DNA of 32,000 bases from Cryptosporangium sp. NPDC051539 (GTDB taxonomy: Bacteria; Actinomycetota; Actinomycetes; Mycobacteriales; Cryptosporangiaceae). The position numbers were made by a program, and so were the translations under genes. This document shows positions 1-32,000 of the stretch, in pieces. The stretch covers positions 723,140 to 755,139 of the forward strand of contig NZ_JBITDV010000002.1 in NCBI RefSeq assembly GCF_044454545.1. The letters run 5' to 3'. The number at the start of each line of letters is the position of its first letter. Position 1 is the first letter of the stretch. A model generated the notes under the pieces. The model did not search any database. It had not been told where the DNA came from and saw only the letters and a list, made by a program, of their open reading frames with translations.

Positions 1-2
1 TG

Positions 3-1052
3 AAGAACCGCGCCGCGCTGTCCAAGACGACGTCCGGCACCGGGCCGTTCACGCTGGTCGAGGTGGCACCCGGTGACCACTACACCTACCAGTTGCGCGA
101 CGGGTACACCTGGGGCCCGAACGGCGCGACGACCGCGACGAAGGGCATGCCCAAGACCGTCGTCGTCAAGATCGTGCAGAACGAGACGACCGCGGCGAAC
201 CTGCTGCTCTCCGGCGGCCTGAGCGCCTCGCAGATCCTCGGTCCCGACGCCGCCCGGCTGGAGAAGGCGGGCCTGTTCTCGGCCACCACCCCGGCACTGG
301 TCGGGGAGCAGTGGTACAACCACGCCAAGGGGCGGGTCACCGAGGACCCGAAGGTCCGGCTGGCGCTCACCCAGGCCCTCGACCTCCCGCAGCTGCAGAA
401 GGTGCTCACCTCGGGCAAGGGCACGGCGGCGACGACGCTGGCCGACAACGTGCCGATCGCCTGCCCCGGCGACTCGATCAAGTCGTCGTTGCCCGCCAGT
501 GACCCCAAGGCGGCCGGCGCCCTGCTCGACCAGGCCGGCTGGACGCGGGGCGCCGACGGACGCCGGACCAAGGCCGGCAAACCGCTGACGCTGACGATGC
601 TCTACCAGACCACCGGAAGCGGCAGCGACGCCGCGGCCGAGCTCACGGTCAAGCAGTGGAAAGCCGTCGGCGTCACCGCCACCGCGAAGGCCCAGAACGA
701 GACGACGCTGACCGGCACGCTCTTCGGCGCCGGAGACTGGGACGTGGCCTGGGTGCCGCTGCACGTCAACACCCCGGACCAGCTCGTGCCGTTCCTCTCC
801 GGCGCGGCCGCACCCAAGGGCACGAACTTCGCGGCGATCTCCGACCCCGTCTACGACCAGGCGGTCAAGGCCGCGATGGCGATCCCGGGCACCGACGGGT
901 GCAAGGCCTGGCTCGACGCCGAGTCCGGCCTGATCGCCCGGGCGTCGATCGTCCCGTTCGCCAGCACGAACTTCCGGACGTTCGGCAAGGCGGCGAAGTT
1001 CGAGACGCCGGGTGGCCTGGTCCCGACGAGCATCCGGATGCTGGCGAAATAG
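3..1052 (+). CDS. ABC transporter substrate-binding protein, family 5 (peptide/nickel type), 5'-truncated by the window edge
   Basis: Frame 3 is open from nt 3 to TAG 1050-1052. The translated C-terminal ~350 aa has the composition and length of a family-5 solute-binding protein. It lies directly upstream of DppB/C/D/F-type genes. Confidence 0.8.
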   Translation, partial: KNRAALSKTTSGTGPFTLVEVAPGDHYTYQLRDGYTWGPNGATTATKGMPKTVVVKIVQNETTAANLLLSGGLSASQILGPDAARLEKAGLFSATTPALVGEQWYNHAKGRVTEDPKVRLALTQALDLPQLQKVLTSGKGTAATTLADNVPIACPGDSIKSSLPASDPKAAGALLDQAGWTRGADGRRTKAGKPLTLTMLYQTTGSGSDAAAELTVKQWKAVGVTATAKAQNETTLTGTLFGAGDWDVAWVPLHVNTPDQLVPFLSGAAAPKGTNFAAISDPVYDQAVKAAMAIPGTDGCKAWLDAESGLIARASIVPFASTNFRTFGKAAKFETPGGLVPTSIRMLAK

Positions 1053-1053
1053 C

Positions 1054-2037
1054 GTGTCGGCTGCCCTGACCGTCCGCAACCTGCCCACGGTGAGCCCGTG
1101 GGTGGGTTTCGGCGTGCGTCGTTTCGGCCGGCTGCTGGTCTCGCTGTGGGTCCTGCTGACGGCGTCGTTCGCGATGATCCACCTGATCCCGGGCGACCCG
1201 GTCCGCGGCGCGCTCGGCCCCACCGCACCGGCGGAACTGGTCGAAGCGCGCCGGGAGGCCCTGGGGCTGAACGACCCGCTCGCCGTCCAGTACCTGCACT
1301 ACGTCAAGGGCCTGCTGACCGGCGACCTGGGCACGTCGCTGGCGTCCCGGCTGCCGGTCTCCGACGTGATCGCCCAGCGGCTGCCGGCGACGCTGACGCT
1401 GGCCGTGCTGGCGTTCCTCGCGGCCGTGCTGATCGCGATCCCGCTCGGCGTCACGATGGGGGTGCTGACCCGGCGCGGTCACGGATCCCGCACCGAGGTC
1501 GCGTTCACCACCAGCAGCACGGTCGTGGCGACGGTTCCGGACTTCCTGATCGGCGTCGCGCTGGTGTACGTGTTCGGGATCCTGCTCGGCTGGCTGCCGA
1601 TCGCCGGTAACGACACCGCGGCGGCGTACCTACTGCCGGTGTTGTCGCTGGCGATCGGACCGGCCGCGATCCTGGCCCGGATCGTCCGGGTCGAGATGAC
1701 GTCGGTCCTGGAGGCCGACTTCGTCCGCACGGCCCGGGCCAAGCGGCTGCCGGCCCGGTCGATCTACCTGCGCCACGCGCTGCCCAACGCGGTCACCGGC
1801 GCCCTGACCGTCGGCGGGCTCCTGCTCAGCGCGATGGTGGCCGGCACCGTGCTGGTCGAGAACGTGTTCGCCTGGCCCGGGCTCGGCAGCACGATCGTGA
1901 GCGCGATCCTGACCAAGGACTACCCGGTGGTGCAGGCGATCGTCCTCGTCTACGGCGTCGGGGTGCTGCTCACCAACCTCGTCGTGGACGTGTTCCTGGC
2001 GTTGCTCGATCCCCGCTCGACGATCCGGGAGGGCTGA
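1054..2037 (+). CDS. ABC peptide transporter permease (DppB/OppB-like)
   Basis: N-terminal RRFGRLLVSLWVLLTASFAMIHLIPGDP motif typical of DppB/OppB, then multiple hydrophobic segments. GTG 1054 lies 1 nt after the upstream stop. In-frame GTGs at 1090 and 1102 are equally possible starts. Confidence 0.85.
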   Translation: MSAALTVRNLPTVSPWVGFGVRRFGRLLVSLWVLLTASFAMIHLIPGDPVRGALGPTAPAELVEARREALGLNDPLAVQYLHYVKGLLTGDLGTSLASRLPVSDVIAQRLPATLTLAVLAFLAAVLIAIPLGVTMGVLTRRGHGSRTEVAFTTSSTVVATVPDFLIGVALVYVFGILLGWLPIAGNDTAAAYLLPVLSLAIGPAAILARIVRVEMTSVLEADFVRTARAKRLPARSIYLRHALPNAVTGALTVGGLLLSAMVAGTVLVENVFAWPGLGSTIVSAILTKDYPVVQAIVLVYGVGVLLTNLVVDVFLALLDPRSTIREG

Positions 2038-2040
2038 CGG

Positions 2041-3891
2041 ATGCGCTGGTTACGGGTCGTCCGGACCCCGCTGGGCCTGACCGCGACCGTGCTGATGGCT
2101 GTCGTCCTGGTGGCCGCCGCGCTCGGGCCGGTGGTGTGGGGCACGGGTGCCGACGCGGTCGACACCGACCGGATCCTGGCGGCGCCGTCGGGCGCGCACT
2201 GGGCCGGGACCGACAGCCTGGGCCGGGACATCCTGCTGCGGGTGCTGGTCGCGTCCCGGCTCTCGATCGTGCTCGCGCTGCTGGCCACCGTCCTCGCGGT
2301 CGGCGCCGGGCTGGTGCTGGGCGCGTTGCCGTTCCTGCTCGGCCGGCGGTCCGGCCGGATCGTCACGGCGGCGGTCAACATCGCGGTCGCTTTCCCCGGC
2401 ATCCTGCTGGCGTTGTTCTTCGCGGTCGTGTTCGGCGTCGGTGCGACCGGCGCGGTGCTCGCGATCGGACTCGCCGGTGCCCCGTCGTTCGCGCGCCTCA
2501 CCCAGACGCTGGTCGCCGAGGTCGCGGCGCGGGACTACGTCTCGGCCGCACGGACGGTGGGCCTCGGCCGGGGCCGGATCCTCGTCCGGCACGTGCTGCC
2601 GAACGTCGCCGAGCCGCTGGTCGTCAACGCGACGATCGGGGCCGGCGGTGCGCTGCTCTCGTTCGCCGGGCTGTCGTTTCTCGGCCTGGGCGTCCAGCCG
2701 CCCGCCTACGACTGGGGCCGGTTGCTCTACGACGGCATCGGCACGATCTACGTGAACGCGGCGGCGGCGCTCGCCCCCGGGGCCGCGGTGGTGCTGGCCG
2801 GACTCGCGTTCAACTTCTTCGGCGAATCCGTCGCCAAGGGCCTGGGCGTCACCGTCGACGTCGGACTCCGGCCGGTCGTGCGGGCCCGCGTCCGCACGGA
2901 AGGACGACCGGCCGAGCCGGACGCGGACGTCGTGCTCGACGTCCGGGACCTCGAGGTCACCCTGGCCGGTCCGGCCGGGCCGATCCGGCCGGTCCGGGGC
3001 ATCTCGTTCCAGGTCCGACGCGGTGAGGCCGTCGGCATCGTCGGGGAGTCCGGGTCCGGGAAGTCGATGACGGCACTGGCCGTCACCCGCCTGATCGCCG
3101 ACCACGGCCAGGTGGACGCCACCCGGCTCACGCTGCTCGACCAGGACCTGCTCGCGCCGGACACCGCGGCCCGGCGCCGGACGCTGGGCACCCGGGTGGC
3201 GATGGTCTTCCAGGACCCGATGACCGCGTTCAACCCCACCAGGCGGATCGGTGCCCAGCTCGCGGAAGCGGCGACCCACCACCAGAAACTCAGCCGGAGG
3301 GAGGCGATGGCCCGGGCGGCGGACCGGCTGGACGCGGTCCGGATCCCGGACGCCCGGACCCGCGTGCGCCAGTACCCGCACGAGTTCTCCGGCGGCATGC
3401 GTCAGCGGGCGATGATCGGCATGGGGCTGATGAACACCCCGGCCCTGATCGTGGCCGACGAGCCGACCACGGCCCTCGACGTGACCGTGCAGCGGCAGGT
3501 GCTCGAACTGCTCGCGACGATCCGGCGCAGCGACCGCGCCGCGCTGGTGCTGATCAGCCACGACGTCGCGGTGATCGGGGACGTGTGCGATCGCGTGCTG
3601 GTGATGTACGCGGGCCGGATCGTCGAGGAGCTGCCGGCCGACGCCAAGCCCCTGCACCCGTACACGCGGGCGCTGATGGACGCGGTGCCCGACATGGCGA
3701 CCGACCTCGACCGTCCGCTCGCGACGATCCCCGGCCGTCCGGTCGACCCGGCCGACGTGCCACCCGGCTGTGCCTACGCCGAGCGGTGCCCGCTCGCCGA
3801 CGACCACTGCCGGGCCGAGGATCCACCCCTGGCCGCCGATTCGCCGGAGCACCGGGTCGCGTGCTGGCACGCGGGTGAGGAGCCCCGATGA
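2041..3891 (+). CDS. Fused ABC peptide transporter permease (DppC-like, N-terminal ~290 aa) and ATP-binding subunit (DppD-like, C-terminal)
   Basis: The N-terminus carries a HWAGTDSLGRDIL motif of DppC/OppC. After residue ~300 come Walker A GESGSGKS, signature FSGGMRQR, Walker B LIVADEPT, and the oligopeptide-transporter C-terminal Cys-containing tail. It is one uninterrupted 616-aa ORF. Confidence 0.9.
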   Translation: MRWLRVVRTPLGLTATVLMAVVLVAAALGPVVWGTGADAVDTDRILAAPSGAHWAGTDSLGRDILLRVLVASRLSIVLALLATVLAVGAGLVLGALPFLLGRRSGRIVTAAVNIAVAFPGILLALFFAVVFGVGATGAVLAIGLAGAPSFARLTQTLVAEVAARDYVSAARTVGLGRGRILVRHVLPNVAEPLVVNATIGAGGALLSFAGLSFLGLGVQPPAYDWGRLLYDGIGTIYVNAAAALAPGAAVVLAGLAFNFFGESVAKGLGVTVDVGLRPVVRARVRTEGRPAEPDADVVLDVRDLEVTLAGPAGPIRPVRGISFQVRRGEAVGIVGESGSGKSMTALAVTRLIADHGQVDATRLTLLDQDLLAPDTAARRRTLGTRVAMVFQDPMTAFNPTRRIGAQLAEAATHHQKLSRREAMARAADRLDAVRIPDARTRVRQYPHEFSGGMRQRAMIGMGLMNTPALIVADEPTTALDVTVQRQVLELLATIRRSDRAALVLISHDVAVIGDVCDRVLVMYAGRIVEELPADAKPLHPYTRALMDAVPDMATDLDRPLATIPGRPVDPADVPPGCAYAERCPLADDHCRAEDPPLAADSPEHRVACWHAGEEPR

Positions 3892-4634
3892 GCGAGCTGA
3901 AGTTCGAGCACGTCACGGTCCGCTACGGGCGCGCCACCGCGGTGGACGACGTCAGCCTGACGGTGCCGGACGGCGCCGTGATCGGGCTCGTCGGGGAGTC
4001 CGGCTCGGGAAAGTCCACGCTGGCCCGCGCCGCCGTCGGTCTGGCTCCGCCGGTCGGCGGCCGGATCACGCTCGACGGCGCGCCGGTGCCGACCCGGGGG
4101 CGCCCCCGTCCACTGCAGATGGTGTTCCAGGACCCGTACTCCTCGCTCGACCCGCGGATGACGGTCGGCGCGACCATCGCCGAGGCGATGCCTCCGGGGC
4201 GGGCCCGGTCCGAGCGGCGGGCCGGCGTCACCCGCCTGCTCGAACAGGTCCACCTGGACCCCGGTACCGCCGGCACGCTCCCGTCCCGGCTCTCCGGCGG
4301 TCAGCGGCAGCGCGTCGCGCTGGCCCGCGCGCTGGCGGCCGACCCGAGCGTGATCATCGCCGACGAGATCACCTCCGCCCTGGACGTCTCGGTCCAGGGC
4401 GCGGTGCTCAACCTCGTCCGCGAACTCCAGCGCGAGCTGGGGCTGTCGATGCTGTTCATCTCCCACAACCTCGCCGTCGTCCGTTACGTCGCCTCGCACG
4501 TGGCGGTGATGCGACGCGGGCGGCTCGTCGAGCACGGGCCCACGTCGCAGGTGCTGGCCGAGCCCGCACACGAGTACACCCGCGAGTTGCTCGCCGCCGT
4601 ACCCGGCCGAGCGCCCCGAAGGAGTAAGCCATGA
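3888..4634 (+). CDS. ABC peptide transporter ATP-binding protein (DppF-like)
   Basis: Walker A GESGSGKST, signature LSGGQRQR, Walker B IIADEITS. ATGA start/stop overlap with the upstream gene. Confidence 0.9.
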   Translation: MSELKFEHVTVRYGRATAVDDVSLTVPDGAVIGLVGESGSGKSTLARAAVGLAPPVGGRITLDGAPVPTRGRPRPLQMVFQDPYSSLDPRMTVGATIAEAMPPGRARSERRAGVTRLLEQVHLDPGTAGTLPSRLSGGQRQRVALARALAADPSVIIADEITSALDVSVQGAVLNLVRELQRELGLSMLFISHNLAVVRYVASHVAVMRRGRLVEHGPTSQVLAEPAHEYTRELLAAVPGRAPRRSKP

Positions 4635-7600
4635 ACCTCGCCGACGTGGTGGTTCCGTCGCAGCCCGCGCTGTCGGCGGACGGGAGCCGGATCGTCTACG
4701 TGCTGCGGACCATCGACACCGGTCACGACCGGAACGTCGATCAGCTGTGGCTGGCCGGCGCCGACGGGGGCACGCTGCGGCGGCTCACCCACGGCGTCAC
4801 CGACGCCGCCCCGGCCTGGTCTCCCGACGGCACCCGGATCGCGTTCCTCCGCGACGGTCAGGTCGCGATTCTCGACGTCGAGGGTGGCGAACCCGAGGCG
4901 GTCACCGACCTGCCGCTGGGCGCCGGCGCGCCGCGCTGGAGCCCGGACGGCTCGCGGCTCGCGTTCACCGCTCCGGTCGACCCGTCCGGCGGCGGCCGGG
5001 GTCCGATGGTCTCCGACGGCCTCGACTACCAGGCCGACGGCGCCGGCCTGTACGGCCCGGTCCGGCGGCAGGCCTTCGTTCTCGATCCGGACGCCCGGCC
5101 GGCGCGGCAGGTCACCGACGGTCCGTACGACGTCGGGGCGGTGGCCTGGTCGCCGGACGGCACGACGCTGGCGTTCACCCGGAAGGACGGTGCCGACAGC
5201 GACCTGAGCCACCGCACACCGGTGTTCCTGCTGGACATCGACGACCCGCACGCGCGTCCCCGGGCCGTGGCGTTCACCGGCGGGGTGGCGGCCACGGTGG
5301 GCTGGGTGACCGACGGCTCGGCGCTGCTCGTCGTCGGCTGGGCCGGTGACCCGACCGGACATGCCCGCCTGTATCGCGTCCGCACGGGGGACGGCGAGGT
5401 CACCGACCTCACCGGGTCGCTGGACCGCAACGTGATGCCGGGTGGGCCGGCGTACCCCGGCGGTCTGCCGGTCGAGGCCGGCGGCCGGGTGTACTTCTGC
5501 CTGCGCGAGCACGGATGCAGCCATCTGTGGTCGGTCGCGATCGACGGCGGGGACGCCCGGCCGGTCGTCGGCGGGCCGGGGCGCGTGGTGTCCGGGCTGT
5601 CGGTCGGCGGCGGGCGGGCCGCGATCACGGTGGCCACCGGGACGTCGTTCGGCGAGGTCGCGATCGTGGACCTGGCCGTCGGTACTACCGGCACGGTGGA
5701 CACGCTGACCGTGCTGACCGGGCACGGAGCCCCGGAGCTGCACGCCCGCGAGGAGCGGTGGTTCACGATCTCCGACGGCACCCGGGTGCAGGCCTGGCTC
5801 CTGCGCGACCCGGCGCGGAGCGGGCCGCGGCCGCTGCTGCTCGACATCCACGGCGGTCCGCACAACGCCTGGAACGCGGCCGCGGACGAGATGCACCTCT
5901 ACCACCAGGAGCTGGTCGACCGCGGCTGGGTCGTGCTGCTGGTCAACCCGCGCGGCAGCGACGGCTACGGCGAGGCGTTCTACGACGGCGCCCACGGCCG
6001 GTGGGGCGTCGCGGACGCGGCCGACTTCCTCGAGCCGCTCGACGAACTCGTCGCCGAGGGGCTCGCCGACCCGGACCGGCTCGCGGTCTCGGGCTACAGC
6101 TACGGCGGGTTCATGACCTGCTGGCTGACCGGCCACGACGACCGGTTCGCGGCAGCGGTGGCCGGCGGGACGGTGAGCGACCTGGTGAGCATCAGCGGCT
6201 CCAGCGACGACGCCCACTTCCTCAGTGCGTTCGAGCTCGGCGGCCTGCTCTGGGAGAAGCCGGCCGAGTACGCGGCGATGTCACCGCTGACCCACGTGGC
6301 CGACGTCCGCACGCCGACGCTGGTGCTGCACGGCGCCGAGGACCGGACCTGCCCGGTCGGCCAGGCCCAGCAGTGGCACACCGCGCTGCGGCAGCTGGGC
6401 GTGCCGACCCGGCTGGTCGTGTATCCGGAGGCCTCGCACGCGTTCATCCTGCTCGGGCCACCGTCGCAGCGGATCGATTACAACCGGCGGGTCGTCGACT
6501 GGCTCGAAGAGCACACCGGCCGGGCACGGATCGACGCGTCGCACTGGCAGGAGCGGCTGACCTCGCTGGCCGTCCGGCACAAGGTGCCGGGCGCGCAGCT
6601 CGGCCTCCTGCGGGCCGACGAACTGGTCGAGCTGGCCCACGGGGTGCTGCACACCGGGACCGGAGCGCCGGTCCGTACCGACTCGCTGTTCCAGATCGGC
6701 TCGATCACGAAGGTCTGGACCGCCACCGTCGCGATGATCCTGGTCGACGAGGGGCTGCTCACGCTCGACACCCCGGTCGCCGAGGTGCTGCCGGAGCTGC
6801 GGCTCGCCGACCCGGACGTGACCAAGGCGGTCACCGTGCGGCACCTGCTCACCCACACCAGCGGCATCGACGGCGACGTGTTCACCGACACCGGCCGTGG
6901 TGACGACTGCGTCGAGAAGTACGTCGAGGCCCTCGGCGAGGTCGGTCAGAACCATCCGCTGGGCGTCACGTTCTCGTACTGCAACGCCGGTTACACGCTG
7001 CTGGGCCGGGTGATCGAGAAGATCACCGGTCAGACGTGGGACCAGGCGTTGCGCTCACGCCTGTTCACGCCGCTCGGGCTCGCGAGCACCGGGACGCTGC
7101 CGGAGGAGGCGCTGCTCCACTCGACCGCGGTCGGTCACCAGGACGGCGAGCCGGTCGGGACCTGGATGCTGCCGCGCGCGCTCGGACCCGCGGGGCTGAT
7201 CAACTCCACGGCCGCCGACGTGCTGGCCTTCGCCCGGGCGCACCTGACCGGCGGGCTGCTGACCGCACAGAGCGCGGCCGCGATGGCGGCGTTCCAGGCC
7301 GACCTGCCCGACAAGCAGGTGCTCGGTGACTCGTGGGGCCTCGGCTGGATCCGGTTCGACTGGGACTCCCACCGCCTGATCGGCCACGACGGCACCACGC
7401 TGGGTCAGGCCGCGTTCCTGCGGATCCTGCCCGAGCAGGGGCTGGCCGTCGTCCTGCTCACCAACGGCGGGAACGCCCGTGACCTCTACGAGGACCTGTT
7501 CCGGGAGATCTTCGCCGAGGTCGCCGGGGTGACGGTGCCGCGTCCGTTCGCACCGCCGCCGGAGCCGTACGACGGGGACGTGACGCCGTTCGCCGGTACC

Positions 7601-7849
7601 TACGAGCGGGCCGGCGTCCGGATGGAGGTGGCGAGCAACCCGCCCCGGCTGCGCACGACGATCACCGGGCCGCTCGCCGAGCTGGAGCCGGACACGGTGC
7701 ACGAGTACGCGATGGTGCCGGCCGGGCCGGCGGTCTTCGCGGTGAAACCGCCGGAGGCGGAGAACTGGATCCCGGTGACGTTCTACGCGCTCCCGACCGG
7801 CGAGCCGTACCTGCACTTCGGGGTTCGAGCCACACCGAAGGTGGGCTGA
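4631..7849 (+). CDS. Bifunctional fusion of an S9 (prolyl oligopeptidase/acylaminoacyl-peptidase type) serine peptidase and an S12 beta-lactamase-fold serine hydrolase (D-aminopeptidase/DD-peptidase-like)
   Basis: Residues 1-~630: repeated WSPDG beta-propeller motifs, then an alpha/beta hydrolase with GYSYGG (Ser codon 6098-6100), HGAEDRTCP and EASHAF. Residues ~640-1072: SITK (SxxK, nt 6701-6712), YCNAGY (YxN), HDGTTLG, and a C-terminal beta-barrel-like tail. There is no stop between the halves. ATGA overlap at 4631 with GGAG at 4621. Confidence 0.85.
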   Translation: MNLADVVVPSQPALSADGSRIVYVLRTIDTGHDRNVDQLWLAGADGGTLRRLTHGVTDAAPAWSPDGTRIAFLRDGQVAILDVEGGEPEAVTDLPLGAGAPRWSPDGSRLAFTAPVDPSGGGRGPMVSDGLDYQADGAGLYGPVRRQAFVLDPDARPARQVTDGPYDVGAVAWSPDGTTLAFTRKDGADSDLSHRTPVFLLDIDDPHARPRAVAFTGGVAATVGWVTDGSALLVVGWAGDPTGHARLYRVRTGDGEVTDLTGSLDRNVMPGGPAYPGGLPVEAGGRVYFCLREHGCSHLWSVAIDGGDARPVVGGPGRVVSGLSVGGGRAAITVATGTSFGEVAIVDLAVGTTGTVDTLTVLTGHGAPELHAREERWFTISDGTRVQAWLLRDPARSGPRPLLLDIHGGPHNAWNAAADEMHLYHQELVDRGWVVLLVNPRGSDGYGEAFYDGAHGRWGVADAADFLEPLDELVAEGLADPDRLAVSGYSYGGFMTCWLTGHDDRFAAAVAGGTVSDLVSISGSSDDAHFLSAFELGGLLWEKPAEYAAMSPLTHVADVRTPTLVLHGAEDRTCPVGQAQQWHTALRQLGVPTRLVVYPEASHAFILLGPPSQRIDYNRRVVDWLEEHTGRARIDASHWQERLTSLAVRHKVPGAQLGLLRADELVELAHGVLHTGTGAPVRTDSLFQIGSITKVWTATVAMILVDEGLLTLDTPVAEVLPELRLADPDVTKAVTVRHLLTHTSGIDGDVFTDTGRGDDCVEKYVEALGEVGQNHPLGVTFSYCNAGYTLLGRVIEKITGQTWDQALRSRLFTPLGLASTGTLPEEALLHSTAVGHQDGEPVGTWMLPRALGPAGLINSTAADVLAFARAHLTGGLLTAQSAAAMAAFQADLPDKQVLGDSWGLGWIRFDWDSHRLIGHDGTTLGQAAFLRILPEQGLAVVLLTNGGNARDLYEDLFREIFAEVAGVTVPRPFAPPPEPYDGDVTPFAGTYERAGVRMEVASNPPRLRTTITGPLAELEPDTVHEYAMVPAGPAVFAVKPPEAENWIPVTFYALPTGEPYLHFGVRATPKVG

Positions 7850-8928
7850 TGACCGACCTGCGGGACATGCTCGCGGACGCGCGGGCGCTGATCGAGTGCG
7901 AGTCGCCCTCCGGCGACCGGGCCGCGGTCGCCCGGTCGGCCGAGGTCGTCGCCGAGGTCGGTACCGGCATCCTGGGCGTCGCCCCGGAGCGGATCGACGG
8001 GGTCCATCTGCGGTGGCGGCTCGGCCCGGGCCCGTCGCGGGTGCTGCTGCTCGGTCACCACGACACGGTCTGGCCGCTCGGGACGCTCGACGACCGGCCG
8101 TACGCGGTGGACGGCGGGATCCTGCGTGGCCCGGGCTGTTTCGACATGAAGGTCGGGCTGGTGATGGCGTTGCACGCGGCTGCCGGGCTGGACGGCGTCA
8201 CGCTGCTGGTCACCGGCGACGAGGAGCTCGGGTCGCCGGGCTCGCGCGAGCTGATCGAGCGGGAGGCCAGGGCGGCGGAGGCGGCGCTGGTGCTGGAGGC
8301 GTCCGCCGACGGTGGCGCGCTGAAGTGCGAGCGGAAGGGCACCTCGCTCTACGACGTGCGGGTGATCGGCCGGGCCGCGCACGCCGGGCTGGAGCCCGAG
8401 CGCGGAGTGAACGCGACGATCGAGCTCGCCCGCCAGGTGCTGGCGGTCAGCGCGCTGGGCGGCGCGGGGACCACGGTGACGCCGACTGTGGCGCGGGCAG
8501 GCGTCACGACGAACACCGTGCCGGCCGAGGGATCGTTCGCGGTGGACGTCCGGGTGGAGACCCGGGCGGAACAGGAGCGGGTCGACCGGGCCATGCGCGC
8601 GCTGGGCGCGGTCGACCCGGGTGCGCGCGTCGAGGTGACCGGAGGTCGGAACCGGCCGCCGCTCGACGCGTCGGCGTCGGACTCGCTCTATGCTCTGGCC
8701 TGCCGGATCGCCGTCGGGCAGGGGCTGGCCGAGCCGGGGCGCGCCGCGGTCGGTGGCGCGTCCGACGGGAACTTCACCGCCGGGGTCGGCACGCCGACGC
8801 TCGACGGTCTCGGCGCGGTCGGTGGTGGCGCGCACGCGGCCGACGAGCACGTCGTGGTGGAGCACATCGGGCCACGGACCGCGCTGCTGCGCGCGCTGGT
8901 CTCGCACCTGGGGGCGGGGGGCTCGTGA
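7849..8928 (+). CDS. M20 family metallohydrolase (carboxypeptidase G2 / N-acyl-amino-acid deacylase-like)
   Basis: HHDTV, CFDMKVG and TGDEELGS metal-ligand/catalytic motifs, and a dimerisation-domain-sized insert. The ATG overlaps the upstream TGA by 1 nt (TGATG, 7847-7851). Confidence 0.85.
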   Translation: MTDLRDMLADARALIECESPSGDRAAVARSAEVVAEVGTGILGVAPERIDGVHLRWRLGPGPSRVLLLGHHDTVWPLGTLDDRPYAVDGGILRGPGCFDMKVGLVMALHAAAGLDGVTLLVTGDEELGSPGSRELIEREARAAEAALVLEASADGGALKCERKGTSLYDVRVIGRAAHAGLEPERGVNATIELARQVLAVSALGGAGTTVTPTVARAGVTTNTVPAEGSFAVDVRVETRAEQERVDRAMRALGAVDPGARVEVTGGRNRPPLDASASDSLYALACRIAVGQGLAEPGRAAVGGASDGNFTAGVGTPTLDGLGAVGGGAHAADEHVVVEHIGPRTALLRALVSHLGAGGS

Positions 8929-9713
8929 TCGGCGTCGACAACGCGGCGGAAGCCGCGGCGCTGAAGGCCGGAGTCGTCGTGCGTGAGTTGACCGACATGG
9001 ACCGGATCACCCGCGCGGTGGCGCTGCTCGCGGACATCTGGGGACGCTCGTCGAACCCGCCGGTGACCGCGGAGCTGCTGCGTGCCTTCTCGAAGGCGGG
9101 CAACTACGTGGCCGGTGCGTTCGAGGGAGAGCGGCTGGTCGGTGCGTGCGTGGCGTTCTTCCACGAGCCGGCGGGCAGCGCGCTGCACAGCCACATCGCC
9201 GGAGTGGCCGCCGACGCCGCCGGGCGCGGTGTCGGCTTCGCGCTGAAGTTGCACCAGCGGGCGTGGGCGCTGCAGCGCGACGTCGCCGACATCGTCTGGA
9301 CGTTCGACCCGCTGGTGGCCCGCAACGCCTACTTCAACCTGGGGAAGCTGGGGGCGCGGCCGGCCGAGTACCTGCCGAACTTCTACGGGCCGATGTCGGA
9401 CGCGTTCAACGGGAACGAGGAATCCGATCGGTTGCTGGTGCGGTGGAGGCTCCGGGAGTACGGGAACTCCACCGGCCCGGTGGCGGCCGGTGCGGTTCCG
9501 GTGCTGAGCGTCGGCGCCGACGCCGGTCCGGTGGCCGGCCGGCCCGAGGGCCCGATCGGCCTGGTCGCCGTGCCCCGGGACATCGGCGCGATGCGGGCGA
9601 GCGACCCCGCGCTGGCCCAGCGGTGGCGGGTCGCCGTGCGGGAGGCCCTCACCGGGGTCAGCATCGAAGGCTTCGACCCGTCCGGTTACTACGTGGTACG
9701 GAGGGAATCGTGA
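8925..9713 (+). CDS. GNAT-superfamily acyltransferase (COG3375-like), candidate amino-acid N-succinyl/acetyl-transferase
   Basis: Only the last 263 codons of the 605-aa ORF look protein-like. They include an HIAGVAADAAGRGVGFALKLHQRAW acyl-CoA-binding-type motif. GTG 8925 forms a GTGA overlap with the M20 stop. Confidence 0.65.
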   Translation: MIGVDNAAEAAALKAGVVVRELTDMDRITRAVALLADIWGRSSNPPVTAELLRAFSKAGNYVAGAFEGERLVGACVAFFHEPAGSALHSHIAGVAADAAGRGVGFALKLHQRAWALQRDVADIVWTFDPLVARNAYFNLGKLGARPAEYLPNFYGPMSDAFNGNEESDRLLVRWRLREYGNSTGPVAAGAVPVLSVGADAGPVAGRPEGPIGLVAVPRDIGAMRASDPALAQRWRVAVREALTGVSIEGFDPSGYYVVRRES

Positions 9714-10813
9714 AATTCGCCGGGATCGTGTTGCGACGGATCGTGATGCCGCTGGTGGCGCCGTTCCGGACGTCGTTCGGCGTCGAGACGACCCGCGACG
9801 TCCTGCTCGTGGGCGCGGTGGCCGAGGACGCCGAGGGCTGGGGCGAATGCGTGGCGATGACGAGCCCGCGCTACTCGTCCGAGTACGTCGACGCGGCGGC
9901 GGACGTGCTGCGCCGGTTCTTCGTGCCCGCGGTGCTGTCCGGCCCGGTCTCGGCGGTCTCGGTGGCGGAGTCGCTCGCGCCGTTCAAGGGGCACCAGATG
10001 GCCAGGGCGGCGCTCGAGACGGCGATCCTGGACGCCGAGCTGCGTGCGTCGGGCCGGTCGTTCGGGCGGGAGCTCGGAGCGGTGCGCTCGCGGGTGCCGT
10101 GCGGGGTCTCGGTCGGCATCATGGACAGCATCCCGCAGCTGCTCGACGCCGTCGGCGGCTACCTCGACGAGGGTTACGTCCGCATCAAGCTCAAGATCGA
10201 ACCGGGCTGGGACGTCGAGCCGGTCCGGGCCGTCCGGGAGCGCTACGGCGACGACGTGCTGCTCCAGGTGGACGCGAACACGGCCTACACGCTGGGCGAC
10301 GCCAGGCACCTGGCCCGGCTCGACCCGTTCGACCTGCTGCTGATCGAGCAGCCGCTCGACGAGGACGACCTCCTCGGGCACGCGGCGCTGGCCCGGCAGA
10401 TCCGCACCCCGGTGTGCCTGGACGAATCGATCACGTCGGCCAGGGCCGCCGCGGCCGCGATCCGCCTGGACGCCTGCCAGATCGTCAACATCAAGCCGGG
10501 ACGGGTCGGCGGCTACCTCGAAGCGCGCCGGATCCACGACGTCTGCGTGGCGCACGGCGTCCCGGTCTGGTGCGGCGGGATGCTGGAAACCGGGCTCGGC
10601 CGGGCCGCCAACGTGGCGCTCGCGGCGCTGCCCGGGTTCACGCTGCCCGGCGACACCTCGGGATCGGGGCGTTACTACGCCGCCGACATCACCGAGCCGT
10701 TCGTCCTCCGCGACGGTCACCTCGACGTGCCGGTCGGGCCCGGACTAGGGGTGACGCCGATTCCGGACCGGCTCGACGAGGTGACGGTTTCGACCGAGTG
10801 GCTCCCGGCGTGA
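9710..10813 (+). CDS. Enolase-superfamily N-succinyl/N-acylamino-acid racemase / o-succinylbenzoate synthase family protein
   Basis: The sequence VKFAGIVLRRIVMPLVAPFRTSFG...GYVRIKLKIEPGWDVEPVRAVRERYGDDVLLQVDANTAYTL...LLLIEQPL...VCLDES...IVNIKPGRVGG is nearly collinear with the Amycolatopsis N-acylamino-acid racemase as I remember it. KxK, D/E/D metal ligands and the second catalytic K are present. GTGA overlap at 9710. Confidence 0.9.
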   Translation: MKFAGIVLRRIVMPLVAPFRTSFGVETTRDVLLVGAVAEDAEGWGECVAMTSPRYSSEYVDAAADVLRRFFVPAVLSGPVSAVSVAESLAPFKGHQMARAALETAILDAELRASGRSFGRELGAVRSRVPCGVSVGIMDSIPQLLDAVGGYLDEGYVRIKLKIEPGWDVEPVRAVRERYGDDVLLQVDANTAYTLGDARHLARLDPFDLLLIEQPLDEDDLLGHAALARQIRTPVCLDESITSARAAAAAIRLDACQIVNIKPGRVGGYLEARRIHDVCVAHGVPVWCGGMLETGLGRAANVALAALPGFTLPGDTSGSGRYYAADITEPFVLRDGHLDVPVGPGLGVTPIPDRLDEVTVSTEWLPA

Positions 10814-10828
10814 CGTTACGGTGAGCCG

Positions 10829-12445
10829 GTGCGGGTGAGGCCTCGTGTGAACCTCGGGCGCGTCGTCGACGACCTCGGCGTGACGCTGCTCGAACACGCC
10901 CACGGGGACGTCGACCGGCCCGACGAGATCAGCGCGGTAGTTTTCCACGACCCGTCCGACCAGCCGGTGCTGCCCGCGCACGCGCTGGTGCTGGGCATCG
11001 GGGTGGACGACCCGGGTGCGCTGGCCGCGCTCCTCGTCGCGCTCGGGCAGCAGAACGCCGCCGCGCTCGTCGTCCGGGCGCCGGTGCCGCTCACCGACGA
11101 GGTGCGGGCCGCGGTCGACTCGGCCGGGGTCGCCGTGCTCGGGCTGCGCCGGGGCGCCACCTGGAACCACCTCAGCGACCTGCTGCGCTCGCTGCTCGCC
11201 CCGGGCGCCGATGCCGGACCGGCCGACGAGACGCTGCTCGGCGGGCTGCCCGCCGGTGACCTCTTCGCGGTCGCCAACGCGATCGCGTCGCTGCTGGACG
11301 CGCCGGTCACGATCGAGGACCGCAACTCCCGGGTGCTGGCCTTCTCCGGACGGCAGGACGAGGCCGATTCGTCCCGGGTCGACACGATCCTGGGCCGGCA
11401 GGTGCCCGAGAGCTACGCGCGAGTCCTGCACGAGCGGGGGGTGTTCCGGGAGCTGCTCCGCGGCGACCGGCCGATCTTCATCGAGCCGATCCCCGACCGG
11501 ATCAACGGTTTCCTCAAGCCGCGCGTCGCGATCCGGGTGCGCGCGGGCGACGAGGTGCTCGGGTCGATCTGGGCCGCGGTGCCCGGGCCGCTGAGCGACG
11601 AGCGCAGCGCGGCGTTGGGCGAGGCGGCCAACCTGGTCGCCCTGCACATGCTGCGGGTCCGGGCCGGTGCCGACGTGCAGCGGCGGATGCGGGCCGATCT
11701 GCTGAACGCTGCGCTGGGGGGCGGCGCGGGCGCACACGAGGCCCTCGAGCGGCTCGGCCTGTCGAGCCAGCCGCTGCTGGTGCTCGGGGTCGCGCTCGAC
11801 GAACGCGCCGATGCCGACAGTGCGAGCGTGATCCAGGACCGGCAGGGACTCAGCGACGCGTTCGCGCTGCACCTGCACGCGGTGCACCCGCGGGCCGTCG
11901 CCGCGGCGATCGGCGCGGTCACCTACGGCCTGCTGCCGCTGACCGGCACTCCCGACCGGGCGGTGCGGATCCTCCAGGGGTTCCAGGACCGGCTGGGTGG
12001 CCGGCTCCCGTCGATCGCCGCCGTGGGGCCGGTGGCGCGGGGGCTGTCGGACGTCGCCCGCAGCCGCACCAGCGTCGACCGGGTGCTGCGGGTGCTGCGC
12101 GACGGGCGTCCGCACCGGCGGATCGGCCGCTTCGACGAGCTCCAGGGCGAAGCACTGGTCTCCGAGCTGCGGGACCTCGCCGCGGCGCGCGGCGAGAAAC
12201 CGGCCGGGGCGCTGGCCCGCCTGGTGGAGTACGACGTCCTGCACCGCGGCAACCTCGTGCAGACGCTGCGCGCCTGGCTGGACGCTTTCGGCGACGCGGT
12301 GCTGGCCGCCGAGTCGATCGGCGTCCACCAGAACACGTTCCGGTACCGGTTGCGACGCGTTTCCGACGTCGGGCAGTGCGATCTCGGCGACCCCGACCAG
12401 CGGTTCGGACTCATGGTGCAGCTGCGGGCGCTCCGCCCGGAGTAG
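10829..12445 (+). CDS. PucR family transcriptional regulator
   Basis: N-terminal PucR-like sensor region and C-terminal HTH (GVHQNTFRYRLRRV). It starts 15 nt after the racemase stop. The start could instead be the in-frame GTG at 10847. Confidence 0.8.
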   Translation: MRVRPRVNLGRVVDDLGVTLLEHAHGDVDRPDEISAVVFHDPSDQPVLPAHALVLGIGVDDPGALAALLVALGQQNAAALVVRAPVPLTDEVRAAVDSAGVAVLGLRRGATWNHLSDLLRSLLAPGADAGPADETLLGGLPAGDLFAVANAIASLLDAPVTIEDRNSRVLAFSGRQDEADSSRVDTILGRQVPESYARVLHERGVFRELLRGDRPIFIEPIPDRINGFLKPRVAIRVRAGDEVLGSIWAAVPGPLSDERSAALGEAANLVALHMLRVRAGADVQRRMRADLLNAALGGGAGAHEALERLGLSSQPLLVLGVALDERADADSASVIQDRQGLSDAFALHLHAVHPRAVAAAIGAVTYGLLPLTGTPDRAVRILQGFQDRLGGRLPSIAAVGPVARGLSDVARSRTSVDRVLRVLRDGRPHRRIGRFDELQGEALVSELRDLAAARGEKPAGALARLVEYDVLHRGNLVQTLRAWLDAFGDAVLAAESIGVHQNTFRYRLRRVSDVGQCDLGDPDQRFGLMVQLRALRPE

Positions 12446-12472
12446 CCGGCTCCTCACCCTCGGCAGGACCGT

Positions 12473-12494
12473 CCATACGCCGACGATAGGCACC
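12473..12494 (+). promoter_or_regulatory. Candidate VanR box upstream of vanR. Tandem heptamers CCATACG and CGATAGG with 11-bp periodicity.
   Basis: CCATACGCCGACGATAGGCACC ends 19 nt before ATG 12514. It is 17/22 identical to nt 16904-16925 upstream of vanH. TACGTT (12501-12506) is a possible -10 element that would give a leaderless or very short-leader vanR mRNA. Confidence 0.4.
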
Positions 12495-12513
12495 TGCTCG
12501 TACGTTGGAGAGC

Positions 12514-13185
12514 ATGCGTGTACTGGTCGTCGAGGACGAGCCCTACATGGCCGAGGCGATCCGGGACGGGCTGCGGCTCGAAGCGATCGCCGCCGACCTC
12601 GCCGGCGACGGCGACACCGCGCTCGAGTTGCTGGGCATCAACACGTACGACATCGCCGTCCTCGACCGGGACGTCCCCGGGCCGTCCGGCGACGAGATCG
12701 CCGCCCGCATCGTCGCGTCCGGCAGTGGCATGCCGATCCTGATGCTCACCGCCGCCGACCGGCTGGACGACAAGACCTCCGGCTTCGAGCTCGGCGCCGA
12801 CGACTACCTCACCAAGCCGTTCGCGCTGCGGGAGCTCGTGCTCCGGCTCCGTGCGCTCGACCGCAGGCGCGCCCACAGCCGACCGCCGGTGCGCGAGATC
12901 GCCGGCCTGCGGCTGGACCCGTTCCGCCGCGAGGTCTATCGCGACGGCCGCTACGTCGCGCTCACCCGCAAGCAGTTCGCCGTGCTCGAGGTCCTCGTCG
13001 CGGCCGAGGGCGGGGTGATCAGCGCCGAGGAACTCCTGGAACGGGCCTGGGACGCCCACACCGACCCCTTCACCAACGCCGTCCGCATCACGGTCTCCGC
13101 CCTGCGCAAACGGCTCGGCGAGCCCGGGCTGATCGCCACCGTCCCCGGCGTCGGCTACCGCATCGAGGGTCAGCAGCGTGAGTAG
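12514..13185 (+). CDS. vanR: OmpR-family response regulator VanR
   Basis: MRVLVVEDEPYMAEAIRDGLRLEAIAADLAGDGDTALELL... closely resembles Streptomyces coelicolor VanR as I remember it. It has receiver plus winged-helix domains and lies next to vanS and vanHAX. The ORF track starts at TTG 12505, but ATG 12514 preceded by GGAGAG is preferred. Confidence 0.9.
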   Translation: MRVLVVEDEPYMAEAIRDGLRLEAIAADLAGDGDTALELLGINTYDIAVLDRDVPGPSGDEIAARIVASGSGMPILMLTAADRLDDKTSGFELGADDYLTKPFALRELVLRLRALDRRRAHSRPPVREIAGLRLDPFRREVYRDGRYVALTRKQFAVLEVLVAAEGGVISAEELLERAWDAHTDPFTNAVRITVSALRKRLGEPGLIATVPGVGYRIEGQQRE

Positions 13186-14305
13186 ACCGGCCGGGTTGAG
13201 CGTCCGGCTGCGGCTCACGCTCAGCTACGCCGGTTTCCTGATGCTGGCCGGCGTCCTGCTGCTCGCGGTCGTCTGGGTGTTCCTCCTGCGTTACGTCCCC
13301 GACCCGCCGCGCGACCTGCCGTTTCCCGGTATCCGCATCATCGGCCCCAGCCGTCACGACCTCCTGGTCGCGTTCGCTCCCCGGGCAGCCGAGATGCTGG
13401 CCTTCCTGCTGGTGTTCGGTCTGCTCGGAGGCTGGTTCCTGGCCGGCCGCATGCTCGCTCCGCTGTCCCGGATCACGGACGCGACGCACCGGGCCGCGAC
13501 CGGATCCTTGTCGCACCGGATCGCGCTGGAAGGACGGCACGACGAGTTCCGCGAACTCGCCGACAACTTCGACGCGATGCTCGCCCGGCTCGAGGCCCAC
13601 GTCGCCGGGCAGCAGCGGTTCGCGGCCAACGCGTCGCACGAGTTGCGTACTCCGCTGGCGATCACCCGGACGCTGCTCGACGTCGCCCGCGACGACCCCG
13701 GCCGCGACGACCACGAGCTCGACGACCGTCTCCGGGCCGTCAACGCCAGGGCGATCGAGCTCACCGAGGCGCTGCTCCTGCTCAGCCGGGCCGACCAGCG
13801 CTCGTTCGAACCCGAGCGGGTCGACCTGTCGCTGGTCGCGGAGGAAGCCACCGAGACGCTTCTTCCGCTGGCCGAGAAACACGGCGTCGCGATCGAGACC
13901 GGCGGGGACGTCACGCTCGCCGTCGGCTCGCACGCACTCCTCCTGCAGCTGACGACGAACCTCCTGCACAACGCGATCGTCCACAACCTGCCGGAGCACG
14001 GCACCGTGCGGGTCACCACCACGATCGGCCCGGACGCGGCCGTGCTCGCGGTCGAGAACACCGGCGAGACGCTCGATCCCGGGCTGATCCCGACGCTCAC
14101 CGAGCCGTTCCAGCGCGGCACCCAGCGCGTCCGCAGCGACCAGGCCGGTGTCGGGCTCGGCCTGGCGATCGTCCGGAGCATCACCCAGGCCCACGACGGA
14201 CTCCTCACGCTCACCCCGCGGACGGGCGGCGGACTCTGCGTCGAGGTGCGGCTGCCGGTCACCCCGCTGCACTGGCGCGACTACGTGATGGGGAAGTCGA
14301 AATAG
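13178..14305 (+). CDS. vanS: Sensor histidine kinase VanS
   Basis: Two N-terminal TM segments with a short loop, a HAMP domain, an H-box SHELRTPL, and N/G boxes (LLHNAIVHN, GVGLGLAIV). GTG 13178 overlaps the vanR stop by 8 nt. The N-terminus (GLSVRLRLTLSYAGFL) resembles actinomycete VanS. Confidence 0.88.
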   Translation: MSRPAGLSVRLRLTLSYAGFLMLAGVLLLAVVWVFLLRYVPDPPRDLPFPGIRIIGPSRHDLLVAFAPRAAEMLAFLLVFGLLGGWFLAGRMLAPLSRITDATHRAATGSLSHRIALEGRHDEFRELADNFDAMLARLEAHVAGQQRFAANASHELRTPLAITRTLLDVARDDPGRDDHELDDRLRAVNARAIELTEALLLLSRADQRSFEPERVDLSLVAEEATETLLPLAEKHGVAIETGGDVTLAVGSHALLLQLTTNLLHNAIVHNLPEHGTVRVTTTIGPDAAVLAVENTGETLDPGLIPTLTEPFQRGTQRVRSDQAGVGLGLAIVRSITQAHDGLLTLTPRTGGGLCVEVRLPVTPLHWRDYVMGKSK

Positions 14306-14889
14306 GTGTGGGGATACGGTTCGTCCCTCAACGTGTAGTGCCACCACTCGCACGCGTAGGGGCTGAACCCGGCACGTTCCATGAACGAACACAGGTGATC
14401 GCGGTTGATCGCCGCCTCCGGAGCGATGCCCTCCGCCCCGTGATGCGAGACCGCGTCCATCAGGTCGTGGTCACCGCCCATCGGCGCGAGTTCGCCGGTC
14501 GCCAGGCAATAGAGCGTCAGGTCGACCGTGCTGCCCCGGCTGTGGCCGGACTTCGCGGCCACGTAACCCTGCGCGAACATCGCGGCGCGATCGATGTTCG
14601 GGTAGTGGCGGCGTTTCGTCCGGCCGTCCTCCGGCTGCTCCGCCCAGCGCCGGAAACCGTCGACGGCGCGCTGCGGGCGATAGCCGTCCCAGAGCAGCAG
14701 GCCGAAACCGGCGGACTCGGCCAGTTCGCGCGCCCGCTCCAGGGCCGCGCACAACGCCTGCGTGCCGACGATACGATTGGCCCGGTATCCCTCCAGCGGT
14801 TTGCCGGTGAAGTTGTCCCAGGTGGCGTATTTCGAATCCCAGCGGATTCCGCCGACGTGCTCGTCCACGAAGACGAAGCCGTCGTTCAT
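14281..14889 (-). CDS. vanX: D-Ala-D-Ala dipeptidase VanX
   Basis: MNDGFVFVDEH...WDGYRPQRAV...SGHSRGSTVDLTL...EWWHYTL carries the VanX zinc-ligand and catalytic motifs (SxHxxGxAxD-type and the Glu of EWWH), at 202 aa. ATGA overlap with the vanA stop at 14886-14889. Confidence 0.93.
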   Translation of the reverse strand: MNDGFVFVDEHVGGIRWDSKYATWDNFTGKPLEGYRANRIVGTQALCAALERARELAESAGFGLLLWDGYRPQRAVDGFRRWAEQPEDGRTKRRHYPNIDRAAMFAQGYVAAKSGHSRGSTVDLTLYCLATGELAPMGGDHDLMDAVSHHGAEGIAPEAAINRDHLCSFMERAGFSPYACEWWHYTLRDEPYPHTYFDFPIT

Positions 14890-15914
14890 CGGAGCTTCCC
14901 CGTCAGCGCCAGTGTCACCAGCAGATCGATCACCTCGGACAGGGGCAGCCCGGCCGCCGCCATCATCCGCGGATAGCGGCTGTACGAGGTCATCCCGGGT
15001 AACGTGTTGACCTCGTTGAGCATCACCGACCCGTCCTCGAGCAGGAACAGGTCCACCCGCGACAGTCCCCGGCATCCCAGCGCGCGATGGAGGGTCCGAG
15101 CGGTCTCCTGGACGAGCGAGCGCGCCTCGGAACCGATGTCGGCCGGCACGACGAACGTCGAGTTCTCGGACCCGGTTTCCGGCGAGCCCTCTTGATGGAT
15201 CCGGAAGAAGCCGTGGGAGAGTGCGACGCGGTCGATCTCTCCGACGATCAGGTCCAGGTCGTTCCCCAGCACCGCGCAGCCGACCTCACTGCCGACGACG
15301 GCCTCCTCGATCAACACCTTCGTGTCGTACTGCCGTGCGGTTTCCACCGCCGTCGTCAGATCGTCCGTCCCGGTCACCTTGCTGACGCCGAACGAGGACC
15401 CGGACCGGGCCGGCTTCACGAACACCGGGTACGTGAACGACTCGGCGTCGACGCCGTCGGCCGCCGTCACGATCCGGAAGCCCGGCGTGGCGATTCCCGC
15501 GCTCCGGGCGACCAGGTAGGTCAGCGACTTGTCCATGCACAGCGCGGAACTCGGGACGTCGCAGCCGACGTAGGGGACGCCGGAGAGCTCGAACAGGCCC
15601 TGCATCGCCCCGTCCTCGCCGGACCGGCCGTGCAGGACGGGCAGCAGCACGTCGAGCCGAATCGTCTCGTACTTCCCCTGGTCCAGTACGAGCAGCCCGT
15701 GGACGCCCGGGTCGGGCGACAACATCGCCGGGCGGCCGGCCGACAGGTCGGGACCGTCGCAGAGTCTCCAGGCCCCGTCCGTCGTGATGCCGACGTAGAA
15801 CGGCTCGTACTTCCCGGCGTCGAGGTGGCCGGCGATCTCGCGGGCCGACTTGATCGAGACGGGATGCTCCTCGGACGCGCCACCGAAGAAAATTCCGATC
15901 TTCACCCTATCCAT
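14886..15914 (-). CDS. vanA: VanA/VanB-type D-alanine-(R)-lactate ligase
   Basis: MDRVKIGIFFGGASEEHPVSIKSAREIA...KYEPFYVGIT...LNEVNTLPGMTSYSRYPRMMAAAGL aligns along its full length with enterococcal VanA and actinomycete DdlM/DdlN as I remember them. It is flanked by vanH and vanX. Confidence 0.93.
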   Translation of the reverse strand: MDRVKIGIFFGGASEEHPVSIKSAREIAGHLDAGKYEPFYVGITTDGAWRLCDGPDLSAGRPAMLSPDPGVHGLLVLDQGKYETIRLDVLLPVLHGRSGEDGAMQGLFELSGVPYVGCDVPSSALCMDKSLTYLVARSAGIATPGFRIVTAADGVDAESFTYPVFVKPARSGSSFGVSKVTGTDDLTTAVETARQYDTKVLIEEAVVGSEVGCAVLGNDLDLIVGEIDRVALSHGFFRIHQEGSPETGSENSTFVVPADIGSEARSLVQETARTLHRALGCRGLSRVDLFLLEDGSVMLNEVNTLPGMTSYSRYPRMMAAAGLPLSEVIDLLVTLALTGKLR

Positions 15915-16857
15915 GCCGTTTCCCGTTCTCGAATTCCACGCAGTTGAGGAGACTGTTCTCCACGGTGTCGCGCAGGCTGTGGTCGGTGTAATAGGCGGTG
16001 TGCGGAGTCACCACCACGTTCGGCATTTCCTGTAACCGCAGCAAAGGCTTGTTGTCGAGCGGCGTCGTGCGGCAGTCGGCGTAAAAGATTCCTTCCTCGC
16101 CTTCGACGACGTCCAGGGCCGCCCCGCTCAATCGGCCGCTGTCGAGTGCGGCCACCAGCGCCTCGGTGTCGACGAGCCCGCCGCGTCCGGTATTGACGAG
16201 AAACGCGCCGGGCTTCATCACGGCGACGCGCCGTCGGTTCAGCAGGTGGTGGGTTTCCGCGGTGAGCGGCAGATGGAGCGTGACGACGTCGCTGTGCCGG
16301 AGCAGTTCCGCCAGCGGGACCGGGTCCGCGGCCTCCTTGTCGTAGGTCAGGATCCGGCTCCCGAAGCCCCGCAACCGGTCGATCACCGCGCGGCCGATCC
16401 GCCCGGTGCCCACGACCCCGACGGTCAGGTCACGCAGCTCTTTCCCGCGTGTCTCGTTCAGCCGGTAGTCGTGCACCTCCGCGCGACGGACGAGGGAGCC
16501 GGCGCCCCGCAGAGCCATCAGCATCAGCATCAGCGTGTAGTCGGCCACGCTGTCCGGCGAATAGGCCACGGTGCCGACACGCATTCCGAGGCCGGCCGCG
16601 TAGGCCACGTCGAGGTGGTCGTCGCCGATGCTCCGGGTCGACACGTACTCCACACCGGCCCGGCCGAGCGCCCGCAGGGTGGCATTCGTGATCGGTGTCT
16701 TGTGGCCGACGCTGACGCATCGGCCTCCGGATGCCAGCTCGCTATTCGCGTCGGAAACCGGTGCCTCGACGATTGTCGCCGACACGTCGAAGCGGGGCGC
16801 CATTTCCCGGAACGCCGCTGCCTCGTCCGGCTCGCATCCGTAGATCGTTATCCGCAT
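15907..16857 (-). CDS. vanH: VanH D-specific 2-hydroxyacid (D-lactate) dehydrogenase
   Basis: MRITIYGCEPDEAAAFREMAPRFDV...VGHK...YSPDSVADYTLMLMLMALRG is the VanH pattern, with NAD-binding GVVGTGRIG. The stop overlaps the vanA start by 8 nt. ATG 16857 preceded by GGGGG is preferred over the TTG at 16869 used by the ORF track. Confidence 0.9.
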   Translation of the reverse strand: MRITIYGCEPDEAAAFREMAPRFDVSATIVEAPVSDANSELASGGRCVSVGHKTPITNATLRALGRAGVEYVSTRSIGDDHLDVAYAAGLGMRVGTVAYSPDSVADYTLMLMLMALRGAGSLVRRAEVHDYRLNETRGKELRDLTVGVVGTGRIGRAVIDRLRGFGSRILTYDKEAADPVPLAELLRHSDVVTLHLPLTAETHHLLNRRRVAVMKPGAFLVNTGRGGLVDTEALVAALDSGRLSGAALDVVEGEEGIFYADCRTTPLDNKPLLRLQEMPNVVVTPHTAYYTDHSLRDTVENSLLNCVEFENGKRHG

Positions 16858-16903
16858 GCCCCCAGTCAAGGGTCCGCGGTGTTGTCAGCCCGTACGCAAT
16901 TCT

Positions 16904-16925
16904 CGATACGCGAGCGATAGGCGCC
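16904..16925 (-). promoter_or_regulatory. Candidate VanR box upstream of vanH. Tandem heptamers CGATACG and CGATAGG (as read on + strand) with 11-bp periodicity.
   Basis: CGATACGCGAGCGATAGGCGCC lies 47-68 nt upstream of the vanH ATG and is 17/22 identical to nt 12473-12494. A CGTACG palindrome lies on the gene-proximal side of both boxes (12499-12504 and 16891-16896). Confidence 0.4.
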
Positions 16926-16927
16926 CG

Positions 16928-17542
16928 CTAGCCCCGCAAGTAGCGGGTGATCATGGCGACCAATTCGTTCTCCACCGCCTCGATCGAGAGGTTCCGCGGA
17001 TCGGCCATCAGTTTGTGGACGTTCAGCTCCACCGTGGTCAGGATCAGCTCGGCGGCGGTGTCGAGGTCGCGCACGCCGACGTCCGGATGCCGGGCGAGCA
17101 GGTCGCGCAGCTGAGCGACGCGTAGCTTTCCGTGCCGGTCGATCGTGTCGAGCAGCTCCTTCGAGAGCGGCGCCTCCTCGATCATGATCCGCAGCAGCTG
17201 GGGATCGTCCTGGTGGTTGTCGATCGCGTCGCGGATCAACGCCCGGGCCGTCGGTTCCAGGCTGCCGGGCGACAGGTCGAGCTGCGCGGCGCCCCGCCAC
17301 GCGCCGCGGTCGATGTGCCGGATGAGCAGCTCCGCGAGCACCGCGTCCTTGTTCGGGAAGTACTGGTACAGCGAGCCGATCGAGATGCGGGCCCGCTCGG
17401 CGATGCGGTTGGTGGTGCCGGCGGCGTAGCCGTGCTCGACGAAAACGTGAGCAGCGGCGGCCAGGATCCGCTCGCGGGTGAGCTCCGCGCGCACCTGCTG
17501 AGGCCTGCGACGTGGCTGAAGTCGACGGTCGGCCGACGGCAT
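16928..17542 (-). CDS. TetR/AcrR family transcriptional regulator
   Basis: HTH region RILAAAAHVFVEHGYAAGTTNRIAERARISIGSLYQYFPNKDAV. ATG 17542 is preceded by GGGAGGA. The 98-codon upstream extension in the ORF track is low-complexity and is rejected. Confidence 0.88.
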   Translation of the reverse strand: MPSADRRLQPRRRPQQVRAELTRERILAAAAHVFVEHGYAAGTTNRIAERARISIGSLYQYFPNKDAVLAELLIRHIDRGAWRGAAQLDLSPGSLEPTARALIRDAIDNHQDDPQLLRIMIEEAPLSKELLDTIDRHGKLRVAQLRDLLARHPDVGVRDLDTAAELILTTVELNVHKLMADPRNLSIEAVENELVAMITRYLRG

Positions 17543-17578
17543 CCTGTTCCTCCCCGGGGGCGTCAAAAGCGAGTAGTC

Positions 17579-17612
17579 GAGAGCTGAGCTATCGTTCACA
17601 ATAGTGCTGTGA
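17579..17612. promoter_or_regulatory. Candidate TetR operator region with two imperfect palindromes in the divergent intergenic region
   Basis: GAgAGCTgAGCTaTC (17579-17593) is a 15-bp palindrome with 2 arm mismatches. TTCACA-N7-TGTGA (17595-17612) has a right arm that overlaps GTG 17609 of the divergent gene. The region is relatively AT-rich. Confidence 0.3.
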
Positions 17613-19747
17613 GCAGCGATAACAAGATATTTTCCCGACTGACGACAGTGGACGAGGTCGAAGCGGTCGTCGGTCGTCCGCTGCCGGTGATCACGCTCAA
17701 GCAGATCAGCGCGCTCGATGAGGGGTGCCGCACGGTCCTCGCCCGGTGCCCGGTCGCCGCGTTCGGCCACCGGGACGCCGGCGGCACCAGCCGGACCACG
17801 TTCGTCGGCGGCCGGCCGGGCTTCGCCCGCGTCCACTCACCGACGCGGATCTCGTTCCCGTGGCCCGGGCCCGGTGAGCCGCACGGCGGCGTCTCGCTGT
17901 TCTTCCTTCTGCCGGGCGTCGGAGAGGTACTGCGGATCAACGGCGTGGCGGCCGGCCGCGACCGCGGTGAGACGACCGTCGACGTCGTGGAGGCGTACGT
18001 GCACTGCGCCCAGGCGATTCTCCGGTCCCGCCTGTGGCAGCCGCCCGCCCCGGCCGGGCCGGGCGCGGACGTCCCCGGCGACGGCCCGCTGCGCGCTCCC
18101 GGGGTAGCCGATTTCCTCGCCTCCGCGCCGTTCCTCGCACTGTCGACCTGGGACGCGTCCGGCGGGAGCGACACGAGCCCGCGCGGCGACCGGCAGACCG
18201 TGGCACGGATCCTGGACGGCCGCACGCTCGTCCTGCCGGACCGCAAGGGCAACAAGCGCGCCGACACGCTCCACAACCTGCTGCGGGACGACCGGCTGTC
18301 GTTCGCCGCGCTCGTCCCCGGGCGCAGCGGTGTCCTGCACGTCCGCGGACGCGGCGCGATCACCGTCGATCCGGCGCTGCTGGACGCGATGGCACTGCAC
18401 GGGAAGCCCCCGCACGCGGCCCTGCTCATCGACGTCGAGCACGCCGAGGTGGCGGCCAACGACGCGGTGGCGCGCTCGCGGCTGTGGACGCCCGGCGCGC
18501 ACGTCGCGCGCGGCGCGGTGCCCGACCTGATGGCGCTGGGCGGCGAGCATCTCGCGGCCACGCTGGCCGAGACCAGGGGCGGCCCGTCCGCGTTCCTGCT
18601 CCGGGTCGTCGGGTCGATCCCCGGCCTGACCCGGTTGCTGCGGCTGGCGATGAACAGCGCCTACCGCTCCGGGCTGCACAAAGAGGGCTACGACGACGTC
18701 CGGACCGGCCGGCCGCGTGCGACCGGCGCGGCCACCGAACAGCACGCGGCCCGGGAGGTGCGTATCGCCGAGATCCGGCGGGAGACTCCCAGCACGGTCA
18801 CGCTCGTCCTCGAGGACGCGGACCCGTTCGACTTCCGGCCCGGCCAGTTCTTCACGCTCGTGGCCGACATCGACGGCCGCCCGGTGCGACGGGCCTACTC
18901 GGCCGCGTCCGGGCCCGGGTCGTCCCGGCTGGAGCTCACGGTCAAGCACGTCGAGGGCGGCCGGTTCTCCGGGCACGTCCACCGGAACCTCCGCGTGGGC
19001 GACCGGCTCGGGGTGCGCGGCCCGTCCGGGTCGTTCCACACCGGAGACCGGGCTCCGGACGAGCTCGTGCTGATCGCCGCGGGCAGCGGCGTCACGCCGA
19101 TGATGAGCATGATCCGCGCGGCGCTGTCCGCCTCGCCGGACGCGGGCCGGATCGCGCTGCTCTACAGCAGCCGCAGCGCAGAGGAGATCATCTTCGGCGG
19201 CGAGCTGACCCACCTGGCGGCGAACCACCCCGGCCGCCTGTCGGTGACCCACGTCCTCACCGGCGCCGAGGGCCGGCTCACCGCGGACGGCGTCCGCCGG
19301 TGGGTCACCGGCCTGTCCCCGTCCGCCGACGCCCACTACTACGTCTGCGGTCCCGACGGTCTGGGCGACGCCGTGCGCGGCGTCCTGAACGGGCTGGACG
19401 TCCCGGGCGAGCGGGTGCACAGCGAGCGTTACACCAGCGGGGCGGGCGCGACGGCCGCGACCACCGTGCCGCAGACGATGATCGTCGAGGACCACGGGCA
19501 GCCGGTCGGCACGGTGATCGTCGAACCGGGTCAGACGCTGCTCGACGCCGGCCTCGCGGCGGGACTGGACCTGCCGTTCTCCTGCACGGTCGGGAACTGC
19601 GGCGACTGCCTGGTGCGGCTGCGCAGCGGAACCGTCGCCCAGCACGAGCCGAACTGCCGCACCCCCCGGCAGCAGGCCGACGGCTACGTGCTGACCTGCG
19701 TGGGCTCCCCGCTGTCCGACGTCACGCTCGACGTCGGCGAGCCCTGA
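17609..19747 (+). CDS. Multidomain flavoprotein oxidoreductase with two PNPOx-like FMN-binding split-barrel domains, an FNR-type FAD/NAD(P)H reductase and a C-terminal plant-type 2Fe-2S ferredoxin
   Basis: Residues ~10-140 and ~170-300 resemble pyridoxamine-5'-phosphate-oxidase-family domains. RRAYSAAS (RxYS FAD motif), LIAAGSGVTPMMSM (NAD-binding) and CTVGNCGDCLVRL (2Fe-2S Cys cluster) follow. The start is uncertain (GTG 17609 or in-frame GTG 17648). Confidence 0.8.
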   Translation: MSSDNKIFSRLTTVDEVEAVVGRPLPVITLKQISALDEGCRTVLARCPVAAFGHRDAGGTSRTTFVGGRPGFARVHSPTRISFPWPGPGEPHGGVSLFFLLPGVGEVLRINGVAAGRDRGETTVDVVEAYVHCAQAILRSRLWQPPAPAGPGADVPGDGPLRAPGVADFLASAPFLALSTWDASGGSDTSPRGDRQTVARILDGRTLVLPDRKGNKRADTLHNLLRDDRLSFAALVPGRSGVLHVRGRGAITVDPALLDAMALHGKPPHAALLIDVEHAEVAANDAVARSRLWTPGAHVARGAVPDLMALGGEHLAATLAETRGGPSAFLLRVVGSIPGLTRLLRLAMNSAYRSGLHKEGYDDVRTGRPRATGAATEQHAAREVRIAEIRRETPSTVTLVLEDADPFDFRPGQFFTLVADIDGRPVRRAYSAASGPGSSRLELTVKHVEGGRFSGHVHRNLRVGDRLGVRGPSGSFHTGDRAPDELVLIAAGSGVTPMMSMIRAALSASPDAGRIALLYSSRSAEEIIFGGELTHLAANHPGRLSVTHVLTGAEGRLTADGVRRWVTGLSPSADAHYYVCGPDGLGDAVRGVLNGLDVPGERVHSERYTSGAGATAATTVPQTMIVEDHGQPVGTVIVEPGQTLLDAGLAAGLDLPFSCTVGNCGDCLVRLRSGTVAQHEPNCRTPRQQADGYVLTCVGSPLSDVTLDVGEP

Positions 19748-20784
19748 GCCGGGAAACAGACGCTGATCCGCAGGCCCCCGTCCGGCCGCGGCTGAGCGAG
19801 CAACCGGGCCTGCTGCGCCCGGGCGATCGCCGCGACGATGGCCAGGCCGAGCCCGTGCCCGGCGGTCTGGTCGGTGCGATCGGTGCCGAGCCGCTGGAAC
19901 GGCTGGAACAGCCGGTCGATCTCCTCGGCCGGCACCGGGGCACCGGTGTTGCTCACGGTCAGGCACCCGCCGGGCGAGACCGCGATCTCGACGCTCCCGC
20001 CCGGGACGTTGTGACGCACCGCGTTGTCGAGCAGGTTCGTGACGAGGCTGGCGGTCAGGCGGTCGTCGCCGGTCACCGGCGCCGGGGCGAGCGCGGTGTG
20101 GACCCGGATGCTTCCGGTGTCGCGTCCGGAGATCGCCTTCCGGGTGACGTCGGCCAGATCGAACGGACGCCGGTGCTCGATGCCCTGCTGTCCTCCGGCG
20201 AGCGTGAGCAGCGCGTCCAGCAGCTGTTCCTGCTGTCGGCCGAGGGCCAGCACTTCCTCGCAGGTGGACCGGAGCGCGCCGGCGGACGCGTCCGGGTCGG
20301 CCAGCGTGAGCTGGAGGAGGGTCCGCTGAACGGTCAGCGGGGTGCGGAGCTCGTGCGAGGCGTTGGCGACGAACTGCCGCTGCGCGGTGAACGCGTCGTC
20401 GAGCCGGCGCAGCAGGCCGTCGAACGTCGCCGCGAGTTCGCTGAACTCGCGGTAGCCGGCCGGGATCCGTACGCGGTGGTGGAGGTCGCTCGCGGACATC
20501 GTGCGCGCGGCGGCGGTGAGCGCCCGCAGGGGGCGCAGCGCCCGCCCGGCGAGCATCCGGCCGACCGCGAGCGAGACCGCGGCCAGCACGACCAGCGCGA
20601 CGGCGGAGTACCGCAGCACGTCGGCGAGGTTGTCGCCGGTGCCGGCCCGCGCCGGTTCGCCCGGGCCCGGCACGGTGTGGCCGCCGACGTAGAGCGGCAG
20701 GTCGGCCAGGACCAGCAACAGCACACCGCCGGCGAACGTGAACCCGGCGTGGACGAGCGCGAGCCGGGTCCGCAGGCTTCTCAC
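19684..20784 (-). CDS. Sensor histidine kinase, VanS/CutS-like paralogue with a short extracytoplasmic loop
   Basis: Two TM segments separated by ~26 aa, a HAMP domain, an H-box SHELRTPL, and N/G boxes (LLDNAVRHN, GHGLGLAIV). GTG 20784 forms a GTGA overlap with the response-regulator stop. The 3' end overlaps the convergent flavoprotein gene by 64 nt. Confidence 0.85.
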   Translation of the reverse strand: MRSLRTRLALVHAGFTFAGGVLLLVLADLPLYVGGHTVPGPGEPARAGTGDNLADVLRYSAVALVVLAAVSLAVGRMLAGRALRPLRALTAAARTMSASDLHHRVRIPAGYREFSELAATFDGLLRRLDDAFTAQRQFVANASHELRTPLTVQRTLLQLTLADPDASAGALRSTCEEVLALGRQQEQLLDALLTLAGGQQGIEHRRPFDLADVTRKAISGRDTGSIRVHTALAPAPVTGDDRLTASLVTNLLDNAVRHNVPGGSVEIAVSPGGCLTVSNTGAPVPAEEIDRLFQPFQRLGTDRTDQTAGHGLGLAIVAAIARAQQARLLAQPRPDGGLRISVCFPAQGSPTSSVTSDSGEPTQVST

Positions 20785-21443
20785 GACCCACCGATCCGGT
20801 AACCGCCCTCGCGCACGGTGTGGATGGCCGGTGGCCGCCCGAGCTTCGCGCGCAGCCGTCCGATCGTGGTCTTCACCGTGGTCGTGAACGGGTCGGCGGC
20901 CTCGTCCCAGACCCGTTCGAGCAGTTCCTCGGCCGGCACCACCCGGCCCCCGGCGGCCAGCAGGTACTCCAGGACCGCGAATTCCTTCGGGCTGAGGTCG
21001 AGCCGCCGTCCGGCGCGCGAGGCCACCCGCCGGCCGGGGTCGAGCGACAGGTCGCCGTCGTCCAGCACCGGTGGCAGCGCGGACGCGGTGCGGCGCCCGA
21101 GAGCCCGGACCCGGGCCACCAGCTCGGCGAAGTCGAACGGCTTGGGCAGGTAGTCGTCGGCGCCGAGACCGAGGCCCTCGACGCGGTCGCGGACCTTGGC
21201 CGCCGCAGTCAGCATCAGGACCCGGGCGGCCGATCCGCCGGCCACGATCCGCCGGCACACCTCGTCGCCGTGCATCCCGGGCAGGTCACGGTCGAGGACG
21301 ACGACGTCGTAGCGGGTATCGGCCAGCCGTTCGAGCGCGGCCGTCCCGTCGAGCGCGGCGTCCACCGCCATCGCCTCCCGGCGCAGACCGGCCGTGATCA
21401 GCGTGTTCAACCTGCGGTGATCCTCCACCACCAGCACCCTCAT
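20781..21443 (-). CDS. OmpR-family response regulator
   Basis: MRVLVVEDHRRL...VVVLDRDLPGMHGDEV...DDYLPKPFDFAELVARV receiver domain plus a winged-helix C-terminus (220 aa). ATG at 21443. The longer ORF-track extension runs antisense to the ABC gene and is rejected. Confidence 0.9.
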   Translation of the reverse strand: MRVLVVEDHRRLNTLITAGLRREAMAVDAALDGTAALERLADTRYDVVVLDRDLPGMHGDEVCRRIVAGGSAARVLMLTAAAKVRDRVEGLGLGADDYLPKPFDFAELVARVRALGRRTASALPPVLDDGDLSLDPGRRVASRAGRRLDLSPKEFAVLEYLLAAGGRVVPAEELLERVWDEAADPFTTTVKTTIGRLRAKLGRPPAIHTVREGGYRIGGS

Positions 21444-21456
21444 GGGTCCACGATGC

Positions 21457-21506
21457 CAGCCGGGTGGTGACAGCCGGGTCTCAACGCCGCGCACCGGGCT
21501 GTCACC
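21457..21506. promoter_or_regulatory. Triple repeat CAGCC(G/C)GGT (two direct copies, one inverted) forming a 13-bp-arm inverted repeat in the divergent RR/ABC promoter region
   Basis: CAGCCGGGT occurs at 21457-21465 and 21471-21479. GGTGACAGCCGGG (21466-21478) pairs with CCGGGCTGTCACC (21494-21506), 12 of 13 positions complementary, with a 15-nt spacer. Confidence 0.45.
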
Positions 21507-21530
21507 GGCGTCCCGGTAGAACTCCGGGCC

Positions 21531-22433
21531 ATGATCGAAGTCGAAGCACTGCGGAAGCGGTACGGGGCCACGACGGCGCTGGACGGGATGACGTTCACGG
21601 CCGCTCCCGGCCGGGTCACCGGGTTCGTCGGGCCGAACGGGGCCGGGAAGTCCACCACGATGCGGATCGTCCTCGGCCTGCACACCGCCGACGCCGGGGT
21701 CGCGCTCGTCGGTGGCCGGCCCTACCGGTCGCTGACCCGGCCACTGCGGCACCTCGGCGCACTCCTGGACGCGTCCGCGCTGCACCCGGCCCGGTCCGGA
21801 CGCGACCACCTGCGGTGGCTGGCGCACTCGCAGGGCCTGCGCAGCGCCCGGGTCGACGAGGTCGTGACGCTGGTGGGCCTGGGACCGGCCGCGCGCAGGC
21901 GGGCCGGCGGGTACTCGCTGGGCATGCGGCAGCGCCTCGGCATCGCGGCCGCGCTGCTGGGCGATCCGCCGGCGATCATGCTCGACGAGCCGTTCAACGG
22001 GATGGATCCCGACGGCATCATCTGGATGCGCGGTTTCCTGCGTTCGCTGGCCGCGCAGGGGCGGGCCGTGCTGGTGTCGAGCCACCTGATGACCGAACTG
22101 CAGGGCACGGCCGATCACGTGGTCGTCGTCGGCCGGGGCCGGGTTCTCGCGGACGGCAGTGTGGCCGGCCTGATCGCGACCGCGTCCGGAGACCGGGTAC
22201 GGGTGCGGACCAGCGCGCCGGAACCGGCGGCCGCGGCGCTCACCGCCGCGGGGGCGCAGGTGTCGGGCGAGGACGTGCTCTCCGTGCGGGGCCTCGCCGC
22301 CGAACGGGTCGCCGAGGTGCTCACCGCGAATCGGCTGCCGTTCTCCGAACTCGCGCCGCACCGGGCCACGCTCGAGGAGGTGTACCTGGAGCTGACCCGG
22401 GACGCCGTGGAGTACGGCGCGGTGGCGCCGTGA
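21531..22433 (+). CDS. ABC transporter ATP-binding protein (ABC-2/DrrA-BcrA-like exporter ATPase)
   Basis: Walker A GPNGAGKST, signature YSLGMRQRLGIA, Walker B IMLDEPFNGMD, H-loop SSH. Confidence 0.9.
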   Translation: MIEVEALRKRYGATTALDGMTFTAAPGRVTGFVGPNGAGKSTTMRIVLGLHTADAGVALVGGRPYRSLTRPLRHLGALLDASALHPARSGRDHLRWLAHSQGLRSARVDEVVTLVGLGPAARRRAGGYSLGMRQRLGIAAALLGDPPAIMLDEPFNGMDPDGIIWMRGFLRSLAAQGRAVLVSSHLMTELQGTADHVVVVGRGRVLADGSVAGLIATASGDRVRVRTSAPEPAAAALTAAGAQVSGEDVLSVRGLAAERVAEVLTANRLPFSELAPHRATLEEVYLELTRDAVEYGAVAP

Positions 22434-23809
22434 TCCTGCGGTCGGAGTGGACCAAGTTCCGGTCGGTCCGGGGATGGGTGATCGGCACCGCGGTCGCGGC
22501 GCTGCTGATCCTGGTGTTCCCGGTGACCGGGCTCGGCGGCGCCGGGTCGGAGAAGCCGCGGCCGATCCCGCTCGGGCCGGGCGGGGAACCGGTCGTCGAC
22601 GCGTACTACTTCGTGCCTCGCCCGCTGGCCGGCGACGGGCGGATCACGGTGGAGGTGACCGCACTCGAGAGCCGCGCGCCGTGGGCGAAGGCCGGTCTGC
22701 TCGTCCGCGCGGGGACGCGGTACGCCGCGATTCTGCGCACCGCCGGGCACGGCGTGCGGATGCAGTACGACTACACCGGCGACGTCGCCGGACCCGACCC
22801 GGCGGCCCGGTGGCTGCGGCTCACCCGGTCCGGCGACACGGTCATCGGGGAGGCGTCGGCCGACGGCACCCACTGGGATCGGGTCGGTGCGGTGCGACTG
22901 CCCGGCCCGCTGCGGGCCGGGCTGTTCGTGGCCTGCCCGCAGCACGTCCACGGTGTGGGGACGGAGCCGGACGCGGCCACCGCGACGTTCGCCGGTGCCG
23001 GATCCGGGCCCTGGACCGGTGGGCAGCACGGAGCAGGCACGGCCACGTTCGCCGGGTACCCGCTCGGTGTCTCGGGCGGCTTCAGCGCCTCGGCCGGCCG
23101 GGTCACGGTGACCGGCGCCGGAGACCTCGCCCCGGCCACCCGTACGGACGTCGTCCCGGCGGCGTCGATAAACGATCTGCTCTTCGGGACGCTGCCCGCG
23201 CTGATCGTGGTCGTGGTCATCGCGACGCTGATGGCCACGACCGAGTACCGGTACGGGCTGATCCGCAGCACGCTGAGCGCGACCACGCGGCGCGGGCGGG
23301 TGTTGCTGGCCCGGGCCGCCGTGGCCGGTGGAGTCACGTTCGTGGCCGGTCTGGTGGGCGCGGCGCTCGCGGTGGCCATCTGGCCCGGCCTGGTGCGTGG
23401 CCTCGGCGTCTTCCTCTTCCCGGCGTCGTCGGGCGCCGTCGTGCGGGTCGCGGCCGGGACGGCCGCCGTGCTCGCGCTCGCGGCCGTCTTCGCGCTCGGC
23501 GTCGGGACGCTGCTGCGACGCTCTGCCGCCGCGGTGACGACGGTCGTGACGCTGACCGTGCTGCCGTACCTGCTGGCGCTGGTGCCGTTCACGCCGTTGC
23601 CGATGGCCGAGTGGCTGACCAGGGTCACGCCGGCCGCCGCGCTGGCCGTGCAGCAGACCGTCGTCCGGTCTCCGCAGGTCGACGGGCTCTACAACCCGGC
23701 CAACGGCTACTACCCGCTGTCGCCGTGGGCGGGTCTGGCCGTGCTGGGCGGCTACGCCGGGCTCGCGCTCGCGCTGGCCGCCGTCGCGCAGCGCCGGAGG
23801 GACGTGTGA
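22430..23809 (+). CDS. ABC-2 family permease with a ~200-aa ConA/LamG-like (DUF1349-type) domain inserted in the first extracytoplasmic loop
   Basis: N-terminal SEWTKFRS motif and TM1. Residues ~40-245 are non-membrane (WAKAGLLVRAG...WLRLTRSGDTVIGEASADGTHWDRVGAV...LRAGLFVA, a beta-sandwich lectin/glucanase-fold pattern). Then come TTEYRYGLIRSTLSATTRR and five further hydrophobic segments. GTGA overlap at 22430. Confidence 0.75.
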   Translation: MILRSEWTKFRSVRGWVIGTAVAALLILVFPVTGLGGAGSEKPRPIPLGPGGEPVVDAYYFVPRPLAGDGRITVEVTALESRAPWAKAGLLVRAGTRYAAILRTAGHGVRMQYDYTGDVAGPDPAARWLRLTRSGDTVIGEASADGTHWDRVGAVRLPGPLRAGLFVACPQHVHGVGTEPDAATATFAGAGSGPWTGGQHGAGTATFAGYPLGVSGGFSASAGRVTVTGAGDLAPATRTDVVPAASINDLLFGTLPALIVVVVIATLMATTEYRYGLIRSTLSATTRRGRVLLARAAVAGGVTFVAGLVGAALAVAIWPGLVRGLGVFLFPASSGAVVRVAAGTAAVLALAAVFALGVGTLLRRSAAAVTTVVTLTVLPYLLALVPFTPLPMAEWLTRVTPAAALAVQQTVVRSPQVDGLYNPANGYYPLSPWAGLAVLGGYAGLALALAAVAQRRRDV

Positions 23810-24366
23810 GGGACGCCCTGCGCGCGGAGTGGACGAAGCTGTGCACGACGTGGGCGCCGGCGGGGCTGCTCCTGGCCGCGGTGGTCGCCACGGTGGCGCT
23901 GGGCGTCGCCCTCCACGGCACCGAGGGGTTCTACCTGGGACAGGCTCCGATCGCAGTACTCGGCGTGCTGACGGTCAGCGGCGAGTACGGCACGGCGCTG
24001 ATCGGCGTCACGCTGGCGGCCATGCCGGACCGGCGGCTCCCGCTGGCGGCCAAGGCGCTGACGCTCACCGGGCCGGTGGCAGTGGCCGGTCTGGTCGCCC
24101 GCGGTCCGGTCGTCTACCTCGTCCTGATCGCCTGGCTCAGCGTCGGGGTCGCCGCGATCGTCCGCGACTCCGGCGTCGCGATCGGCGTCGTTCTCGGGCT
24201 GCTGTACCTGCCCCCGATCGTCAGCGCGACGGTGGCCGACCCGCACGTCCACCGTCTGATCGACCGGACCGCGCCGATGACGGGCGGCCTCGGCGCACTC
24301 GCCGCCTGGGCCGCCGCGGCCCTGCTCGTCGGCACGCTCGTCCTCGGCCGCCGGGAGGTCTGCTAG
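23806..24366 (+). CDS. Short ABC-2 family permease paralogue (186 aa)
   Basis: AEWTKL motif, SGEYGTALIGVTLAAMPDRR motif and hydrophobic segments. It is ~30 aa shorter in the central region than the upstream permease core and has a minimal first loop. GTG 23806 overlaps the upstream TGA (GTGTGA). Confidence 0.6.
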   Translation: MRDALRAEWTKLCTTWAPAGLLLAAVVATVALGVALHGTEGFYLGQAPIAVLGVLTVSGEYGTALIGVTLAAMPDRRLPLAAKALTLTGPVAVAGLVARGPVVYLVLIAWLSVGVAAIVRDSGVAIGVVLGLLYLPPIVSATVADPHVHRLIDRTAPMTGGLGALAAWAAAALLVGTLVLGRREVC

Positions 24367-25388
24367 CCGGTCGTCGGGGAGGGCGGCCGGGGCCGGGCGG
24401 CGGTAGCGGTCCGGAGCAACTGTCCGACCAGTCCCCGCAGCTCTCGCAACGCGGCCGGGTCGTACCGTCGCCCGGCGGTGTCGACCACCTCGGTCACCCC
24501 GGCGAGCAGCTCCGCGGCCGTGACCGCGTCTCCGAGCTGAGCCAGCGCCTGTGCGGCGAGCCAGTCGCAGTACGGCCCCGGCGCTCCCGCCGTCCGCAGC
24601 TGCTCGACGAGTACCAGGCACACCTCGTCCATGCCGCCGGCCAGCACCAGCCGGGCCAGGAAGTCGGTGCCCTCGATCCACTGCGGTGTGCCCGGGAACT
24701 CCTCGCGCAGCACCTCGAACGTGTCCACGGCGTCCTGGTTGCGCCCCGCTCCGACCAGGCTGCGTCCGAGATCGAGCAGCGTGGTGGCCAGCACGCCGCG
24801 GTCGGCGGCCGGCCCGGCGGACAACAGCTCGTCCAGAGCCCGGTGGGCCAGGCCGACGTTGCGCTCGGACTTGGCCCGGCGGAGCTCCGGCGACGCGTAC
24901 CCCTCGTGGGTGAACCGGATCGCGGCGCGCGGCGCGGCCGCGAGCCGGGAGGACCCCACCAGCCGCTCGTGCACCCGCCCCTGCCAGGCCACCGTCCCGG
25001 CGCGGTAGAGGCGCCCCTCGGCGTGCGTGTACGGCGACTCGTCGTGCGCGTTGTCGATCTCCACCCGCAGCACGTCGGCGTCGGTGGCCCGCAACAGCGC
25101 GCGCAGGGCGTCCGGGTCGCCGGTGTAGCGCTGATCGGCGTCGATCGCGAGCACCCAGCCGGCCGTGCAGCCGCGGTGCGCGTCGTTGCGGGCCGCGGCG
25201 AAGTCGTCGTCCCAGAGGCCCCGGCTGACGCTCGCGCCGAGCTGTTCGGCCAGCACCGGCGTGCCGTCGACCGAGCCGGTGTCGTGCACGTGCACGGTGT
25301 CGGCCACCCCGTCGAGCGACGCCAGACAGCCGGGCAGCGTCTCCTTCTCGTTCCGCACGATCAGGACGGCCGTCAGCAAACCGGTCAT
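24363..25388 (-). CDS. Family 2 glycosyltransferase with a C-terminal TPR-like helical domain
   Basis: The N-terminus LTAVLIVRNEKETLPGCLASL...VHVHDTGSVDGT...AIDADQ is GT2 with a DxD-type motif. The C-terminal ~170 aa is Leu/Ala-rich and helical. The stop overlaps the convergent permease stop within the palindrome GCTAGC. Confidence 0.8.
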   Translation of the reverse strand: MTGLLTAVLIVRNEKETLPGCLASLDGVADTVHVHDTGSVDGTPVLAEQLGASVSRGLWDDDFAAARNDAHRGCTAGWVLAIDADQRYTGDPDALRALLRATDADVLRVEIDNAHDESPYTHAEGRLYRAGTVAWQGRVHERLVGSSRLAAAPRAAIRFTHEGYASPELRRAKSERNVGLAHRALDELLSAGPAADRGVLATTLLDLGRSLVGAGRNQDAVDTFEVLREEFPGTPQWIEGTDFLARLVLAGGMDEVCLVLVEQLRTAGAPGPYCDWLAAQALAQLGDAVTAAELLAGVTEVVDTAGRRYDPAALRELRGLVGQLLRTATAARPRPPSPTTG

Positions 25389-25444
25389 CCCCTGCTGTTC
25401 GGCCGCGGGAGCGCGGACCTGAACACTCGTGCCAGACTGACCGC

Positions 25445-26194
25445 ATGACCGGCGCCCTCGACCGTGGCCTCGGCATCCTGCAGCTGGTCGCGCGACACCG
25501 GCGGCTGCCGGTGGCCGCCATCGCCGACGCGCTCGGCCTGAGCCGCGCCACCGCCTACCGGCTGGTCGAGCGCTTGCGTGACGAGGGCTGGCTGATCAGC
25601 GAGGGCCACGGCGGCCCGGTGCGCCTCGGCCCGGCCGCCGCCCAGCTCGCCGCCGCCGCGATCGAGTCGGTCAACCTCCGTGACGTCGCGATCCCGGTGC
25701 TGCGTGAGCTCGTCGCCGAGACGGGGGAGACCGCGAACCTCGCCGTGCCGAACGGCACCGAGATGGTGTTCGTCGCCCGCGAACAGCCGCTGCGGACGGT
25801 GAGCGTGGCCGCGCACCCCGGCTCGACCCGCCCGTTCCACAACACGTCGCTCGGCCGCGCGTACCTGATGGCGCTGCGCCCGGCCCAGCTGGACGAGCTC
25901 CGGGTCGCCGCCGATCTCGCGGTCACTCCCGAGCTGGCCGCGAAACTCGAGGAGATGCGCGAACGGGGCTGGTCCGAGGACCGGCGGGAGTTCGACCCGT
26001 CGAGCTGCTGCTGCGGCGCCCCGATCCGCGATCACACCGGCGAGCCGGTCGCTGCGCTCAGCGTCGCCGGGGTCGCCGAGCGGATGGATCCGAGGATCGA
26101 CGAGGTCGGGCCCCGCGTCCGGGACGCGGCCGCCCGCATCTCGGCCAGCCTGGGCTTCCTCCCGCCGGTTCCGTCCGGGCGCCGGCAGAGTTAG
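25445..26194 (+). CDS. IclR family transcriptional regulator
   Basis: N-terminal winged HTH (LDRGLGILQLVARHRRLPVAAIADALGLSRATAYRLVERL) and a C-terminal IclR effector domain. 249 aa. Confidence 0.9.
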   Translation: MTGALDRGLGILQLVARHRRLPVAAIADALGLSRATAYRLVERLRDEGWLISEGHGGPVRLGPAAAQLAAAAIESVNLRDVAIPVLRELVAETGETANLAVPNGTEMVFVAREQPLRTVSVAAHPGSTRPFHNTSLGRAYLMALRPAQLDELRVAADLAVTPELAAKLEEMRERGWSEDRREFDPSSCCCGAPIRDHTGEPVAALSVAGVAERMDPRIDEVGPRVRDAAARISASLGFLPPVPSGRRQS

Positions 26195-26206
26195 AGTTCT
26201 CGAAAG

Positions 26207-26234
26207 AATGAGATCCTGTCTCATTAAATGAGAT
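26207..26234. promoter_or_regulatory. Candidate IclR operator: AATGAGA-N5-TCTCATT-N1-AATGAGA, overlapping perfect 7-bp inverted repeats in an AT-rich promoter
   Basis: AATGAGA at 26207-26213, TCTCATT at 26219-26225, AATGAGA at 26227-26233. AATGAGAT is a direct repeat 20 bp apart. The element lies between the iclR stop (26194) and ATG 26253, in the most AT-rich stretch of the window. Confidence 0.5.
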
Positions 26235-26252
26235 TTTGACGAAGGGCTCCGC

Positions 26253-27086
26253 ATGCGCCTCGCTCACGCCCGGACCGCCGACGGTGACGTCCCGGTCGTC
26301 CACCGGGACGGCCAGTGGTTCGACCTGCGTCCGTTGCACGCGGCCGTCACGCCCGCGGTGCTCGCTCCCGACGCGCTGGCCGCGATCCGGACCGCCGACC
26401 TTCCGGCGGTGGACGACCCGGCCGAGTTCGCGCCGCCGCTGACCGGCATCGGCAAGATCCTCTGCATCGGCCTCAACTACACCGACCACGCCGAAGAGAC
26501 CGGTGCGACGCCGCCCGCCGAGCCGATCCTGTTCATGAAGGCTCCCGACACGGTGGTGGGCGCCGGCGACGACGTGCTGATCCCGCGGACGTCGGTGAAG
26601 ACCGACTACGAGGTCGAGCTGGCGATCGTCATCGGCTCGACCGCGCGGTACCTCGACTCCGAGGAAGACGCCGTGAAGCACATCGCCGGCTACGCGATCA
26701 GCAACGACGTCAGCGAGCGCACGTTCCAGATCGAGCGCGGCGGCCAGTGGGACAAGGGCAAGAACTGCGAGACGTTCAACCCCTTCGGGCCCTGGATCGC
26801 GACCTCCGACGACGTCGCCGACCCCCAGGACCTCGAGCTGCGGCTCTGGGTCAACGGTGACCTGCGGCAGAACGGCAACACGAAGAACCAGATCTTCGGC
26901 GTCGCGCACGTCGTCCGGTACCTCAGCCAGTTCATGACGCTCTACCCCGGCGACGTCATCAACACCGGCACGCCCGCCGGGGTCGCGATGGGCCGCGCCG
27001 ACGGGGCGTTCCTGCGCGACGGCGACGTCGTCGAGATCGAGATCACCGGCCTCGGCCGGCAGCGCCAGACGTTCCGGCAGGCCTGA
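26253..27086 (+). CDS. Fumarylacetoacetate hydrolase (FAH) family protein (2,4-diketo-3-deoxy-sugar-acid hydrolase / 2-keto-4-pentenoate hydratase-like)
   Basis: KILCIGLNYTDHAEE...DYEVELAIVIG...GDVINTGTPAGV motifs of the FAH C-terminal domain. GAAGGG lies upstream of the ATG. Confidence 0.85.
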   Translation: MRLAHARTADGDVPVVHRDGQWFDLRPLHAAVTPAVLAPDALAAIRTADLPAVDDPAEFAPPLTGIGKILCIGLNYTDHAEETGATPPAEPILFMKAPDTVVGAGDDVLIPRTSVKTDYEVELAIVIGSTARYLDSEEDAVKHIAGYAISNDVSERTFQIERGGQWDKGKNCETFNPFGPWIATSDDVADPQDLELRLWVNGDLRQNGNTKNQIFGVAHVVRYLSQFMTLYPGDVINTGTPAGVAMGRADGAFLRDGDVVEIEITGLGRQRQTFRQA

Positions 27087-27087
27087 G

Positions 27088-27837
27088 ATGGCTGAGCTCT
27101 CGGGCCTGCGAGCCCTGGTGACCGGTGGTGCGTCCGGCATCGGCCTGGCGATCGTGACGGCCTTCCGGGCCGAAGGTGCTCAGGTCGCGGTCCTCGATCG
27201 GGCGGACACCGGCCCGGCCGACGTGGTCTACGTCCGTGCCGATCTGGCCGACGACGAGCAGGTACGTGCCGCCGTCGACACCGCCGTGGAGGCGCTCGGC
27301 GGGCTGGACGTGCTGGTGAACAACGCCGGCATCGGCGCCCAGGGCTCGGTCGAGCAGAGCACCGACGACGAGTGGCACCGGGTGCTCGACGTCAACGTGA
27401 TCGGTACCGCGCGGGTGTCGCGGGCGGCCTGGCCGTACCTGCGGGAGTCCGCGCACCCGGCGGTCGTCAACACCTCGTCGATCGCGGCCACCGCGGGATT
27501 GCCCGCCCGAGCGGTGTACTCGGCCAGCAAGGGTGCGGTATCAGCACTGACCCGGGCCATGGCGGCCGACGGGATGCCGGACGGGATCCGCGTCAACGCG
27601 GTGAACCCCGGTACCGCCGACACGCCCTGGGTCGGGCGCCTGCTCGACAGCGCGCCGGACCCGGACGCCGAGCGGGCCGCGCTGGAGGCCAGGCAGCCTC
27701 ACGGGCGCCTGGTCAGTGCGGACGAGATCGCCCAGGCCGCGGTGTACCTCGCGTCCCCCCGCGCCGGCTCCACCACCGGCACCGAGCTCGCCGTCGACGG
27801 TGGCATGCAGGCGCTCCGCCTGCGCCCCCGCCGCTGA
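27088..27837 (+). CDS. Short-chain dehydrogenase/reductase (SDR)
   Basis: TGGASGIGLA cofactor motif, NNAG, and catalytic YSASK. It starts 1 nt after the FAH stop. Confidence 0.9.
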   Translation: MAELSGLRALVTGGASGIGLAIVTAFRAEGAQVAVLDRADTGPADVVYVRADLADDEQVRAAVDTAVEALGGLDVLVNNAGIGAQGSVEQSTDDEWHRVLDVNVIGTARVSRAAWPYLRESAHPAVVNTSSIAATAGLPARAVYSASKGAVSALTRAMAADGMPDGIRVNAVNPGTADTPWVGRLLDSAPDPDAERAALEARQPHGRLVSADEIAQAAVYLASPRAGSTTGTELAVDGGMQALRLRPRR

Positions 27838-27956
27838 CCCGGTCCCGCCCGCCACGGCCTCGCCGAGCGCCGCCGGTCCGGGCGGGCTCCTCTATGGACG
27901 CCGGGCGCTCGGGACCGCCATGATGAGCGCGCGGTGGTTCCACAGAGGAGGGCCCG

Positions 27957-28484
27957 ATGCGAAAGTCTTTCCTTCGACCCGTTGTCGCCTTCGTGATGCT
28001 CGTAGCGGTCGCAATTTTCTCCGCCCCTTCGGCTGCCGACGCGGCGGCATCCAGCACCATTTGGGGGCTCTATCAGATCATCGGCACGCAGTCGAACAAA
28101 TGCATAGCTGACCCCAACGCGTCGCCCAACAACGGGGTGACGATGATCATCTGGCCCTGCCACGACCCGATGACCTCGGAACAGCAATTCTGGGCCGAAG
28201 ACCACGGCGGCAACGACTGGGAACTCTGGAACAACGGAAACGGTAAGTGCCTCACCGTTCTGAATGCCTCGACGGAGAACAACGCCCCCGTCATTCAGTA
28301 CGACTGCACGCTGGGCGCGAACGAAGTCTGGCGCATCAACGGCACCAACCACCGGATCGTCAACAAGAAGAGCGGCCTCTGCCTGACGGTCAAGAACGCC
28401 AGTACCGACAACGGAACGGCGCTGCTGCAATTCACCTGCAACGGCGGCGCCAATCAGGAGTGGACGTTCAGGTCAGCACCCTAG
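27957..28484 (+). CDS. Secreted ricin-type beta-trefoil lectin (CBM13-like), stand-alone
   Basis: Signal peptide MRKSFLRPVVAFVMLVAVAIFSAPSAADA. Three subdomains end in QxW-type motifs (QQFW, NEVW, NQEW) with conserved Cys. GAGGAGG RBS lies 6 nt upstream. G+C is ~59-60% against ~72% in the neighbouring genes (hand counts of 60-nt lines). Confidence 0.85.
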   Translation: MRKSFLRPVVAFVMLVAVAIFSAPSAADAAASSTIWGLYQIIGTQSNKCIADPNASPNNGVTMIIWPCHDPMTSEQQFWAEDHGGNDWELWNNGNGKCLTVLNASTENNAPVIQYDCTLGANEVWRINGTNHRIVNKKSGLCLTVKNASTDNGTALLQFTCNGGANQEWTFRSAP

Positions 28485-29299
28485 ATGCGGTAGGTAGCGG
28501 CCGCGGTCCCGCCGAAGATCGCGGCTCGCTCCTCCGCGGAAAGGTCGCCGACCAGCGTTTCGGCGGCGTCCACGACGTCGTCGTAGGACGCGGCGAGCAG
28601 GCACACGGGCCAGTCGGAACCGAACATCAGCCGGTCCGGGCCGAACGCCTCCAGCGCCACTTCGACGGCGGGACGCAGGTCGGCGACCGTCCAGGTGTCC
28701 CAGCGCGCCTCGGTGACCAGGCCGGAGAGCTTCGCCACCACGTTGGGCTCGGCGGCCAGTTCGCGCAGAGCGGCGGCCCACGCGTCCAGCGAACCGGTGG
28801 CGAGCGGCGGCTTCGAGAGGTGATCGAGCACGAACCGCACGTCCGGAAGGGCGCGTACGAGTTCGGTTGCGGCCGGTAGCTGCGGCGGCAGCGTCAGCAG
28901 GTCGTAAACGAGCCCGCGCTCGCCGACCGCCCGCACGCCGCGGACGACGTCGCGGCGGAGCAACCAGCGCCGGTCCGGCTCGGCCTGCACCAGGTGCCGG
29001 ACGCCGACCAGCCCCGCGGGCAGCGCGTCGAGCACGTCGCCCACGTCGGGCGAGGCCAGGTCGACCCAGCCGACCACCCCGGCGATCCGGTCGCTCGTGG
29101 CGGCCAGCGCGAGGAACTCGCGGGTCTCGTCGAGATCGGCCAGTACCTGGACGAGCACGGTCCGGTCGAAGCGCCTGGGCAGGTCCTGCGGCCAGAACGA
29201 CCGGTTGATCGGGCCCAGCGTCGACAGCCACTCCTGCGGCCGCCGGGCCAGGTCCCACAGATGGTGGTGAGCGTCGATCGTCACCGCGGTACCGTGCAC
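28481..29299 (-). CDS. Amidohydrolase-2 family protein (sugar-acid lactonase-like, e.g. L-fucono/L-rhamnono-lactonase type)
   Basis: The N-terminal IDAHHHLWD metal-binding motif, ~272 aa length and FGSDWPV near the C-terminus are typical of the family. GTG 29299 preceded by GGAGAG is preferred. The Arg-rich 53-codon extension to 29458 is rejected. Confidence 0.75.
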   Translation of the reverse strand: MHGTAVTIDAHHHLWDLARRPQEWLSTLGPINRSFWPQDLPRRFDRTVLVQVLADLDETREFLALAATSDRIAGVVGWVDLASPDVGDVLDALPAGLVGVRHLVQAEPDRRWLLRRDVVRGVRAVGERGLVYDLLTLPPQLPAATELVRALPDVRFVLDHLSKPPLATGSLDAWAAALRELAAEPNVVAKLSGLVTEARWDTWTVADLRPAVEVALEAFGPDRLMFGSDWPVCLLAASYDDVVDAAETLVGDLSAEERAAIFGGTAAATYRI

Positions 29300-29548
29300 G
29301 CGTCTCTCCGCCCAGAGCTCGTCGGAAATCGGGACGGTCGGCCCGGCCGGCACGTCCCGACCGATCCCACCGCCGGGGAACGGTACGCGTCCGGGAGCAC
29401 GGCCGCGAGCAACGGGACGCCGCGACCGTCCGGCCGACCCGCTGCTGCGCCGGGCCACCGCGGCCGCGGCGTCCGGCCGCGTTGCCCACTGTGGACGTGG
29501 TGGGCCATCCTGGTCCGGTACCTTTACGCCCCAACCGGAGGAAATTGA

Positions 29549-30781
29549 GTGACGGTCAGCGAGCTGGCGACGAGCTTCGATCCCTTAGGGGAGCACTACG
29601 ACGACCCGTATTCGTTCTACGCCGAGGCACGGCGGGACGAACCGGTCTTCTACTCGCCGCGCCTCGACGCCTGGGTGGTGACGCGCTTCGCCGACATCGA
29701 CGCGGTGATCAAGGACCCGGCGGTGTTCTCCTCGGTCAACAGCCTCCGGCCGATCCGGAGCCCGTACCCGGCGACGATCGCGGTGCTGATGAACGGGTAC
29801 CCGCAGACGCCCGACCACGTCACGTCCGACGGCGAGGCGCACCGCCGGATGCGGGTGCCCTACTCCAAGTACCTGACCACGCCCGGCCGGGTGAAGGCGC
29901 GCGAGGTCGCGATCCGGAAGCGGGCCGAAGACCTCATCGACTCGTTCGCCGGTGACGGCACCACCGACCTGGTCGAGCGGTACGCGGGGCCGCTCCCGGC
30001 CGAGACCGCCGCCGAGCTGTTCGGCTTCGCGCCCGAAGACGTCCCGCTGGCCGACGCCGGCAGCCGGTCGATGTTCTCGCTCGGCAGCGTCGACCTGGAC
30101 GAGGCGGAGGAGGAGCAGGTCGCCCACACGGTCCTCGCGTTCCAGAAGCTGCTGTCCGGCTACGCCCGCGACCGCCACGCCGAGCCGGCCGACGACCTGG
30201 TCAGCGCCGTCGTCACCGCGCTCGTACCGGGCCAGGAGCCGCTGACGTTCGAGCAGGAGTCCGAGCTGGTCGGCACGTTCGCCAGCACGTTCGGCGCCGC
30301 CCACATCACCACTGCCGACGGTATCGGCAGCGCACTCTGGCTGCTGCTCAGCGACCGCGAGCAGTGGGAGCTGCTGTGCCGGCAGCCCGAACTGGTGCCG
30401 TACGCGGTCGAGGAGGCCCTGCGCTTCGAGCCCCCGATCCCGGGCATGTTCCGCCGCACCACCCAGCCGGTCACGGTCGCGGGCGTCGACCTGCCGGAAG
30501 GCGCGGACGTCCTGCTCGCGTTCGCCTCGGCCAACCGCGACGAGGAGCGCTTCCCGGACGCCGACCGGTTCGACGTGACCCGCAAGCCGAGCCGCCACTT
30601 CGCGTTCGGCGCCGGTGTGCACACCTGCGTCGGTGCAGCGATGGCCCGCCTGCAGATGCGGATCGCGCTGCAGGCGCTGACCGAGCGCCTGCCCGGCGCG
30701 CGGATGGAAGCCGACCAGCACGTCGACGTGCGCAAGTCGATAAACATCCGCGGGCCGCTCGGCCTCCGGGCGAGCTGGTGA
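29549..30781 (+). CDS. Cytochrome P450
   Basis: Heme-binding FGAGVHTCVG (Cys codon 30626-30628), EEALRFEPP (ExxR), and I-helix FGAAHITTADG. GTG 29549 is preceded by GGAGGA at a 6-nt spacing. Confidence 0.9.
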   Translation: MTVSELATSFDPLGEHYDDPYSFYAEARRDEPVFYSPRLDAWVVTRFADIDAVIKDPAVFSSVNSLRPIRSPYPATIAVLMNGYPQTPDHVTSDGEAHRRMRVPYSKYLTTPGRVKAREVAIRKRAEDLIDSFAGDGTTDLVERYAGPLPAETAAELFGFAPEDVPLADAGSRSMFSLGSVDLDEAEEEQVAHTVLAFQKLLSGYARDRHAEPADDLVSAVVTALVPGQEPLTFEQESELVGTFASTFGAAHITTADGIGSALWLLLSDREQWELLCRQPELVPYAVEEALRFEPPIPGMFRRTTQPVTVAGVDLPEGADVLLAFASANRDEERFPDADRFDVTRKPSRHFAFGAGVHTCVGAAMARLQMRIALQALTERLPGARMEADQHVDVRKSINIRGPLGLRASW

Positions 30782-30792
30782 ACGTGCATCTG

Positions 30793-30845
30793 CGCAGGAC
30801 TCTGCGGTCGTAGACGTAGGTGTGGCAACCAGCCACGTGTCTACG
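30793..30845 (+). terminator. Two GC-rich hairpins between the P450 stop and the fasciclin gene. Possible U-tract-less terminator or operator.
   Basis: CGCAG-gact-CTGCG (30793-30806). CGTAGAC (30809-30815) pairs with GTCTACG (30839-30845), enclosing GTGGC-aacca-GCCAC (30822-30836). Confidence 0.3.
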
Positions 30846-30859
30846 GGAAGAAGTCAGCG

Positions 30860-31504
30860 ATGAAGCTCGTCCGACTCGGTACCCGGGCGGTCGCGGTAGC
30901 GGCCGCCGCTCTGCTCGCCTGTGGCGTCGCCGCCGCACCCGCCGCAGCGACCGGGACGCCGAAGGGCACCAAGTCCTTGGCCGCCGTACTCACCAGCGAC
31001 AAGAGCGGGTTCGATCACAACAGCAAGGACTTCGACATCGTCACCGCGGCCGTACTGGCCGTGCTCAAGGCCAAGCCGAAGAGCCCGGTCGGTGTGCTCA
31101 CCGACGGCACGAAGCCGGTCACCGCGTTCGTTCCGACCGACGGTGCGTTCCAGCGTCTGGCCGCCGAGCTGACCGGCACGCACCGCTGGCCGAGCGAGAG
31201 CCAGGCCTTCAAGACGGTCGCCGGGCTGGGCATCAACACGGTGGAGGCCGTGCTGCTCTACCACGTCGTGCCCGGCGCGACGATCGACAAGGCGGCCGCG
31301 CTCAGGTCCGACGGTGCCAAGCTGAAGACCGCCACCGGCGCGAAGATCACCGTCGACGTCTACTGGCACCACCGCTGCGTCCGCCTGATCGACGCCGACC
31401 GCAACGACCGCGACCCGCGCATCGTCGCGTTCGACGTCAACAAGGGCAACAAGCAGATCGCGCACGCGATCGACCGGGTCCTCCGCCCGTCCGACCTCCC
31501 CTGA
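30860..31504 (+). CDS. Secreted fasciclin (FAS1) domain protein, MPT70/MPT83-like. Possibly a lipoprotein.
   Basis: Signal peptide with a possible lipobox LLAC. FAS1 motifs TAFVPTDGAF, LLYHVVPG and IAHAIDRVLRP. Confidence 0.85.
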   Translation: MKLVRLGTRAVAVAAAALLACGVAAAPAAATGTPKGTKSLAAVLTSDKSGFDHNSKDFDIVTAAVLAVLKAKPKSPVGVLTDGTKPVTAFVPTDGAFQRLAAELTGTHRWPSESQAFKTVAGLGINTVEAVLLYHVVPGATIDKAAALRSDGAKLKTATGAKITVDVYWHHRCVRLIDADRNDRDPRIVAFDVNKGNKQIAHAIDRVLRPSDLP

Positions 31505-31507
31505 CGC

Positions 31508-32000
31508 TCAGCGCCGCAACTCGCCACGCAGAACACTGGTAGCCGAGTGCGCGGGATCGCCGTCGAAGGCCTCGGCCGAGACGTCGATCCCGCGCCACCC
31601 GGCCGGATCCAGCCCGGCCGGCACCGGGAAGCGGGCCACCTCACCCGGACGGACCGTGCCCATCGCCTGCATCCGGGTCGTGCCCGGCACGAACATCCAG
31701 GCCTCGTAGTATCCGTTGGTCAGCGGCAGGTCCCGCACGTCGACCTCCAGCGCCAGCCGGCCTCCGGTGCGGACCAGCCGGGCGTCTCCCGTCCCGCCCG
31801 CGGATCCGATCGGCGCGAGGGTGGTCGAGGCCACCACGCTGCGCGTCGGTGCGTCCGGACGGCTGAGGTGCTGCCACCCGACCGTCCCGCCGATGCCCAG
31901 CGCCACGCCCAGGCCCAGTACCGCGCCGAGCGCACCCGCCGCCACGGCGACCGGCACCCGCCGTCGGGGTCCGGCCTTTTTCTCGACGCTGATCGGCGAA
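31508..32000 (-). CDS. Anti-sigma-K factor RskA-like protein, C-terminal part (gene continues past the window end)
   Basis: The frame is open to nt 32000. KKAGPRRR is followed by a single TM (VPVAVAAGALGAVLGLGVALGIGG) and an extracytoplasmic domain with the RskA-type pattern (YYEAWMF...GIDVSAEAFDGDPAHS). Its stop lies 3 nt from the fasciclin stop. Confidence 0.6.
   Translation of the reverse strand, partial: SPISVEKKAGPRRRVPVAVAAGALGAVLGLGVALGIGGTVGWQHLSRPDAPTRSVVASTTLAPIGSAGGTGDARLVRTGGRLALEVDVRDLPLTNGYYEAWMFVPGTTRMQAMGTVRPGEVARFPVPAGLDPAGWRGIDVSAEAFDGDPAHSATSVLRGELRR

Follow-up and report, generated by a model that had tools for sequence, protein, structure and literature searches.

A PucR-linked actinobacterial gene cluster with a possible role in D-peptide salvage

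Sequence analysis of the soil actinobacterium Cryptosporangium sp. NPDC051539 pointed to a PucR-controlled operon that, on balance, probably takes up peptides containing D-residues, cleaves these in the cytoplasm and turns the freed D-amino acids into their L-forms. A lipoprotein-dependent ABC importer of the PepT family would bring in short peptides with D-residues. Two paralogous cytoplasmic S12 hydrolases, one stand-alone and one fused, would cut at the D-residues, and L-residues would be trimmed by the fused S9C exopeptidase or oligopeptidase. A divergent GNAT would then use succinyl-CoA to N-succinylate the freed, probably hydrophobic, D-amino acids. [quoted passage not shown] The net conversion would be of a D-amino acid to an L-amino acid plus succinate. 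Here we infer all substrates, the acyl donor and the direction of flux. The GNAT-NSAR-M20 triad is already known, and so is the idea of D-peptide salvage. The preliminary description of this DNA knew of no characterized full arrangement. This held for the extended, regulated cluster, which we did not find in the accessible literature, but the concept has precedents in Pab87 of Pyrococcus and dpp-ykf of Bacillus subtilis. In this operon, a racemase that has been studied extensively would have a natural role that can be tested.

Operon structure

We analyzed a 32,000-nt stretch of contig NZ_JBITDV010000002.1, referred to as the window. The cluster is best read as a catabolic or salvage operon of ten genes, with gene 1 and the start of gene 2 lying left of the window:

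Left of the window, first gene of the operon: S12up, stand-alone S12 gene, 477 aa, overlapping the start of the SBP gene (seen in locus L084)
3..1052, + strand: substrate-binding lipoprotein (family 5 SBP), 3' two-thirds of the gene; Pfam SBP_bac_5, E 5e-34
1054..2037, + strand: ABC permease 1 (DppB/NikB-like), GTG start; BPD_transp_1_N and BPD_transp_1
2041..3891, + strand: ABC permease 2 fused to the first ATPase (DppC+DppD-like), 616 aa; BPD_transp_1 (residues 87-265), ABC_tran and oligo_HPY
3888..4634, + strand: second ABC ATPase (DppF-like), ATGA overlap at both ends; ABC_tran (E 5e-30) and N-terminal part of oligo_HPY
4631..7849, + strand: S9C-S12 fusion peptidase, 1072 aa, single ORF; PD40, Peptidase_S9 (E 2e-47) and Beta-lactamase (S12, E 5e-67)
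About 4631-6535, + strand: N-terminal part of the fusion, S9C-type beta-propeller and alpha/beta-hydrolase
About 6536-7849, + strand: C-terminal part of the fusion, S12 (penicillin-binding-fold) serine hydrolase with a C-terminal extension of about 120 aa
7849..8928, + strand: M20 metallohydrolase, carboxypeptidase-G2-like, proposed N-succinyl-L-amino-acid desuccinylase; Peptidase_M20 and M20_dimer
8925..9713, + strand: divergent GNAT acyltransferase with an extra C-terminal domain, proposed D-amino-acid N-succinyltransferase; homologue annotation and predicted fold
9710..10813, + strand: NSAR (MR_MLE); TIGR01928, 299 bits against a cut-off of 200.65
10829..12445, + strand: PucR/CdaR-family regulator (GGDEF-like sensor domain and HTH_30), proposed operon activator; HTH_30 (E 9e-19) and GGDEF_2

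The gene contents given in the preliminary description were confirmed by Pfam and NCBIfam, and the GNAT was supported by homologue annotation and the predicted fold. Each junction that it quoted was also found in place on the sequence. Gaps of 1 and 3 nt separate the SBP gene from permease 1 (TAG1050-1052/GTG1054) and permease 1 from the permease 2-ATPase fusion (TGA2035-2037/ATG2041). ATGA overlaps at 3888 and 4631 join the second ATPase gene to its two neighbors, TGATG at 7847 links S9-S12 to M20, and GTGA overlaps at 8925 and 9710 link M20 to GNAT and GNAT to NSAR. The PucR gene starts at GTG10829, 15 nt past the NSAR TGA that ends at 10813. Third-position GC (0.89-0.98) tracked the operon frames exactly on the + strand, and a scan of nt 1-12600 revealed no terminator-like or promoter-like sites above chance.

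The operon had been described as running from the window edge. This was overturned by L084, a locus of the same genome with 100% identity across its 12,037-nt overlap with the window, in which the operon starts about 2 kb further left with the cytoplasmic S12up gene. The full SBP gene (529 aa) begins 538 nt before the left edge of the window; its complete copy (L084 8410-9999) carries the lipoprotein signal MRLTTAAAYGLCLTLALAGC with a lipobox. The S12up and SBP genes overlap as well, and at eight operon junctions in a row the genes overlap or lie at most 3 nt apart. Such tight junctions are not unusual in the window, where 7 of the other 11 junctions between same-strand genes overlap or leave a gap of at most 1 nt; the operon is notable for its length, composition and conservation instead. 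A vanRS-vanHAX cassette lies just downstream and was considered unrelated.

Conservation of gene order

The preliminary description had proposed gene-neighborhood surveys with the racemase and the fusion protein, with unconserved linkage counting against it. Either query recovered the same order, on many contigs of soil metagenomes as well as in at least 10 genera of actinobacteria. Cryptosporangium arvum, Actinomadura, Nocardioides, Lentzea, Microbacterium, Arthrobacter, Dactylosporangium, Streptomyces, Spirillospora and MAGs had it complete, as SBP, permease, permease/ATPase, ATPase, S9-S12, M20, GNAT, NSAR and PucR.

The NSAR survey covered the best 80 of at least 597 loci, so its frequencies are valid for close relatives only. 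Among these 80, a gene for this GNAT was present in 69 and directly upstream of NSAR in 63, M20 was present in 47, and PucR followed NSAR in 39. S9 plus S12 and ABC genes each occurred in 17. Everything was in the same order in 11 of the 80, from Cryptosporangiaceae, Thermomonosporaceae, Nocardioidaceae, Pseudonocardiaceae, Microbacteriaceae, Micrococcaceae, Micromonosporaceae and Streptomycetaceae. In the reciprocal survey, counted over S9-S12 loci with sufficient flank, M20 lay immediately downstream in 25 of 34 metagenome loci and an ABC ATPase directly upstream in 23 of 36. GNAT was found in 18 of 27 loci, NSAR in 9 of 17, and a stand-alone S12 gene at the cluster head in 8 of 14. In Amycolatopsis, S12up, the ABC genes and GNAT occur alone and translationally coupled, so the association of the GNAT extends beyond NSAR to the transporter and the S12 gene. 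The linkage was frequent, not obligate: some S9-S12 genes stood alone (L092, L095 and L125), and incomplete clusters lacked GNAT and NSAR (L085) or M20 (L034).

Peptidases

The S9 part of the fusion retains GYSYGG (Ser490), HGAEDRT and EASHAF, and the S12 part SITK691-694, YCN783-785 and HDG919-921. No signal peptide was found in the fusion peptidase, which is thus predicted to be cytoplasmic; all the operon enzymes lack one, and the SBP has its lipobox. Of 16 related genome loci, 12 have S9 and S12 as one ORF and the rest have them as separate neighboring genes. We counted this pattern as Rosetta-stone evidence for the salvage reading.

The nearest solved chains to the S9 domain were 8WT1 and 5YZM, both S9C. 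Those of the S12 domain were IS11 (7SPN), SurE (6KSU), Ulm16, Pab87 (2QMI) and R61, with alkaline D-peptidase and 3WWX, an S12-family peptidase of Streptomyces, as further relatives. The D-peptide-specific Pab87 is among these relatives, as is SurE (PMC2651629; PMC12903863). However, the two closest, IS11 and SurE, are an esterase and a peptide cyclase, not hydrolytic D-peptidases.

Acyltransferase, racemase and M20 hydrolase

The racemase assignment of the preliminary description was supported. Besides exceeding the TIGR01928 cut-off, the protein shares 74% identity (E 5e-181) with the characterized Amycolatopsis NAAAR/NSAR (1SJA) and keeps all the catalytic and specificity residues, K163, K263, D189, E214, D239, R266, F19, F23, M50, Y55 and G291. 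In Geobacillus kaustophilus, a GNAT succinyltransferase, an NSAR and an M20 L-desuccinylase form an established pathway (summarized in bioRxiv 10.1101/2022.03.03.481873; PMC12006748). Characterized NSARs favor hydrophobic N-succinyl amino acids (PMC12006748), so that, of the two sources that had been suggested, non-ribosomal peptide debris would be a better fit than stem peptides of peptidoglycan.

The M20 protein is closest among solved structures to CPG2 (1CG2, E 6e-31) and carries HHD70-72, FDMK, DEE124-126 and HAADEH, of the kind that binds metal in M20 enzymes. It belongs to a different subfamily from the amidohydrolase of the Priestia NSAR locus. The GNAT matched no Pfam or NCBIfam model at threshold (Acetyltransf_1, 19.1 bits against 20.7), but more than 5,800 homologues are named GNAT by their sources. 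Its AlphaFold model (pLDDT 80.8) retrieved amino-acid-acting GNATs from the PDB by Foldseek with a probability of 1.0. With the GNAT adjoining NSAR/OSBS on a Priestia megaterium plasmid it shares 28% identity over 252 aa (E 2e-31), and it falls in the same divergent family as the GNATs that flank NSAR/OSBS genes in Bacillota (Priestia) and Deinococcus.

An unlikely alternative is that the operon serves to recover peptides that are N-acylated (blocked), or N-acyl amino acids. The S9C enzyme would then be an acylaminoacyl peptidase freeing N-acyl amino acids, NSAR would racemize the N-acyl-D forms directly, M20 would deacylate the L-forms, and the GNAT would only top up the pool or re-acylate. 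Acylaminoacyl peptidases do belong to S9C (7PX8 was matched, E 3e-27), and NSAR substrates are by definition N-acyl amino acids. In the variant locus L114, S9-S12 and M20 are coupled with a PRK09061-type amidohydrolase, presumably of the N-acyl-D-amino-acid deacylase family. A D-aminoacylase also occurs in the Pab87 neighborhood (PMC2651629). However, 5YZM and 7EP9, the closest solved S9 relatives, are described as S9C carboxypeptidases and are not proven to release acylaminoacyl residues, so the N-blocked branch of the preliminary description gained no specific support. A dispensable acylation is also hard to explain when GNAT is the most constant partner of NSAR (69 of the best 80 of at least 597 loci) and, in Amycolatopsis, accompanies the transporter where NSAR is absent. 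This reading would leave two D-type S12 hydrolases without a role.

Importer

Sequence comparison confirmed the importer as of the binding-protein-dependent PepT ABC type, but the peptide ligand of the preliminary description cannot be called from the sequence alone, because the relatives that rank best in NCBIfam and the PDB are Nik/Opp2-type or unnamed binding proteins, all below cut-off. The nearest solved relatives of the SBP are weak (6LU2, 110 bits; NikA, 79 bits). All NCBIfam matches of permease 1 fall under their cut-offs, the top one being Opp2B (272 against 350). The SBP and permeases are as close to nickel/opine-type PepT members as to peptide ones, and no equivalog cut-off was reached. 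Related loci retain the permease 2-ATPase fusion, with contiguous matches to its two parts.

Somewhat more doubtful than N-acyl salvage is the import of a non-peptide, such as an ester or amide of an amino acid, a compound resembling an opine or metallophore, or some other xenobiotic. The S12 enzymes would be esterases or amidases, and the triad would handle the released D-amino-acid moiety. This reading draws on the Nik/Opp2/Cnt-type and 6LU2 matches of the SBP and permeases, on the esterase IS11 as top solved S12 relative, and on the methyl acetate hydrolase AcmB among the NCBIfam matches of S12up; all of these lie far under family cut-offs. The constant S9 oligopeptidase or exopeptidase with its beta-propeller gate argues for oligopeptides instead, and the oligo_HPY tail present on the ATPases is a typical feature of Opp/Dpp systems.

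Defense and menaquinone synthesis

Less likely still is a primary role in defense, in which D-residue peptide antibiotics would be imported and destroyed, as by D-stereospecific resistance peptidases, and the triad would only clear toxic D-amino acids. In Cryptosporangium sp. NPDC051539 the operon sits between a VanZ-like gene and the vanRS-vanHAX cassette, but this neighborhood was conserved in none of the other fetched loci. Known resistance peptidases are secreted or membrane-anchored, unlike the predicted cytoplasmic enzymes of the operon. Active import of a toxin would be an odd resistance strategy, and regulators of the PucR type typically belong to catabolic operons.

It is very improbable that the racemase homologue is the cell's o-succinylbenzoate synthase (OSBS) for menaquinone, placed incidentally at the end of a peptide-uptake operon: the top NCBIfam model bears that name and enzymes of the subfamily usually retain OSBS activity (PMC12006748), but men genes are absent from the window and every related locus. 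Translational coupling joins the gene to GNAT (a partner kept in 63 of the best 80 of at least 597 loci), the protein retains R266 and an intact NSAR-type active site, and Amycolatopsis-type enzymes are assigned NSAR function in the literature on the same grounds (bioRxiv 10.1101/2022.03.03.481873).

Regulation

The best NCBIfam match of the PucR protein was AdeR, under cut-off. A dyad, TTCGTC-N6-GACGAA, precedes the first gene of the operon at a fixed distance. In 12 of 14 loci it lies, with at most 2 mismatches, 34-36 nt ahead of the S12up ATG. Several of these loci have a second copy 32 nt further upstream, and a TAnnnT box lies 6-8 nt ahead of the ATG. The same dyad precedes PucR genes (L008, L097, L131, L074), S9 genes with no ABC gene upstream (L109, L115, L116, L029) and M20 in triad-only Rhodococcus loci. 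The adjacent PucR-family protein probably activates transcription of the proposed salvage operon, at a promoter with no recognizable -35 element and a probably leaderless transcript, and would act through two dyads centered near -42.5 and -74.5. In Cryptosporangium sp. NPDC051539 itself, the left half of the proximal dyad is degenerate (CCTGTC, 3 mismatches).

Structure and extent of the operon

The preliminary description had read nt 1-10813 of the window as a run of tightly coupled plus-strand genes, followed by a PucR gene and linking a peptide ABC importer to peptidases and to a triad of a GNAT, an N-succinylamino-acid racemase (NSAR) and an M20 hydrolase. A sequence check reproduced all seven gene junctions exactly, as well as the 15 nt that separate the NSAR and PucR genes. 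The reading frames were unbroken from nt 1 to 12445, and position-specific GC analysis, with GC3 of 0.89-0.98 and GC2 of about 0.5, bore them out. Pfam and NCBIfam searches confirmed the assigned content of every gene except the GNAT.

Genes of the operon within the window
3-1052, plus strand: family 5 substrate-binding protein (SBP)
1054-2037, plus strand: permease
2041-3891, plus strand: permease and ABC ATPase fusion
3888-4634, plus strand: second ATPase
4631-7849, plus strand: PD40 propeller, Peptidase_S9 and Beta-lactamase (S12) domains, 1072 aa
7849-8928, plus strand: M20 with dimerisation domain
8925-9713, plus strand: GNAT (g7), 262 aa
9710-10813, plus strand: enolase-superfamily protein (NSAR)
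10829-12445, plus strand: PucR-type regulator

Genes in this genome are usually closely spaced, 7 of the 11 other same-strand junctions in the window being overlaps or 1-nt gaps. The junctions indicate an operon, and are unremarkable in themselves. The GC content of the window is 72%, and no promoter-like or terminator-like site rose above chance in consensus scans of window 1-12600, window 10500-17000 and L084 6200-7100, scans that are ill-suited to actinobacterial DNA of such composition.

The operon begins to the left of the window edge. L084, a Logan contig of the same genome, was 100% identical to the window across the shared 12,037 nt, with window position 1 corresponding to L084 8948. 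In this contig the SBP gene encodes 529 aa with a lipoprotein signal (…LALAGC), and its start overlaps the stop of a stand-alone S12 gene, S12up, which is the true first gene.

Genes to the left of the window
L084 6092-6925, minus strand: VanZ-like membrane protein gene, diverging from the operon promoter
L084 6980-8413: S12up, 477 aa, Beta-lactamase family (S12), motifs SITK, YNN and HDG, cytoplasmic and without a signal peptide

S12up and the S12 half of the fusion peptidase are paralogues, sharing about 44% identity when the copies from Amycolatopsis and C. arvum are compared with that half. It also precedes the SBP gene in C. arvum, in Amycolatopsis and in 8 of the 14 metagenome loci with enough upstream sequence. 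The unit therefore consists of nine structural genes and a regulator. A minus-strand 276-aa gene on record at L084 6141-6971, 8 nt from S12up, was rejected because its GC3 marked a wrong frame; the real divergent gene is the VanZ-like open reading frame in another frame.

Conservation of the gene cluster

A neighbourhood survey with the racemase and the fusion peptidase as queries, as suggested in the preliminary description, found the gene order conserved from either starting point. The racemase scan, with one genome per species, returned at least 597 relatives, and the best 80 loci were mapped with the window's proteins.

Genes present at the best 80 of at least 597 NSAR loci
GNAT: 69/80
GNAT directly upstream of NSAR: 63/80
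M20: 47/80
M20 and GNAT together: 43/80
PucR: 39/80
S9 and S12: 17/80
Orthologous ABC genes: 17/80
Complete set: 11/80

Complete sets were carried by Actinomadura, Nocardioides, Lentzea, two Microbacterium species, Arthrobacter, Dactylosporangium, Streptomyces, Spirillospora, an actinomycete MAG and Gaiellaceae. Ten of these 11 kept the gene order of the window, the Gaiellaceae locus being arranged divergently. C. arvum also had the window's order, and Nonomuraea and Kutzneria had rearranged versions. Of 16 cases, 12 had the S9 and S12 parts in a single ORF; in the others they were neighbouring genes.

The scan of metagenomes with the fusion peptidase gave 80 loci. Among S9-S12 genes with enough flanking sequence, an M20 gene came next after 25 of 34 and an ABC ATPase gene lay just upstream of 23 of 36; a GNAT accompanied 18 of 27 and an NSAR 9 of 17. 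There were exceptions, which indicate that the system is modular rather than fixed. S9-S12 genes were solitary at three loci (L092, L095, L125). At L085 (8001-13994) the M20 gene was followed directly by PucR, without GNAT or NSAR, and the Asanoa cluster (L034) had no M20. In three Amycolatopsis loci (L003, L165, L166) we found a six-gene minimal form (S12, SBP, permease, permease/ATPase, ATPase, GNAT) without S9-S12, M20 or NSAR, which links the GNAT with the transporter in addition to its tie with the racemase. Locus L114 (5066-11168) held a PRK09061-type amidohydrolase (Amidohydro_3), an M20, a 118-aa N-terminal NSAR/OSBS remnant and an S9-S12 gene, and looks like a decayed or rewired version of the cluster.

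When window 1-12445 was compared with L004, L003 and L008, the Cryptosporangium proteins shared 73-82% identity with those of Actinomadura (64% for the GNAT) and 58-78% with those of Nocardioides. The transporter proteins were 75-84% identical to those of Amycolatopsis. Identities of 73-84% seem high for members of different orders, and suggest horizontal transfer of the block.

The racemase and the GNAT

The racemase scored 299.2 against TIGR01928 (cut-off 200.65), which places it in the NSAR/OSBS subfamily (MLE subgroup, enolase superfamily). It was 74% identical (E 5e-181) to the Amycolatopsis NAAAR/NSAR 1SJA. In the alignment with 1SJA the catalytic K163 and K263, the metal ligands D189, E214 and D239, and R266 were all identical, and the residues of the 20s loop and the pocket were conserved. 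R266 is a specificity determinant of NSARs (PMC12006748). Membership of this subfamily would also allow an OSBS role in menaquinone synthesis. This is unlikely, because no men genes were present in the window or in any related locus and the gene is coupled to the GNAT; the same context argues for racemisation of N-succinyl amino acids as the biological role of the enzyme.

The 262-aa protein encoded by g7 was more elusive. It stayed below the curated GNAT profiles (Acetyltransf_1, 19.1 bits against a cut-off of 20.7, E 0.0017), had no NCBIfam match, and gave nothing significant against the PDB with phmmer or a 30-sequence profile (E about 0.6-1). Source annotation gives the name GNAT to its family, which has more than 5,800 members. 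The protein was 100% identical to an NCBI entry from Cryptosporangium sp. NPDC051539. The AlphaFold2 model (pLDDT 80.8) contained a GNAT domain followed by a C-terminal domain of about 95 residues. Foldseek gave 163 PDB matches to this model at E ≤0.001; all 50 listed were GNATs, with probability 1.0 and TM values up to 0.70 on the target, among them GNATs acting on amino acids. On the predicted structure, the protein is of the GNAT fold, a question that structure prediction and Foldseek alone resolved. The acyl-CoA-binding β4-α3 motif (R/Q-x-x-G-x-G/A) is present as G-R-G-V-G-F-A at residues 100-106. Across 30 family members the mean column identity was 71%, and the motif G-R-x-[VI]-G-[FY]-A was nearly invariant.

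Relatives of g7 also occur beside racemase genes elsewhere. A Priestia megaterium plasmid carries the gene order RpiR, amidohydrolase, GNAT, 'menC' (NSAR/OSBS), and its GNAT shares 28% identity with g7 across 252 aa (E 2e-31). Another homologue lies near 'menC' on Deinococcus radiodurans MP1. On this distribution, the family of g7 would fit the 'divergent GNAT' of the published Geobacillus pathway.

Peptidases, transporter and regulator

The S9 part of the fusion peptidase consists of PD40 repeats and a Peptidase_S9 domain (E 2e-47) with the fold and motifs of S9C. The sequence GYSYGG lies at 488-493, and D571 and H603 are the candidate Asp and His, giving the order Ser-Asp-His. The best solved relatives were 8WT1, 5YZM and 7EP9. 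The latter two are classed as S9C, and are described as carboxypeptidases in their papers. The S12 domain (Beta-lactamase, E 5e-67) belongs to family S12, with SITK, YCN and HDG as its SxxK, YxN and (H/K)xG motifs. Its closest solved relatives were the esterase IS11, the cyclases SurE and Ulm16, Pab87, the R61 DD-peptidase, ClbP, the alkaline D-peptidase (ADP) and the Streptomyces S12-family peptidase 3WWX, and thus mixed D-peptidases (Pab87, R61, ADP) with an esterase (IS11).

The M20 protein had carboxypeptidase G2 (CPG2) as its nearest solved relative. Its similarity to the amidohydrolase of the Priestia NSAR locus was marginal (E 2e-4); the latter belongs to a different subfamily.

All parts of a PepT (Opp/Dpp/Nik) importer were present: a family 5 lipoprotein SBP, two permeases and two ATPases with the oligo_HPY tail. 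The second permease and the first ATPase are fused into a 616-aa protein (window 2041-3891), and this fusion is kept in related loci. The importer proteins scored below every equivalog cut-off, and their top matches were a mixture of nickel, opine and peptide types in about equal measure. The nearest solved SBPs gave no ligand information for the SBP of the window; for the ligand of 6LU2, the closest of them, nothing relevant was found in the full-text literature searched. The regulator is of the PucR/CdaR family, scoring 67.4 for its C-terminal HTH_30 (cut-off 27) and 25.4 for its central GGDEF_2 domain (cut-off 24.5).

A conserved dyad upstream of the operon

Alignment of the upstream DNA of 11 loci revealed a dyad, TTCGTC-N6-GACGAA, that ends 34-36 nt before the ATG of S12up. 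A weaker second copy lay 32 nt further upstream in several of these loci. A TAnnnT box was found 6-8 nt before the same ATG and a Shine-Dalgarno sequence was absent, which points to a leaderless start. With at most two mismatches, the dyad occupied the 34-36 nt position in 12 of 14 loci. Loci with the dyad, in exact or degenerate form, before the first gene include L084, L085, L087, L089, L099, L104, L131, L135 and L155. In this genome the proximal copy reads CCTGTC-GTCCAC-GACGAA (L084 6927-6944, about 2.0 kb left of window position 1). Its left half is weak, and the invariant GTC…ACGAA core is kept. The second copy is at about L084 6895-6912.

The dyad also stood before S12up in Amycolatopsis, before S9 at loci with no ABC gene upstream (L109, L115, L116, L029, L097), before M20 in the triad-only Rhodococcus loci, and before PucR genes at L008, L097, L131 and L074. 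The background was about one site per 6 kb, mostly within genes. The two copies are centred near -42.5 and -74.5 relative to a promoter that is probably leaderless, positions that would suit an activator. We infer that the dyad is a candidate PucR operator, with the co-conserved PucR protein as the obvious candidate activator.

Within the window there were 34 matches at up to three mismatches, against 16.7 expected. As sites they were discounted, for all but one fall in stretches read as coding, where they reflect GAC-GAA codons. One copy with two mismatches, TTCGTCCTCCGCGACGGT, is located at window 10700-10717, inside the 3' end of the NSAR gene and 112 nt before the PucR start. It encodes FVLRDG, and since AmyNSAR also has the initial FVL of this stretch, the match may be due to coding by chance.

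Relation to known systems

In Geobacillus kaustophilus, an operon studied by Sakai et al. (2006) converts D- to L-amino acids by means of a GNAT succinyl-CoA:D-amino-acid N-succinyltransferase, an NSAR and an M20 N-succinyl-L-amino-acid hydrolase, as outlined in a later account (bioRxiv 10.1101/2022.03.03.481873). That operon resembles the present one in having the same three enzyme families adjacent and co-oriented, with an NSAR of the same subfamily. In the window, however, the triad forms the distal end of a ten-gene operon with an ABC importer, two S12 hydrolases, an S9C peptidase, PucR and a conserved candidate operator. The order here, M20, GNAT, NSAR, is counted among the differences.

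A second parallel is the dpp-ykf region of Bacillus subtilis, of which we take dppA to be a part. DppA is a D-aminopeptidase (PMC2651629), and the dipeptide ABC transporter dppB-E lies beside ykfA-D, which includes the enolase-superfamily L-Ala-D/L-Glu epimerase YkfB (PMC2954226). Both systems cluster a Dpp-type importer with a D-specific peptidase, further peptidases and a stereo-correcting enzyme of the enolase superfamily, and in both the enzymes are cytoplasmic. The peptidases themselves are unrelated, being M55, LD-carboxypeptidase and NlpC/P60 in Bacillus and S12 and S9 here. The Bacillus epimerase acts directly on the dipeptide, without a cycle of acylation and deacylation, and the substrate there is murein peptide.

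The S12 domain is also a sequence match of Pab87 from Pyrococcus abyssi (2QMI, E 1e-24). Pab87 ('CubicO' S12) is cytoplasmic, carries an extra C-terminal domain and acts only on peptides with D-residues; its gene adjoins a dipeptide ABC transporter and a D-aminoacylase, and its authors proposed a role in processing environmental D-peptides (PMC2651629). The archaeal locus differs from the present one in having neither the NSAR/GNAT/M20 triad nor an S9 fusion, and in the fate of the D-amino acid.

The S12 peptidases BogQ, TriF, ClbP and Lip3/Lip7 are secreted or membrane-bound and serve natural-product activation or resistance, and PBP-type cyclases act in natural-product biosynthesis. These peptidases are D-stereospecific on non-ribosomal peptides (PMC12903863). 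Like the cyclases SurE and Ulm16, they recognise a D-residue, which occupies the scissile or the acyl position, and both groups share the S12 fold and the SxxK, YxN and (H/K)xG motifs with the proteins described here. In contrast, the latter are cytoplasmic and encoded within an uptake operon, one of them as a fusion with an S9 peptidase.

The GNAT/NSAR/M20 triad is thus established, and the idea of joining an importer to a D-peptidase and a stereo-corrector is known from dpp-ykf (PMC2954226), as is the combination of an S12 D-peptidase, an ABC transporter and a D-aminoacylase from Pab87 (PMC2651629). The preliminary description knew of no characterised example of the full arrangement. The full-text literature searched contained no account of the cluster in its extended form, nor of the S9C-S12 fusion, a second S12 gene or the dyad/PucR pairing; the triad and the concept of coupling were already known.

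Proposed pathway and its significance

SBP-dependent ABC systems are, as a general rule, importers. On this rule and the genomic context, the lipoprotein SBP and the ABC importer would take up short peptides containing D-residues. The two cytoplasmic S12 hydrolases would then cut at the D-residues, in line with the D-stereospecificity of S12 peptidases, a family-level property (PMC2651629, PMC12903863), and the S9C domain would trim L-residues. The last three steps are modelled on the published Geobacillus pathway as later papers summarise it (bioRxiv 10.1101/2022.03.03.481873, PMC12006748), the GNAT being expected to succinylate the released D-amino acids. The NSAR would racemise the succinylated amino acids, and the M20 enzyme would hydrolyse the L-form.

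Residues of the D-Phe, D-Leu, D-Val and D-Met type are typical of non-ribosomal peptides. Characterised NSARs favour hydrophobic N-succinyl amino acids (PMC12006748), and for this reason such hydrophobic D-residues of the non-ribosomal type seem more likely substrates than murein D-Ala or D-Glu.

Taken together, we tentatively consider a broader reading, which we judge somewhat likelier to fail than to hold. The operon would belong to a horizontally mobile, PucR-activated actinobacterial regulon, marked by the dyad, that serves to feed on heterochiral peptides, for example the debris of non-ribosomal peptides and lipopeptides. The S9C-S12 protein would be a dual L/D-specific peptidase, and the true role of the Amycolatopsis-type NSAR would be to serve as the stereo-inverting end of the pathway. 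If true, this would add a so far overlooked way in which soil organic nitrogen rich in D-amino acids is recycled.

The N-acyl/N-succinyl amino-acid racemase of the Amycolatopsis type is a textbook example of a promiscuous enzyme and is used in industry as a biocatalyst. To our knowledge, the supply of its natural substrate in actinobacteria has so far been deduced only from the three-gene context. The conserved operon provides a concrete hypothesis, the salvage of imported D-residue peptides, that lends itself to standard genetic and enzymological tests in strains that can be cultured, such as Streptomyces, Microbacterium, Arthrobacter and Nocardioides. Cell walls and non-ribosomal products supply soil with peptides containing D-amino acids, which make up a large nitrogen pool that is hard to degrade. 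A pathway for them, if widespread, would be of importance to nutrient cycling. In addition, the S9-S12 fusion and S12up are candidate D-specific peptidases for biocatalysis, and the dyad/PucR pair is a possible inducible switch.

Neighbouring genes

A complete glycopeptide-resistance cassette directly follows the PucR gene (window 12505-16803).

Genes of the glycopeptide-resistance cassette
12505-13185, plus strand: vanR-like response regulator
13178-14305, plus strand: vanS-like kinase
14281-14889, minus strand: vanX (NCBIfam 378.8, cut-off 320)
14886-15914, minus strand: vanA, D-Ala-D-Lac ligase (NCBIfam 575, cut-off 550)
15907-16803, minus strand: vanH

The GC content drops to 0.67-0.69 across 14-17 kb, which covers part of the cassette. 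Neither the vanRS-vanHAX cassette nor the VanZ-like gene was retained as a part of the system, as they were nearby in none of the approximately 165 other loci fetched. The cassette, absent beside the operon elsewhere, was therefore treated as unrelated and is probably a separate insertion.

Beyond it, a divergent TetR gene (16928-17599) adjoins a gene for a 712-aa protein (17609-19747) that combines pyridoxamine-phosphate-oxidase-like, FAD-binding, NAD-binding and 2Fe-2S ferredoxin domains. At window 19684-24366, a second two-component system on the minus strand diverges from an ABC ATPase gene; after the latter come two genes (459 and 186 aa) that are translationally coupled to each other and have no Pfam match.

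Follow-up and report, generated by a model that had tools for sequence, protein, structure and literature searches.

A VanRS-like two-component system divergent from an ABC-2 exporter with an external lectin-fold domain: a candidate envelope-defence module in Cryptosporangium

What does a second VanS/VanR-like two-component system (TCS) control when it lies back to back with an ABC transporter operon, close to a set of van genes? Such an arrangement is found in Cryptosporangium sp. NPDC051539, within a window of 32 kb (the whole stretch of DNA analysed here), and an earlier note on this DNA suggested a Bce-like sensing and detoxification module. Genes were called across the window from a GC3 frame plot and translations (table 1). 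The layout agrees with the TCS/ABC divergence over an 87-nt gap and the overlap-coupled three-gene ABC operon that the note described, and a public gene call made independently on the window DNA gives identical boundaries for the permease genes P1 and P2 and for the downstream genes.

Table 1. Features of the module and the neighbouring van genes (window positions).
Feature	Position	Strand	Description
Window VanRS copy	12505-14305		VanR-O/VanS-O type
vanH	ends at 16869		about 2.8 kb from HK2
HK2	19684-20784	-	366 aa; GTG start overlaps RR2 stop (GTGA); frame plot and translation
RR2	20781-21443	-	220 aa; OmpR-family response regulator, VanR paralogue
RR2/ATPase intergenic region	21444-21530		exactly 87 nt
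-10-like hexamer, RR2	21450-21455	-	CATCGT (minus-strand reading); 6 nt upstream of RR2 ATG
Candidate RR2 operator	21466-21506		four GGTGACA-like heptads, 11/12/11-bp spacing, two direct and two inverted; dyad centre 21486
Heptad 1	21466-21472	+	GGTGACA
Heptad 2	21477-21483	+	GGTCTCA
Heptad 3	21495-21489	-	GGTGCGC
Heptad 4	21506-21500	-	GGTGACA
-10-like hexamer, ATPase	21517-21522	+	TAGAAC; 8 nt upstream of ATPase ATG
ABC ATPase	21531-22433	+	300 aa
Large permease P1	22430-23809	+	459 aa; GTGA overlap with ATPase
P1 DUF1349 jelly-roll domain	22562-23164	+	residues ~45-245, between TM1 and TM2
Short permease P2	23806-24366	+	186 aa; 4-nt overlap with P1

The histidine kinase HK2 comprises TM1 (about residues 10-33), an external loop of about 25 aa (GGHTVPGPGEPARAGTGDNLADVLR), TM2, and HAMP, HisKA and HATPase_c domains, the last three matched by Pfam; the H-box within HisKA reads FVANASHELRTPL. 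Its partner RR2 contains Response_reg and Trans_reg_C domains (Pfam). When aligned with the VanRS copy of the same window, HK2 is 37% identical to VanS (2e-39) and RR2 55% identical to VanR (1e-65). The top NCBIfam models are VanS-O for HK2 (154 bits against a cut-off of 720) and VanR-O for RR2 (230 bits against 505). Judged by sequence, VanRS-like paralogue is the correct description of this pair; a genuine VanRS was considered and rejected, the scores lying far under both cut-offs. The paralogy of the HK2 and VanS H-boxes and a loop of ~26 aa had both been noticed before, and both stand, the quoted strings being present. The accompanying idea of a sensor-less, intramembrane-type kinase is weakened, for which a short loop is insufficient: HK2 has a HAMP domain and the architecture of actinomycete VanS, which, including that of S. 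coelicolor, is cited as a direct-binding sensor (PMC4513084). HK2 orthologues adjoin the transporter in relatives, with external loops of 25-50 aa. The loop is the least conserved stretch of the kinase (44-51% identity within clades, 26% between), whereas the external domain of P1 is conserved; a kinase reading the same ligand as the transporter should have retained its loop, and this sits awkwardly with a role in defence.

The ATPase retains intact Walker A, signature, Walker B and H-loop motifs and matches ABC_tran in Pfam. Its top NCBIfam model is TIGR03740, the lantibiotic-protection ATPase, and its nearest solved sequences are NBD2 of ABCA1, ABCA4 and ABCA7, NosF and Rv1218c. P2 is the second ABC-2 half; it has in common with P1 an EWTKL N-terminal motif and an SGEY..TL motif, and has no match in Pfam or NCBIfam. 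In an alignment with 12 relatives it is a reduced form, with three in-frame deletions compared with the 252-264-aa versions in full-length relatives.

P1 begins with an N-terminal amphipathic helix (EWTKFR) and TM1, followed by a DUF1349 jelly-roll extracytoplasmic domain (ECD) and five TM helices. In the AF2 model (pLDDT 88.9, pTM 0.85) an all-beta domain spans about residues 54-235, between TM1 and TM2, and P1 can be assigned confidently as one half of a type V (ABC-2) exporter with an external DUF1349 jelly roll. Foldseek matches the external domain to the DUF1349 structures 3mep and 3o12, to the C-terminal ConA-like domain of GH43 xylosidases and to LamG/SPRY domains, and the membrane part to NosY, PmtD and ABCG25. 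The direct Pfam match to DUF1349 is weak (23 bits) and no NCBIfam model matched P1; homologues carry PF07081 together with PF12679/PF12698. The fold thus bears out the extracytoplasmic beta-sandwich previously proposed for an ABC-2 permease, but its acquisition here was not a one-off, since the architecture is common to thousands of proteins across Actinomycetota. A search with the ECD alone leads to large proteins with tandem DUF1349 copies, secreted-looking by domain content, in which DUF1349 is accompanied by galactose-oxidase E-set, glucose/sorbosone dehydrogenase, LamG, PKD and fn3 domains. Mean conservation is 62% (at least 47%) for the ECD versus 67% for the transmembrane domain (TMD), and many ECD residues are invariant across orders. 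A conserved ligand of the cell itself, as opposed to a variety of antibiotics, would also fit conservation of this strength.

The pairing of TCS and ABC genes is conserved across genomes. A TCS adjoins the transporter in 74 of 81 loci, a set made up of the window and 80 related loci; the 74 come from at least 18 named genera and MAGs. The TCS is VanR-like in 63 of the 81, with RR2 orthologues 57-88% identical in 63 loci, and ATPase orthologues are 63-83% identical in 75 of the 80 related loci. Three arrangements of the TCS occur: type A (RR then HK; 47 loci), type B (HK then RR; 16) and type C (NarL-type HK; 11). Sequence clusters of P1 track TCS type and not taxonomy, Streptomyces holding both A and B modules, from which it follows that the unit is passed on as one module. 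No other conserved gene was found beside it in the related loci. In three lineages (L002, L011 and L042) the ATPase gene is absent and the operator and promoter are fused directly to an intact P1, which is odd for a pure transport subunit and runs counter to simple export in defence.

One explanation for these features would be an endogenous envelope function, which we consider unlikely. The transporter would move or present the cell's own glycolipids, lipid-linked glycans or wall glycopolymers, its lectin-fold domain binding the sugar part, through ABCA-like lipid extrusion or NosDFY-like mechanical hand-over, and the TCS would tune it to the state of the envelope. The nearest relatives of the ATPase (ABCA lipid exporters and NosF) and of the P1 TMD (NosY, PmtD and ABCG) are consistent with such a role, as is the carbohydrate-handling context of tandem DUF1349 in secreted-looking proteins, and the invariance of the ECD across orders suggests one conserved ligand. 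In ABCA proteins, as in P1, a large external domain separates TM1 from TM2; yet neither ABCA external domains nor NosD are DUF1349 jelly rolls, and ABCA1/A4/A7 and NosDFY are not coupled to a TCS in such fashion. The module is patchy and often multi-copy (Actinomadura sp. OS1-43 holds two types, L025 and L062), which, with P1 clusters that cut across taxonomy, is typical of accessory or defence genes and not of core envelope machinery. The shrinking of P2 and the loss of the ATPase in some lineages also speak against it, and tight on/off control by a sister of VanRS suits inducible resistance better.

Binding sites of OmpR-family regulators are tandem repeats spaced ~11 bp apart, on or close to the -35 position. 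The intergenic region contains a candidate RR2 operator of this kind, and its symmetric four-heptad form, as read from the sequence, is new here. The pattern has one match in the 32-kb window (chance expectation 0.15), lies, in its exact form, between the RR and ATPase genes of 39 of the 80 related loci and, in a search of those 80 loci, has no match outside these regulatory regions. Across 35 aligned relatives the stretch from one -10 through the operator to the other gives a gap-free consensus, in which ACGATGCCAG at the RR2 -10 is near-invariant and the ATPase -10, TACAAC in most relatives, keeps a constant distance to the operator and to the ATG. Type B Streptomyces loci carry related half-sites (TGACAG), and in L010, where the TCS and ABC genes point the same way, the operator has relocated along with the TCS to a position upstream of RR. 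A generic sigma-70 scan called no promoter in the RR2/ATPase intergenic region, and the -10 assignments are therefore based on conservation and position. From the distance of each putative -10 to its start codon, a leaderless RR-HK transcript is predicted, the RR2 start probably being a leaderless ATG, and likewise a leaderless or near-leaderless ABC transcript. Each -10 centre is 33.5 bp from the dyad centre; because the operator lies midway between the two, a single regulator probably turns on the RR-HK and ABC operons together, and a conserved operator between the divergent genes argues that the ABC promoter is RR-dependent.

A cell-envelope antibiotic island had been proposed from the ~3-kb distance to vanHAX. 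The distance is right but the island does not survive comparison: neither vanH, vanA and vanX nor any other window neighbour (TetR, flavoprotein, GT2) occurs within 8 kb in the 80 related loci, and the putative vanH and vanR upstream repeats are TATCG-type, unlike the operator heptads, which are single in the window. It is highly improbable, then, that the module forms a second arm of a glycopeptide-resistance island, tied to vanRS-vanHAX, in which it would sense or export glycopeptides and cross-talk with VanRS. Such a role would suit the similarity of RR2 and HK2 to the adjacent VanRS and the short distance to vanH, and a glycosylated peptide could, speculatively, bind the lectin-fold domain. 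The genes around the module are nevertheless unrelated (a TetR gene and a PNPOx-FNR-ferredoxin fusion towards van, a GT2 gene on the other side), and none beside it is conserved with it. The proximity to the van genes looks like coincidence.

The explanation that we favour, at an even chance, is a self-contained inducible envelope-defence module in which HK2/RR2 controls the ABC exporter. An extracytoplasmic or membrane signal, presumably an antibiotic, would reach HK2 through its own TM-loop-TM-HAMP input, and HK2 would phosphorylate RR2. RR2 may then bind the 41-bp operator, in which the four heptads are arranged as two outward-facing tandem pairs. Two divergent promoters, both of which would give leaderless mRNAs, flank the operator at exactly equal distances. 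RR2 would thereby turn on the ABC operon and, by positive autoregulation, its own operon simultaneously. The output would be a type V exporter (ABC-2, ABCA/NosY/PmtD-like) of two ATPase copies, P1 and P2, with the DUF1349 lectin-fold domain of P1 positioned over the outer face of the membrane, where its most likely role is to capture an envelope-active compound that is glycosylated or lipid-anchored, or a complex of the compound with a conserved envelope target. Expulsion or release of the captured compound would lower the stimulus, a negative feedback by analogy with LnrJK-LnrLMN.

BceRS-BceAB of Firmicutes combines sensing of bacitracin and antimicrobial peptides with target protection (PMC4513084, PMC9169098). 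It resembles the module in its OmpR-type TCS genetically coupled to an ABC transporter, a permease with one large extracellular domain, a kinase with two TM helices and little external sequence, and a conserved, co-segregating pairing. Similar co-sensing here is a tentative possibility: HK2 would be blind to the stimulus, the lectin-fold domain of P1 would recognise the compound or a compound-target complex, and transport cycling would be relayed to HK2 by flux sensing in a transporter-kinase complex, the transporter also protecting the target. Apart from the Bce precedent, it is favoured by a P1 ECD conserved in all clades beside an HK loop that is the most variable part of the kinase, the pattern expected if recognition lies in P1, by the three independent lineages that lost the ATPase yet kept an intact P1 under the operator beside the TCS, and by co-segregation of P1 clusters with TCS type, as in the co-evolution described for Bce modules (PMC9169098). 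Yet BceS lacks any extracellular ligand-binding domain, while HK2 has its loop and HAMP, the input architecture of the direct sensor VanS. One P1 family also pairs with three TCS arrangements, including an unrelated NarL-type kinase, which is easier to understand of a TCS that is a swappable regulator than of one tied to the transporter in an obligate complex. LnrLMN, the nearest analogue of ABC-2 type, is dispensable for sensing (PMC7472640). Of the Bce-like label, therefore, a TCS plus ABC-2 module with conserved pairing stands. Membership of the Bce family was rejected because permease fold and domain position differ and the kinase has HAMP: BceAB has a single type VII-like permease, BceB, with a 10-TM FtsX fold and a Sabre/Porter domain between TM7 and TM8 (PMC9169098), where the module has two 6-TM type V permeases, the jelly roll of P1 lying between TM1 and TM2.

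Architecturally, LnrLMN matches the transporter operon best. LnrJK-LnrLMN mediates the linearmycin/polyene response of Bacillus subtilis, with one ATPase and two separate ABC-2 permeases beside a TCS whose dedicated target is the transporter, an output that damps signalling (PMC7472640). LnrJK differs from the window's OmpR-type TCS in being NarL/HisKA_3-type, like the type C relatives, and Lnr permeases are not described with a large extracellular lectin-fold domain. The lantibiotic immunity/protection transporters of LanFEG type, with their LanRK TCS (TIGR03740 family), likewise have an ATPase and two different ABC-2 permeases beside an OmpR-type TCS, but the module ATPase reaches 164 bits against the 309.75-bit cut-off, and neither permease matches NCBIfam; no lantibiotic genes were found near the module in the window or relatives. 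A large external domain like that of P1 is not known as a feature of LanE or LanG.

Actinomycete VanRS (VanR-O/VanS-O) is of the same family and domain order, with a short external loop plus HAMP, but the genes controlled here would be an ABC transporter and not vanHAX, vanY, vanZ or vanJ. A survey of vanRS-like pairs reports partners including vanY, vanZ, pdx operons and beta-lactamases, and some pairs 'without any other close' van-like gene; ABC pairing of the present type is not described in it (PMC8698665). A literature search for the five-gene module found no study of it, and we rate the TCS-ABC unit as a widespread, uncharacterised variant among the known sensor-plus-ABC detoxification modules.

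In the window, a two-component system (TCS) and an ABC transporter stand back to back in five genes, which were called by third-position GC (the window is ~72% G+C) and then by translation (see table). The response regulator RR2 and histidine kinase HK2, the second VanR/VanS-like pair in the window, lie on the minus strand, where the GTG start of HK2 overlaps the RR2 stop. A gap of exactly 87 nt separates them from a plus-strand operon encoding an ATPase, a large ABC-2 permease (P1) and a short one (P2), with a 4-nt overlap at every junction inside the operon. For P1, P2 and the downstream genes, a public annotation of identical DNA agrees with these calls. HK2 is ordered as TM1, an external loop of ~25 residues, TM2 and HAMP; its input region thus comprises two transmembrane (TM) helices and a short loop (25–50 aa in relatives), has no recognisable external domain and is followed directly by the HAMP domain. 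HK2 shares 37% identity with the VanS of the window (13178–14305), including a matched H-box, and RR2 shares 55% with VanR (12505–13185). The loop of ~25 aa, the H-box match, the 87-nt gap and the overlap-coupled ABC genes are as the earlier note had described them in all particulars. Two neighbouring genes also make contact with the module. A 712-aa fusion of PNPOx-like, FNR-type FAD/NAD reductase and 2Fe-2S ferredoxin domains (17609–19747, plus strand) lies between a TetR gene and HK2, and its 3′ end overlaps the convergent 3′ end of HK2 by 64 nt (19684–19747); a GT2-TPR gene (24363–25388, minus strand) has a 4-nt overlap with the P2 stop.

Features of the module, its shared control region and the gene run upstream of vanRS (window positions; minus-strand elements of the control region are numbered 5′ to 3′)
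Feature	Position	Strand	Description or basis
dpp/opp-type ABC importer	3–4634		
S9 peptidase fused to beta-lactamase-fold domain	4631–7849		1,072 aa
M20 peptidase	7849–8928		
Mandelate-racemase/MLE-type enzyme	within 9146–10813		
PucR-type regulator	10829–12445		
HK2	19684–20784	−	366 aa; HAMP, HisKA, HATPase_c (Pfam)
RR2	20781–21443	−	220 aa; receiver and OmpR-type winged helix (Pfam)
RR2 start codon	21443–21441	−	
−10-like CATCGT	21455–21450	−	conservation and position
Heptad 1, GGTGACA	21466–21472	+	candidate operator
Heptad 2, GGTCTCA	21477–21483	+	candidate operator
Heptad 3, GGTGCGC	21495–21489	−	candidate operator
Heptad 4, GGTGACA	21506–21500	−	candidate operator
−10-like TAGAAC	21517–21522	+	conservation and position
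ATPase start codon	21531	+	
ATPase	21531–22433	+	ABC_tran (Pfam)
P1, large permease	22430–23809	+	third-position GC and translation
P2, short permease	23806–24366	+	186 aa; translation

The best NCBIfam models are VanS-O for HK2 and VanR-O for RR2, and both proteins miss the curated cut-offs (154 versus 720 bits and 230 versus 505 bits, respectively); on these models, the true VanS and VanR of the window reach 522 and 452 bits. Given these sub-cut-off scores, HK2/RR2 is, judged by sequence, a paralogue of VanRS and not VanRS itself. Identity as a genuine VanRS is ruled out by scores so far under the cut-offs, together with the absence of vanH, vanA and vanX within 8 kb at all 80 related loci.

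Relatives were found by a pattern scan based on the P1 alignment, using one genome per species, in which at least 558 of the 600 matched stretches listed encode a relative. The best 80 of these at least 558 loci, from many actinomycete genera, were analysed by tblastn with the window proteins and by clustering of all flanking ORFs; together with the window they make 81 loci. The pairing described in the earlier note proved to be conserved, with a TCS adjoining the transporter in 74 of the 81. Type A, in which RR then HK are divergent from the ATPase, accounts for 47 loci (a count that takes in three loci cut by contig ends and one co-directional locus), with RR 66–88% and HK 45–67% identical to those of the window. 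It is found in Dactylosporangium, Actinoplanes, Streptomyces, Actinomadura, Microbispora, Actinoallomurus, Kribbella, Umezawaea, Actinophytocola and other genera. Type B, a Streptomyces variant with HK then RR (~59% and ~40% identical), accounts for 16 loci; 11 loci are of type C, with a NarL/HisKA_3-type kinase in the same position, and seven have no TCS within 5 kb. Copies of the module also occur in Streptomyces scabiei and S. collinus. P1 sequence clusters track TCS type and not taxonomy, A and B modules both being present in Streptomyces, which indicates that the five genes travel as a unit.

The type C loci (L016, L036, L045, L053, L056, L059, L062, L063, L071, L074 and L080) are all without a VanR-like system; their HisKA_3 kinases lie just upstream of the ATPase, and are 55–64% identical to the L016 copy. 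With them, this transporter family has recruited a TCS of a third, unrelated kind. Actinomadura sp. OS1-43 carries two of the locus types, A (L025) and C (L062), in one genome. Three loci, from a pair of Dactylosporangium species and an Actinomadura, have no ATPase gene; there, an intact P1 is joined straight to the operator, −10 and predicted leaderless ATG (L002, 7840–9410; L011, 7870–9428; L042, 7760–9467), and P2 is also gone in L002 and L011. The two Dactylosporangium P1s are each nearer to that of L001 than to each other, which marks the losses as independent. Crude dN/dS values of 0.34–0.58 for these P1 genes against 0.37–0.41 for complete modules, an estimate that is unreliable at this GC3 bias, weakly suggest no clear relaxation.

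The intergenic regions between RR and ATPase of 35 type A loci align over ~85 nt without a single gap, with the consensus nACgATGCCAG-N6-GGTnnCAgCCnGGTCgCAGCcGCtGcGACCGGGCtGgaACC-N11-GTACAAC-N8-CATG. In the window, four heptads form a candidate operator with its dyad centre at 21486, and the centre of each −10-like element lies 33.5 bp away. Since an ATG follows each −10 by 6–8 nt, two leaderless mRNAs are predicted. A generic sigma-70 and terminator scan of 19500–24600 called nothing, so the promoter calls rest on phylogenetic footprinting. The two-heptad pattern has a single match in the 32-kb window, where 0.15 are expected by chance; it occurs at the regulatory position in 39 of the 80 related loci, usually with an inverted copy, and has no match in those loci beyond these regulatory regions. 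The motif stands upstream of RR at L010, where TCS and ABC genes run in one direction. OmpR-family regulators bind tandem repeats with ~11-bp spacing at or near the −35 position. The simplest reading is that phosphorylated RR2 would bind two outward-facing tandem pairs and activate both promoters together. This putative symmetric four-heptad control region between divergent operons is new in this analysis.

Other forms of the control region occur among the relatives. Type B loci (L035, L040, L051, L054, L067 and other Streptomyces loci) have a palindrome, CCTAACAGCGAGATGACAG-N14-CTGTAAC-N7-GTCACAG, ~120 nt upstream of the ATPase, with a leaderless-looking ATG after it; the palindrome is a different one, but the half-site TGACAG is similar to the GGTGACAG of the window. 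In type A relatives (L009, L013, L014, L017, L018, L020 and others), leaderless mini-ORFs flank the operator on both sides, at ~6900–7030 in locus coordinates (6920–7060 in L001). On the ATPase side, the mini-ORF has 11 codons and ends in ATGA on the ATPase start (e.g. MNPFRTVSSLR-stop and MRQHRTGSSPR-stop); on the RR side, it has 12–22 codons and ends on or just before the RR start (e.g. MTPRPGGRFGRPARTTTGGEWG-stop). The clade of the window is without both mini-ORFs, and its predicted leaderless ATGs are the starts of RR2 and the ATPase.

P1 was modelled with AlphaFold (AF2) from an 81-sequence alignment (pLDDT 88.9, pTM 0.85). In the model, an N-terminal amphipathic helix with the motif EWTKFR precedes TM1, an all-beta domain (approximately residues 54–235) is placed between TM1 and TM2, and five further TM helices follow to give six in total. 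Residues H107, R110, Q112, D118, R127, R130, D145 and W149 in this extracytoplasmic domain (ECD) are invariant. When the model was compared with the PDB using Foldseek, the solved DUF1349 proteins 3mep and 3o12 were the top matches to the ECD, which also matched LamG/SPRY domains and, in GH43 xylosidases, the ConA-like domain at the C-terminus; the large extracytoplasmic beta-sandwich of the earlier note is thereby upheld. Matches to the membrane part are the type V (ABC-2) exporters NosY, PmtD and ABCG25, and there is no FtsX or MacB-type chain among the 50 Foldseek matches listed for P1. A six-TM half with an N-terminal amphipathic helix, a NosY/ABCG/ABCA-like fold and a separate ATPase place the transporter among type V exporters. 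No PDB sequence was matched in a profile search with P1, and fold comparison alone was informative. P1 of the window by itself falls under the Pfam gathering score for DUF1349 (23.2 versus 32.4 bits), so that membership of the ECD in DUF1349 (PF07081, ConA-like lectin/glucanase superfamily) comes from its fold and homologues, not from its own Pfam score. Many full-length homologues have precomputed PF07081 and ABC2_membrane families, with PF12679, PF12698 and PF12730 recorded. The suggestion that an ABC-2 permease has acquired its large domain here fails as a recent local insertion, which is ruled out by homologues bearing the same architecture.

In an exhaustive search, the ECD by itself matched 4,467 cluster representatives (E up to 1e-3), and the best matches are proteins of 1,000–3,900 residues with three to eight tandem DUF1349 copies scoring 61–130 bits, to which the ECD is 32–41% identical (P0241–P0252 and others). 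Seven multi-DUF1349 proteins were scanned and carry galactose-oxidase E-set, glucose/sorbosone dehydrogenase, LamG, PKD and fn3 domains beside the repeats; from this domain content they look like secreted proteins with a carbohydrate-handling context. P2 shares the N-terminal motif of P1, and alignment with its 252–264-aa relatives reveals three missing in-frame segments. Those gone are the Cys-containing first external loop, ~44 aa of TM3–TM4 and ~19 aa before the last helix. In its nearest clade, intermediate lengths of 198, 209 and 231 aa occur, the P2 of the window being the shortest of a graded series; these in-frame reductions in close relatives and the agreeing independent gene call rule out a mis-called fragment. 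By sequence, the nearest relatives of the ATPase are NosF, Rv1218c and the second nucleotide-binding domain of ABCA1/A4/A7. An endogenous role, with an envelope glycolipid or glycan as the substance handled, would agree with this kinship to ABCA and NosF and with the strong conservation of the external domain. Against it, the module is patchily distributed and sometimes present in several copies, P2 is eroded and TCS control is tight, all of which resembles an accessory defence unit more; we consider an endogenous role plausible but rather unlikely.

The module had been proposed to be Bce-like. BceB is a 10-TM FtsX-fold permease (two FtsX-fold bundles) with its Sabre/Porter domain between TM7 and TM8, and BceS is without any external ligand-binding domain (PMC9169098). 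P1, by contrast, has six TM helices in a type V fold and, placed between TM1 and TM2, a jelly-roll domain of the DUF1349/ConA-like kind; HK2 has a HAMP domain. Conserved pairing and co-segregation of transporter and TCS are common ground; as family membership, the Bce-like reading does not hold, since fold, TM number, domain position and domain fold all differ. Comparison with LanFEG/LanRK is similarly mixed: one ATPase and two distinct ABC-2 permease genes lie beside an OmpR-type TCS, whereas the ATPase is under the curated TIGR03740 score (164 versus 309.75 bits), and P1 and P2 match no NCBIfam model, including those of MutE/MutG type.

A module that works in a Bce-like manner, with P1 as co-sensor, is a separate matter. 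The ECD is nearly as conserved as the membrane part of P1 (62% versus 67% mean pairwise identity, minimum 47%), the external loop is the least conserved segment of the kinase (44–51% within clades, 26% between), and the three independent lineages that have lost the ATPase gene retain an intact P1 on the operator/promoter beside the TCS. Against this, direct binding is the cited mode of sensing for VanS, whose input layout is the same (PMC4513084), and sensing does not require LnrLMN, the nearest ABC-2 analogue (PMC7472640). One P1 family is found with three TCS arrangements, including an unrelated NarL-type kinase, which suits a swappable regulator over an obligate membrane complex. We therefore regard co-sensing by P1 as possible but rather unlikely. 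Doubtful, too, is its boldest form, in which the lectin-fold domain of an ABC-2 permease would be the real sensor for a VanS-type kinase, as a second, independently evolved case of transporter-mediated sensing on a type V and not a type VII scaffold, widespread in Actinomycetota, with P1 even acting as a stand-alone co-sensor after ATPase loss (L002, L011 and L042).

The proposed antibiotic island with vanHAX, ~3 kb away, is not seen in relatives: vanH, vanA and vanX are absent within 8 kb from all 80 related loci, as are the TetR, flavoprotein and GT2 genes that flank the module of the window, and no neighbours are conserved among these loci beyond the five module genes. Among the 81 loci, proximity to vanHAX is peculiar to this genome. 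There are no further copies of the operator in the window that would signal a regulon or van cross-regulation. The vanH upstream region (16870–16927) carries a direct repeat, CTATCGctcgcgTATCG, and the vanR upstream region (12446–12504) carries CGTACG and, as an inverted form of the vanH-side motif, CGATAG. These repeats may be VanR boxes; they are unlike the GGTGACA heptads, and because they differ there is no sign of an operator shared with VanR. With vanH, vanA and vanX absent within 8 kb at the 80 related loci and the operator absent from the vanH and vanR promoters, a functional tie between the module and vanHAX is very improbable. Upstream of vanRS, the gene run at 3–12445 (see table) resembles an uptake and breakdown cluster for peptides, possibly peptidoglycan peptides.

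The following model is proposed for the module as a TCS-controlled exporter. HK2 would sense an extracytoplasmic or membrane cue and, as expected from its family, phosphorylate RR2, which may then activate its own operon and the ABC operon, in keeping with the conserved operator. The fold supports a predicted (ATPase)2-P1-P2 type V exporter whose external lectin-fold domain would act on a compound at the outer face of the cell membrane, and removal of this compound would lower the signal, by analogy with LnrJK-LnrLMN (PMC7472640). The DUF1349 context suggests that the ligand of the transporter is sugar-bearing; it could be a glycosylated antibiotic, or the antibiotic-held sugar-pyrophosphate head of a lipid-linked wall precursor, the latter following the target-protection logic proposed for BceAB (PMC9169098, bioRxiv 10.1101/835702).

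The module is a VanRS sister wired to a transporter, not to cell-wall remodelling genes, and recurs across many genera. Coupling of a TCS to an ABC transporter for detoxification is, as a general logic, well established, and such sensor-plus-ABC modules are a major inducible-resistance route against envelope-active antibiotics in Firmicutes. Actinomycetes make most envelope-active antibiotics; we know of no equivalent module that has been characterised in them. Database names of the module proteins are all generic (‘ABC transporter permease subunit’, ‘DUF1349 domain-containing protein’), with no named gene or S. coelicolor entry among the best 120 matches to a Streptomyces orthologue. No description of the module was found in the literature searched (DUF1349, VanRS-like/Vnl and intramembrane-sensing in Streptomyces; PMC8698665), and the architecture of VanRS-sister TCS, symmetric and predicted leaderless divergent promoter, and type V exporter with a DUF1349 ECD is widespread. 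The compact 87-nt symmetric promoter, with its candidate four-heptad operator and predicted leaderless starts, is a suitable reporter for finding the inducer, and the confident structural model of the permease provides a second experimental handle. DUF1349, a domain of unknown function, would gain its first physiological context. If the permease were the sensor, unrelated ABC folds would have given rise to transporter-mediated sensing on at least two occasions.
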